Source: Takakia lepidozioides (Eukaryota; Plantae; Bryophyta). Taken from it: a stretch of DNA of 64,000 nucleotides. Below, piece after piece: positions 1-64,000 of this stretch (positions are counted from its first letter, which is position 1; every line of letters begins with the position of its first letter). The notes below the pieces were generated by a model. The model saw only the letters and a list, made by a program, of their open reading frames with translations. It had not been told where the DNA came from and searched no databases. The stretch spans positions 72,602,001 to 72,666,000 of the forward strand of contig CM060731.1 of assembly GCA_030704615.1 (NCBI GenBank). The letters are read 5' to 3'. Both the position numbers and the translations under genes were made by a program.

Positions 1-689
1 TGCTTTTGCTATCAATGTACAATATTATAATTAGGGAATTAATGAGTCAAGGTGCAGACTGCGGCATCTAGTGCAGATGGTGTAGAAGTGGTGATTCAAC
101 GATCAATCCCTTCATGATCCTAGCTGGCCCAATTTTCTTGTTGGCCTTTCACTCAGTCCATGCTCTCATCTTGGCAGGCACCCTAGTATGGGCAATTTGT
201 TCCTTGGATTTTGGACATGGCTCATTTTTCTCTTAGCTGCGAAAGATAATTTCCCTCAATGTTTCTGCGGATCAAATTTCCAACGTTGACACTGAAACAT
301 CCTCTTAACTGTTAAGCTTGTCAATTCAATGTGGGTGAACACATAGTTCGTATACGTGTTAGAATGGTTGCTCAGCTTCCTTAGAGGATACTGGATTATA
401 GTCAACTGCTTGAGTTGATCATACACCAGGGCTGTGTTCACATGGATAAGATAAGTTGATTAAATAGAGAGGAAAATTTTACCAACACATCCTAGGTTTG
501 GCAAGCATCAGCCTCACATATGTAGCTGATGCACATTTTTGAGCAATTCCTATCCTGGTTTCCATCTCAAAGCCCTTGCACCGCTCCTGAGCACTTGCCT
601 CCTTGAGAAGCTGTTCTAACAGAAATATCGGTCAGTGTTCCAATCGCTGCAGGGCTCATGAATCCAATGTTTGAATCATATACTAGGGT

Positions 690-975
690 AGCCTGTGCCG
701 TGGGCCCAAGTGTCCAGTGTCATCTAAGTCCAAGTGCAATCCCCTATTCCAGGAAAGCCCACTTTGCTATTTTTCACGAATTTCCAGCGACCAAAAGTAC
801 TTGAAATTCCATATCTCCCACACCGCAGGTCCAAAAATTATGAGACCAAGTTGGTGCACCCCTCCTCATCGAGGGCTTTCCACGATACCAAGTACCAGGG
901 CTGGGGCCCCGCGGTTTGGGAGATCTCAACGCTACAAAACAAAACAAAACAAAACAAACAAACAAACAAACAAAC
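690..975 (+). repeat. Short interspersed element-like insertion ending in an (AAAAC)n/(AAAC)n microsatellite
   Basis: Microsatellite acaaaac...aaacaaacaaac at ~934-975 follows a relatively GC-rich ~250-bp body. The SINE/LINE-tail interpretation is inference and the left boundary is approximate. Confidence 0.4.
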
Positions 976-1482
976 TACCTTGCTTCATATATTGATATCC
1001 ACCCTACCCTGCTGTTCTTTGTCTTCTTTCTTTCATCTATTATTCTCCTCCTCAATGCAGGCTGCTGCAACAAATCCCAAGAACCACAACCTGTCCCTCT
1101 GTGGTGGCTAGCATGTCATCATATTCTGATTCCAGCTCCTATTCTAAAAGATTAGGTATGAAAACAGTCCTTGATATCTGTGATATGTGAATGTCAGGAA
1201 TGGAACTAATTTAGTGGTGATGTAACCACATTGCAGTGTGATATACTGGTCAATGCGGTGCAATCTCTTCGAATACAAGAGGGGAAGTGGGTGGGCAAGG
1301 TAACACCTTGGGCCAAGTCTTTGGGAGGCAAATGGTTGGGATATAAAATCTGTTCTGGCAAAAAGTTTTGTAAAGTGTCTCCTTGATTGTGATTCTTTCT
1401 TTCTTTGCTGTTCTTTCAGTACATTCCAATACAGATAAGACTGCGCATCAATTTTGAGATGCTGGGTTATGTGTCCCTCTAG

Positions 1483-4400
1483 GTCAAGGAAGTTGAGGCA
1501 GCTATTCAGAGTTTCCATGTCACAAAGAGAGAGAAGACTGAGGAGCATGCTAGGGGTGCCATCGACATTGACAAAATGAAACTACTTGCGGAGCAGCAGG
1601 TAAGAATATCGTTTTGGAAGTATATTTGTAAGTTCTTTGATGAACATTTGTGAACCTTTGGTGTAAAAGGTTATCAGTGTACACAATATAGTACATTGTT
1701 AGATGAGATGTAAGCAGCAAATCATCTGAGGGTGAATCATCAATACTACTTGCCTGTGTGAGCTAGTATGATAGCATGCAAAGAAATTCACAGCTCAGGA
1801 GCTTGTTATGTGTGGTGTTTCAGAACTAACAGTACGTGGAGTCAAATTGTGAGACACAACTATAGAGAAAATTGATACTGTTCAGTGGACTTTCCTGTAT
1901 CTGTATGGTGTGGAAGATGTTCAGACAAGGTGGGAAACCAACAGTTGGAGGCTATTGTGGGCAGTCCAGGCAATGGCACCGAAAATGTATCGGGGCTCAA
2001 GAGATTCACCGAAGCGACGAGACCTTGAAAGCACCCACCATACTTAGGAAACAAGATGTCAGTAGATCTGTAACAGGTCCAGCCAACCCTCAGCATACTT
2101 GGTGGGCATGACGGTGCTGGAACTGCCATGTGGCAACAGCCAGGATGGCTGGTATAGTTTTCACTGACACTTAGTACGACCTGGCCATAGTTTAGTTCGA
2201 CTGTGTGCAAATGTGGTCTCATTACAAGTCTCCTGTTATGTTTCCTGTATGTCTTCTACCAGTGGAGTGAGTGCTCCTGTTGTTCTTAATCTCCAGGAGC
2301 GTGATGCAGGGGACATGCAAAAGGATCTGGAGGCGGCTAGCCTTGAAGTCGAGGAGTATCTTGGAGATAGGGTATGTGTCCGTCTCGGTACTTTTAGGAT
2401 TGTGCAACCCTGGTAAACATGATGGTTATATAAGACATGATTGTAAATGTATCTTTTGACATCTTGTCAAGTGCTTATGTTTTCAATCCTACTTTATTTT
2501 CTCAACCTTTTAAAAAGATCTTTCTGCGTGCAGGCATGTAATGGAACTGAGGCTCAGGAGGAGATGAGGCTCAGGACGGACATTATTTTAATCTATACTG
2601 TCGTATTTAAAGGGTGACATGGACTCCATGCACCTATTTGTAGCAAGCAAGCGACTAGTTCATCTGTAATCTGGCACTTGGCCACAATCTGTTTTTGAGC
2701 ACTGAGTACTGACTTAGGTAACCCAACGGAGGGACAAGGGAAGTCCTGTAACCATAAATTGAATAAAAATTGACATTACACATGAAGGTTGCAGCCCGAC
2801 AGTCGCTCAGCATTGAGCTATTACTTAGAATGATTGCTATTAGGTTTGGTATGAGAACTCAGCATGAGCTAGAGGACTGTGAACCCTGAATTTTTGGATT
2901 CGGGTTGGGGAACAGGTGCAATTGGACATGATATTGATGGCTAAAGCGTCAGATCTCAAGCACGAAAATGATATATTGGTCAATCGTCTGAAAGAGAGGG
3001 ACAGGGTTATCATACGATTGAAAGAGAGGGAGGATATTGTGGCACGTGTACAGTCCCAAATGCCCATCTTTATCCAAGAGAAGGAGAAAGTCCAGCGTCT
3101 GGTATATTTTCTGAACTTTCCCACAGAAGAAGGACAACCAGGATGGAGTTATCAGTAATTTACCAATTTCTCTGCCAAGAAAGTTTCTCATATTTTGACC
3201 ACTAGTGTGGCCATGCTTACCTGGCTAACTAACAGATTGAATTTCGAAGGTTCCTGACTAAACAATACTTTTGCTGGTCAAATGAATCACTTGTTAAATA
3301 CTCCAAAGAGGCTCCTGGGCCGTGCGTCCATAGTTTGTGGTGTCCTCTCAGGCATGAGTGTGAATCTCCAAGTTAAGTACTATAGTCATTCTGAGATGTC
3401 TAAATGAAAGGCATGATGCAGCTTAAGTTTCTCCCAAGTTGTCCGAGTGAGGTCAATCCTCAACATTGGCTTTTTCTTACTTGGGTGGTTTCCCTCAGGT
3501 GCATTTTAGCCCTTGTATGGTCATTTTTATGGGAAAAGATTGTTAAAGAGGCATGCTAGTAGGTGTGAACTGAGCACATCTCTCTGAAAGAGGGCCCTAT
3601 GCAGCCATCACCTGAGTTATGTCCTTGGGAGGCCTAGAGAGCCCATCAACAGAGGAGAACCACAATAGTGGAAGTAGGAAGAACTAAAACAAGTAGAAGT
3701 ACAGAATATCCATGGGACAAAACAAAACATCTAGAAACACCGAACTGTACCAAATGTCAGCCAAAGAATGGTCGTCAAGGTTGAAGGCCTGTGCTAAAGA
3801 TAAAGAGACACTATTCTCTGGCTGGGATAGGAAATGTAGCACACATAGGCAGCCCCAAATGAACTTTCTAAGGGAGAAAAACAAATGGTACTTGGTCTCA
3901 GGAAGTTTTATACCATTCACAGGAATCTCAAACAGCTTATGGCCCAAAGGAAGATAGATAGAAGCCCCCAACACTAAGAAACCTACAACTTGTTGTAACT
4001 CATTCAGTTTGAAGGCAACGTCTTTAGCTTTCTTCTTCTACTTGCATTAGGAGCCAAGAGGGAGTAAGAAAGAAAGTAGATATATTTCTACCAGAGGAGG
4101 CCCAGAGGGGGCTATGGGAGACAGTGGAATAACAGATAGAATGTACTCTTGAGACGTTGTTTGCTGTAGCCGTGTGGCCATAGACCCCATGCCCAGTTTG
4201 GGCGTGGAATAACAGATAGAGATTGAATGAAAGAAATATGTAACATCCATAGGGGGCCCCGAGTGCCCATTGGTGGGACAGAAAAAAGGTATTAATGTGT
4301 GTCCATATGGGTCCCAGGGCCCTTGGGAGAGAGGTTTGCTGAAGTTGTGATGGAGGTTTTCAGTTCATAAAGCTTTCTGTTGTGGAAATTTCCCCTTCTC

Positions 4401-7400
4401 CTCAGGAACAAAGGAGAGAATTAGTGCCTATCTCAAACAAAATGCACCCAATGGGATCAAGCAATCTTTGGGAAATTTGATCCATGTATGATGTGTATCT
4501 GCACAACAGTTGGTGCATGCGGAGGCTGAGAGGAAGAAAGCGTTGACGCGTGTCGAAGAGCTCCGGAAGGACATTGACATAAGTATGAACAGCTTTATGG
4601 TGGCCGAAAAGCTTGGGAAAGAAGTGGCTGCCAAAGTTAAAGAATCCCACTTAGCAGTATGCAGCACTGAACTCTGGGACTCTGGGCTGATTATGATCAT
4701 AACTATAAATTCTGCTATTGTACAGGTTTTGCAATCAATTCCTGTGGGTTCCACCAAATCCAATATTGGAGAGTTTTAGTGCCCGTCAAGGCTGCTCATG
4801 GTGTCAGCTGTCTGACGGTCTGATTTGCACAAAGTATCTCTTGTTTGTAGCAGTGAATCTTTAGTGATCATATGATGCACGGCTGTGTTCGTGGCACAAT
4901 CCGTGATAGGACTCCGGAAGTTGCCAAGGTAGAGTAAGTCCTTCATCTATGTTTGCGCTTGGATGAAATCTACTCAATTCTGTCAAGCAGAAATATTGTC
5001 ATCAGAATCTAGCCGAGTCCTGTCTTTCTCCATGACAGTTAAATCCAAGAGAAAATTGGAAGTGTTTTTAGCATGATTAAATGTCAGATGGTATTGTTTC
5101 ATTGGGGGAAAAGGTGCAAGTGCTGGAGAAAGAAGTAATGGTATGTGTAGAAGTGGACAGCAAGAGGAACCAGCACATCACAGAGCTTACCAACATGCGA
5201 GAACGGTTGTCCCGTGTTGCTGCTGTTAAAGTATAGTCTCTCACCAACTTCTTTGTTGTCTTGGACAAGACATTCTCTGAAAACGATTTGACTGTGCTAC
5301 TGTAACATCTCTTTTGACCCCTCTTTTCATTGTCAGACCTTTACGGACAAAACCTCTCTGTAGAATGTGAACATGGTTTGCTTGAATTCCAAGCATACAG
5401 CTTCCAGTTGTAATCATTCCCTCTTAAGAATTTCTTGGAACATACTGAGGTACTGAGGTCTATATAAGTCATTTTGTGATTGCAGCATTCAAAGTGGAGA
5501 GAAACCGTGGAGAAAGTAGGCCTGCAAGAGAATTTTCTGGAGAACTTCCAGAAGAGAGAGATAGAACTGCAGCAGCAATACAAAGAATTTACAGTGCTTT
5601 ACAATTTGGTCCGCAGTCAGCGGAACAAATATGCTGGCCTCATTCAGGTTTGTTGCAGTGTTGCTTTGACAATATCGTCCTCACTTCCCTCTGTTCTCTT
5701 TCAACATTCGATGGCTGCTTTCTCCTCATCTCTCAGTCTGTCAAAGAGTTCACAAATCATGGTTAGATCTTCCAAAGCACTGAGTCTACTCTGGGAGACA
5801 GGCAAGCGCAGTGACCATTGAGGAGATGAAAGACAAAGTCAAGACTTGGAGCCAGGAAGTGGAGCAGCTCCAAAGTGAGGTTGTTTATAAGGAAAAAGTA
5901 CTCAGGAGGATGCATACAGAATATTCAGCAAGTGTAAAAGGGCGCTCAGCAGTGCGCGATGAGATCACTAAGTGTGGGCTGGTTTTGAAGGAAAAAAAGG
6001 TTTATTTACTTTCAGCTATCTCTGATGCAGTGTGAGTTATTGACAGCCTGTTGCTCTCATGCAATAATTCCCTACGTAAAGTTCTTTGCTCGAATCAGCC
6101 TGGAAAAGCCCTTTCAAATGCCCATGCAACAGTCCAGCTAGTGGTCTTGAGTGTTTCTACCTGGCTGCTAGAGCTGGATATTCAGTTAGAAGCAGGTCAT
6201 ATTACAGCTTAAATTGGCCTAGCAGCACAGGCAGCTTAAATGGTGGCTCCTGTGAGTGACCAGGATGCATTGGGTGAGACAGTTTGTTGCGGAAGAGCAA
6301 GAGCTGGAAATAGTGAACGTGGAAGCCATTATCAATAAGGCCGAGAAGGATATGGTGAGGGCGCGTAAGATTTATGGTCTAGCTGTGAAAGATCGCAACC
6401 ACACTGGAATAGCTCTTATTGATCGAAACGACGAGCTCTGCATTCTTTATGAAAAAGCAAACGTTCAGGTCTTTATGCTCTGCCACAAAATGGGTCTGAT
6501 GGGTATTCCATGTTGCTGTAAGTGTAGCAATAGAGACATGCCACCAATGTGGGGAGCTGAAGTCTGTGAGAAGGACACCCTCTGTTGAAGGTTGATTTAG
6601 GATTCTGTGGCTAAGAGCTACTGGAGGTCTGACAACAGAAATAGAATTCATGTAATGAATTGCAAGTGACCATGCTTCTAATGAACTGGTAGACAGTGCA
6701 GTTTCTGATTGAACATCTAGATATTTTCAATTGGCACTGCATACATCCATCCCACCAGGACTTACAATGAGCTGTTGGTTGACATTGGTGATATGGCATG
6801 TAGGTGGAGCTGTTGAAGCATTCAGAAGTGGAGCTCACCAAGCGCAATGATGAGATAAACTACATGAGGCTGGCATGCAGGCTCACCCATCAATCTAATG
6901 TTACTCAGCACAAAACCACTCCTAATCCGGATTCAGTTTATGCTGAGTTGAAAGATCTCAAGGAGCAGGTATGCCTCTTGTTGCTTATCTGAATCTCATC
7001 TCCTATTTACTGCTATATTTGGAAGGTGTGACAAAAACCAAAAGAGGGAATATAAACTTGAACATTGGCAAGGTGTAAGAAGCACCTTGGAGGCCCCAAA
7101 ACCAGGGTGACTAAAGCCCCCATACAAGAAACCAACTAGCCTTAACCCTTCTACACAGACACCTAAAAAGGAGCACCAACCCAGTAGGGGCCAAAGGCAG
7201 CCCACTGTCTCCTTTGCAAATTCAATAACCAAGTCGGACTGAAAATGGAGGACAGTCTGTTATAGAGTACTAAGAACAAAAATATTGAAAACTGGGAGGA
7301 TATTGGATGGGAGCAGGAATCTAACTTCTAGGTTGGATGGGGGAAAAGATGGAGAAAGCCACACTGGATGTGAGTCAGCTATCAGAGTTGGTGGAGAAGC

Positions 7401-9890
7401 CCAGCAACTTGGCCCGATGGCGGGTTCTACCAGGGAGAGATAACACCACCCTCGAGTTAACAGGAAAAGAAGCTGCGATTCAGGAGTTTCTTTCTGCCAA
7501 GGAAGACCAGGCCTATGAGAAGGACCTCGTTCTTGAAGAGGTGTAAAGTTGCTTCCTTCCTTTCTCTCCTTAGCTATATACCATTGGTGTAAACATCTAT
7601 CTTGTTCATCGTATATATAATAATAGATAGTATAACTTCCACAGTAAGCCCAAATAACTTATCACCAAAGAACGAATTAAAAAGAAGATCTGATTTTGAG
7701 TAACATTTCTGATATCAATGACTAAATGCCTTGTGAAAGGATGAGTAGCCTCTGAACACACAGTTGTACTCCTAGTGAATCTTAATACATGTGGGAGGAG
7801 AAATGATGTTCTGTCAAGCTCTGTCACACCCTATCCTGACACTATCTGGAGACTGTGTGGATACCTTGGTGAGGGATGCAGAGAACATCATAGAAAGCAG
7901 TAATGTATCAGGGTGCTATTATCCCTTGTCTATGACATCATCATTGTACAACTTTGGTTTTGGGGTGAGGTGACGCTTTGGGCCCATGATGTTGCGAATC
8001 CATCTGATCAGCCTGTACCTGCTTGATTTTGCACAAGCAGATTGTCGAGCTTAGGGTGGCTAGGTTGAACTGAGATGGTAGGATCTTTATGAGACGCAAA
8101 TGTATTTTTTTAGTCTTCTTTCAGTCTCGAGCATCAAGCAGTGAATCCAAGCTGCACTACAGTATGGGGAGATGGATGCCTAGCTATTATTCAAGTAACT
8201 CCTTGATGTTTCTCAGGTGACGTCGTTAGCAGATGCTTTGCTACGGAAGACTGCCCTAGCACGACCTGAGTCCATCAGAATAGGCAAGCGTGTGAGTGAG
8301 TACCAGCGGCATCTGCACAGTATCACCCGCCAGATGATGGCCACCGTTTCAGAGCTCTCCCTCGTCCAGGTGGTACTCTCCTTGACTACACAAGAAATCA
8401 GCTCTGTCTGTTCCTACAAGAGAAGCTTGTGTGTATACTTGGTTTTCTTCTCACAACTCCTTTAAGAGCTCATTGCCTCATAATGCTGAACATAAGGGAA
8501 GACCTGGAGAAGGCCGATTCACTCAAGGTATGAACAGAGTAATCAAAGCAATACCTCATTCTCCTAGTAAGCTCTCAAACTCATTATGATAGTGACATCG
8601 GGCTCTAGTACACATGCCAACCAATCAGCAATGAATTGTGGTTGGAGGCAAGGTTCTTGACTTTTCCTCCAGCCAGATGAATTCCTTTCATCATGGTAGA
8701 GCTTCAGGTCTGTGATTGTGAACTGTAGAGGCACAGACTAGTTCAGACAGGCTATGTGATATTAATCCATTTTCTTCTTCAAGGTATTCTACTCCAATGT
8801 ACTCTCCTCTTGGTATCAGTCAAGAGCCAGTCAAATTATAAGTTGGCTCCCACCTCATGAGTTATGACCAGCCTTTGTGGAAGCTAATAGAGCGTACATT
8901 CAACCACAAATGGTAATTTTGGCAGGCAACAGCCATGAGTATGAAGCAAGAGAAGGAAACAGCTCAGGTGCAACTAGATGATGCATATATACGTCTTGAA
9001 GCTGGAGAGGTTCGTTCACCATTCACTCCTACTTTGCAGCTCCTGTTCCTTTCAGAGTCTCTGTATCTATTTGCAGTGAGTATTTGCTGTATTGCCAGCC
9101 GATGCTTGTTCCGCGCCCGTCATATCATATGGCTATTCTTCTCCTCTGACAAAGACATTCTCACCAATCCTGTGTACGCGCCAGTGGCTCTCTTAAGTGA
9201 GCAATTGGAGTTTCTTCTGGACTGCTTGATCCTATTTTACTTACCCTGTAAGACTGAGTTGTGCAGGCCCCGACAGAGGATGCGGAGAGGTTTTGGAATA
9301 ATATCGTAAGAGACATTGCACTGCTTCGCAAAATGGAAGCTGGCCGAAAGATTTTGCAGCAAGAGGACGAAAAAGAGCGAGAAGCTCGAGGACAGCATAA
9401 GCCCCAGTATTGTCCCTACTCTCTAAGCAAGTTTCTTTCTTTTGCTTCTAGCAAGGAAAATAAATAACAAATGATGAACAAAAGTGGTCCAGTTGTTGTT
9501 TTCACGCAGATTGATTCAACCTGTATGTGAAGTGAGCTAGTTTTTCAGTGGTTAGAATCTCAAAGGCTCGACTGCAGACAGTTAGATTTTGACGAGTCTG
9601 ATCTGGAAAATTGCCAATAATGTAGGCGAGGAAGAAAATGATGACTTGCAAATGAGAAGTGCTTTCCTTAAGAACTGAACTGACTTTTCAAACTTGAATG
9701 GCATCTGATGATTGTCTTGTCAATTTTCAGACCTGGGGAAAGCACAGCAGAGCAAAGGCCAAATGCATATGTTGCCGAGCAATTGGGGCTGCCCAAGCCT
9801 TTTGGGAAAAATGCACCCTTCCGACCATCAGAGCGTGGAAGTACCATGCGGCATATTCGAAAACCAGAACCACAGCCTGTTGAGACATGA
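1483..9890 (+). CDS. CCDC146: Multi-exon coiled-coil flagellar protein, CCDC146/MBO2-like; 5' end probably incomplete or outside the window
   Basis: Coiled-coil exons, mostly with AG/GT borders, at approx. 1483-1599, 2297-2371, 2916-3101, 4510-4620, 5088-5230, 5486-5647, 5800-5999, 6280-6468, 6804-6969, 7332-7541, 8217-8369, 8926-9009, 9267-9390 and 9731-9890. Recognisable motifs: [35 protein letters not shown], and C-terminal [40 protein letters not shown]. Confidence 0.75.
4140..4210 (-). mobile_element. 3'-terminal fragment of a dispersed LINE family (intronic)
   Basis: gttgtttgctgtagccgtgtggccatagacccc...ccagtttgg recurs at ~44275-44325 and ~46205-46250, and as the reverse complement at ~10910-10960. 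Confidence 0.5.
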
Positions 9891-10439
9891 CTTGATTACC
9901 TTCGAGAGATTTCGCAGGCTGTACTGGTTCATGTACATCAAAGGATGCCATTGGATGTAAGGACATCCATCTCTGGTTTGTATGCATGTGTACACATGAG
10001 TTGATCTTGGCTATACACAATCGTATACCCTGTAGTTCTTGTCCACCAAAGTCCAGTGTCACCTCTTCCTGTGACAGCTGCAAGAAGCTCCATGTGCTTA
10101 TGGCCCAGAGAATGGAACAGACAAAAACTACATCAATCCTTGGAGATGAATTGCCTCATGTACGCAGGCTGATAAGCACCATGCTTCAGAACTGCTCTCC
10201 CTGAAGACACAAGTTGGATCTCCCCAGGAGAAAAGAAAGAGTGATCTGTCACACTTTTTATCCCCTGGAACATGAATGTAAAGCCTAACCATGGTGCACT
10301 TCTCAACCACTTGCTAATAATGATCGCAATGAATAAACTGGTATCCATACCAAGCCTATACAACAGTGACTGTTTGTGTCCACTTTCTGACGTTTAAGTT
10401 GCCATGAGCACTCTAGGAAATGTCTCATTCTTCAAAACA

Positions 10440-10970
10440 CCCAGACAGCCACCAGTATTGCCTGACCCTAGATACTACCTCTATATGGTGATCAATCTGT
10501 TTCCAGTTTGTGACATGAGTGAGAACCGTAAGGATGATCTGAAGAGCCTACCCCCGGACTGAAATCTTAACTCAGGGTGGGGAGTATACATTTGAACATT
10601 AAATGGATGCAGAGAAGGGAGATTGTCAATGTCCGATGTGCACACAACCTCAAGACAATATCCATGTTTCGATACAATGTCCAGGGTATTCTCATCAGAG
10701 AGCAACCCTCTTCAGGACCATCCAGAACTTCCGTCCATGCACCTCTATTCACCAACTCTCAAAATCTCGAGGCTGAGCCTAAGGTCCTGGCCATGTTGTG
10801 GTCTAATTGCTGGGCAGCTTACCCACAGCAGATTGATGCTTGTGGAAATCTGGAAAGCCCAAACCAATGATTATAGCACCCAAAGGTAGTGTCTGTTCCC
10901 TCTTGTTGCACCCAAACTGGGCGTGAGGTCTATGGCCACAAGGCTACCGCAAACAACATCTTAGGAGTAC
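10440..10970 (+). mobile_element. Degenerate 3' end of a LINE (ORF2 C-terminal CCHC zinc finger plus 3' tail)
   Basis: One frame reads CQCPMCTQPQDNIHVSIQCPGYSHQR (CxxC..H...C). Similar over ~500 bp to 44265-44800 on the opposite strand. Confidence 0.55.
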
Positions 10971-11041
10971 ATCTATATGGTGATCAAAACTGTGTGCACC
11001 CCCAACCCTGGGGCTGCAGGAGAACCTCATCCAGCTCTCAT

Positions 11042-13438
11042 TTAATAGCCAAGAAGAAGCAACTTAAGCAGTGCCATACGAATATAAAGTCCATTCTTGG
11101 CCTGCTGAAAATAGGCAGCTCGAGGATCCTTGTCCACATCCACAGTAATCTGCAAGACAAAAAGCCAGTTTCTGCTATGGGCATATAATAATATTCATAT
11201 GGCAAAATAGTCCTCAATACTGTCCTGCAACAGTGGCATCCAGCACCTATACTCATGCTCAGATACGCCAAGAACAGATGAAGGATCAAATGAGAGTGGA
11301 AAGTGGGAGAGGGATGTACTATGACAGGGACCATAGTAACAGTTTAGGTCTTTCTGCAAGGAGTCAAAACCCCCTCATATATCAACAGCACAGTGTGCTC
11401 TGTGAAAGAGACACGTGAAAAATATAATCTTTTATGTAATGATAGATTTTGACCAAAGAGAATACCGACACACATTAGGTAGCTTACCTCATCAAGTCGG
11501 GGAAGGGGGTGGAGGATGACCGCATGCTCAGGCAACACGCTCATAACCTTAGAGTCCACTATATACTTGCCACGGGCCTCATTGTAGAGATCAACACGGT
11601 CACCAAAACGCTCCCGCTGGATGCGGGTCTGATAAATCACATCGCACTTCGATGCTACTTCCATTAAGTCCGAAGACTCCTCCCATCGAACATCCTTTGC
11701 TGTCAAGTAGTCCTTGATGTCATCCTGAAGTACAGAACTATAACTGTTTCAGCTAAGCTTCTAAAGTTCATCCAGAAGATAAGAGCACTGCTACACAATG
11801 GATCCCCTAAGTACCCCAAGATGACACATACATTGTTGACAGATACACAGTAAAAAGAGACTACTTCACTTGCTTAACGTCATCTCCTTTCTATCACTTC
11901 CTCAGATGTGACTGAACCACTAACCTTCATCTTAACCACCTCAGGAGAAACAAAGTAAAGTTGAACTCCAGTATACTTAGCCAGCAGATAAGCCAACGAT
12001 CGCACAGTTCTGCCATTGGCAAGATCCCCGACAAGTCCCACTTTGATATTATCCAGTTGTCCAATCTCTCGTTGTATCGTGTACACATCAAGCAATGCCT
12101 GTACAGCACTTAAATCCAATTTTAGATATTACTTTCCTCTGCAGTGTCCACAAACACGTGGTTCATGCTCTATTTCATATAAAGAACGAGAATATTTTCG
12201 TTGGCAGCTAGCAGAAGGAATACTATAGTGTGCATCGGAGATGGCAGTAACACATCTTCAGGTGATGTTAGTGGCAATCATTCTAACAAAGGACATTGCA
12301 CTACTTCCAGCCTTGAATCCCTCAATCTGTCAGACAAGGCTGTAACAAGATTATGGCATGAAGGCCAAAGATCTCTGATGCCAGGGCCTAGAGGGAGAAG
12401 GATGTGGCAGACCATCGAGTAGAGTCAGAGAATCACGACTGCTATTAGATAGAAGCGAATAAATCTTCCTCTTTTCTCCTTTTTAGATGTCTCGATTCAT
12501 CATGAAGGGATACACAGAAAGAACCTGTGTAGGATGCTGACCAGGGCCATCACCCGCGTTTATGACCGGTATATTGGCCACAGCAGCTGCTTTCTTTGCT
12601 GCACCACTCTCAAAATGCCTCAACACAATGATGTCCGAGTATCCTTCCACGGTTCTGATTGTGTCTGCCATCAAATCCTTTCTTTCAAGTTACATTGACG
12701 TGCCGATTGAGATGATTACACACACAGGCTTGGACAACTATTTCATCACATATTAGACTGTAGAGCAATGGCAATTGCTAATACCAAATGTCTCTTAAGC
12801 CGTTTTTCATGATACATTCTACAAATTCACAAAATTCCCCTCTCCAGCCTGTGGAATCTGCCGACGGTTGTCCTTGAATCACAAGCACCTCCAAACAGCC
12901 ACCACTCCCAAGCCAAACAAGACCACTGACAATCCGAAATCTGAGCTTGGACTTCACTTTCAGCGGGAAGTCCACAATGATAAACGCAAAGTAAGATTTA
13001 AGCACCTTCGAGGGTCTCGCCTTTTGCAGCAGACGAAAACTCACGCGCATTCTCAGTTGTGAGAACCTCTCCCCCTAATCTCTTCATGGCGGATTCAAAA
13101 GACAGCCTTGTACGTGTGGAAGGCTCATAGAACAATGTTGCCATCAGAAACCCCTTGAGCAGTTGCGCCCCAGCTGAATCTCTCTCCACATCTTCCATCT
13201 GCCGTGTTACATCAAATATCGAACTCAACAGCTCCCTGTCGAATTGCTGAGCTTCCAAAACATCTTCCAAAGGAAAATTTACTCTAGACAATATTTTGTT
13301 GGCTCGTTTTGTTTCCTTCAACAGACAAACAACTCTGGAACTTGTGCTCCTCTGCTTAATCCTGTTATGGCACTCCGTTCCAGTTATTCTCCTCGATACG
13401 AGCCCCAAGGGACTCTTGGACACTAAGCAGGACCTCAT
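11042..13438 (-). CDS. PYRB: Aspartate carbamoyltransferase (probably plastid-targeted), 5 recognisable exons
   Basis: Exons at approx. 13438-13006 ([21 protein letters not shown]), 12665-12525 ([19 protein letters not shown]), 12099-11924 ([12 protein letters not shown]), 11724-11488 ([18 protein letters not shown]) and 11149-11042 ([24 protein letters not shown]). Start codon uncertain. Confidence 0.93.
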
Positions 13439-13640
13439 AGATCTAGTTCGCAAGGAAATCTGTGAAATGATATCTTTGTGCGAGGATCGATAGGACGGTG
13501 GGAGCGACCCTCCCCCCTTCTCTCGTGTTCACTACGGATTTCACCTCCGGCATTCCATACCAAGATCCATCTACACCGTCAAAAGGTAAAGGTGGAATGT
13601 TTGCGTAAAGGATGCCAATAGATGAATGAAGAGCTTTCCT

Positions 13641-13654
13641 AAACCCTAAACCCT
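13641..13654. promoter_or_regulatory. Telo-box-like motif upstream of PYRB
   Basis: aaaccctaaaccct lies ~200 bp upstream of the PYRB coding region. AAACCCTAA is a known plant promoter motif; function here is not shown. Confidence 0.3.
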
Positions 13655-14299
13655 CATATAATTATTTCCATGGACTGACCGACGGTTGTGATGAAATCCT
13701 GTACAGCTTTATTTACAGGAAACATGAGGTATTTGAACATATGATGGAAAAACCCTGAAAGTTGCCAGGAAAGGACAAAGAAGGGAGGAAAGGGAAGCAA
13801 GCTAAACTAAACTATTCAAACTGATCAGGTTTGTATTGTACCCCACACTTCAAGCTTTTGGAGACCAGATGAAAAATGAAAAATTGGATAAATGATGGAA
13901 GCTGACCGAAGTTCTTGTTTTACTTTCTCCACTTTCCGTACTCCACACCAGTGTGAGAAGTGAGCGTCTCATTGTTAACATATTTCCCAGTTACTACAAA
14001 AAAAATTCTCTTTTTCTTTGTTGGCTCTCTTGTAGAGAGACTACACATCATGCTGAGGTCCGCAGAGAATGTACCTTACACAGTGTCAAGGCTCCAATTG
14101 GTGTGTTGTGCTGAGTCATGCCCCTTACTCTCAGCTTAAGGGGTAAGGAGTCTCACCGTCCTCTTATGTTTTGCCAAAGCAAGAGAGCCCATCGCCGTTT
14201 TAGGCTTGTCTAAATTGAACAAGGGACAGAGGCCAGGCTGGAAATCAATTGAGAAGGAACCGACCAAAAAAAAACCTCAAGAAAGCTGTATCCCTTGAG

Positions 14300-14422
14300 C
14301 CTTGTTCAAGTGGGTGCCTCATGGCGAGTTTACTATGGAAGAGGTTATTTTCTCATCACTATAATGAATAGGCCTTATTTGTGGGTGATCCTTCCCGGGT
14401 GTTTTTTTCAACAAGAAAAAAT
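14300..14422 (+). mobile_element. SINE-family fragment related to 30575-30775
   Basis: ttattttctcatcactataatgaataggccttatttgtgggtgatccttcccgggtgtttt matches ttattttctcctcactataattaagaggcctgatttgtgagttgtcgctcctgggtgtttt at ~30708-30768. Confidence 0.45.
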
Positions 14423-14659
14423 AACCTTGTAGGGTGCCATCAGGCCCACTGTTAGATGGGAGATACCATACCAAGTCCACACATTCATATGCTTAAAATA
14501 ACAACAAACCAAGGAACAGTCTATGAACCGTGTTCTGAAGGTCGTTGAGCTAGAATCCTACTTAACCTTAAACTTCATATGGAGCCCGAGGAACACCATC
14601 AGAGTCACGCAGAGAGCATGTAGACATAGCAGCACGACGCTGTTTACATTTTGGGAAAA

Positions 14660-17440
14660 AAAAAGCCTACATCTTTTCAACTTTTAGGGACCAGTTAATC
14701 CCTGCTTTACGCTTCAGGGTAAGATTATGTAATTCGGCAAGATTCTGTTTTGCCGTAGATAAAGATAAAGTTTCTTTAACGTCCAGTGTACTGAGCCGCT
14801 CAGTAGAGAGAATCGCAAGTCTGCGGATCCACTGCATTTCTATCAATGAGCCACTGACAGTGAGCAATGCATTTAAGCAGGCCTTCTCCTCCTGGTCATT
14901 CAGAGGCTGCATCCCTAGAGAGTAATTGAGCTTTTGATCTAATAGCCGCGAGATTTTGGAGAAATTTCAAAGTAGACTGAACTGCAGAACCAGCCTCCTT
15001 CCACGTGCTAGCTAGCTGCTGGATGATCGTAGCGGTAGCGGTAGCGGATGATCGTGACGGTGCCCACGAGAATCTATTCAGGCAGATGAAGAAGCCCATA
15101 AAGAGTTGCCAATTGTCGTGATTTTTTTGGCATCCAGTTTGTGCTCCTGCAGGAACAAAATGCTGTTGGAAGAAAGGAGGGGTAATGCCCATCTTTGAAT
15201 ACGTCTCCGCCTTGGCATGGAGGCATCAGAGCTGATACCTCGAATAAACCAGGAAGTAAGAGCCCAGCTCATGGAGATATGAAGCGGCAGCCCTTGACAA
15301 GGTCAAGATTTGATAGCTGTATAGGTAACAGAGACATTTAACTTTACAATCAAGTTAGGTGGATGGGCTGAGGAAGCTCTTCTGCGGTCTAGTGGCAAAA
15401 GATTCAATCCGAGGATAAATCTGCCTGCCTGGGACAAGACCCTAAACAGCGAGGACCGCTCTCCCATGGAGAAGCAGAGAAGAGAGAAAAGAGATGCTGA
15501 CAAAGCAGACTGAGCATTTCCTAAGTGGAAACCAGGTAATAGAAAAAACAGGGGCGATCCTATGGAGATGGTAGTTTATAAAGCTCACCGCGGAGAATAT
15601 GGGATAGAGAGGTCAATGGTCGCCAATGAAATAGAAGGGGTGCCCTGGATGTTGGCAGGGACAATCGCCATGTTATCGTTAGGGAGACCTCCCTAGAGAA
15701 CGAGAGTACTTCTGCGAGATCATCATAGCTTCCCCTTGTATGTAGGGGCCAGGTAAGGTCGACCAGCCGGACTGCCGATGTTCTGTGGAAGACTTGTCAT
15801 CTGAGAGCCAGTTGACGAAGGATAAGCCCGCCACATTTGGCTGAACATCGGCATGAGACTCATGACAGGAAGGACCTGAACAAAATAAAGGTCCTTGTTG
15901 GAGGTGGATAGATACAAACAATAATCAAAAAACACAGATGTGTCAGAAGTGGGGACAAGATTAGGAAGAAGGCGTCAAAGAAATTATTTCTTTGATATTC
16001 AAGAGGATGAGGTCCAGTTCTTGACCAGGGCATAACAACCGAGCATCTTTTTAGAGACCCATGCAATTGCGAATTTGTTGAGCCAAGTGAGAAGAATAGA
16101 GGGAGTCCCATTCGGGAAACCAAATAGAGTAGGTGAAATGTTAAGGGCCACCGCCCGAATCCCACAGGGAGGAGAAGCTTCGTCAAGGAGAACCTCCGAG
16201 AACGATTTTAACTGAAGACAGAATGTGGCAAGACTGTGGTGCCCTTCAGGCAGAGAGAGGGGGAAAACAGCCGGGATATCCTCCGGGTTGGTGGTAGCAG
16301 ATGGAGCTTCAGAAGGAAGAAGGAAAATGCGGGGACTGATGGGAGAAAAAGCAGGAGAGATATCACCCTTGGCTCGCTTTGAGGGAGGAGCCTCCTAGGG
16401 GTACTTGACAGATCTTTTCCTTGATGGCCCATCCTCCAGATCCTGCGCAGCCAAAGGCAAGTCTTTGTTAGTTGACGAAGGAGGAGCTGAAAGAGGGGTT
16501 GAGGCATTTCTTTCAGCATGAAGCACAGGACAGTCAGCCTTGACGTGTCCTTCGGCGTGACAGTGATGGCAGATAATGGCCAGGATGACTTCCTTAACCA
16601 CTACAGACACGAAGGAGTTGTCAAGAGTTGGAAGCTTCAGCGAGGGGCAAACAGATGCAGACTCGGGCATCATCACGACGATCTGCGGAACACCCCCATC
16701 CCTGTTAGCATGGTCAGAAGTAATGTCACTGTCCACACTAAGAGCATCCAGCTCAAGTTGCTCGAAAACATTCATAGAACCAATGTAAGCGCCGAAATAG
16801 GCTCCAATCTCCGGGAGCGAGCGTAGGTAGTTCCCTGGAAGAAAGGGTAACGCCAAAACTCTTGGCTTGCAGGTGACGCCTCCTCTGTGACCCCATTCGG
16901 ATGACCAAGGGAAAATATGGACCCTGTGTTTCGAGCGGTTGACGTTAAATAGCAGAGCCCTCTCAGCATTCTCCACCGAGTTGAACATGATGGAAAAGAA
17001 GCCTCCTCCCAAAGGAATACAAAAGTGGGAAGTGAAACCACCATCGGCCCCCAAGTGCTTCAATGCCCAATTACGAGCCCAAGTCCTATCTCTTATCGTT
17101 CCCGGAAAGTGGATAAGTACTACTTGCTGAGAGAGGCGATTCGACTGCTCTTTGACAATGTCCATATTCAGATTTAGGACAGGTTGGGAGTCATCCAATG
17201 GACCGCCTCTTCACTCCAGCTGAGAGTATGAAGAATAGGCGAAATGGGGGGTCTGGGGCCAGCGCCCAGCACTCCTGGACCTGGCTGAAAACCATTTCTG
17301 CGATGGTTTGTCCAGTTCCTGTAGCGGTGATCCCTGTAGTGTCTTCTAGCATCATTCCTAAAGGCAGGGGCCTTCCATAGCAGCGAGAAGAGAAGCTAGA
17401 GCAAGGTAAGCGATGGGAAAGCAATAGGAAGAGAAGAGAA
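14660..17440 (-). mobile_element. Degenerate L1-type LINE retrotransposon
   Basis: ORF1-like 16395-17198 has a plant L1-type N-terminal region and zinc knuckle CHHCHAEGHVKADC. Downstream are frameshifted ORF2 remnants (YLGFPL-like at ~15525, LSQAGRFIL at ~15430). Boundaries approximate. Confidence 0.7.
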
Positions 17441-17874
17441 AAACAGCAAGATGAGGGGGGCGAGAAGGCGAGTTACGCTGCCATATTTTGAACTGGGCAG
17501 TGTGCGCCGACTAGCATGAAACCACTGACGAAATCAGACACAATGCATGGAGAATGCATGGCTGGGTTGCCAATGCGCCGCCTAGGAAATCAATACCAGA
17601 CTGAACAGTTTGAAAAAATTCCAGCATAGCCCATGCGAAATGAAGGAAAAAGGAGGGGGAGCTGCCGCCAGGAGCAAGCAATAAATGAGATAGATGAAAT
17701 ATGAAGAGGTGGTATGTGCTTAGGGCTACAACTTGGTTCGGTAAGGTTAAGGTAAGAGAAGCACCCCAGAAAATAGCCCTCAACATCTTTTATATACCCT
17801 CTCTCACGGCAGTGGTGGATAAGGAGGCCACACCTCATCCTACTTCTGGGAAAGCTCCTGATGGCATATCCTAG

Positions 17875-17978
17875 TTCTATGCTCTCCTCTACACATAGCC
17901 TCACATCTTACTTCTATGCTCTCCTCTACACATAGCCTCACATCTTACTTCTATGCTCTCCCACACATGGCCTCACAT
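17875..17978. repeat. 37-bp tandem repeat, ~2.8 copies
   Basis: Unit ttctatgctctcctctacacatagcctcacatcttac, directly repeated. Confidence 0.85.
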
Positions 17979-18512
17979 ATCAATCATTCCAACACCCATT
18001 AGCGTTCCTCCCCATTGGCCATTCCATTACTCTCCCTTTTGCGACCTTCAGAAATCACCCCACCAGAATCATGACCCTTATATCTTATGTCATTCTCTTT
18101 TCCAACCATTTATGCTTTAAACTATTTCCTTACAACATTTACATATAATCAATATATTATGTATCGTCCTATGTAACAACATTAAGAGAAAAAGAATGCA
18201 TTTATGATCGGATAGATGGACTGGCAGCCACTTGTTTAATTTCCCTTATTTATAGTTACTTAGAAATAAGTGAAAGGCCACAAAGTTATGTACACATTAC
18301 ACAATTCTGACTTGTGACCCACATATCAAACAAACACCATGACTCTACTATCTCCTTCAGCAAGACTGTCTGCGGGCTGTGGTTAGGACATCTGAAATCC
18401 ACTGGATGTTGAATAATTTCCTTTCTGTGCTTGAAAGCTGTCAATCTGTTGCGAGGGCGTACAAAAAAGAGCAGACCCAAAGGGTGGGAATGTTCTGTCC
18501 AGTATTATACCC

Positions 18513-21500
18513 CTATTTGAACCAGCGGTGCTTGAAAGCTGTCAATCTGCCGCGAGCGCGTATAAAAAGAGCGGACCCAAGGAGTGGAAATGTTGTCACC
18601 ACTGCTATGTAAGTGAGAAGCCAAAGTGTTCGCCGATTTTGTGCTGCCAGCCCTGCAAACCCTTTAGCAAGTGGATCTCTGGCATCTAGCTGACGCTTAC
18701 TACCCAATTTCAGAGCTGCTGTCTTGGACTTATTTCTGTCCTGCACACTGCTTGCAGCTGGTTTAGTGACATGCACTGGTCCCAGCTCCCCAGTCGATTT
18801 GCTTTTGAGCTGCTTGTTTGATTCAGCCAAGTCGATTGCTGCATCCATGCAATTAGTGAAAGAAGCTATCACAGACAGATCAATGGGCACTTCAATTGCT
18901 GGTGCTGAGGATGCCTGCAATGACGAAATGGGAGCTGATGTTTTGAGATCGTCTGCCTCCCCTGGCACTGCAATATTCTGTGTCCGGATGTACTGCTTGG
19001 TGTCTGATGCTTCAGGTGCACCCAGCTTGCCATGATTGCGGAACTGCTGATCAGTGGTCACTGCAGATGATTGGAACTGCAACCAACACGTCCGCAACAA
19101 CTGCTTGATTACAAATCAAATAAAGTGGAATCAAGATAAGCTAGTAGCTGCATACACAAATATAGTTGCCCTCCTGGCTTGCAGTACTTGAGGGCTCCTC
19201 TGTAATGCCTGCCCTATGGCACATGGTTCAATCGGAAACATTCCAACAATCTGAGGTCACAGTGTACTGCCTACTTAACACGCTCTGAAATTTTATTGAC
19301 TATCTTAGGTCTCACTTACAAAAACTTGAAGTCTAGGAAGAACACACATAGCAGATGTCGATGGTAAATAAAGCTAAAACCTGGCCCAGTAGCTGTGTCA
19401 ACGCTGACTGCAAGGCAAGAAGCTCGGTTCGATCCTTGAAATGAAGTGTAATCCCTGCCTGGCCACCCAACTGTCCTTCCGATCCATCCTCTCTGGTGAT
19501 TGGAGCCAACTCCTCTGCTAAAAGTTCTGTGGAGGTTGCGGCTTCCCTCTCAATTGAAGTCTCAGCATTATCCCTCCCAAGATTTATGCTGGAACCTTTC
19601 CCAGCAAAACCTGCAAACCCACCCTTAATTTCCTCCATTGTGGGGACTGCAGATTCTTGAAGCGGCCTTTTGTGTTCTGACAGACAGTTCTCTTCTTGGA
19701 GAACAATCTGCTCATTGCCATCAATTATGGATGGGAAAGTGTCATCATTGTCAGACATGCTTGGTGCCAACCTCCCTGTCTTTGACAGACTCACAAAAGG
19801 AGCTTGATCGATTGAAGACTCATGACTTTTACCATCCCTGACTGGCTGGAGTATATCCCCATTGTCCTCAGGTCCTGGTCCAGCGCGCAAATCCTGTGCT
19901 GCTACCTGGCCACTATCTGAGAGGTTTATGTATGGTGCCTTGTCAATATCAAAGCCTCTGATAGTCTTAAAGTGGGAGTCTGGAACCTGTCATCCGGTAA
20001 CCCAAACTTTTTATGATTCCCAATGCTATAATCATATCACTAAGTGGAATCTTATTCAGGACACCCGAGGGTCACGATGGGCAAAATTTCACTAGACCAG
20101 CCATGTGTGTGCTTGCACATATGCAGGCCATTAGGCTCCTTCCCTCAAACTGCCGCCACAAAGAGGGATCCATGTTATCATGACATGCATACAGTTAGTA
20201 TAAAAGAGGGCCCCATCTGCCCCCATTTCTTATATTTTTTCCCAGGCTAGACAACTGTAGTAGTTTGTCTGGGAAATCAAGAGGCCGCTGAGAGAAATGG
20301 AACAAGATTATCCTGGCACTGATGATGAATAAAGAAGCTCTTACCCTCTGTGGTTTGTGCATGAGAGAACTTGGAATGACAAATGTCATGAACTCTGTCA
20401 AGGCACGTACCCACCTGCACCAAGAGACCTTTATTTCAAGATAACAATCCAACAACCCCGCGACCACAAGCAGACGGTTTCCCTGCCTGTTGTATGAGCA
20501 GGTTTGAGCTAGAAACAACTTGAGCTGAAATCTGACGAGGAGCGTAGAGCTGGGTGTGCATACCAAATGCTGTAAGCTGTCATGCCTTCAAAGCACGCCA
20601 GGTGGCCTCCATGTTGTGTTACTGCCAACACCACATTCGGGTTTGCACTGCATACAATGACCGGGGATTAACAATGCAGAGTCAATGACCCTTCACTGTT
20701 TTGATATCCCTTCCTGTATGGAACCCAGAAGTGTTGCGGTACTCACATTAGACCCACCTTAAAACATAACCCTTGTTCATGTGTGGCACACAATTACACC
20801 CGGGTGATTCTAAACTGAACTGCTTTTGAGGGGAAGTATGGAGCTTACGTGACTTCATCCCAGGGTATAGCCTCCTTGGTGCAGACTGGATCATCCAAGG
20901 AGTTGAAACAGAGAAGGGGTACTGCAACATCTGCCAGATAATTGGCGCTGCTACACCGCCGGTAATAAGTGTCCACGGTCTGCACTCCAGTTCACACCAA
21001 AAATTTATGTAGACACAAAACTGGACCTGTTTAAAAACAAGTCTGTAGTCACAGATGCCAATAGATAAATAATATTGCTCATACTACTCGCCCTTGGACA
21101 ACCATTTGCAACTCAGAAAGTATAATCGATGACATTTGATCAGCACCCTGAACATGAACCCCCTTATGAAAGTCTCTTTCACAAAACCTGGCGTACAGAG
21201 ACCATACAGAGTTGTAATCCATACCTCAAACTTTCCAGTCAGCCGTGTACAGTAGTTGTCAAAATCGCGTATGGTTTTACTCTGTCAAATAACATCAAGA
21301 GAAAAAAAACTTTTAGGTTTTTGAAATCGTGAACAAATATTTTACATCATAATGATGACAATTCCAATAAGCACTAACCTTGCTTAAGAGATTCCAGTCC
21401 GCAAAGCGTGAGAGGGCACTCTGGTGCCTACACAAATGTCAAAACCAAACACAAAAAGTAAGCAAACTTGACACTTTGAAACAGAAAAGTACATCTCACC

Positions 21501-24341
21501 CCCAACCATCACCAAAGGAGTCCTTTCTCAAAAAGTGATGGCGAACCTTTTCTGACCAGAGGCAATTTGCAAGATACTAAACGCACCCAAACCGGGAGAG
21601 ATTACCTCTCAAGTATCCCTCCGACTTCCAGAGGCCAGTGAGAATATGGAAAGAATTTAGTACATACAATTGGGCATACTCGAGCAGGCCACTTGCAAGG
21701 ATTTTATTGTAAATATTCTGCACCCCATTCCTTGAAATGAATCTGTCACACACCTGTCACACATACATGAAACACAGAAACCTTTTTAGCAGTACTATTC
21801 ATATTCTATCTCGTAGTCTATCCAATAGAATTTGTCAAGTTGCAGTCAAACCAAACAATAGTTTTTACATCCAAGCTGTGCCACTATTGCAAGGGGAATA
21901 ACTGGACATACCACAAGATCCCAAGGACAGCAAACAGCTGCTGCAGCACCGACAGGTGTAGCTGCACCTTCTTCTCCAAGGTACTTCACCTGCACAATAG
22001 TAACAAGGTTATTCTAACGTTCGAAGCAAGGAATTTAGCAGTAGTGTCATTTCTGACCACTTCCTTCAATACAAAGTTGCTTCAGCAAACATCCATGTAT
22101 GCCTCCAATCTGTACTTCTACAAGGGCCCGACATTCACTGACACTTATCCAGGTTGTCAGGGACAGTGGTAGAAACATCCATATCCATCTCTACCAATAA
22201 CTGAATAATTTTTGCCGATTGTACCAGTATGTTGGCTCCGATGCTTGTGCCAATTGTAAATAAAAGCGCTCGGGGATACTTCTTGTGGACATACTGGATA
22301 ATCCTCCGAAGATCCTCTGTCCACCCAGCATTATAAAACTGGTCGGACTGCCATCCATACATAGTGGAAAGTCAGCTCAGCCCGAAACACAACTGCCAAA
22401 AAACACTTCACACAACATCTCACTAAACCAGTGCAGAATGCAATACAAAGAAAGACAAAGGGGGCGAAGGTCAAAGATTCGCCCGTTCTCCATCAAATCT
22501 ACAATCTTCTATTGTGTTCAAGAAGTCGACTACAACTTGTAGGATCTTACATCATGCATGCCCATGATCAACTTCAGTTGAAATCACATTATATTTGAGC
22601 TGCGGCTGCATAATCTCAAGGTTTTATTTGCTCTAAGACCTGAACCAAAAGTCCAAAGATAATGCTGAGAGAAAGCACTCACAGTGATGGAGACACCTCC
22701 CAGACCACGATGATTGCACACTAATGCTCTCCATCCCTTCACTGTTGTGCTGTGTGCAATGTGCTTCACATACTGTCCCCACCAGGTTCATCAATATTCA
22801 CTATTCCGATTCCTTGAAACCTCTCCCTTCCGAGTATGGAGCTAGATTGATATAATCAAAGCCTTCAGAACTACAAGCTGGCAAGAACAAGTGAAGAATT
22901 ATTATTGCTCGGAAAAGAAGCCAGAGACTTACTGCATCATTGGAGTGACTTGTTAAACCAGGAATGATAATGACAATTGGAGTTTCATCTAAAGCTGAGG
23001 TGCGCAGCTTGCTTTCATCCCCATCTTCCTGATTAACTGCAACCAGTGTTATTTTGTTAAAGTAGTGCTCTACATATTTGCGTCCCTTTTTTTCCTCCTG
23101 CCCGTACTGATTGCAAACAAGAAAGACAATCATGGAGTGACGGTTTACAACAAGCCTTACAGGAATGTGATTTGACCCAGTCAAGAGCTATCGTTCCTCC
23201 ATCTGCTGTGATAAAAAGCTGCCTGCCACCCCAACCAACCATACCTTCTAAGTGAAGGTCCATCTGGTGCTGTGGAATCCTCCAACCAATGTGGCTCCGT
23301 GACATTAGTCAGTCATCAATCTAGCAAACATTTAAAGAGGAAAATGCTAACAGTCAACAATGATACATGAAGGTGTGGGTCTGTGGGTCTGCAGGACTTA
23401 CCGATGGTACTCAATAGGTGGTGGCCGGCCATGAAAATGTAGAAAACAAGTCTGCAGGTGCGGACTGGCAAGCCATGGTGTTGCCCAATACCTAAGCAAT
23501 ATGCCAGTAGGGAGTCAAAAAGATCGCAGTGTTCCTGCTTCTAATGCTGGCAACAACAATTGCATTGCTTTTCAACTTACTGCTCGTCGAGACTGTCGTG
23601 ACTGTCTACTATTTCCAAGCAGAGATAACTTCTGGAATTTGAACCAGGATTAACTTGAAGGAACTTACATTCACAAAAAGAATTGTGCAAGGACCTTGAC
23701 TGCCCATTGAAGGCAGAGCAAGTGATTAAATCTATTTCAAGGGGGGTGCGTGGAGATCCCCGAATCAGGAGATAACCCCATTTTGATTTCCTCTATAGTT
23801 CCTCAACTGAACAGAAAATGGAACACGGAAGCTCTAGCATGATAGTTTCGAATAGGAATTTTACCAGACGAAACTCAGCCGTCTACCCTGACTTTGGATT
23901 ATTCACACGGTTTCTTCATTGTTGAGACAATGATTGAGATTCACTCTGGAATTCACTTGGGAGTTCCACAATACTGCCACCAAAGCCAGAAGGAAAGACA
24001 GCACTCCAATAGGATAAAATTAGCAGCGTTGTCACTCAACCAAGACAGAGCACTGCGAGCAAAGTTCATGAACTGTACCTGCGCTTGAGGATTTCACACT
24101 TGGGGAGAATTTGCGCCCCTAACTTGGACGCCGGGCTGACGAAGACACGGACGACATCGCCTCTAAATCCGTTCACCAGGTCTCCCACAAAATGGAAATC
24201 CAGCACATGATATAGCCAAATTGATGTTACTAGGAGCATCAGCACAACATACTCCCACGCGGGAACTGACGCTGCCGTCGTCCCCAGCTTCATCAATCCC
24301 AGACTCGTCCATTCCACGGCTAAAACTTCCAGACAATACAT
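18513..24341 (-). CDS. ABHD1/3-like alpha/beta hydrolase (EMB8/YheT family) with N- and C-terminal hydrophobic segments; ~15 exons
   Basis: Exons encode YWATPWLASPHLQT (~23490), ADGGTIALDW, IIIPGLTSHS, NHRGLGG, YNAGWTEDL..GTSIGANIL (nucleophile GxSxG), SKTIRDFD, TVDTYYRRCSS..LDDPVC and HGGHL. Then a long low-complexity region (~19990-19380 and 19105 onward) ending LWLLTYIAVVTTFPLLGSAL..KHRWFK. Start may be 24341 or 24419. Confidence 0.85.
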
Positions 24342-24927
24342 CGATCTGCCTCTAAAACCAAAACAGATGCGATTCTGCAATGTTGCAATCGAAGCAAAAC
24401 AACAAACTTGAAAATCCATACCCTACGTAGAAACCGACCGTGAGCTCATGCGGAAAAAGACACCGTAAATCAGACATGTTTGGAGAACTTCTTTGACAGC
24501 TCAAATCAACATCTGTAGGAAGGTAGGACGCTTATTGTAAACAGCTCAAGTATGATCCAGAATAGCATGAACAAACAACTGAAGCAATTGCAGAGACTTA
24601 CTTGGCAGCAACCTCATCCGGTGCAGCATACAACCCTGTGATGCACACACTTCCTTGAGACAAGCGAGATGCGATGCCCGAGCGCAGTGGGACCAGCTCG
24701 CTGAAAACTGGAGTCCTCTAAGTAATTTGGCAAAACCCTTTCCACACGAGAGAAGAAAAAGCCCCAATTAGCGGTAATTAAGCTAATGTGTTTCGTGTAA
24801 TCAGTTGGTGCCACGCTTGAGGTATAGGGTAATGCCCTGAGTGGAGGGCATTGTGGAGGGCATTACACTGCGTAAAGAAATGGCCTTATCTTTTCATCCT
24901 TCCTTTATGCTTTCTCCTCGCCAATAG

Positions 24928-26475
24928 CTTGAAGCAGGTGCACACTCACATTATCCAAAGTGGATTCATGCCAAATGTTTTTCTACTCAACACCCTTGTC
25001 AACATGTATGTTAAGTGCGGGAGCATCATGGATGCTCACCAAGTGTTCAACAATCTTTGATCACGTGGAATATAATGTTGGCAGGATTTATCAAGCGTGG
25101 GTGCATTAAGGATGCGAAGGGAGTTTTCAACACTATGGCTGAACGAGATGTGGTGTCATATCCACAGCAGGGACGTGGTAGGGAGGCTTTGGAGACCTGT
25201 GATCAAATGATGGGGAAAGGGGTGAAGCCCGACCACATCACGTTTCTGTGCATTTGCAATGCGTGTGCAAGCCTGGCAGCTCTGGAAAAGGGTAAAGAGG
25301 TGCATGGTTGCATCACCAAAGCTGGAATTGTACCAGATGTAATTCTGAACAATACCCTCGTGGACATACATGCCAAATGTGGGAGCATTGAGGATGCGGT
25401 GGGAGTGTTCAAAAATATGGCTGAACGAGATTTGATGTCGTGGAATACGATGCTTGCAAGATCTGCACAGCAGGGGCGCAGGACGGAGGCCTTGGAAACC
25501 TATGAGCAAATGATGGGGGAAGGGGTGAAGTGCAACCACATCACGTTTGTGTGCGTTTGTAATGCTTGTGCAAGCCTGGTAGCCCTGGAAAATGGCAAAG
25601 AAGTCCATGGTGACAATCATCAAAGCTGGAATTGTACCACATGTCATTCTGGACACTGCCCTGATGGATATGTATGCGAAATGTGGGTGCATTGAGGATA
25701 CAAAAGGAGTATTTGACAATATGGCTGAACGAAATGTGGTGTCATGGAATGCGATTGATCGCAAGATATGCCCAGCATGGTTGTCATACGGAGGTCCTGC
25801 AACTATTTGAAGGAATGGAAAAGAACGGCTTGAAGCCAGACAGTATCACCTTTATATGTGTTCTCTCTGCATGCAGCCACACTGGCCTACTCAATGAAGG
25901 AAGACGCCACTTCGATTCCCTGAGTCAAGATCATGGTGTCACTCCGACAGTAAAGCACTTTGGCTGCATGGTGGACCTTCTTGGACGTGCAGGACAACTG
26001 GATGAGGCAGTGGACCCGATTAATAAAATGCCAATCAATCCAGATGTTGTGGTGTGGAAGACCTTGCTTGGTGCCTGTAGTATCCATGGCAATGTGGAGA
26101 TGGCTGAACGTGCGGCAACATCTATCCTCAAGTGGGGATGAACAGGATACAATATGTGTTGCTATCAAACATCTATGCTGCAGCTGGCAGGTGGGATGAT
26201 ACTACAAAGGTGATAAGAATGATGAAGGTCAGAGGGTTTAGAAAGGAGCCAGGTCGCTGTTGCATTGAGGTTGGCAACAGGGTGCACACGATTGTCGTAG
26301 ATGACGAGTTGCATCCCAGAATTAAGGAAATCCATGCTGAGCTGAGAAGATTGTCTGGGCAGATGAAGGAGGCAGGGTATGTGCCTGACACGCGCTTTGT
26401 ATTGCATGATGTGGGGGAGGAGGAAAATGAATTTTCTCTTTGCCACCGCAGTGAGAAGCAGGCCATTGGTTTTCA
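24928..26475 (+). pseudogene. PLS-class PPR-E-DYW RNA-editing factor pseudogene
   Basis: P/L/S repeats (LVNMYVKCGS..A..VF..M.ERDVVSWN), E domain (HFGCMVDLLGRAG..WKTLLGAC), PG box KEPGRCCIEV and AGYVPDT..CHRSEK. Multiple frameshifts; DYW domain truncated after the HxE motif. Confidence 0.85.
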
Positions 26476-26989
26476 CAGACCAATCCAGGATCACCAGACT
26501 ATAGACATAAGCAGCACACGCATGAGGTCCTTTGGATTGAGAGTTGGTTGAATCCTCCTTGGGTGAAGGAAAAGCTAGCTGCTTTCATGAGACAAGATCA
26601 AGGACAACTGGTGCGGGCACTTTCTTCTTCAACCATTTAGTCTTGTTTTGTCCTCTTATCAGATTCATTCCCAATTTTTCACTTTGTGTTTTTAAGTTAC
26701 CTCGATGGGTGAATCTATGGTGGTTTGGATTTTTGCACATATTACTGCCAATGGGATAATAGGCGCATTGAAAAAACTTTCTCACAAATTGTCAGCAATG
26801 CAGCACCAGAACTAGTGTGTGGTAAGTATGGTCGGGGTGTTTGCTAGATAAATTTTAGGTTATCATTGTCAACTCTTAGCACAGGGCCATACTGTTGCCT
26901 AGGCAGGGTTAGCTGAAAGAAGCAGGGATGAAGCGTGGGTGCAGATCCATCCGAGAGGTCCTGATTTCAAGCACCAGAGTGCATATGAG

Positions 26990-28030
26990 CCCCTGAGGAT
27001 TGACAGCTACAAAAAATCTGCAAGGGTAGATGGTCATCTTGAAGGGGCGGTGGCAGCACAATTGATAAAATCAGGCACCTCCACAATGATCTCCACTTCC
27101 AAAAGAGGACCCTGGGAGGAAGTTCTCAAGATTTCTTCTGGCGCTTCTGAACTTGTGAGGACACTATATGAGGCACACTGAAAGAGGCTCTGAAATTTTT
27201 GAACCATGGAGGCATTTTCACAGAGTCAGATAATGAAGGCACCTTCTTCAACACATTTCATCCTGTTCATAAGTTGAGTTGGGTGTTTCCTAGAACTTCA
27301 AGCTCCAGATTACCTATGATTCCCTGTGGATCAATAGCTACAAGAAACCTGCATGGGTAGATGGTCACCTAAAGGCAGCAGCTGCAGCGGCACCTTTGAT
27401 AAAATCAGGTACCTCAACCATGACAACAGCTTCTGAAAGAGGATCAAGAGAGGGAGTCCACAATCCCTCTTCTGGCACTTCTGGGCATGTGAAGATGCTT
27501 TGTGCGGCAGGCAGTCTGACAGAGGCTCTACAGACTTTAAACCAAGGAGGCATTTCAGAACGTATGTCTGTCTCTTGCTTAAGTGCATCGAGATGGAAGG
27601 TCTGGAAGCTGGAAAGCAGATGCACACTCACATTATCCAAAGTGGGATTCCCGCCAAATGTTTTTCTACTCAACACCCTTGTCAACATGTATGTTAAGTG
27701 CAGGAGCATCATCATGGATGCTCACCAAGTGTTCAACAGAAGGGCTCAACCATCTTTGATCACGTGGAACACGATGCTTGCAGGGTATGTACAGCAAGGG
27801 CGGTATGGAGGCCTTGGAGACCTATGATCAAATGATGGGGGAAGGGGTGAAGCCCGACCACATCACGTTTCTGTGCATTTGCAATGCGTGTGCAAGCCTG
27901 GCAGCTCTGGAAAAGGGTGAAGAGGTGCATAAGGATGTAAAGGGAGTTTTCAACACTATGGCTGACCGAGATGTGGTGTCGTGGAACGCGATGCTTGCAG
28001 GGTATGCACAGCAGGGGCGCGGGATGAAGG
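26990..28030 (+). pseudogene. Second PPR pseudogene with duplicated N-terminal leader
   Basis: ~26995-27215 and ~27335-27555 are diverged direct repeats. They are followed by PLS repeats nearly identical to 24940-25300, with frameshifts. Confidence 0.75.
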
Positions 28031-28559
28031 TCTGCTTCTGTAAGGTACTTCTTTGTGATGCAGTGCAAAGCTTGTAGATGGATGAAGGACACTTGGTCAA
28101 AGGCACAATGCAGACAGCCTCTTGTGGCAATTCGTATAGCCTAGCGCAAATCTGTGAGAGCTCCAAAAGTAGGTTGCTTTCTTTCTGGCTGTTGTTCCTG
28201 CCAAAACTCTGTTGCTACTTCCGTGGGTGCGGGATGAAGGTGTACATGACCAATAGGACTGTAGGTGTTTGTCGTTGTATTATTTTTCAAATGAGTGATG
28301 GTGGGGTGTTGTGCAGTGTGTCTACTCCTCTTCTCATATGAGCTTCACTGTCGGCTGCACTCAAGTGACGACTCTTCTCACATCTCAGTCGTGCACGGTC
28401 TTCTCTTCAGACCCACTCCTCAACTTTATCTACTTCCCTACAGATTGAGTGCTTAATGTTGCATTTTTGTCAACGGTGTTGCAGATCCAGGGGCAGTGAA
28501 TACTGACATTTTGCGGGAAGTACCTGTTTGGCTTGCAAAGCTGAGCAATGTGCTTCTCA

Positions 28560-29170
28560 TGAGGTGTGACACCCAACATTATTACATTCATTTCTGTTCT
28601 CAATGCTTGTGCCAGCCTAGGGGCCCTGGAAAAAAGTACAGAGGTCCATGAGCTGACATCATTCTGGACACTGCCTTTGTCGATATGTATGCCAAGTATG
28701 GGAGCTTGAACAATGCTAGACAAGTTTTTGACAAAACGTCTCAACGAAATGTGGTCTCATGGAGTGCAATGATGGAGGCTTTTGAGATGTATGAGCAGAT
28801 GATACGGGAAGGCATAACACCCAGCAAGGTCACGCTCATTTCCATTCTCAATGCATGTGCCAGCATAACAGCCCCGGAGGAGGTCCATGCTGACATCATC
28901 AAAGATGGAGTTGCCTCATATATCCCTTTAGAAAATGAACTTTTTAACAGGTATGCCAAATGCGGCAGCTTAAAGGATGCACGGGATGTGTTTGACAACA
29001 TGGCTGAGCAAGATGTGGTATCATGGAGCGCAATCCCAGCGCAATGTCGATCGCAGGATATACTCAGCATGGGTTTGGTGTAGAGGCTTTAGATATCTAT
29101 GAGCAAATGATATAGGAAGGGGTGACACCCAACAAGGTTACGTTCATTTGTGTTCTCAAGGCCTGTATCA
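28560..29170 (+). pseudogene. PLS-PPR fragment
   Basis: [29 protein letters not shown] and [25 protein letters not shown], with indels and stops. Confidence 0.75.
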
Positions 29171-30036
29171 TTCTCTTCGACCAGTAGATGCCAATTAGAC
29201 GCTGCTCCATGACAATGCTGGGGGGTTTGAGGCTGCAGTGTCAAGCAGTCAACTGCTTGTAGGATAAGCAAGTTGATTCTTGTCATATGATCATGTCGGG
29301 GCTCTCTCTAGCAGCATTGTCGACTGAGCTTATGCCTAAGTCACCTGCATGATTCCACAATGGTGCTAGCCACATAGAATCTTGCAGACAGAATTAGGGT
29401 AAGTGACGGTGGTCCATGGGTTTGCCCACAACTCGCACTAACTGTTGAGGGCAGATGTGGGCCCCTGCATTGAACAATGCCTTGGAGAATCGCCTGTCAT
29501 CTGGCTTTTCAGCCTTTTGTCGGTGAGGGGTTGACGTAGTTGACCTACTTAAGGGTTTTGGAGTTGTTCAATCTATTTTTTCTCTCCTGCAGTCATGTGA
29601 GAAATGTTAGTGCCTCCCAAGTGTATGCAAGGTGTCCAGACTTGAGTCTAATTGGTTTCCAATGCTAATTTGCTGCAGACAGGGTCATTATGCAGTCACC
29701 TGTGGTTCAAGATTAGCATTTAGTCTCCAGGCAGCTCTGCCTTGCAACGATGCCTTCCACCAGCATTTCCCTTCCTTGTGTAGATCACAGGTCGGGCCCC
29801 TACTCACAACATCACTCCAATCAGCAGCATAGCTCTTCAGTTACAGGTCAAACGCAGAGTGCTTTGTGGAGTAGGAGGGTTCAATCATGCAACAAGCAAG
29901 ATTATAGCAGTTTTTCAAGTAGAGTGTCTTTGTCATTGGCCAGGCTCCATGGTAGAAACCAATTGAAAATTTAAAAATATCATATAAAGAACATTCATAA
30001 TACAAATCTGTCAGTTGTATCAAACCTCCCGTTCAT

Positions 30037-30200
30037 TTGTATTCTCGTGCATGTGCCAGCCAAGTAGCCCTGGAAAAGGGCAAAGAGGTTGATGCTGTCA
30101 TCACCCAAGCTGGGATTGCCCCAGATATCATTCCGGAGACTACTCTAGTTGACATGTATGCCAAATGTGGGAGTATGAAGGATGCATTATCAGCATGTGG
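30037..30200 (+). pseudogene. Single PPR (L/S) repeat fragment
   Basis: ACASQVALEKGKEV..TLVDMYAKCGSMKDA. Confidence 0.65.
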
Positions 30201-30574
30201 TAGCCTCAGCAACAATCCACCATTTTTTTGAAAAACAAAGAAACACATGATGTATGTAGGTAACACTATGGGGACGACCCACCCCTTTTTATGCTTCCCA
30301 AACTCTGGGGATACCGAAGAGGAGGGACCAGCAGGATTTCAGCCCTCTTTCCATTGAAAAATAAAAATAATATGGTAACTTCGGCAACACTCCGCCGTTC
30401 TTCTTCCGGAAAACAATGAAATATGGGATGTATGTATGTAATACCATGGGGATGACCCACCCCTTTTTGTGAAAAATTGAACGTAGTTCTCAGAATTCGT
30501 CGCTAGTAGTGCGGAGCAACGCAAAGCCCTACTATCTATCTAGCCATTTTATCTTAGGAAATTGTTGTCCAACA

Positions 30575-30775
30575 GCCAGTAGCTCAATTGGATAGTGCAC
30601 TAAGTGCCACCCAGATGTTTCCGGGGTCCAATCCTGCTACCTTGACTAGTGGGGTATGTTTCTTCTCCCATGCAAAAGCCTTCAAGGAGAGGTCACTGTG
30701 AAAGAGCTTATTTTCTCCTCACTATAATTAAGAGGCCTGATTTGTGAGTTGTCGCTCCTGGGTGTTTTCCTTTAT
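30575..30775 (+). mobile_element. tRNA-derived SINE
   Basis: Pol III A-box-like TAGCTCAATTGG (~30580) and B-box-like GGTCCAATCC (~30625), followed by a body shared with 14300-14422. No intact cloverleaf. Confidence 0.55.
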
Positions 30776-31909
30776 TGGCTCTGTCCCCAAGGGATAGAGG
30801 CATTGTGGAGATATCTTGGGGGGGGGAGAAGGGAGAACTAGGCTTATCCATTAAGCCTAAACTACCTAGTCTATGGAGGGTTGATGGGCATGATTCATGA
30901 AGCCGTGGAAAAAGTATGACTTACAACAACGAAGGGACGAGGAAGGACAGAGCCTCTTGGAGCCGCAAAAACAAAAAAAACGGATGCCTCTCCACTTCAA
31001 CTTTTTTGAGACTTTTTCACAGATTTTTTTCCTTAGGGGATAGAGGCCATGGGAGACTTTATTTGGAATTACTGTTTCCCTATGAACTCTTAGTTGCCAC
31101 TGACTGCAAACTGCATATCATACTTTATTGCAAATCAATGTTGCTGCACGTTTGCTCTCAAGGCCCAATTTGTGGGCTCAATTCCATGCATGAACAATTT
31201 AAAAATGGTGTGAGACACCCTAGGTGGACCTGAGACCTGTCCCCTTTCTTTAAACCAGATCCAACATCTGTGAAACATGAATCAAAAATCACTTTCTATG
31301 GTTGCCAGGTTACAATCTCCACGTCTGTTTTGCAGCCTGCCTTCACTTCTGTTTCGATCTTGTGTTGGTTGGCAGCCAAAAGATGAGCTGCCTCTAAGTG
31401 TATGGCTGCCCATGCGGCTTTCACATGTCGCCGCTGTGTTCGAGTAGACCCAACAGCAAAGCGCACAGTGTACACACCCCCTAACACCTGCATATTACCA
31501 CCACCACTCAGTCCCTTCACACGGCCTATTGCCTATGACCACACATATAAGCACAACAAATGCCGAACATCCCTTTTGACAGGGAAGAAAAAGCCCAGTC
31601 CCCCTCAGTGCCCAGGAGTTTTAAGTAGTTGAATCTCTCTCCCAATCTCATGTCCCTTGCACTTTGGGGGGCCCAAGGATTTGTGAATATCTATCCCATT
31701 CTTTCTGTCTCCCTCCCTCCACCCACTCCCAAAAGGTCTGAGGTTAGGTTGCAAATCTGAGTCATGTCACATTCACTAGAAAATACTCCTTGACAGCTCC
31801 AACTATTACAGAACAAATCTTGCTAGTAGCCAATGAACTTCCAATATTGCAAAGGTGAGGAGTCTACCGTGTGGGTAACGAAGATGCTGCCTTTTCTGTT
31901 CAAAGCTTC

Positions 31910-32235
31910 TGTCAAGTTATTTTACCACTAGTGTGAAACTAGCTAGGAAATAGCTATCTTTTACATATTGACATTTGGGATTGGCCCAAGTGTCAATCCA
32001 GGGGTCAAGGCAGATTTAGGCCCTGGAGTGGTTATCTTCACGGCAAGCGCGGGAGGCTCATCTTTCTCGAGTTGAGCCTCACCGCGCCTAGCTATGGCGC
32101 CGTAGTGTGGATTCCCCATGGCGTGGGGTGCACTTGGCTTGACTTGTATTTGAGTGATGAGGTTATATATGCATGAGTTTATGCTTCAGCTTTGTGAGCT
32201 CTCATGAGCTTGTGCTTGTATTCTTCTTCTTTATC
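31910..32235 (+). repeat. Terminal repeat A1 (326 bp)
   Basis: Identical by eye to 42001-42326. Confidence 0.95.
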
Positions 32236-33771
32236 ACTCGAGAAAGATCAGCTCGTATCTATGAGTGCTAGATACGAGTTAGTTGTAGCACTTGTGGTTT
32301 TTGCTTGAGATTGAGAGAAACCAAGTTGTTATGCAAGGAGCACCATGGAACTCTTGGTTGTTAGAAGCGGAGGCGATGTGGGTTACGAGGTGGTAGACCT
32401 TGGCATTCGATCTTCAGCTTCAGAGATGAAAGCACCATGCTGCAGGTAACTCCAGAGCACCTTGATGGTTTCAGATTGTGTACATGCATGAGCAAGCACG
32501 ATTGGGAAGAGGACCAGTCAAGAGCAGGTTATAGTGGCTTTGGTGGCAAAGCTGAGAACTGGACCTGGGAATGCGAGCTTTCATTGTGTGAAGGATTGCA
32601 AGACCAAGCGAAAGGGCTGATTTGGCTTGGGGCAAATCAATGCACTTTGTGGAGTATGGTGAGATTGGGTTCCAATCTCGAGATTCAGCATTGAGAGGGC
32701 TCTTGTCATGGCAAGAGCAGGGCTGGAATAGGAGCTAAGAGGTGCGGCAAGGCCATGGAATGTGCACCTGGGTTTCAGAGCTTGGAAGAAGAGCTCTTGC
32801 ACCACAAAAGAAGTGTCTTGTGGCTGGAAATGTAAGCCTTAGGGTTTCAGGAGCTTGGCAAAGGCTGTGGAGTGCTTAGTCTTGTCTTAGAGAGCATCAA
32901 GGAGCCAAGGAGCCAAGATAGGGGGCTGATATCTCTTGTGTGAAGAGGTTGCATGTGTGGAGCATGTATTCAGCTCATTGAAGCTTCCATCTTCAAGCTT
33001 GGAGGGCAAGCAAGGAAGAGGGAAGGGCTGACTTCCCTTATGTGAGGGCAATGTATGTGTGGAGCATGCTATCAGCCTGGTGAAGGCTTGCACTTTTAGG
33101 TGTGGGAGTGCAAGGAAGGAAGGAAGGGGCTGGTTTCCCTGTAGGGCATGTAGAGCATGCTTTCAGCCTGCTGAAGCTTGTATTTTCAGGTTTGTGGGTG
33201 CAAGAAATGAAGCAAAGGAGCTGATTCTCTTATGGTGAGAGTGGGGCATGTGTGGAGCATGCCTTCAGCCCATTGAGGCTCTTGTTTTCAAGCCTTAGAG
33301 AGCTAGAACGGAAGGTCTAGGGCTGGTTTCCACTTGGAGTGAAAGAAAAGCACTTGTAGGGCCTATGTGAGTTGGGGTTTCAACTTCAAGCTTGAAGGGA
33401 GCGCAACTCTTGAAGCAACAGATGTAGAGGGCTGGAATAGGCTCTAAGACAGATGTTATGGCCAATGAGAGTGCTTGAATGAGTGCTCACAAAGGCTGGG
33501 AACCAGCAGGGCTTGGTTGTTTGCCATTGAGTTTAGTGGCATGTTTGGGGAGGCTAAGTGAGAAAGAAGGCTTGGTTTGTGGCAACCACCTCATGGCTTA
33601 GGGCTACTATGGTGGTGTGTGGGAGCCGAAAGAGCAAGGATACCTTGCTGATTTCCTCACAGCCACCATAGCTCGGTGGAAAGAAGCCTAGAGTCCAAGA
33701 GACACAAACCCTAGCTTGGCGTGGCTAAACCCCTTGGAGAAATGGCTAAACTGCCAGAGCGGCCATGTGTG

Positions 33772-35450
33772 GGGCTGTGACAGGCTGTGGCAAGCTGTGA
33801 CAGGCTGTGCCCTGTGCCCTGTGGGGCTGTGACGGGCTGTGACGGGCTGTGACAGGCTGTGCCCAGTGGCCTGTGGGGCTGTGACGGGCTGTGATGGGCT
33901 GTGATGGGCTGTGACAGGCTGTGCCCTGTGCCCTGTGGGGCTGTGACGGGCTGTGTCAGGCTGTGACAGGCTGTGCCCAGTGGCCTTTGGGGCTGTGACG
34001 GGCTGTGCGGGGCTGTGACAGGCTGTGCCCTGAGGCCTGTGGGGCTGTGACGGGCTGTGACAGGCTGTGGCGAGCTGTGACAGGCTGTGCCCTGTGCCCT
34101 GTGGGGCTGTGACGGGCTGTGTCAGGCTGTGGCGAGCTGTGAGGGCTGTGACAGGCCGTGCCTGAGGCCTTTGAGGCTATGAGGGGCTGTGACAGGCCGT
34201 GCCTGAGGCCTTTGAGGCTGTGACGGGCTGTGAGGGGCTGTGACAGGCCGTGCCTGAGGCCTTTGGGGCTGTGACGGGCTGTGACGGGCTGTGACAGGCC
34301 GTGCCTGAGGCCTTTGGGGCTGTGACGGGCTGTGAGGGGCTGTGACAGGCTGTGCCCTGTGCCCTGTGGGGCTGTGACGGGCTGTGTCAGGCTGTGGCGA
34401 GCTGTGACGGGCTGTGACGGGCTGTGCCCAGTGGCCTGTGGGGCTGTGACGGGCTGTGACGAGCTGTGGCAAGCTGTGACAGGCTGTGATGGGCTGTGAC
34501 AGGCTGTGCCCTGTGCCCTGTGGAGCTGTGACGGGCTGTGATGGGCTGTGACAGGCTGTGCCCTCTGGCCTGTGGGGCTGTGACGGGCTGTGACAGGCTG
34601 TGGCAAGCTGTGACAGGCTGTGATGGCTGTGATGGGCTGTGACAGGCTGTGCCCTGTGCCCTGTGGGGCTGTGACGGGCTGTGTCAGGCTGTGATAGGCT
34701 GTGTCAGGCTGTGACAGGCTGTGCCCAGTGGCCTTTGGGGCTGTGACGGGCTGTGCGGGCTGTGACAGGCTGTGCCCTGAGGCCTGTGGGGCTGTGACGG
34801 GCTGTGACAGGCTGTGCCCATGGCCTTTGGGGCTGTGACGGGCTGTGAGGGGCTGTGACAAGCAGTGCCCATGGCCTTTGGGGCTGTGACGGGCTGTGAG
34901 GGGCTGTGACAGGCCGTGCCCATGGCCTTTGGGGCTGTGACGGGCTGTGAGGGGCTGTGACAGGCCGTGCCTGAGGCCTTTGAGGCTGTGAGGGTTGTGA
35001 GGGGCTGTGACAGGCCGTGCCTGAGGCCTTTGAGGCTGTGACGGGCTGTGATGGGTTGTGGCAAGCTGTGACAGGCTGTGATGGGCTGTGACAGGCTGTG
35101 CCCTGTGCCCTGTGAGGCTGTGAGGGGCTGTGAGGGGCTGTGACAGGCCGTGCCCATGGCCTTTGGGGCTGTGACGGGCTGTGAGGGGCTGTGATAGGCC
35201 GTGCCTGAGGCCTTTGAGGCTGTGAGGGGCTGTGAGGGGCTGTGACAGGCCGTGCTTGAGGCCTTTGAGGCTGTGACGGGCTGTGAGGGGCTGTGACAGG
35301 CCGTGCCTGAGGCCTTTGGGGCTGTGACGGGCTGTGAGGGGCTGTGAGGGGCTGTGACAGGCCGTGCCTGAGGCCTTTGAGGCTGTGACAGGCTGTGAGG
35401 GGCTGCGACAGGCTGTGCCTAGTGGCCTGTGGGACTGTGACGGCTGTGAC
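33772..35450. repeat. ~1.7-kb array of 10-bp GGCTGTGAC(A/G)-type units with higher-order variants, inside the retroelement leader
   Basis: Continuous ggctgtgacg/ggctgtgaca/ggctgtgagg units punctuated by gccctgtgccctgtgg and gcctgaggcctttg spacers. Confidence 0.95.
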
Positions 35451-36187
35451 CAGTGAGCTGTGTGGGCCTGTGCTGGTCTGTGGTGGACCGTGTTGACTTG
35501 TGGACGGCCTGTGCTGACTCGTGGAGGCACTGGTGGACTGCCTAAGGACTGGCATGTGGTCTGGAAGGCCGAATTTTGAAGCTCGTGGAGGGCGGTTTGA
35601 GGAGTATCTTCATGATATTCCCATGGTCATGCAAGTGAGGGTAGAGAGGAGAGGCAGAGTGTTGGGATGAGAGCATGCTGGGGTTAGGCATTGCTTTAGC
35701 TTCTCTTCCTCGTAGTTTCCACCCTCTCATTAGGCCAAGACCTTTCCGTAGGTGGAGGCAAGAGTCAGTCCGGGTTTGGGCTGGGGTGTCCTTGCAGGAG
35801 CAACACCGTGGAGTTGTTTTTGGTGTGGGGGAGTTGTCGATCTGATTTCTTGTGTTTGGATCCCCTCCATACCTGCATGCTTGACTGTGCGCCATGCTAG
35901 TTTTGTGTGGGCGCTTGTTTTTATAGGTGATTGGTCCGGATTTGATCACCGGCCAGTCCTAGAGCATGCTGTCGATGGTGAGGCTAGGGTGATGACCAGC
36001 CAGACCATCATTGTTTCTCCTGTGGTGAGGTTGGAGGTGATGACCAGCCAACCATATGAGTGCTTGCGGTGGATGCAGGTACAGGTGTAGGCTATGTTAG
36101 GAACTTAGTATTCCAAACCATAAGCCGCAACAGGTTCTCTACCCGGTTACCTTGTGGAGAGGGGGTTAGGGACATGTTCATGACCGG

Positions 36188-38340
36188 TTGAGTGTCAACA
36201 CGGAGGTGCCACTAGTTGCTGGGGATAGTGCCGGTTCGAGCACTAGCGATACTAGTGGGTACACGAGACGAGGTGTACGGTTTAGGCCACCTTCACCTCA
36301 TGTGTCTTCCACGGAAGGTTCTGATTCGGATTGTGAATCAGGAGGACTCATACCGGCGGTGCAAGTTGTTTCTTTGCCATTGTTGTGGGACACAATGGAG
36401 GAGATGTATGGAGCTACCAAGGGCCACGAAGGTACTCTGGGGCGGTGGGCACCATCGAGTTGGATGATTTTATCCAAGAGTTTGATAGTTGGTGTGATTT
36501 GCAGCAAATGCGCAATCCACAACTATTTACGCCTTTCATGGCATGGAAGGGGCTGTTTCAGCACCTTGAGGGGCCGCCTATGGATGATTACCATGAGTTC
36601 AGGCGGGGGCATGAGGTTGAGATCGAGGAGTGGAGGATGTACTGGTCACCCGACTATGTCTCCATCACTAGGGGCACTAGAGCCACGAGGGCAGTGGCTA
36701 CACCTGCCGCTGCACCGGCAGCTTCAGCAAGCAGCAGTGGGACTGGTGGTACAGTAGCTACGACGTCCACCCAAGCCACTACCGCACCAGCACTAGCACC
36801 CGTGCCTGCCTTCAACCCTGTTGTGGAGTTCTTCGAAGAGTTGAGAGGGAACTACCAAGGGGTGAGGACAGAGAAGTTGCGGAGCTTGCAAGAGTTCCAA
36901 CGGAAGCCGACCGAGAGCTTGAGGAAGGCTTTCACTCGCATGAGGCGCTTGATAAATGTAACCCAAGGGGTTACGGAAGCTCAGGCAGTCCAATTCTGGT
37001 ATGGGATATTGGACAAGGAGCTGAGGAGAAGGGTGCGGGATGCAACTCTCCTACAAGCGGCCCAACCCACCTTAGCAAATGTGTTTTTGCTGGCAGAGCG
37101 GATAGAGCTCAACATGGTGGAGGAACGAGTGGTCATGGTGGGATTTGCTAAGGAGACACCACGGGGTAGTGGTGCTCCTAGCCAACCACTACCTCAACGT
37201 GGTCAAGGCAACAAGGGGGCTCAGGTGAAGCTCAGGGAAGGGCAGAGAGGACCTCAGATGCAGGGGTCTCTCTCTTCATTTGCTGGCCAACAACGGGCGG
37301 ATGTGGTGTGTTGGACATGTGGAGGACCCCATGTCAAGAAGGATTGTCCAGAGGGAGGCAAAGGGCCGGCACATGCACAGCCTGCACAGTTACAGTGTGG
37401 GCATTGTGGCAAACACGGGCATGGAGAGGCTCAGTGTTATGGTTTGCATCCTGAGTTGCGCCCAGGCCAGTTCCAAGGGAACAATGGTGGCCGGGGGCGA
37501 GGTGGAGCAGCCTAGAGGGGACGAGGTGGCCAGCCACGAGGCCAAGGGCAAGCTCAACGTGGCCAAGGACGCGGAGGTCAGGGTGTTGACCAAGGCATGG
37601 CCAACCGGCTTCAGCAGCTAGAGCAGAGGCTCGCTGCCATGGCTACAGCTCAGGTGGTACCGGCTCTAAGGCCGGATGGTCCACCTCCTGCTCCTGAGGG
37701 AGGAGATATGGGAGGCATGGGATTCATGTGTGGAGCAGCACTACCACTAGTGCAGGTGGAGTCTGCTGCAGCCGTGACTCGAGGAGCAGCACGAGTTCCT
37801 GAGCCACGAGGTGCAGAGGTGGAGTTGGATCCACAGCGTGGGGAGGCAAGCCGTCAGGCTAGGCTTCCTCAGTCATTCACATTGGCGGAGACAGTGTCGA
37901 CGCCATCCATGGCACCTAGTTCTCGCCCGACTGTTACCGAGGCGGAGGTTACTATGCCATTGGGGAGAGCTACAAGGGTAGCACCACTACCTAGCGTTGC
38001 CAAGGCTACGGCAGCTAGTGTGCTGCTAGGAGCGGCCATATCTGTGTGCCAGGCTCCATTGTTCTCGGCTACCATGATTGCGACGCCGGGGGTAAGACCA
38101 GCTGAGGTGTTCAGGCTGGCAGCTACACTCTGTGAGAGTGGGGAGGTTACTTCATCTTCTGCGGAGATAGTAGGAGGTGTAGTGCCGGAGGGATCCTCGG
38201 ATTTGAGGGTTAAGACTGCCACGGCGGCGCCATGGCAAGCTGCAGCTGCCAGGTTGATGGAGCTGCCAGCTAGGCCAGCCATTGAGCGCGCCATGGTGAC
38301 ACCTGGAGTTGTCATGTTAGACAACCAGGATGGCATTTTT
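36188..38340 (+). CDS. Gag-like polyprotein region with two zinc knuckles (disrupted)
   Basis: CWTCGGPHVKKDC and CGHCGKHGHGEAQC. A 1-nt frameshift at ~36421 (the second copy reads MYGATKGPRRYS in frame). In-frame TAG at 37513-37515 where the second copy has Gln; the same frame continues from 37597. Confidence 0.8.
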
Positions 38341-38730
38341 CTGTTTGAGTGGACCGGCAGGCAAGAGGTACCGGCCACTGCGGGTCTTGTTGGACTCGGG
38401 AGCTCAGCCATTGATGCTGGGCAGAGCTGCTATTGCAGGCTTGGGCCTCACGGAGGCGGATATGGAGCCTTGTCCTTTCCAGATACAGACGTCTTTGGGA
38501 GGATCGGAGCAGGCTCGGGGCATGACACGGCGTGAGTTGGCTATCAGACTACGGCCAGATCACCCCATTGTGACAGACGCAGTCTCATACGATGTCCTGG
38601 TTGGTGGGGCAGTGTTGTACCCCATGGGCTTCACCCTGGATTTTTGGGAGGAATCAGCTTCCTATAGGCCTGCATGGCAGTCAGGGGAGGGCCGGCGTGT
38701 GCAGCTCCCTGTGACGTTCATAGGAGGAGT
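38330..38730 (+). CDS. Retroviral-type aspartic protease domain
   Basis: VLLDSGAQPLMLG active-site motif and downstream YDVLVG. Confidence 0.8.
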
Positions 38731-39069
38731 TGCGGTTGCCCAGCGAGGCAAGATGCCGACACTAGCAGCATTCACAATGGCAGTGAGTTGGCCTAGAGAG
38801 TTGCTTGAGGGCAATGCTCATTCAGAGGATGTACCACCTCCGGGAGAGCAGGATGACATGTATGGTATGGCGGAGTTGCCTACCATGGTTGCTCAGACTC
38901 CATTGTGGGGCACGAGCCAGGATTTGCAGCGGGATGCTGATCGACGGGTGCAACAAGCCTGGGTGGAGGCTTTTGTACCGTCAGGAGAGGAGGAGAGTGT
39001 GGGGATTGCACCAGGACCACCTCAATTGTCTCCATTGGACACCACACCTATTGTGTGGCAGTATCCGGA

Positions 39070-39757
39070 TGAAGGCATTTGTCTTCTGGACTTGTTTGGC
39101 GGGATCAGCACCGGATTGGCTGCTGTGTTACAAGCAGGTGTACGAGTTCGGCGTTACCTGTATGTGGAGAGGGATGAGACTGCACGACGCGTTTCACTTC
39201 GCCATGTTGCTTAGTTGGTGCAGCGGTACCCTGAGTTGTTGTCGGTATCTGCAATTCGTGGATATCAGCAGGCCTTGCCAGCAGACATTTCGTTGCTGGG
39301 GGCGCAGGATTTGGAGCGGGTTGGCTCCATTGATCTGGTAGTGGCAGGTTGGCCCTGCCAAGGGCATTCATCAGCTGGGCATGGCAATGGATTGCGAGAC
39401 TCGAGGTCGGGTCTGTTTTGGGAGATGGTGCGGGTTTTGCGCCACTTGCAGCTTCATCAAGCTGTATCTCCAGCATACATCTTGGAGAATGTGCCACTGA
39501 TGGGCGATTCTCGGGCCAGGGTGATGGCCAGTGTGCATCAAGTCCGGTCGTGGCTTGGGTCAGCAGTGTTGCTAGATGCAGCTACAGTGGGGTCACGGGC
39601 TCATCGTCCACGGCTATGGTGGACTAACATGATGCCACCCGCACTGCTCAAGCGTGCATTTGATGGGGTGCAGCGGCCAGCACATCTCACAGTGGATAAC
39701 ATTCTGGACACAGGGAGGCAGTCTCAACGTGTGAGACACGATGACCGTTCGCCCTTG
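39070..39757 (+). CDS. C5 cytosine DNA methyltransferase domain, DNMT3/DRM-like; C-terminally truncated with one internal stop
   Basis: Motif I LLDLFGGISTG, II YLYVERD, III ADI, IV DLVVAGWPCQGHS, V SGLFWE, VI ILENV, VIII LDAA..AHRPRLWWTN. In frame with the protease. TAG at 39212-39214; motifs IX-X lost at the deletion. Confidence 0.9.
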
Positions 39758-41550
39758 TCACGGATCACCAGCCACTCAAGTGGTTGATGGAGTCAGACAA
39801 GCTTACGGGGAAGCTTGCACGGTGGGCACTTATACTCCAGGAGTATGACTTTCAGGTTGTGCATCGACCGGGTTTGGTCAATCGGGATGCGGATGGATTG
39901 AGTCGCAATCCATGCATGAGCCAGCAGGATGACACTGGAGCTCGGTGGCATGGTGAGACGGACGAGGAGATGGTGCCGGGATGGCACGCATCTGCATTTT
40001 TGTGTATCTTGGCATCGGGAGGTCAGATTGGACCTACAACAGGGATGACTGTAGACGGAGTGTCTGAGGACCCTGAGGCTAGTGATGAGCTAGGTGGTGC
40101 CAGAGATATACATGAGGATTCGGCTGTGTTGGACTACCTCCGCACGGGAGACACGGCAGCCATTGTGACTGCCAGGGAGAGGGATCGGATCCTGCAACGA
40201 GCCAAGAGGTTCAAGTGGGAGGGGATACACCTACTTCGAGTGTGGGAGGGTGGTCGGGTGAGGATTGTGCCTCACCCCACACAGCGTGCACGGTTAGTGC
40301 GGCATGCCCATGAGGAGTTGGGGCATTTTGGAGTGCGACGCACTCACAGTTTACTGCAGGGGCAGTATTGGTGGCGTGGTATGCATACAGAGGTGCAACA
40401 GTTTGTGGCTAGGTGCATGGTGTGTGACAGGGTGCGTGCTTCGTTTAACGCCCCTACACCACAGTTGCATCCTTTACCTATCATGGGATTGGGCTACAGA
40501 TGGAGTCTTGACTTCGCAGGACCGTTGCCACTGACTATGCGCCACCACAGATATGTGTTGGTGATGGTGGAGCACTTCTCCAAGTGGATTGAGTTGGTTC
40601 CATTGCCTGACAAGGCTAGTGAGGGGGCTGCGTATGCATTCTTGGATCGTGTGCTTAGCCGATTTGGTGCTCCAGCTGAGGTACTCACGGACCAAGGGAG
40701 AGAGTTCTTGGGGGAGTTTCAGGCTTTGTGTGATAAAGCCTTGATAGACCACCGCACCACTTCTCGGGATCATCCTGAGGCCGATGGCTTAGCAAAGAGA
40801 GTTGTTCAGATGGTGAAGAGGGGTTTGCGCAAGTATGGCTTGCAGAAGGGACACCTAGGAGATTGGGATCTTCAGGTTCCTTGGTTAGCCATGGGCTACC
40901 GGTTCAGCAAACAAGCATCACTTGCCTCCTTCTCACCATATTTCCTTCTCTTTGGCCGAGAGCCGGATTTGCCTGCAGCCATTCGTAGGGACACTGCTCA
41001 AGTCCTTAACCTTGACGATCCGGACGTGTGGGTACGTGCATGTGATCAGCGTGCAGAGTTGTTCAAGAAAGTCATGCCCATGGCTTTTGAGAACCTTGCC
41101 ATTGCATAGCACCGTGATACGTTGAGGTATGCCACTATACGTGGTGGAGGATATCGTCCTGGGGTTCGGAGGTTTAGCCCTGGTGACTATGTTTATTTGC
41201 AGCAGACTGCTCCTACGACTCTGGATGTTACTGCAGGGCGTGTTATTCTGAGGGTTCGAGAGGTGTTGCCCTCAGGGGTCCTGATCTTAGAGGGTCGGGA
41301 TGGCATGACTTGGAAAGACCATGTGCGTAATTGTGCGCCATGTCACCTTCCCAATGTCGATGGCAGAGTTGACCCAAACTTGGCAGTGGTACCTGCAGGT
41401 TTGAGGTGCATGCTCTGTGGGTCTGCCAAAGGGGCAGCCACCATGCTGGTGTGTGATCGGTGCTCAAGGGGTTGGCATATGGGATGCTTGACACCACCTC
41501 TTGAGAAGGTTCCTGACGGAGATTGGTTGTGTCCACACTGCTTGGGATAG
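39754..41550 (+). CDS. RNase H C-terminal remnant, DDE integrase and C-terminal PHD finger
   Basis: LVTDHQPLKWL..LARWALILQEYDF..HRPG..NRDADGLSR (RH end). HAHEELGH..CMVC (HHCC), LDFAGP, TDQG, DGLAKR (Lys where Glu is expected). TAG at 41107-41109, then in frame CMLC..CDRCSRGWHMGC..WLCPHC (C4HC3). Confidence 0.9.
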
Positions 41551-41808
41551 TGACAGTGGACATGACTGGAGGCAGCTAACAAGACATGGGAGGCCAAGCT
41601 CATAGGAGTCAATACATGAGATCCCAAGCTCAAGTTCACAGGTTGCAAGACGGCGACTAACGATGGGGCAACTCTTGCACCCGGCCTCTTGATCTACCGA
41701 GTTTGAGTGTAGTAGGGATAGTGGTGGAGGACTTAGTGAGGCTATGGTCACTATCACATCTTGTGGCTACCTGGACTTAGAGGGACCTAAGCACCAGCTA
41801 GGGGGGCG

Positions 41809-41998
41809 ATTGTGTGGACTAGTGACTGCCATAGTGGGCAGCGTAGTGGCAGCCTAGTGACTGACTAGTTGTAGCCTAGTGGTTGGACTAGTGGCTGGAC
41901 TAGTGGTAGACTAGTGGTATACTAGTGTGTGGTGTGCACATGTGTTGTGTGGTTTTGGACAGCGATGTAGTTGTGTAGCGATATGTATGCGCACGACA
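41809..41998 (+). repeat. Terminal repeat B1 (190 bp), rich in GACTAGTGG sub-repeats
   Basis: Matches 42328-42517 with one substitution. Begins just after the PPT. Confidence 0.95.
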
Positions 41999-42000
41999 GC

Positions 42001-42517
42001 TGTCAAGTTATTTTACCACTAGTGTGAAACTAGCTAGGAAATAGCTATCTTTTACATATTGACATTTGGGATTGGCCCAAGTGTCAATCCAGGGGTCAAG
42101 GCAGATTTAGGCCCTGGAGTGGTTATCTTCACGGCAAGCGCGGGAGGCTCATCTTTCTCGAGTTGAGCCTCACCGCGCCTAGCTATGGCGCCGTAGTGTG
42201 GATTCCCCATGGCGTGGGGTGCACTTGGCTTGACTTGTATTTGAGTGATGAGGTTATATATGCATGAGTTTATGCTTCAGCTTTGTGAGCTCTCATGAGC
42301 TTGTGCTTGTATTCTTCTTCTTTATCTATTGTGTGGACTAGTGACTGCCATAGTGGGCAGCGTAGTGGCAGCCTAGTGACTGACTAGTTGTAGCCTAGTG
42401 GTTGGACTAGTGGCTGGACTAGTGGTAGACTAGTGGTATACTAGTGTATGGTGTGCACATGTGTTGTGTGGTTTTGGACAGCGATGTAGTTGTGTAGCGA
42501 TATGTATGCGCACGACA
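42001..42517 (+). repeat. Terminal repeats A2 (42001-42326) and B2 (42328-42517)
   Basis: Direct comparison with A1 and B1. Confidence 0.95.
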
Positions 42518-44264
42518 CTTCTACCAAAGTCGAATTGAGAGTGTAGCCATTGTCTGGATCACTTGCAGGAGGTTTGAGACGGAAGCACACTAACGAAAAT
42601 GTTCGAGGTACCACGATCTATCCTCCTAGGCCCCAGGAAGATGTATCGTAATTTCCATTTTGTAATCACATCCACACAAATGAATAATTTCTGCTTGATC
42701 AGTAGGACATGAGGTAGTCCTACAATCATGTCGTGCATTTATGGTTTTGAACATGTCAGTGTCAGTGACAGAATGGGCAGGCAAGAAAGAACCTCATATC
42801 TGGAGTCTGTCCGCACAAGGCCTTCAAAGTACTCAGCATTATTTATGTGATCTCTGATGTAAGACCGCAAGCCTGATACGCCATGAAGACGCAATACCAT
42901 CCACAGCTTTAGAGACCTGTATCAAAAGTTTTGGTCAGAATCTTTCCTGGGAATTATTTTGGCCACTGGTCGCAGCATTACATGTTCAAATGGACTTTCT
43001 GGATTTTAAAACATCCATAAGCAAAGAGTGGGAACCTGTGCATTTTTGTGTTAGCAAGGAGTGTGGGGTAAGGATCAAATCAGGGAAGCAACTTAAGCGT
43101 GAGAAAAAAGAAGTTACAAGTCTTGGAGAGAAAGGCCAATATGTTGTCAACCTGAAACGTTGACCTAGTGGAATTTGCCAGTCTTTGTAATCCACAACCA
43201 GGTTTTCCTCTGATGCCTGCATCAAAATGCCATGTAGCAAAAGTGTTACATTGCACATCCACAAAAGTTGGAACATCTATATAAGTGCTGAGTAAAAACT
43301 CCACACGGACATGGGAAGGTAACCCGTGTCATTATTTCTGATCCAATGTCAAACTTAAACTGGCGGAACATAGAAAGTGTAGTCTTAACATTCAGTGACA
43401 AGCTGCCATCACCCCCATCGACTCATCACTGACAGCGGGTGTAGCACGTATATTATTATGCTCAAATTCATGGACATATACCATCATAAAAATCTTCATA
43501 GTGAGATTATTCCACTTTCTGAATGTGTCCAGAAAACTCAGCCATGATGTCGGCAAGCACTCAGGAGGCAAAAGGACATCCACAAATACTGTCAACGTTT
43601 AAGGAGGTGACGCAGCGGGAATGGAGGAGAAAGACATCCCACCATGCATACCTTATTCCGCAAATACTCTGGGTTGGTAGAGAGAGCTGCTACGAGCAGA
43701 CTTGAGTCCTGCAATGGATGGACATCAGAACTTTTTCTGGATGGATAATACAAAGTGTAACCTAAGCAAAAGCGGTTGACTATCGGTCCTCAAAATGTTG
43801 TCACTGGATTCCTCCATATTGAAAGGCAGAAGGCAGGCAGATGCTGTGGATAAGCAGAGGATTGGGGGGACTGCGTGATAACAGTGCAGCAAAATTATGA
43901 TCACTGGAGTTACATTTCGAGGTGATGGCATACACATGCATGGGAAGGGCCAAAAAGAGGAGCAAGGAGTACAGGTAATGTGTTCAGGCAACCTTGACCC
44001 ACAGTGTGGAGCAATCAAAGTTGGTGAGCAACCACTTGTGTGGATTCATAGGAGTCGGCCTTCTCTACGCCATTCAGATGGTGCCGAAACTCTGGGCAGA
44101 TGCATGCATTTCCTGCGAATGCTGCATCGACATGGAACCACATCCCATAGTTGGCATGCCCATACCATCCCACAGATCGGTATTGAAGTCCATCAGGATT
44201 GAGGGGAAAGCTATAAAATGACCAAAGGCATGCTGGTAAGCTGATTTCATCAACTGCAATAGAA

Positions 44265-44800
44265 TGTACTCATAAGACGTTGTTTGCCATAGCCTTGTGG
44301 CCATAGACCCCACACCAGTTTGGATGGAACAAAAGGGACCAGAAACTACCTTGTGAGGGGTTCACTCCGGTAGTGTGCAACTCACCTCGGCGTAAATAAG
44401 TAGTTTGGGCTTTCCAGATATCCTCTAGAAAGCCCTTCACACAAGCATCAATCTGTTGTGAGTGAGCAGCCCAAAAGGTAGACCCCAACAGGGCCAGGGA
44501 TTTAGGCTCAGCCTCGAGAATTTTTAAGTTGGTGAACAAGGTGCCGGGACAATGTTCTTGATCATCCTGAACAGGGTCATTCTATGGTGAAAATGCCCCA
44601 GACAATGTATCGGAAAATGGATATTGTCTTCAGGTACCCCACAACATCAGGCAATTACAATCTCCGCTTCCTCTCTACATCTGTTTATTGTTCAAAGGTT
44701 GGGTTCCCGCCCTGAGTTTAAATTTCAGTCTAGTGCCAAGGGTAGATAGGCCCTTGAGATCATCCTTAAGGTCCTCGCCCATGTCATGGACTGGAAACAA
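44265..44800 (-). mobile_element. LINE 3' fragment inside the decarboxylase intron
   Basis: Reverse complement resembles 10500-10970 and encodes RLKFKLRAG. Confidence 0.55.
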
Positions 44801-46257
44801 GTTCAAGGAAGTTTTAAATACCGAACTACACTCAACTTGCAATAGATAAAGCAGGAGAGGCTCAATGTGTGAGCCTGTCGCATATCATGGCATCCATCAG
44901 TTCGAAGAACTATGTGCATTCTATCTCATGTCAAGTGACTTGAGGAGCTCCTTCAAGGCTTTGACTCAGTATTTCACTGCAACACAGTGGTATCAAACAT
45001 AATATGGAAACAAGGGAAGTCTTTTGGAGTATCTCAGCTTAGGCATGGGTTAATGATGGTGATTCCTAGCAGTTTGATCCACAGCAGTGAATCAATATTT
45101 CATTGAAAAGAAACATGACATACAATAGCAATGTCGCCCAGTTCTGATAAGGGGTCGACAGCTGTTGATGACGTGGTCCCAACCTGCTACCCCAGTCCCA
45201 TCATGCATACAAGCATGTCAAACAGATGATCCAAGCGTCAAATTATGAAAGCTGGATATTTGTAACTCTAACCTCTCCAATAGATGCACTTGCCTCACAC
45301 ATCTTCTGCTATTAGCAGTTTGTTGTTGTGCAGCAATAATGAGTGGACTTTATGATCACATGGGGGCCATTCACACATAAATGCATTTTTGGTGCTAAGA
45401 TCACTAGCAGGTCAATACCCGCAAAGGGACCAGAAAGAAAACATATCAGTCCTGTCATGCAGATGATACTCCTAACAGACAAGCAGCCAGAATCCCTGTC
45501 CTCTACTGAAGAGAAGTACCATCCAGGCCCAGATACCAAGTTAATTTCAGCAGACGTTTAGATGTTTGGTACCGATGCAGTGAGAAAGAATGGCACAAGG
45601 CCAGCTGCAACATCATCCCCTATAGCTTTTGCAAGCTTTGCTGGTGACAAGGCATAGTTTGTAGAGGCATCTGTTTGTAGCGGTCGAAAATTGTTCATGT
45701 TGATGCCAGCTATCTGTATACGATCACAAAGACAGTTAGACAACGGGCACGTAAGGTCCAACCAGAAACAGGAGAAGAAGCAGGGAGGGGTAGTAAGAGC
45801 CTGGGGAGGATCTGTTGATTCTTGTGCGAGATGTCTACCTGGCAAGCCTTTTGCACACATGAATGGCCTTGATCCGAAGTGTACATGACAAGTTTACCCA
45901 GCGCTTCAGCCTCAGATATGCCATATGTGCTGGTCACTTCTTTCAAAGCACGGTTGCGGGCTGCCAGCATCACTACCAACACCGCCTCACTGGCAGTTCC
46001 TTGAATGACTCCCCCACCCTTGCCTGCCATTTCACACTCCCATCTTTTGGTGGATGGCCAGCCAACACTGCCCACTATCATAGCAAATGAATAGGAGTAT
46101 TCCAGTATCGCTGGCTCAGAATTGTGGACACTCAAAACACCTAGCTGGTAGGCAAGCTAGTGCACTGCCCTCATAACCATAGGTAGAGAATGGACTCATA
46201 ACATGTTGTTTGCTGTAGCATTTTGGCCATAGACCACACACCGAGTTTGGGTAGAAC

Positions 46258-46520
46258 TAAAGGGGACAGACTGTTTCAGCTTCCAATTTCACTAATGGGA
46301 ATGGTCACGCACGGACACGATGATGGAGCTTACGGTCAGTATTCTCTTGAGTTCTGGGTGGGAAATTCAAACTTTACAATTGGTTCTTTGGCACGTTACC
46401 TGCGCCAGCTGAAGAAGCCAACCTGAACATTTTCGATTACCAACTTGAAAACGAGTTTTTCGAATCATTTTTAAGAGGTAAATCGAGATGTTTGGATGCT
46501 CTTAAACCCTTCAGGCCGGA
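46258..46520 (+). mobile_element. Possible DNA-transposon protein fragment
   Basis: LPISLMGMVTHGHDDGAYGQYSLEFWVGNSNFTIGSLARYLRQL resembles transposon-derived proteins of seed-free plants (from memory; family not assignable). Confidence 0.35.
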
Positions 46521-46539
46521 AGACAAACGTGGTGCTTGA

Positions 46540-47450
46540 AAAAAACAAGAGAGAGGAGTCAAAACCAGAGCCAAACGCAGCCCAAAAGCAACTACTGCTC
46601 AAGGGATTGCCTAAGGGTCATTGCAGGTAACCTGCCAAGCATTTCTGATCCTCATAAACAGATCTCGTAATACAGAGGGCACCAAAAGAAGAAGTGCTCT
46701 TCTGTTTCAATTTCCTGGTGCAAGCTGGGCATAGGCTTGAGCTTATGGGACAAAATGGAAACAATCAAGAAAGAGGAGACAAAACCAGAGCCAAAAAGCA
46801 GCCCAAAAGCAACTACTGCTCAAGGGATTGCCTAGGTCAAAGCCTCCTGCACTTAAGCTGCCAAGCATTTCTGATCCTCATAATGGAGACTTCAGTGAGA
46901 GATTGAGTTCCACGGAATAGACAGTGGAATCCTGGCAACAGACATGGGTTTGGAAAGTTCGGCCTCCAAGTCAGATTTATCCAGCAGGGTCAAGGCCTTG
47001 TGTAGGTAAGCTGCCAAGCATTTCTGATCCTCATAGTTGGAAGACTCAGTGAGAGAGTGAGTTCCGTGGTCCTCCCGTTGCAGGTTTTCCCATCTGCCAG
47101 TCTCTATCCTTAGATTGTTTGGTGATGCCATGGTTGTTTGATGAGAGAGGAAACAAAACCAGAGCCCACAAAAAACAGCCCAAAAGCAACCACTGCTCGA
47201 GGGATTGTCTAAGCGTGAAGGCCTTGTGCAGGTAAGCTGCCAAGCATTTCTGATCCTCATAGTGGAAGACTTCAGTGAGAAATTGAGTTCGACAGTGGAA
47301 TCTCCCACGGATCTCGTAAAATAGAGGGCAATAAAAGAAGAAGTGTTTTTCAGTTTCCATTTCCTAGTTGCGCCCGGTGCAAGCTGGGCATAGGCGGTCC
47401 TCCCGTTGCAGGTTTTTGCATCTGCCCGTCTCTATCCGTATATTGTGGGA
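46540..47450 (-). repeat. Tandemly reiterated LINE ORF2 C-terminal fragments
   Basis: ctgccaagcatttctgatcctcata recurs at ~46632, 46858, 47011 and 47237. ETEKHFFFYCPLFYEIR is a zinc-finger-like remnant. Confidence 0.6.
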
Positions 47451-47465
47451 GCCCACCCTGAACCT

Positions 47466-50226
47466 TCACCAGTAATCCCCACAAGGGCAAACCCCATCTT
47501 GGAAGCAGTGAATCCCACTGGCATCCCGAACAACAATTGCTCGCCCAACAACCTTTGAGATGAACCTGGCATCCATGTGGCAGCCACCACAGCACCGAAG
47601 GTTCTTGTCGACACCGAAAGGTGTTCCAGGGGATGTGCTGATGAGGCCAAATGCAATAGCCAGCTTCTCACCATGGTAGCAAAGAGAGAGATCCTTTTGT
47701 TGCTCCTCCACATCCTGAAGTAGAAAGTTTGTATCAGGCGCATATCGAGCCTGGACCTTCATCTGGCATGACAATCTCTTCAACTCTACATGGATTTCCT
47801 CAATTTGAGGATCTGAATTGTCATCTGCAACGAATTTATGCACCCGCTTATCAACCACAATGCAGCAGCAATCTGGATCCTTTCTGACATCTCCGTTCAT
47901 CATCATTCTCTTCACCTTTGCAGTATCGTTCCACCTGCCAGGTGCAGCATAGATGCTTGGTAGTAGCACATAAGTGCCAGCCTCATATGGATCCCACTTG
48001 AGAAGGCATTTTGCTGCACGTTCTGCCACCTCCACATTGCCATAAATTCTGCAAGCACCAAGCAAAGCCCACCACACCACAGCATCTGGTTCAATTGGCA
48101 TTCTGTCAATGAAGTCCTCTGCCTCATCCAACTGCCCTGCACGGCCAAGAAGGTCCATCATGCAGAAAATGCCAAAACGTCCTCCTGTACAACTGGAAAA
48201 CCTCCATCATCGGCACTAGCATTGAATGCACTGTAGGCGTGAGGCCATACTCTCGAATCATGCAATGAAAGTAGTGACAGCCTTCATCTACTAGACCAAC
48301 ATGGCTACATGCAGAGACAAGACATATAAAGGTGACCACATTTGGCTTCAACCCTTCCTGTTGCATTTGTTCAAATAGTGGCAGGGCATCCCTACCACAC
48401 CCATGCTGAGAGCATATCCTGCCATCATTGCACTCCATGAGACAACATTTGGATAAGCCATGTTGTTGAACACTTGACGTGCATCCTTCATGCTCCCACA
48501 TTTGGAATACATGTCAGCAAGTGTGGTCTCCAGAATGACATCTGTTGCAATTCCAGCTTTGAGGATGTCAGAATGAACCTCTTTGCCCAGTCCCAAGGCT
48601 GCTAGGCTGGCACACGCTTTGAGGACAGAATTGAAAGTGACTATGTCGGGCATCACCCCTTCCAATACCATTTGATCATACATACCCACAGCCTCTATAC
48701 CATACCCATGCTGAGCATATCCTGCGGCCACAGCACTCCATGAGACCACATTTGCCTTCAAGCCTTCTTCCTTCATTAGTTCAAATAGTTGTAGGGCCTC
48801 CCTGCCACAACCATGCTGAGCATATCCTGTGACGCAATTCCAGCTTTCATGATGGCAGCATGAGCCTCTTCGCCTTTTTCCAGGGCCACCATGCTGGGCA
48901 CACACAGAATGCAAACATTGAGTGTTGGCGCAAGTTCTGGCCATGTCATTTGCTTCGTGAAATCATTCACTGTTACCAGGCGACACTGCAGTCACAAGAA
49001 AGAGCAAACTTTGGTCAGTGGGTGACATGGTGCTAGTCTAGCTGATATTGGCAGCAACATTGAAGATCTCAAACAGTTTTGAATAAATCTGCATTAAACC
49101 TTTAAGATACAGAAACGGCTAACCGGGAAGGCTATGCTTTGGTTGCCTAGGGAAAAACAGCAGGAGGGAAGCATTTTGCAGAATTTGCCATTGAAAAGAG
49201 TATTCAATAAACATGCAATTCCTCTTGGAACCTCAAGCTGTTGTGCTAGGTCAATGCCAAGTAGCAGGCTGGCTAGATCAGCAAGCAGATATTAGTAGCT
49301 GGTCATAACAGCTCACAAGCTGTACCAATTTGCAATGTAATGCACAGCCACATCCCTACATAATTATGTGTGTACAAACACCCTCATCCATAGAACATTG
49401 AAGGACTCAAGAGAGACTTACAGATTCTGCCAAAATCTTGAGGACTAAAACTCGAGTCCTTCTTCATGGGAGATTGCATCGTCCTCATTCCGTACATTTG
49501 GCATACATGTCAATAAGGGCAGTCTCCAGAATGATACCTGTTGCAACTCCAGATGGCAGCATGGACCTCTTTACCTGTTTCCAGGGCACCCAGGCCTGCA
49601 CACGCATTGAGAACACAAGTGAACGTGACCTTGTCTGGCATCACCCTTACCCCCATCATTTGCTCATAGATCTGAAGAGCCTCCCCGCCACAGCCATGCT
49701 GACTACTATCCTGCAATCATGACATTCCATGATACCACATCTTGTTTTGCCATATTATCAAATACTTCATGGGCATCCTTTATCCTCCCACATTTGGCAT
49801 ACATGTCGACAAGGGCAGTCTCCAGAATATCCTCTGGGAGCAATTCCAGCTGTCATGATGTCAGCATGAACCTCTTTGCCCTTCTCCAGGGCCATCATGC
49901 TGGCACACGCATTGAGAATGCAAATAAACGTGACTTTGTCCGACGTCATTCCTTCCTGCTTCCCTTTCACAGCCATGCTGAGCATATCTTGTGATCATAC
50001 ATTCCATGAGACAACATCTCTCAGTGCCATATTCTCGAATACTTTGACGGGCCTCCTTAACACTCCCACATTTGGCATGCATGTCGACAAGGGTATTCTC
50101 CAGAATTCTATCTGGTGCAATACCAGCTTTCACAATGTCAGCATGAACCTCCTTGCCCTTTTCCGGGGCTGCCAGGCTTGCGCATGCATTGAGAGCACAA
50201 ATGAACGTGACCCCATACGGCATCAC
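47466..50226 (-). pseudogene. PLS-class PPR-E-DYW gene(s), frameshifted, with complete but degenerate DYW domain
   Basis: ORF 48161-47466 contains DLLGRAG..WALLGAC..HGEKLA..KNLRCCGGCH..CPCGDYW*. Upstream PLS repeats are broken across frames at 48200-48930 and 49490-50226. Confidence 0.85.
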
Positions 50227-51681
50227 CGCTCATCAACATCCATTTGATTCGCAGAATATGACAAGAGTGGAAATACATGTAGCCTACCAATTCGAGGAAA
50301 ATTACCACTTGCGCTGTGACCCTACACCCAATCTATATAGCCACTCGTTACCCCTTCCCAAAATCCTTAAAAAAAACCAGGGTAGGTAGAGAATTGACAA
50401 GTACATAGGCTCCAAACCGCCATGTCATTGTCAAATTGGCATGTAGGTCATCTGGGCTGCTGTTTCAGCTCTGAACCATATTTCTTTTGCTACAATCCAT
50501 ACTAGAGTTGTATGTGAAGGAGAGAGTAAGGTGATGTATTGTATTACTTGAGAGAGCAGTAGGTAGAGGGTGACAGCATGAACCCACAGCCCTATTCCAT
50601 TTGAGTGAATTGACAAGTACATAGCCTCCAAACCAACATGTCATTGTCAAATGGGCATGCAGGTCATTCGGCACATCATCATCAACACGGATGCATTGGA
50701 AATGGAGTATCAATGTAAGGGCATGCTAGGCAGTGCCAAGTTGATTCACCCAAAATGTAGTATGAAGGGCAAGAGCAGGCAAAGAGAAAGAGAGAAAAGA
50801 AAAGAGTTGAACGAATGAGAACCCAACATCAACATTACTCAATAATACACAAGCCAATGAGTAGCTGGTAAAGAGCAATGTACCCCACGGTACAGTGAGG
50901 CGTCATCTGGCAAAGTTCTCATGGTTTTGGAGTTGTTGCAAGCAGATCAAGCTAAAGAGCAACTCTGGCATGAGTTCTTCTCAGATCCTTCACAGTGGTG
51001 CGACACCAGGTTTGACAAGGTGAGGTTATCTTCATTCAGGACGTGAATGTGGCAGAGGGCTTTGACTGAAGGGGATTATATCCTCAGTTGTTAAATTTAT
51101 GACAATTTCTCCATCGCGCTCAATGGCTGGCATAGTTGGCAACTCCTGCAACCTTGCAGCTGTCGCTTGCCATGGCACAGCTGTGGCTGACTTCACCCTC
51201 AAATCCAAAGCATCCATAGTCTGCACCTTATCTGCTATCTCCGTAGATAGTGCCGATGTATCACCACTCTCACAGAGTCTAGCTGCTAGTCTGAACACAT
51301 CAGCTGGCCGAATCCCCGGCATTGCAATGGTCATTGCAAAAAACAATGGAGCTTGGCAAACCGCCGTAGCCGCCCCCAACAATGTACTGGCTGCATCTTG
51401 CTTTGCAGCACCACCCACTTGCATTTCCCAAACCACACCAACTCTCCCCAATGGTACTCGTGGCTCTACCTCTGACACACTTGGGCGAGCGGGTGTCGTT
51501 GATGGCGTAGGTGGCACTGTCTCAGCCAATGTAAAGGACTGTGGAAGCATTGTCTGACAACTCGCTTCCCCCTTTTGTGGATCAAAATCCACATCCGCTC
51601 CTCTTGGCTCAGGAACACGCATTGTTGTTCGAGTGACAGCAGCAGCAAAGTCCAATACATGCAATGGCCCTGCAAGTGCAG

Positions 51682-52408
51682 TGTCACGTACCTCACTTCG
51701 GTAAGCTCCCCTTCAAGTCATAGTTACTCGCTTTGATGCGCGCGCCTGACTCCCAACCAGGCCGCCCGGGCCAACTTGGAGCTTCTGCTGCTCACCGGGA
51801 CATAACGATCCCCCCTTCGATTCCCACTAAACCCTCCACCTAATTGGGACTAGGAGAATTCCCTTTGGTAGATGGCAGTCCGGAACAGCTCCCCACTCTT
51901 TGGTCGTTTTCCGGCTCGCTCGCTTACTCACTAGTTTTTGGTCACCAACGGGCTTGCACCGTTCTCGGGGTTACTACTCCCTATATGTACTTCTGTAGCT
52001 GTCCGCGGGGGTTTCATAACCAGCCATGCCATTTTATGGCGAACCACCACGAAGACCCTCGATTCCCGGTGGTGAGTCGCGGTGAGTCTTGGCCCGCTCA
52101 CCACGGCCCCTATGGACCGTGATGAGTCCCAAGACTCCCCACGACTCTCACCACGAGGTCTCCGCCCCCATGGTGAGTCCTATGCCACCCCCACTAAGTC
52201 CCACTAAGCTACCACCACCCCTTGTGGAGCCACCCCCACCGCAACCCGGTGTGCGGGGCTCCACCTAGTGAGCGCCTCCGCTTCCCTGAGTGCCTTGGGC
52301 ACTCAAGGGTGCTTCAGCCCCCCATACCTATCGCTGTCGCTGCCCCCACCACAGGGGCAGCCCCTCATGTGTCCCGACCCCCTGCCCTCAAGGCAAAAGG
52401 CCGCGACA
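51682..52408. mobile_element. Probable solo LTR (727 bp) nested in the gag of the second copy
   Basis: TGTC...GACA ends and perfect 5-bp TSD TGCAG (51677-51681 and 52409-52413). Gag homology resumes on both sides. Confidence 0.8.
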
Positions 52409-54619
52409 TGCAGCTCCACACATAAAGCCCATACCAATCTGGTCTTCCCTAGGCATAGGAGGTTGTGCAGGTGGGGCTTGAACCTCAAGCCTTGGAGCTG
52501 GCGCAACATGAGTAGTAGCCATGGCAGCAAGACGCTGCTCTAGCTAGACAAGTCTATTCACCATGCCTTGGTCATGACCTTGACCTTGACCCTGTGCTTC
52601 TTGGTTTTGGTTACGATCTCCACCCCGACCTCTGCCTCCTCTACCTCTCTGAACTACATTGCCTCGTCCTCGGCCACCATTATTCCCTTGGAACTGGCCT
52701 GGCCGTAGCTCAGGATGCAAGTCATAACAGTGGGCCTCCTCATGCCCATACTTTCCACAATATCCATACTGTAGTTGTGTAGGCTGTGCCTGTGCCGGCC
52801 CTTTGCCTCTCTCCGGGCAATCCTTCTTGACATGGGGTCTTTCGCAATCCCAACAAGTCACACTCGACTGTTGTTGGCCTGTGAATGAAGGAAGAGACCT
52901 CTGCATCTGAGATCCTTTCTGTCCTTCTCTGGGCTTCGCTTGAGCCCCCTTGTTGTCTTGAGCACGTTGGGGAGTTGGTTGTTATTGGCTAGGAACTCCA
53001 CTTCGTTGTGTCTTCTTGCCAAACCCCACCATAACCACCCGCTCCTCCACCATATTGAGCTCTATCCGCTCTGCTAGCAAAAACACATTTACTAGGGTGG
53101 GTTGGGCAACTTGTAGGAGAGTTGCACCCCGCACCCTTCTCATCAACTCCTTGTTCAGGATCCCATACCGGAACTGGACTACCTGAGCTTCTGTAACCCC
53201 TTGGGTTACGTTTATCAAGCGCCTCATGCGAGTGTAAGCCTCCCTCAAACTCTCAGTAGGCCTACGTTGGAACTCTTACAAGCTCCGCAACTTCTCTGTT
53301 CTTATCCCCTGGTAGTTTCTCCTCAACTCCTCGAAGAACTCCACAACTGGGTTAAAGACAGGCACGGGTGCTGGTGCTGCAGCAGGAGCTTGAGTGGATT
53401 TCCCAGCTCTTGTACCACTTGTCCCACTACTAGTGCTTGCAGTTAGGGATGTTGGTGTAGCTGCAAATGTCGCCGCTGCTCTTATGCCTCTAGTGATGGA
53501 GATATAGTCAGGTGACCAATACTCCCGCCATTCTTTAATCTCCACCTCATGTCCCCGCCTAAACTCATGGTAATCGTCCATGGGCAACAGCTCTTCCATG
53601 CCATAAAAGGCGTAAATAGTTGTGGATTGCGCATCTGCTGCAAATCACACCAACTATCAAACTCTTGTATGAAATTATCAAGCTCGATGGTGCCCACAGC
53701 TCTAGAGTACCGACGTGGCCCCTTGGTAGCTCCATACATTTCCTCCATCGTATCCCACAACAATGGCACGGAAATAGCTTGCACCTGCGGCGTGGATCTT
53801 TCAGAGTCTGAATCAGAACCCTCCTCAGAAGACACAGAAGATAAAGGTGGCCTAAACCGCACACGTCGTCTCGTGTATCCACTAGTATCGCTAGTGCTCG
53901 TACCGGCACTTCCCTCAGCAACTAGTGACACCTCCGTGATGAAAACTCACAACCACACATGTTGTAAATCTGTCTCTAATCTCCATTTCCACAAGATAAC
54001 CGGGTAGAGAACCTGTTGCAGCTAATGGTTTAGACTACTAGGTTCATAACATAAACCTGCACATGCACCTACATCCACCGCAAGCACTCTTATGGTCTGC
54101 TGGTCATCAACCCAGCCTCACCATAAAAGAACAATGATGGTCTGATTGGTCGTCACCCCAGCCTCACCACTGACACCACACTCTAGGATTGACCGGTGAT
54201 CAAATCCGGACCAATCTCCTATGAAAACAAACGCCCACACAAAACTAACATGGCGCACAGTCAAGCATGCACGTGTGGAGGGGATCCAAGCACAAGAAAA
54301 TCAAAACAATAACTCCTCCACACTAAAAACACTCCACAGTGTTGCTCCTGCAAGACACCCTAGCCCAAGCCCGGACTGACTCTTGCCTCCACCTACGGAA
54401 AGGTTTTGACTTACAGAGAGGGTGGAAGGCTACAAGGAAGAGAGACTAAAGCATTTCTTAGCACAACATGCTCTCATCCCACTACCCTATCTCCACACTC
54501 TTTTACTTAAGCAATAGACAAGACCTTTCAAGGATCTCTCAAATAACTCTCTAAGAGCCCTCAAGATGTCCCTCAAACAATCTCACTGAGGCTTCCAAAG
54601 CTTGCACAATGGTACTCCA

Positions 54620-55140
54620 AACAGTATACCAAGGCCCCAAGAGCTTGCCAAATCTCGGCCCTCAAGGACCCCAAATAGTCCTTCAACAAGTTGCCAAAGA
54701 CTCATCAAGCTCGCCAAATATCGGCCTCCAAGGACCCCAAACAGCCCTCCAAACAGCCTTCCAAAGGCTCCAAAAACTTGCCAAATATTGGCCTTCAAAG
54801 ACCTCAAATGGTCCTCTACATAGCCTTCCATAGGCTCCAAAAACTTGCCAAAACTTGGCCTTCAAGGACCGCAAATAGTCCTCCAAACAGTCATCCAAAT
54901 ACCTCTTCAAGAGCTCTTCAAAGTGCCTTACAAAAGCTTCTTAGAGTGTCTTCCAAAAGCTCCTCAAAGGACCCCAAAGATCCCCCAAACAATCCTCCAA
55001 AAGGCCCTTGAAAATCCTCCAAAAGCCCTATATTGTCTTTATATATCACTATGTTCCTAGCCTATAGTGATTGTTCCCACACTACAGTGACGGTTCCCAG
55101 ACTACGGTGACCGTTCCCACACTATGGTGACTGTTCCCAT
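54620..55140. repeat. Tandem repeats in the leader of the second copy
   Basis: ~65-70-bp units containing cttgccaaa..ggccttcaaggacc..aaatagtcctcc (54620-54900) and four 20-bp (c)tayrgtgaysgttcccas-type units (55061-55140). Confidence 0.7.
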
Positions 55141-56530
55141 GAACCTAGGGTTTCATGTGCATCTCATGCTAGGGTTTGTGCATTCCAAGCTAGGATTTGG
55201 GCTTCCTTGAGCTTCATGCTACTCTCTTCAAGCATCCATGACTTCTATGAGACACCAAGGCAAACTACCTTGATCTTCTTCACCTCAAGCCACAACCAAG
55301 CTTGGTTCCATCTCACCTAGCAATGCATTTGCTACACAACAAGCTTCACTTCACTTTGGAGCTCAAGAATCAAGCTTTTTACCTCATTTGACAAGCAACC
55401 AAGTCTTGCAATCATTCATGTGCTCGTCTTTGGCCATCCACACACATGCTCCACTCTTGGCTTCTATGTGTTGCTTCTCCAAGCATCAATACATCTCCAT
55501 CTCATGCAAAGAGGAAGATTCAAGTCCCTAGCTCAAGAGTCGTGCTCTCCTCAAGCTTAAGGTTGAAACCCCAACTCAAACATGTGTTCTACAAGTGTTT
55601 TTCCTTCATCTAAGTGGAAACCAGCCTTTTTCCTTCTTTCTTGCTTTCCAAGGCTTGAAAATAGAAGCCTCAATGGGCTGAAAACATGCTCCACATAAGC
55701 ATCACATCATACACAAAAGAATGAACTTGTTCCCTTTACCTTCTAGCTCTCCTTAAGCTTGAAGTTGGAAGTCGTACTTAGAAAGCATGCTCTACATATG
55801 CGCCACTTGCTTGGTCAACCACTTGCTTCACCAAGAACAATCCAAGAACAAAAAAGAACTAGCAAAAACACTCCCTTCTAGCGCCTTAGCTTGCTTGTTT
55901 GTCAACCAAATGAAACCTCACTTTGGCTTCATTTCACCATGGATAAAACAACCACTTCTTAACTTCTCTTGAGCTACTCAATGCTCCTCAAGCTATCATT
56001 GTTATACTCCTTCTATGGTGTTTCGAACCCATGCATGTGCCACTCTTTGGCTTCTCTTTCATACCATGAACAACTAGAGCTTGCTCTTGAAACCCTAGTG
56101 TCTATCTTCTCCACACATAAGACGTTTCTCTTGTGATGCGAGAGCTCTTTTCCAAGCTCTCAAACCCTTGGTGCACAATAATGCTTCTACAAACCCTCAA
56201 TGCATTCTTCTCACCATAAAAGTCACTTCCTTGGCAAATGGTTGTCACAACACTTGAGATACAAAAGATGACGCGCATTGTTCTCAAACTTTCAAACCTT
56301 TTGCTTCCACACACACAAGACTTTCTACCTGCAATACTTGCAAAGTCTTGTAACTCAAGAGCTCTCTCCTTGAGCTCTCCACCTCCTTGATGCAATGCAA
56401 ACACACTCTCCCTTGCAACACCTTGCAAGCCTTGTGAGATACTTGAGTTTTTCCTAGCTCTCTCACTTCTTGGTGTACACCAACATCAGTGCTAAGCTAA
56501 TCTTTACACTTCGTACTCACAAGCATAAGG

Positions 56531-56993
56531 TCATCTTCTTGTAGTGATAATGAAAGTGAAGATAATGGAAACCCTCCACTCATGAATCCACTCAATCACA
56601 TAAACTAAGTCAAGCCAAGGGCACCCTTGCTAAGGGAATCCACCCTACAAAGCACTCACCACACTCCCTCTCAATACCTAGAGCTATGGAGGTGAGAGAG
56701 GCTCATGGAGGCTCAACTACAAGAAGATGAGCCTTCTCCATTCTCATAAGGGGAAAACCTATCCCCATGTCCCAAGTGAGGCGTCGAGGAAGCTCATCTT
56801 CTTGTAGTTGAGCCTCCATGAGCCTCTCTCACCTCCATAGCTCTAGGTATTGAGATGGAGTGTGGTGAGTGCTTTGTAGGGTGGATTTCCTTAGCAAAGG
56901 TGCCCTTGGCTTAATTTAGTTTATGTGATTGAGTGGATTCATGAGTGGAGGGTTTCCATTATCTTCACTTTCATTATCACTACAAGAAGATGA
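56531..56993. repeat. ~202-bp inverted repeat with ~59-bp spacer
   Basis: 56531-56732 is the near-perfect reverse complement of 56792-56993. 56716-56787 is also directly repeated at 56979-57049. Confidence 0.92.
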
Positions 56994-57337
56994 GCCTCCT
57001 CCATCCTCACAAGGGGAAAACCTATCCCCATGTCCCAAGTGAGGCTCGACATCTCACTTGGCATGTGAGACCAAATGAAGTCCCATCACACAAAATATAA
57101 ATATAAATATCTAAAATGTCCTAGTTAACTAGAAGTAGGTAATTCTAGATAACCATGACTAAAACCATGACAACTGCTTCATTGTTTTTGTTGTCTTTGG
57201 AATATCTAACTAGACTGTTTTTTAATATAATTACTCCCACGACTGCTTGAACGGAGGTTGTTCCCGTCTTTCGCGAGTGAAAGGACGAAAGAAAAAGGAG
57301 GTGCCCAAACCGACTCCGCACATGCCACGTGCCATTG

Positions 57338-58790
57338 CCTAAACGCGTCGTGGCCATCGACCCGGGCCAATAATACCTCTACATGGGAGTGGTGTATTCG
57401 TCCAAAGGAGAGGCTGCGCTGAACAAGCCGTGGGTGGGACAAAGTGGACCGGTTCCAAATGACCCGCTGCAGCAAGTCGTGGTTCTACACCATATGCGGA
57501 TACCGGCGGCGGGCCAAGCTGACGAAGAGGTGGATAGCCAGTAACCAAGCCGCAGTTCAATTCGAGGGACAACACCGTCTTCACTAAGGTGGCAACTTTA
57601 GCGAGGTATATCCTGTATGCGGCGTCAATGTTGACACATCTCCTGACGTTGAATGAGTTCTATGTGGTGAATAGAGGTTGGGTAGCGCGCGAGCATGTTC
57701 ACGTGAGCACAAGGGCATCTTCCCCGAATTTCTGCGAAATTTCCGTGAAATATCTGCAGCGAAATGAAATTGGCGAAACTAACAATTATGCGAAACTAAC
57801 ACATAAAGAACAAGTAGCCCCTATACCTGATGAACATGTTACCCTATAGGCATGGTTTTTTCTCAATGCGAAACCCACCGCTGCTTAGGTTTGTCCCATA
57901 TCACATATCATTTCTCAATGCGAAATTCAGTTTGTGCCCATAGCACATATAATTTCCCACTGCGGAATTCACCTAACTATTTCTCACCGCGAAATTCAGT
58001 TTGTGCCCATAGCACATATCATTTCTCAATGCGAAATTCAGTTTGTGCCATAGCACATATCATTTTTCAATGCGAAATTCACCTAAACTATCATTTCTCA
58101 CTGCGAAATTTAGTTTGTGCCCATAGCACATATCATTTCTCAATGCGAAATTCACCAACGCCGTTATAGGTTTAGGGTTTCTGGCTACACTACTGAAGGT
58201 TTTGCCTCGCTGAATTGGTGCAGATGTACCGTACAAATTCACCAAAAACTATACCCGCTTATGGTTTTATTCCGTTTTGAAATCATATAACTCCTATGAC
58301 CGAGGTTAAAAAATATAAAACTCCCATGACCATAGGTCGTGCTAACGTGAGCTCCCAGGATATCAACCCCCTAATGAATAAGAGGATGAGGGAGATGAGG
58401 TGGGCGACGTGGATAAAGACGGAACGGGCCTACGCGAATGACCCCACGACGGTGGTAGCCTTCCGGGACGCCTCTTTCGCTAGCCCCGGAACGAAAACCA
58501 CGCCAACCTCCAAGCTACAAAAAAAGGTACGGGAGAAGGCCGGCGAGATGGTGATGGTGGACGAGTTTAGAACTAGCCAACTATGTTGCGGTTAGCAGCG
58601 AAAGGATGGAGGCCATGCCCCAGTGCCGATTCCCGGAAGCATGGGGCGTTGCGGCTCATAGGCGGTCCAACTGTGTGCCAACACAGCCTCCTATGGGACT
58701 ACATGGAACCGAGACGTCAACGCGGCGGTCAACATCATGCACCGGTTTTGGGAAATGAGGGACTCCCGGCCTCGCCGGAGGGGGTGCCCC
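57338..58790 (+). pseudogene. Fanzor1/TnpB-like RuvC RNA-guided nuclease relic, interrupted by a MITE
   Basis: Manual translation gives PKRVVAIDPG (57338-57367, RuvC-I), SKSWFYTICGY, LNEFY, then the insertion, then NKRMREMRWATWIKTERA, VVAFRDASF, VDEFRTSQLCC (58557 onward) and GTTWNRDVNAAVNI (58695-58736, RuvC-III). Several stops and frameshifts. Confidence 0.8.
57672..58373. mobile_element. MITE-like non-autonomous DNA transposon with internal ~41-bp tandem repeats
   Basis: Imperfect TIRs TAGAGGTTG.. and ..CAACCCCCTA, with subterminal IR gttcacgtgagcac / gtgctaacgtgagc. Flanks GTGAA and ATGAA. Internal catatcatttctcaatgcgaaattcagtttgtgcccatagca repeats at ~57880-58155. Confidence 0.7.
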
Positions 58791-59230
58791 GCCGAGGCAG
58801 CCCCGCCGCAGATCTCATTAAGACTGTCATAGTAACAGGCAATCCACGCTGAGCGGGGTGAGGGTGTAAACCCTCTCCACGACGATGCACAACTGTGAGT
58901 TTTGATACTCACATTGGCGAAGAGAATGGTTTGCCAAAAAGACAATGGTGATGATGTGAGACAACATGCGACTAGGGTTAAGGAAATCTGCAAAGGACGA
59001 TTGTGTGATTTGCCACCTACAGAGCAACATTTTGATTGAGGGGTACCTACCAAAGACCAGAAGTGGGTAAGGTGGCATCTAGCTGGAGTGGAGAGTTGGA
59101 AGAGAGAACATCTCACCATGGCTAATAAGGGCGAAAAGGAAGACATCAAGTCAAAACTGAAACAGTGATGAGCTCTTCGAACAGACTGAGATCTTAGAGC
59201 AAACTGTAGACATGAACTCACCACCGTGGC

Positions 59231-61765
59231 TCAACGTGGAGAATTGTTGTCAACATCAAGCACAAGCTTAAATTTCTCATATAACATCCAGGAAAGGCCT
59301 GATGAGGGCATCACTTTCAAGCTACTCGCACCAAGCCCTCTATAGAAGCCCTTTGCTCCCTCTTCATCTAGAATACTACGAATAGTGTCCAGCATGCTAT
59401 TTGGTGTTCTCCTTCCAAGAACTGCCCCTACTATCATCCTCTTCCGGGTTACCTCAAAAGGAAATGTTGCTGCACTAGAAGCCAAGCCTTCACACCCACA
59501 AGGGAAAAGTCGTGAGCTGAGTCACAGGGGCAAAAGTAGCATGGTCCACCACATGAAAGCAGTGAAAAAATATCACTCCATGATATCCCAAGAAACAGTT
59601 CCCTAGAATGCCTTTTGCACTCTTTCACCAGAAAAGCCTTGTCACCCTATATATTCAATTCTCTGCACATAGAAGAATCCAAGGCAAAACAACTGGACAG
59701 GGGAAGGGGAGAGAGAAAAATAAAGAAGCTCAAACTGCCCAAGGGCAAAAGTAGAACAACACATGAGAAACAGAAAGAGAAGAGGTGAGGTAGTGACCTG
59801 CAAAAGCACCAATTGTAAGGGTCTCCAAAGGCCCCAGTCGCTTTTGGTGAGTATGGTGGTGATATGCATGAGTGAGGGTATCATAAACAAAGTAATAAGC
59901 AGCACAATAGGGCACCAATCCTATCATCGTGGGAGCCAGACCCCCATAGAAGGCCCCTAAGCCCTCTTCTTGCGCTATCTTCCCAAAGGCCTGCCTAATG
60001 TTTTGGTAAGCTCCTGTATGCACCGTAAATCTGTCCTGCAATCCATGGAACATACTAACCAGATTCAACATCAGCAGACAACAAAATAGAAGAAGAAGAC
60101 TCTGGCCGAAGCCAGCAAAATTAAGGGCCCCTTCACCTCACAGCTGCTGTCCCTCTTTCCGGGGTGGGCTCTACACAACAATACAGTTGTATAGGGTTTG
60201 GACAAATGCTCCATTCTTGTGAACCGTGGGGCCTCTAGACATTCTCCCATCAGACATGTAGTGTTGCTGAAGTCCAAAGCTAATGATACAAAGATCTGTA
60301 CTTCATGTCACAAGTGTCCATGGCCAGATCCTGCCATCATGGCACACTACCCCTACCCAGAAACCTCCCCATTAAACAACTCTATGGAACACAAAAGAAC
60401 AAAAGAAAATCTCAAGGGGTTGGGTCACCATACATACCTTGAGGACTTCAAGGGGGTAGCACAAAACAGTGCTACACATTCCAGCTACTGCTCCTGCAAT
60501 CATCGAAGGTGATATCCAGCCTACGGGAACTTTTAATACATGACCCAGCACTCTGATCTGTGGGGAACCTTCAGTTGCCCACCGATTCTTGGCAGAAGAA
60601 ACAGCCCTCTTCACAGCTTCAAATGTTGACAGCTCAATTGCCTGCAAAGGAGCAGTGCGTAATGCATTGATCCCATTACCCCTCCATAGTCCACGCCAAC
60701 CATGTTTGTCAAGCACCTCATGCAGACTTCCAATAATGCTCTTTGAGCCAACACCTACAATCAGTCTTGTCCTGTAAACCATTATAATCCTTGATTCAGA
60801 TACAGCTGCACTTTCCTCATAACTGTTGCCAAAATTGCCAAGCCTTCCTGAGATATTACCATAGGCTCACTTGGACCACTTCGCACTTAAACTTCACAGT
60901 GGTCGGCAATCTGAAATTCTTGTTTCCAGTTGTACTGGAAGTTAAGGCCCACTACATCCATTTTCAACATCATGGGAGGAGCATTTGGTGCAGGTTCCCA
61001 GGCGCTTCTGAAAAAAACTGGTAGTTGACCACCTATAATCACTTTAATCCTGTTCCACTACTAGATCTCTTGCAAAATTCAACACGAAATTATTAACGAG
61101 AACAGCTCCCAACATATACATTTTTGTCCCAGAAGGCTACAAGGGTTTTTCATGGCCAACACCAGAGTCCATTGCTTTTTGGGCATCCTAGTCCTCGGGA
61201 TGGTATGTGCAACTACCAAATGTTATGCAAGTGTTTCCTTGAGCCAATTGAAACCAAAATCAGCTTCATTCTTCCCTGGTAAATTCTGCTAGAATCTTGT
61301 TATTGGGTGTGACACTCACCTTACAGTTTCAATGGGTGCCACAATGGACTTGGACAGAGCCCCTGATAATGCTCCACTTACAAATATTCGGAATTCCCTG
61401 CTTCTAAACCCTTCCTTCACCACAAAAGTTGAATGTTTGTAGTCTTTGACCCTTACATATAGAATAATATACACAAATCTCGCACCCATAATGCAATACA
61501 AACGTTGTGCTTAGCTGAGAAAGACCTGCGAATGAAGAATCGGGGACCTACACAACTATGCTTGCAAGAAAATTGCAGATATAAAGGAGGATATCGTGGA
61601 TATTGCGCAAATGCATAGACGCAAGAAGCACCTTTAGATCCGCATAAGATATGTAGAAGATAAAACAGAATCAAAACTCACCATCAAATTCTTCGAAAGA
61701 TCGCTGCCATTCGTCCGGAGCCTACTTGTGGGGTGTTCAACAATCGCTAACTTGTCCGATGTCAT
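59231..61765 (-). CDS. Mitochondrial carrier family protein, adenine nucleotide transporter BTL1-like (Brittle1-like)
   Basis: Three carrier signature repeats, PIETVRTR, PLEVLKDR and PFEVTRKR, with GLWRG, AFYGG and GFYRG. Exons at approx. 61765-61682, 61450-61320, 60772-60438, 60036-59798 and 59487-59231. 5' exon structure uncertain. Confidence 0.88.
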
Positions 61766-62769
61766 TATCAGGTGATTTCAATTCACCTTCAACTCCTCAC
61801 ACGCCTGCTGTTTTCAGATGATTGAAGTTAAAAAGGGCTTTGGAAGCAGTTTCTTCTAATGCGGAACGGGTGGAGGAGCTGAAACAAAGAACTGAACCAG
61901 ACTAGAGAAGAGTAGCTACTTTAGGCTGTTGTTCTCACTGGTGAAAACGCAACATCGTGGTACAAATAGTGTGCCAAATAGGACAAGACTACACACAATT
62001 CCGGGTCTGAATCCAAGGCACGCATGAGCTCTGGATCATCCTATAGTGCATCACACTGACCATGTCACTTCTGCAATCCCGTGAACTCACTTAGCAGTGC
62101 GAAAGCAATTCCAAATCGGCATCTCGAACCTCCAGAGATTTGTCATTTCTTTCTAATCTGCCCTGCATTCATCTACTGCACCCACGACAGACATGACGAT
62201 CTCCCAAATTCCACATTTGCATTTGTGGGTTGTTTTCTTTGCAAGATCAGCTTGAACAGACGAACAGACCCACTCCAACCACGGCTAGAACTTTATAAAT
62301 CCGCGGCACGCACCTTGTTTCCACGGGCACCCATCGTGCCACCCAGATTTCGCAGCGTTAATGTTTCCAGTTTCCACCTCCGCATCTCATCAGTTGTCTC
62401 CTGAGAACTGACACTTGGACAAAGAGACCGGCCATGGACGCTAGGTGATTGGCTGTAGCTGGGTGGGGTTGTGAGGTACATCCCCCCAAAAATGGTGTGA
62501 AATGAGAGCCAACAATTACTTTACCCCCTGGCAGCACGGCCCAACTGCTCATGTGCCTAGCACAAGAGTCATATGTACATGGAAAGAGGGGATGAGGTGT
62601 GTGATGAAGCTTGGATATGAAGGAGAAGATGGGCAGCAGGGAGGGGCCGTGTAAGGAGGAACAGCAGAAGCAGTGGGTGAGTGTGCGCAGGCAGAGCCCA
62701 TGTGTGCAAGAAGATCCCCGCTTCGTCTTCGTTTCCTGGAAAATGCCATAGGTTCAGCCGAACATCTTT

Positions 62770-63045
62770 CCCTTGTTAGCATGTATGCCAAATGTGGGAG
62801 CTTGAAGGATGGACGTCAAGTGTTTGACAAAATGCCTGATCACAATGTGGTCTCATGGAGTGCAATGATCGCAGGATATGCAAACATAACCGTGAGCAGA
62901 GCTGTTGATATGCACATGCTGCTCTTGTATGCCAAATGAGGGAGCGTAGAGGATGCGCGTCATGTGTTCGACATATAGCTCACCGAAATGTGGTCTCATG
63001 GACTGCAATCGGCATGGGTGGAGTAGAGAAGCTTTTGAGATCTAT
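62770..63045 (+). pseudogene. PLS-PPR fragment
   Basis: [37 protein letters not shown], followed by a second broken repeat. Confidence 0.7.
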
Positions 63046-64000
63046 AAACACATGATAGATTTTTCCAATGTTGATGGGTGCCGGGATCCCTTGACTTCTA
63101 CTGGTTCAGAATAAGGGCTGAATATAAGGATGTGTGGGAGGGTGGCTGCACACAGATATGAGTTAGAATTGAAGATTGTGCCAAGGGATCCCAGTTTAGA
63201 GGCGAAATGCAAATTAGATGCTTGAGTACGAATCCACCATGTACTTTCCATTTCGTGCCAATGTCAAAGAGGTATGTCACACTCCCATCGTCCTATTGAA
63301 GGCCATGGACCCCTCTGACCTATTTTGGGTACACCTGCTTCATGAGGCGTGCAAAGTCTTGCGGAGGTCAAGGATCTAATTTTCTTTAGATAGCTCATTC
63401 TAGCAGCATGAAAGGTAGTGTCTTGGTGTTTGTGAAGATTGTGCAACTCTGCCCCCTGTGTGCGCGAAATAGTTAGGTCAAATCTTATTTTTCACTGCTC
63501 TGAGTAAAAGTCATCTCACAAGGCCACACTTCTGTGCATGGAGGAGTAGTGAGTTTGAACCCCTCAAAAAACTAAGACATCTCTGACACCAGGATTACGG
63601 GTGCAGTCTATGCTTAACAGCAGGGGTGAGCCCGAGTTCATGCTACCTCAGTGCTATGTCCAACAAGCCCCCCCATTGCAGGTATGCCCTTCACCAGTCA
63701 ACCTTTTCAAAATGTGGCCCTGGCATAATTGTATTCTAAAGTTAGGGCATTATCTTTGAGCATTTAGTGGTTTTATTAATTCATGTAGGTTCTCTATCAA
63801 CTTGCAAAGCAATGAAGAGATCGTGCTGTGATTGTATCCCCTGGGACTTGAACTGGTTACGCAAGCACAGTGGGATTTTAAAGCATAGCCTGGAGAGATC
63901 TCATGGAGGGAGTTGTTATAAATCAAAGATTTATCAAACAAAAACCGGTTTGCGGTTGGAGTGGCTACTTGGAGTTCGTGTCAAAAACGGAAGTAGAACA

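Follow-up and report, generated by a model that had tools for sequence, protein, structure and literature searches.

Introduction

Why retrotransposons keep a cytosine methyltransferase of their own has been a question since 2018, and the known hosts of such elements are hard to work with. One such element, KnitGypsy-Dnmt3 of Klebsormidium nitens, combines, according to the accessible parts of the original report, a DIRS-type repeat structure with a typical Gypsy domain composition (de Mendoza et al. 2018, PMC5890265). Its Gypsy-borne DNMT3 domain displayed no activity in yeast, a result that the authors call inconclusive. The same report describes an independent capture, SymbioDIRS-Dnmt3 of Symbiodinium, which has the arrangement A-coding-B-A-B and carries out de novo CG methylation in yeast. 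Gypsy-DNMT3 elements are called 'streptophyte' in the accessible portions of PMC12344493 and bioRxiv 10.64898/2026.05.21.726589. The latter source is devoted to EpiLTRs/DAM-LTRs, which likewise belong to Ty3/Gypsy and combine a DNA methyltransferase with a histone reader, but differ in having a chromodomain, DAM and a DNMT4-related DNMT; its authors treat them as distinct from 'streptophyte Gypsy-DNMT3'.

Here we analyze an element from the moss Takakia lepidozioides, located in a stretch of 64,000 nucleotides (hereinafter, the window). Its kind has been known since 2018 (PMC5890265, as far as accessible) and is extended here to liverworts and mosses, with a stop, primer sites and a palindromic junction. 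As in KnitGypsy-Dnmt3, for which a Ka/Ks below 0.2 is given, Gypsy domains are accompanied by an intronless DNMT3-related domain and DIRS-like repeats; unlike KnitGypsy-Dnmt3, in which the DNMT lies in the Pol ORF, the present family has a land-plant host, and a conserved stop separates its DNMT from RT. The accessible part of PMC5890265 makes no mention, for KnitGypsy-Dnmt3, of a PHD, self-priming site, purine tract, palindromic junction, 4-bp duplication or DNMT-RT stop. The kinship between the two is judged by features: no K. nitens sequence is named among the relatives, and the name Klebsormidium is absent from the 88 relative rows and from the 20 clusters checked for names. SymbioDIRS-Dnmt3 similarly has a DNMT3-like domain and A-coding-B-A-B repeats, but encodes a tyrosine recombinase, whereas the window element has a DDE integrase (PMC5890265). 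The same distinction holds for DIRS/PAT elements in general: split direct repeats are common to both, but the window element has an rve integrase and 4-bp duplications and no tyrosine recombinase. With the self-priming Tf1/Sushi and Tcn1 chromoviruses it shares predicted self-priming, a DDE integrase and a C-terminal histone reader; it differs from them in its split repeats and in the C-terminal chromodomain, which is absent and has a PHD finger in its place (Neumann et al. 2019, PMC6317226, accessible text). That LTR-FINDER survey mentions neither a methyltransferase nor a PHD in its accessible text, and would likely miss an A-coding-B-A-B layout.

Neither land-plant copies nor the DNMT-RT stop nor the junction turned up in the literature searched, figures and supplements of which may show land-plant copies; none of the three is mentioned in the accessible parts of PMC11982613, PMC9033089, PMC6317226, PMC6453930, PMC10952607, 10.1101/363937, 10.1101/2021.02.12.428880 and 10.1101/2021.11.30.470311. 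The family corresponds to gene models annotated as 'hypothetical' in Marchantia polymorpha, a plant with genetics and methylation mutants, TEs being de-repressed in its met mutants (10.1101/363937), and the fixed stop, primer sites and palindromic junction predict the amount of enzyme, the form of the cDNA and the relevant cytosines. Because standard LTR finders do not accommodate the layout, LTR surveys, as well as DNMT3 gene counts, in seed-free plants may be affected.

Anatomy and decay of the element

The element is of the Ty3/Gypsy type and extends from 31910 to 42517, with both ends preserved (Table 1). Its repeats are split as A-coding-B-A-B, and its ends are of the TG..CA type, with TGTC on the left and GACA on the right, flanked by the CTTC duplication. 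After A1 come a long leader containing a tandem array, a gag that encodes zinc knuckles, PR, DNMT, an RNase H remnant, integrase, a PHD finger and the terminal block B1-A2-B2. The leader array is G-rich and spans 1.8 kb.

Table 1 Features of the element in the window (positions are those of the window)
Feature	Position	Strand	Basis
Left 4-bp target-site duplication CTTC	31906-31909	+	identical 4 nt after right end
Repeat A1, LTR-like unit TG..CA	31910-32236	+	100% identity to A2, 327 nt
Predicted self-primer, complementary to 32236-32248	32060-32072	+	13/13 pairs
Predicted primer-binding site, self-priming type	32236-32248	+	pairing with 32060-32072
Tandem array in 5' leader, units of 10/42/51 nt	33716-35493	+	repeat families D1, D2
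gag, two zinc-knuckle-like motifs (37306-37461)	36170-37515	+	PF03732 weak, E=0.006; homology to Marchantia P0002/P0003
Aspartic protease, LLDSGA	38321-38680	+	PF13650 weak, E=0.016
DNMT3-like C5 methyltransferase, motifs I-VIII, 73% of domain	39071-39757	+	PF00145; frame; PDB matches
10-bp microhomology at deletion joint, DNMT / end of RNase H	39748-39757	+	X1 contigs; spacing in intact loci
RNase H remnant, other frame	39748-39897	+	PF17917 positions 73-105, E=1e-7
DDE integrase, H2C2 zinc domain and rve core, then stop at 41107	40102-41106	+	PF17921 3e-16; PF00665 8e-14
C-terminal PHD finger	41395-41550	+	PF00628 2.5e-11
Purine tract abutting B1 on its 5' side, predicted to prime the plus strand	41800-41808	+	~30-nt context common to moss-associated loci
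Repeat B1	41809-41998	+	vs B2: 1 mismatch / 190 nt
Internal junction, palindrome GACA-GC-TGTC (right end, then 2 nt, then left end)	41995-42004	.	terminus comparison; loci
Repeat A2	42001-42327	+	327-nt match to A1
Repeat B2, right end GACA	42328-42517	+	match to B1; terminus
Right 4-bp target-site duplication CTTC	42518-42521	+	pairs with left CTTC

The DNMT domain of this copy is dead. An in-frame TAG at 39212-39214 falls between motifs I and IV, at a site where 98% of the depth of run X1, which may be the window's own sample, has a sense codon. In addition, a deletion at the 39748-39757 microhomology takes motifs IX-X, all of RT and ~60% of RNase H; spacing in intact loci indicates that ~1.86 kb was lost, and at the joint 26 X1 contigs continue past 39757 and 22 enter before 39748. 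In gag, the frame shifts near 36420 and is interrupted by a stop at 37513, many other copies having neither defect; in the protease, it shifts near 38336, and near 38565 a short stretch is missing. CHG context is shared by the stops at 37513, 39212 and 41107, as would be expected of damage by host methylation. The A/B repeat pairs differ at just 1 of 517 nt, whereas ~7.5 differences would be expected if the private changes of the copy post-dated its insertion (P=0.005; the expectation derives from 5 private changes in the 688 nt of window DNMT). Given this discrepancy between near-identical repeats and private changes, the copy was probably mobilized in trans not long ago, when it was already damaged, although gene conversion could also account for the similarity of the repeats.

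Affinity of the methyltransferase domain

The C5-MTase shares the frame from 38321 with the upstream protease, in agreement with the earlier note, which had also reported motifs I-VIII with intact PCQ and ENV. The motifs are indeed in canonical, unrearranged order, namely I (LFGG, ~39092), IV (GWPCQ, Cys at 39356), VI (ENV, 39485) and VIII (HRPR, ~39602), and the catalytic residues are in place, but the in-frame TAG between motifs I and IV had been overlooked. The proposed comparison with PF00145 yields 51.9 bits (cut-off 22; E=1e-13) for the part after the stop. When the window domain is searched against PDB sequences, DNMT3A/B/C account for the first 29 of the 53 matches (best 8.7e-9), DRM and M.HhaI come next, and chains of DNMT1, MET1 and CMT are absent among the matches at E<=1, which bears out the suggestion that the domain is closer to DNMT3 than to MET1/CMT. 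Consistently, a profile of 45 relatives matches DNMT3A at 6.7e-26, the best DRM-type chain at 6e-17 and HhaI at 3e-9, and the predicted structure of an intact natural relative (pLDDT 91) has DNMT3A as its best fold match (E 1e-19, TM 0.83 on the target). The domain resembles host DNMT3 (animal DNMT3A/B and, from the accessible text of PMC6453930, moss PpDNMT3b) in catalytic fold and motif order; it differs in lacking PWWP/ADD and introns, in an extra insertion after motif II, and in the low structural identity of the intact relative to DNMT3A (~22%). Motifs IX-X and an open frame, both missing in the window copy, are present in relatives. Among metagenome loci (the best 80 of 160, whose resemblance to Sphagnum proteins marks them as moss-like, mutually close kin and from few samples), the catalytic Cys is kept in 72/80 and the motif VI Glu in 74/78, even in decayed loci. 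These comparisons support the assignment of the window domain as a DNMT3-like domain of a retrotransposon.

The dN/dS across copies, which the earlier note had suggested to determine, is not that of neutral evolution: comparison of the window with individual loci gives a median of 0.13 and a maximum of 0.20 for the DNMT (over the 63 of 66 loci that are unsaturated) and 0.125 for the integrase, figures that are rough because dS is near 2. Among the moss-associated loci themselves, which are close kin from few samples, the ratio rises to 0.51-0.55 for DNMT and 0.45-0.53 for RT, high and alike in both domains, as would be expected of decayed copies. Variants within the genome exhibit only a modest synonymous excess (10/17, P=0.03). 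At the level of coding sequence, these ratios show that the DNMT domain is under purifying selection.

Distribution and phylogeny of the family

The family is of the Ty3/Gypsy type and very abundant: 80,884 of the 3,038,600 contigs of run X1 fall on 7.2 kb of the element, contig depth not being equivalent to copy number, and the DNMT bins are as deep as those of gag and integrase. Two runs from other studies cover all 30 bins of the element; run X12, which is RNA by guess only, has three contigs on it, and X16 has one. Protein searches returned 39 and 49 relatives, the named ones being from Marchantia polymorpha (22), Calypogeia fissa (3), Sphagnum (4) and Closterium (4), at identities of 54-79% for Marchantia, Calypogeia and Sphagnum and 39-45% for Closterium. 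No named fern, lycophyte or seed plant occurs in the 88 relative rows, and these searches returned no host DNMT3, DRM or MET1 sequences. The liverwort and moss relatives, together with the PLS/DYW PPR genes in the window, substantiate the earlier attribution of the domain to a retrotransposon of a land plant.

In a protein library clustered at 50%, 269 clusters are related at E<=1e-30; of 232 related proteins, 148 contain another retroelement domain, whereas 84 consist of the DNMT alone, many of those being short. Intact copies with motifs IX-X and RT, for which the earlier note had proposed to search, do exist: among the best 80 of 160 loci, those with flanks read GAG-ZK-PR-DNMT-RT-RH-INT-PHD as far as the contigs reach. 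The order PR-RT-RH-INT with a DDE integrase is thus present in intact loci, and the window copy lacks RT through its deletion. The A-coding-B-A-B arrangement is also found at four loci (L019, L060, L062 and L064). Insertions of ~0.8-1 kb in or beside RT at eight loci (L001, L013, L015, L017, L019, L028, L065 and L067), some repeated within a locus, probably represent a small non-autonomous element.

In the DNMT tree of 125 rows, which is midpoint-rooted and limited to named or multidomain rows with domains of at least 230 aa and without host DNMT3, two architectures correspond to two clades (support 0.998). The PR-DNMT-RT clade comprises 45 rows and includes Closterium and land plants, and the RT-RH-DNMT-INT-PHD clade comprises 80 rows, with one cluster named Scenedesmus. 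The latter is a large algal clade (P0025, P0030, P0032, P0142 and 76 further rows); no chlorophyte Gypsy-DNMT3 was found in the accessible portions of the literature examined. The window sits in a 20-row clade (support 1.0) alongside liverwort and moss copies. Distances in DNMT and RT correlate (rho 0.76, 58 proteins), and 14 of 21 strong DNMT splits recur in the RT tree, with two in conflict. The trees and architectures fit a single old capture after which the domain moved, in a tree that has no outgroup to order these events.

A conserved stop codon ahead of RT

In 46 of the 47 moss-associated loci that span the end of the DNMT and the start of RT, a stop codon (34 TAG, 12 TAA) occupies one position, 17 codons before the RT match, against a background of 1.3% stops per codon in the body of the DNMT. 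The stop is directly followed by CAACCCATG in 44 loci, and the frame is maintained across the spacer in 35/47. Proteins of Marchantia and Calypogeia end at a similar distance, about 75-80 aa past the DNMT, and in algal relatives such as P0024 and P0028 the DNMT is continuous with RT. The stop is known from relatives, the corresponding stretch being deleted in the window. The fixed stop places the DNMT of intact land-plant copies in the Gag-protease frame. The earlier description of the domain as embedded in Pol is therefore upheld with regard to the retrotransposon, but holds only loosely with regard to the position in Pol, since intact land-plant relatives separate DNMT from RT by the conserved stop.

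The context of the stop agrees in 5/6 nt with the tobamovirus readthrough motif UAG-CAR-YYA (PMC3542737, accessible part), and the full motif is found at the divergent locus L076. RT-RH-INT-PHD may thus be made by readthrough, or by reinitiation at a nearby ATG. From this arrangement of frames, the DNMT is likely part of an abundant Gag-PR product, with RT-RH-INT-PHD being the rare one; the presumed Gag-PR-DNMT protein would allow the DNMT to be packaged with Gag.

Priming, cDNA ends and integration

The 13 nt starting at the A1 end are perfectly complementary to a stretch upstream (Table 1), a match equaled by none of 2000 shuffles. Pairing at about the same distance but with other letters recurs in 10 of 18 locus rows (at least 10 of 12 pairs; best 80 of 160 loci), a proportion that tempers the prediction of self-priming. 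The purine tract, with its conserved context, abuts B1 and not A2. At the A2/B2 joint, the A end is fused to the B start over one shared base, with one extra base in the window and a 19-nt insertion in L060. The junction GACA-GC-TGTC recurs unchanged in L008 and L029; in L017, L059, L060 and L064 it is deaminated. The junction, the termini, the purine tract and the self-pairing all show conservation despite synonymous sites being near saturation. Duplications of 4 bp are also seen at L016, L042, L060, L062/L064 and L078; L016, L042 and L078 are A-coding-B elements with perfect duplications. Among the best 80 of 160 loci, A-coding-B accounts for 9-11 rows vs 8 for the full A-coding-B-A-B form, and the mirror form A-B-A-coding-B is represented by none of 18 5' ends (16 distinct). 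A symmetric two-end-circle model, which predicts the mirror form, is weakened by this absence.

Reverse transcription is predicted to be self-primed, and the plus strand would begin at the purine tract before B; with such a start, ordinary reverse transcription would therefore yield cDNA ends consisting of B-gc-A units. As the palindromic junction holds both integration ends, the cut is likely to be made inside end-joined cDNA, the DDE integrase cleaving the internal palindrome as GACA^GC^TGTC. The products would be either A-coding-B-A-B, which is mobile again, or the dead end A-coding-B, and a 4-bp duplication would flank either of them. As its simplest reading, the sequence of the junction suggests that ends are joined and that the integrase then cuts within the repeat, although A-coding-B could also come from B1xB2 recombination or assembly collapse. 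If integration does use an internal site of joined cDNA, it would depart from the textbook route of DDE retroelements.

The choice of target may involve the PHD finger, predicted to read unmethylated H3K4 and thereby to steer insertion off active promoters. The nearest PDB chains to the window PHD are those of CHD4, PHF12, KDM5B, KDM5A and ATXR5, which we take to be readers of unmethylated H3K4; the acidic residue before the first Cys, present in 33 of 46 relatives, is absent in the window PHD. Unmethylated-H3K4 reading by this domain is, accordingly, offered as a lead only.

Possible roles of the methyltransferase

The window copy is dead and internally deleted. For intact members, we favor, with a probability of roughly 60%, the reading that the long-conserved DNMT3-like domain is made with Gag, packaged and methylates the cDNA of the element itself; the packaged enzyme would act on new cDNA before integration. 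This reading is suggested by frame, conservation and selection, and the inactivity of the K. nitens domain in yeast speaks against it.

That same inactivity (PMC5890265, accessible part) would fit a domain kept for binding cDNA or RNA in the particle, or one that acts, together with the PHD, on host chromatin at the insertion site. EC in place of PC in motif IV of many algal relatives (about 80 vs 93) points in this direction as well. Animal DNMT3 pairs an ADD with its catalytic domain, and the combination of PHD and DNMT3 resembles that pairing. However, retention of the catalytic Cys and motif VI Glu even in decayed loci argues against a mere binding role, and the stop comes between DNMT and PHD, which are likely separate processed proteins. 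We regard binding or action on chromatin as unlikely.

The missing mirror form leads to another proposal, that the DNMT methylates the internal palindromic site so that the integrase cuts only the other copy and the internal junction that the next generation needs survives. Such shielding would account for the 0/18 count, the palindromic junction holds CHG sites with a CG adjacent, and excess production of the enzyme is predicted; moreover, the A-coding-B-A-B layout is found in each of the two independent DNMT3 captures, SymbioDIRS-Dnmt3 and KnitGypsy-Dnmt3 (PMC5890265, accessible part). Conversely, A-coding-B is about as common as the full form, so protection would be leaky, deaminated junctions can also be produced by host CMT, and LINE-borne DNMTs lack such a junction. 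Shielding is improbable on this balance, and we are just as hesitant about its broadest form, in which a green-lineage-wide DDE clade would integrate via the palindrome inside end-joined cDNA, instead of by its cDNA ends, while a DNMT3 made at Gag level shields the second site. If true, this restriction-modification logic would account for the two captures of DNMT3 by A-coding-B-A-B elements.

Finally, capture of a host DNMT3/DRM fragment by one copy by chance, followed by neutral evolution, for which the broken domain in the window and a tree without host DNMT3 rows might be invoked, can be dismissed: the architecture is common to several genera, the domain occupying a constant position in liverworts, mosses and algae, across the family the DNMT is covered to a depth similar to that of gag and integrase, dN/dS is far from neutral, the HMM match is clear, and the domain has no introns and is distant in structure from DNMT3A. 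Judged from these sequences, the DNMT in the window is no chance capture.

Surroundings of the element

The window contains a second, older and truncated element of a related family on the minus strand (51000-56700), which shares 80% identity over gag, breaks off close to the protease and has no DNMT; its leader and repeat A are partly recognizable, and a different short array is located near 54600-54900. Clusters of decayed PPR genes of the PLS class, which contain E and DYW domains, lie on either side of the DNMT-bearing element (24900-30200 and 47466-50250). Host exons at 5480-6588, 11344-13528, 45710-46156 and 59231-60866 correspond to CFAP58 (flagellar), an aspartate/ornithine carbamoyltransferase, a pyridoxal-dependent decarboxylase and a mitochondrial carrier. 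The carrier exon has five hits, the best named one being from Taxus at 61%. The CFAP58 exon and the PLS/DYW PPR genes indicate a land plant with flagellated sperm, likely a seed-free one. A small dispersed repeat is present in several copies in both orientations (4100-4200, 10498-10976, 44259-44799 and 46187-46271). At 58281-58850 there is a weak match to a TnpB/Fanzor-like zinc ribbon (PF07282, E=0.008, below cut-off), adjoined by a small repeat array at 57889-58156. An ORF on the minus strand with a weak zinc-knuckle match (16395-17210) is presumably ORF1 of a LINE.

Follow-up and report, generated by a model that had tools for sequence, protein, structure and literature searches.

Positions 57297 to 58916 of the window, by which is meant the whole 64-kb stretch of DNA from the moss Takakia lepidozioides that was analysed, are very probably a decayed, 5'-truncated copy of a Fanzor1 gene, one of a small multi-copy family in the nuclear genome of this moss. 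Around this relic are a foldback repeat, AT-rich DNA, and, approximately 300 bp away on the - strand, a spliced gene for a mitochondrial carrier. The features of the locus are as follows.

57297..58916, + strand: the whole of the very probable Fanzor1 relic, consisting of the RuvC half and the 3' tail, with a 707-bp insertion within it
57338..57370, + strand: RuvC-I strand KRVVAIDPGQ, with the catalytic Asp at 57359-61, aligning to positions 312-321 of the profile of relatives
57371..57373, + strand: in-frame stop TAA, directly 3' of DPGQ
57374..57672, + strand: helical region between RuvC-I and RuvC-II, in the frames 57374-57430, 57441-57548, and 57553-57672
57674..58374, no strand assigned: non-autonomous TIR element of 701 bp, with the target duplication TGAATA at 57668-73 and 58375-80
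58383..58592, + strand: RuvC-II region, with VVAFRD, the alternative catalytic Glu at 58563-65 in VDEFRTS, and the beginning of the first zinc-finger pair, CCGC
58593..58661, + strand: damaged zinc-finger linker with two frameshifts and a stop, lesions that are absent from the paralog DNA and RNA contigs
58662..58829, + strand: second zinc-finger pair, RuvC-III, and C-terminal tail, with WNRDVNAAVNI (Asp at 58713-15) and stops at 58830-35
58830..58916, + strand: non-coding tail of 87 nt with hairpins H1 (58860-58875) and H2 (58894-58913), ending ..ATTG
59210-59486, 59797-60034, and 60437-60773, - strand: mitochondrial-carrier exons, with GT-AG joints in RNA runs X5 and X6, each exon translated singly

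A DNA contig that runs without difference from 58718 to beyond 60800 joins the relic to the mitochondrial-carrier gene, and this linkage to a spliced gene places the relic in nuclear, eukaryotic DNA. When the insertion is excluded, approximately 927 bp of the relic are Fanzor-derived. The 5' end at about 57297 was taken from the summed depth of contigs in DNA run X1, not from an alignment; from this point on, the depth of the paralog contigs is above the single-copy level of 28.5. A 'TEVVPVF' at 57251 had been considered as the remnant of a TDG strand, with the AT-rich sequence at 57060-57296 as an intron, and was rejected on the grounds that paralog depth starts only at approximately 57297 and that no upstream exon was found.

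The motif blocks are spread over three + strand frames, from 57281 to 58829. An earlier reading, made from the sequence only, had picked out VVAIDPG, RMREMRWATWIKTERAY, VVAFRDASF, VDEFRTSQLC, and WNRDVNAAVNI, and all of these are present on the + strand where it had placed them. The basic helix SKSWFYTICGYRRRAKLTKRW is in the frame next to that of KRVVAIDPGQ, and LNEFYVVN, in the third frame, ends at 57672, before the insertion. This helical region is collinear with positions 347-385 and 391-434 of the profile of relatives. Beyond the insertion comes KRMREMRWATWIKTERAY, followed by VVAFRDASF and then by MVMVDEFRTSQLCCG, which contains the Glu codon at 58563-65; within this part RMREMRWATWIKTERAY begins at 58383, VVAFRDASF is at 58452-58478, and the RuvC-II region as a whole matches profile positions 419-499 (E 4e-20). 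The last block, LCANTASYGTTWNRDVNAAVNIM, holds the RuvC-III Asp at 58713-15 and reads on to the stops at 58830-35. This second-half piece (58662-58829) matches profile positions 520-550, and the columns of WNRD.NAA.NI are invariant in alignment A2.

All three catalytic codons have been retained, as have three of the four zinc-finger cysteines, the fourth having become Ser (58689-91). Two conserved residues differ from those of the family, DPGR being DPGQ in the relic (Arg to Gln) and AYGD being AFRD (Gly to Arg, 58464-66). In the rearranged Fanzor site the canonical RuvC-II Glu is replaced by an inert residue, and there is an alternative Glu immediately ahead of the zinc finger (PMC10530073). 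The relic has this layout of Asp, alternative Glu, and Asp, with the alternative Glu 33 residues downstream of AFRD, and the residue in AFRD probably corresponds to the canonical RuvC-II position. The D-E-D series of RuvC motifs that had been recognised is present, with the refinement that the Glu of VDEF is the alternative glutamate (PMC10530073) and not the canonical RuvC-II residue.

The two halves of the coding remains are separated by an insertion of 707 bp, made up of a 701-bp element and a 6-bp target duplication, which is perfect at 6 bp or can be read as 8 bp with two mismatches. The element had been sized at 702 bp; that there is an insertion is borne out, and its size is refined. 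It ends in imperfect terminal inverted repeats of approximately 40 nt and contains eight subterminal 21-nt repeats. In DNA run X1, 32 contigs from other copies of the element have their first matching position exactly at 57674, and their flanks all differ. Single-copy sequence has a depth of 28.5 and the element one of 6000-9000, which indicates hundreds of copies. Excision of 57674-58380 restores the frame, giving ..FYVVN-K-RMREM.., and the excision of 57672-58378 that had been proposed restores the order of the motifs and leaves the same product, owing to the TGAATA duplication. On the basis of the shared boundary with different flanks, the depth, and the restored frame, the insertion is a high-copy MITE-like TIR element that entered a Fanzor copy already resident at this site.

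Relatives of the coding remains were sought by several routes. HMMER with 58377-58592 found 17 matches among 1.84e9 representative proteins, of which about a dozen align with the whole query at 42-60% identity. These include the full-length proteins P0002 (561 aa) and P0003 (698 aa), both at 47-49% identity, and also P0005 (378 aa), the three together spanning 45-49%. The other five are repeat proteins, each matched over several short stretches, and were set aside as unrelated. A word-index protein search with the same piece returned no candidate and is uninformative on longer relatives. In the reverse direction, tblastn of the relatives (P0002) against the whole window matches 58377-58754 (E 5e-22), with weaker collinear matches at 57344-57421, 57456-57533, and 57583-57675, and nothing elsewhere in the 64 kb. 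When the eight stop-free pieces are joined with an X at each break, they give a reading of 278 residues. Over its whole length this matches a profile made from seven relatives (positions 312-550 of 572) with 175 bits, and over 265 residues it is 37% identical to P0018. A frameshift-tolerant comparison after excision had been suggested as a check on the initial identification, and in the joined reading the blocks proved to be collinear parts of one profile and not unrelated repeats.

Matches to the domain families agree in order but are individually weak. Pfam PF07282 (Cas12f1-like TNB) is matched by 58377-58592 at profile positions 6-34 (E 0.0055) and, collinear with this, by 58662-58829 at positions 45-60 (E 0.0026), the single-piece scores of 17.3 and 18.3 bits being under the curated cut-off of 26.3. 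The second piece also has a weak match to the last 19 positions (371-389) of the NCBIfam guided_TnpB profile (E 0.015).

The assignment to Fanzor1 passes through the intermediate relatives, since the window pieces searched directly against the PDB gave nothing significant. The only PDB matches of P0003 are SpuFz1 (8gkh, E 1.3e-7) and the Guillardia Fz1 (9cer, E 5.6e-7). Profile A2, made from the six closest relatives, matches SpuFz1 (8gkh, 4.5e-11), Parasitella Fz1 (9cf0, 7.3e-9), and GtFz1 (9cer, 1.1e-7), with no Fanzor2, TnpB, or Cas12 chain at E up to 10. The Fanzor1-type identity first proposed from the motifs thus holds, in that the profile of relatives matches Fanzor1 structures exclusively. 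SpuFz1, the Parasitella parasitica Fz1, and GtFz1 share with the relic the motif order D..(G)..DE(F/Y)xTS..CxxC..CxxC..WNRD. Compared with these solved structures, the relic is distant (E 1e-7 to 5e-11, via the intermediates), lacks the N-terminal REC/WED half, and is untranslatable.

Another known Fanzor1 of the streptophyte lineage is KnFNuc of the alga Klebsormidium nitens, which is multi-copy, with five copies reported, and intronless (PMC10530073). KnFNuc is intact, and its activity extends from in vitro assays to human cells (PMC10530073). The relic likewise has no intron between CxxC and WNRD. The host of KnFNuc is an alga, whereas that of the relic appears to be a land plant, a moss.

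The 5' truncation that had been proposed is confirmed, and there are more lesions than those first listed. The damage comprises the 701-bp insertion, two in-frame stops, four frameshifts, and the loss of approximately 310 N-terminal codons. There are seven or more breaks in the reading frame. The missing codons are deduced from two observations: positions 1-307 of the profile of relatives have no match anywhere in the 64-kb window, and the paralog depth begins only at about 57297. Searches of all six frames with tblastn and the family HMM found neither other copies nor the N-terminal half in the window. This half is the REC/WED part, which in Fanzor1 binds the guide RNA and the target DNA.

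DNA run X1 contains about half a dozen paralogous contigs (6-7 at informative sites), at 80-95% identity, and the repeat unit that these have in common with the relic is only about 1.6 kb. Several of the lesions are private to the relic. There is one extra nt at 57323/4, and at 57369 the relic has Gln for the Arg of the family, where seven paralog contigs read G (= Arg). Five nt have been lost after 57550, where one paralog contig has an extra CGTGA; one extra nt at 58594 creates the TAG at 58593-95; one nt has been lost after 58634; and there is a TAG at 58659-61 where the paralogs read TAC (Tyr). Further lesions are the TAA at 57371-73, the frameshift at 57431-57440, and the substitutions to Arg at 58464-66 and to Ser at 58689-91. 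Judged from its sequence, the relic cannot be expressed as a protein and nuclease activity is excluded. It most likely makes no working guide RNA either.

At least one paralog is transcribed. A 441-nt RNA contig from X6 that spans 58482-58776 shows 30 differences and 18 gap letters relative to the relic and does not have three of its lesions, from which it follows that it derives from a paralog and not from the relic itself. The suggestion that there might be intact relatives elsewhere in the genome is met in part by this transcribed paralog free of three lesions; an intact family copy is not seen among the paralog contigs.

The coding remains are followed by the 87-nt tail. It folds better than shuffled sequence (z -3.8 for 58830-58935 and z -2.4 for 58830-58930), and both hairpins are present in each fold. 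A paralog-derived RNA contig of X6 matches 58868-58916 and then diverges, and it is at this point, give or take about 15 nt, that the right end of the element is placed. In characterised Fanzors, among them the structure-solved Fanzor1 proteins, the 3' end encodes the guide RNA, which continues into the flank (PMC10432273). By analogy, the tail is a candidate remnant of a guide-RNA (omega-RNA) scaffold. An Rfam scan of the whole window found no family at the gathering score, and a search of the tail region (58750-58960) against loci L001-L006 found no DNA similarity. The carrier was probably a TIR transposon. Neither its left end, nor a TIR, nor a target duplication is preserved at the relic, and an inverted copy of the right-end hairpin was sought upstream and is absent.

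The history proposed for the locus begins with an element encoding an RNA-guided RuvC endonuclease of approximately 560-700 aa, which would have had an Asp / alternative-Glu / Asp site and a CxxC..CxxC zinc finger. Behind the gene would have been a 3' tail rich in hairpins; transcription of this part, on into the flank, yields the scaffold of the guide RNA in characterised Fanzors. The copy at this site would then have been reduced to the rear 250-odd codons and the tail. Next, the high-copy 701-bp TIR element would have inserted, and the two stops and four frameshifts would have been gained, along with changes of conserved residues.

The nearest relatives found for the relic, at 36-37% identity over 244-265 aa, are on contigs of viral character. 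P0002 and P0018 are both on one 395-kb metagenomic contig, where the neighbouring genes include VLTF3, a D5-type primase-helicase, Bro-N, ATG8, and eIF-1A. P0007 is on a 32-kb contig with separate genes for a capping enzyme and an RNA triphosphatase, an HNH endonuclease, and many glycosyltransferases, and the Atlas clusters nearest to this capping enzyme are 81-96% viral, of the Nucleocytoviricota. From the hallmark genes and the capping-enzyme clusters, these contigs are giant-virus genomes. Single-protein scans of IMG/VR with the neighbours of the viral Fanzors found no close relatives.

The 395-kb contig has two Fanzor copies, which share 90% identity over 1978 bp. These viral elements are 2.17 kb long, at L001:5653-7819 and L087:5823-7988 (proteins P0002 and P0018), and are bounded by inverted repeats of 23-30 bp (L001:5653-5682/7790-7819 and L087:5823-5845/7966-7988). 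In each the sole gene is an intact Fanzor, with a 133-nt three-hairpin tail. The right end at L001 is ..ATTG, and the outermost letters of the L087 repeat differ. The order of ORF, stop, hairpin tail, and ..ATTG right end in these elements has the same layout as in the relic. The viral elements are, however, intact, with 30-bp TIRs and three hairpins in a tail of 133 nt, whereas the relic has two hairpins in a tail of 87 nt and no left end.

In a maximum-likelihood tree of the RuvC halves, the relic joins P0002, P0018, and P0007 (support 84/96), and this clade is starred at 97/98. The relic and the viral clade are inside a starred (100/99) clade of nine members that also holds eukaryote-type copies and that is apart from the 178 giant-virus Fanzor1 loci of IMG/VR, which are only 22-30% identical. 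The placement of the relic is provisional, given its long branch (1.11).

It is plausible, though less likely than not, that the family reached the plant lineage via a giant virus of the Nucleocytoviricota, and that the relic is the debris of a virus-vectored or endogenised insertion and not of a long-resident transposon. This reading concerns the origin of the family, and is compatible with the relic being a decayed Fanzor1 copy. In its favour are the grouping in the tree, the presence of VLTF3, D5 primase-helicase, Bro-N, capping-enzyme, RNA-triphosphatase, and HNH genes on the contigs of the relatives, and base composition: the relic has a GC of 0.57 and a CpG o/e of 0.93, unlike the window, with 0.47 and 0.40, and its GC is that of the viral contigs (0.57). 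The relic and its insert are the sole part of the window with CpG o/e of at least 0.85 (window median 0.40). There is also a precedent in Chlamydomonas reinhardtii, in which Fanzor1 elements reside on a giant endogenous virus, and fragments of them in the host chromosomes (10.1101/2024.09.03.611062). In that case too the nearest relatives are viral and a host fragment has the right end (10.1101/2024.09.03.611062). The virus and host copies in Chlamydomonas, though, are 80% identical in DNA, in elements with a Tc1/Mariner transposase (10.1101/2024.09.03.611062), while the relic resembles the viral copies at the protein level only and the viral elements examined here have no transposase.

Against this route, the proteins are no more than 36-47% identical, and a comparison of the window with loci L001-L004 found no similar DNA. 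The support in the tree is moderate and the branch is long. There are no viral hallmark genes flanking the relic, and a spliced host gene is only 300 bp away. Any transfer may have run in either direction, and the eukaryotic relatives are thinly sampled.

That the locus is instead a working gene, with the stops and frameshifts in introns and the insert spliced out, is very improbable. The RNA contig resembling 58482-58776 might be taken to favour this, but it is paralog-derived, and the transcriptome assemblies X5 and X6 contain no contig that is at least 95% alike over the Fanzor-derived parts. The stops and shifts are inside conserved blocks (after DPGQ, in CxxC, and at a conserved Tyr), none of the joints listed spans 57673 to 58381, and the N-terminal half is absent from the window.

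Even less credible is that the relic came from a TnpB of prokaryotic or organellar type (IS200/IS605 or IS607), through contamination or direct bacterial transfer. TnpB (ISDra2 type) and Fanzor2 do belong to the same RuvC and zinc-finger (PF07282) superfamily, with an RNA-guided mechanism, and there is the weak guided_TnpB match of the last piece. The relatives, however, match Fanzor1 only, and the motif layout is that of the rearranged Fanzor type. Unlike TnpB, the relic is on a eukaryotic chromosome and has no TnpA or IS607 context, no TnpA-like ORF having been found near it; moreover, a host MITE present in hundreds of copies has inserted in it, and a contig connects it physically with a spliced nuclear gene. 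A chance co-occurrence of short motifs in unrelated repeats, to which the sub-threshold scores of single pieces might point, has a negligible probability given that five collinear pieces match one profile in order at 175 bits and that tblastn (E 5e-22) has no match elsewhere in the window.

Fanzors are eukaryotic RNA-guided nucleases and are under development as compact genome editors. Fanzor1 is established in fungi, protists, algae, some animals, giant viruses, and the streptophyte alga Klebsormidium (KnFNuc). A search of the searchable literature on Fanzor with moss, bryophyte, or land plants found no report of a land-plant Fanzor; Saito et al. name 'Streptophyta' only in a figure legend. 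The copy described here is inert, ordinary debris, and the family is of modest importance, being a land-plant Fanzor1 that may be linked to giant viruses. What this copy contributes is a dated, well-delimited member by which the right end and the tail of the family are fixed and its own private lesions can be recognised.

A decayed Fanzor1 family in a moss genome widens the host range, and the location of its nearest relatives on giant-virus contigs offers a testable route of spread. It is conceivable, though rather unlikely on present evidence, that this is a Fanzor1 family of an early-diverging land plant, acquired from, or shared with, giant viruses, of which at least one paralog is still transcribed and possibly intact. 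If that were true, it would be the first land-plant RNA-guided nuclease of such a kind and a molecular trace of the infection of bryophytes by giant viruses.

The eukaryote-type relatives P0004, P0006, P0008, P0011, P0012, P0014, and P0016 all stop aligning at one common point (alignment A1, columns 600-640), where similarity ends right after CCACK..M.GMP, often ..PVTG. This common break is likely to stem from a shared intron that has been read through by intron-blind gene calls. The relic and the viral copies, in contrast, run directly on to the RuvC-III motif WNRD. Two single-gene Fanzor1 elements of 2.17 kb are present on a single 395-kb giant-virus contig:

L001:5653-7819, Fanzor1 element
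L087:5823-7988, Fanzor1 element

These are 90% identical to one another and are bounded by terminal inverted repeats of 23-30 bp, the right one preceded by a three-hairpin tail. There is no transposase gene in either element, which would mean that mobilisation would need to be in trans.

Further upstream, a near-perfect foldback of 463 bp (56531-56993) matches its own reverse complement at 90% identity over 471 aligned positions, centred at about 56762, and is probably another non-autonomous element. There is also an extra direct repeat of 72 bp (56716-56787 and 56979-57049), situated just before the relic. Between the foldback and the start of Fanzor homology, 57060-57296 is 31% GC; an intron was considered here and dropped, as a search for an upstream exon came up empty.

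Two further features lie within or beside the relic:

57674-58374, high-copy TIR element of 701 bp
59210-60773, minus strand, expressed mitochondrial-carrier gene

Single-copy DNA has a contig depth of 28.5, whereas the TIR element has one of 6000-9000, and pieces of the element are contained in both transcriptome assemblies. It carries eight subterminal 21-nt repeats like TTTCTCAATGCGAAATTCA, and its CpG o/e is 1.0. The carrier gene, whose 3' end is separated from the relic's right end by ~300 bp, has exons at 59210-59486, 59797-60034, and 60437-60773, joined in two RNA runs with GT-AG introns of 310 and 402 nt spliced out.

Within the 64-kb window, only the relic and its insert (57001-58980) escape CpG depletion: their CpG o/e is 0.9-1.04, whereas the window has a median of 0.40 and its 95th percentile is 0.67. 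The absence of depletion suggests either that the relic and insert arrived recently or that they are unmethylated beside an expressed gene.
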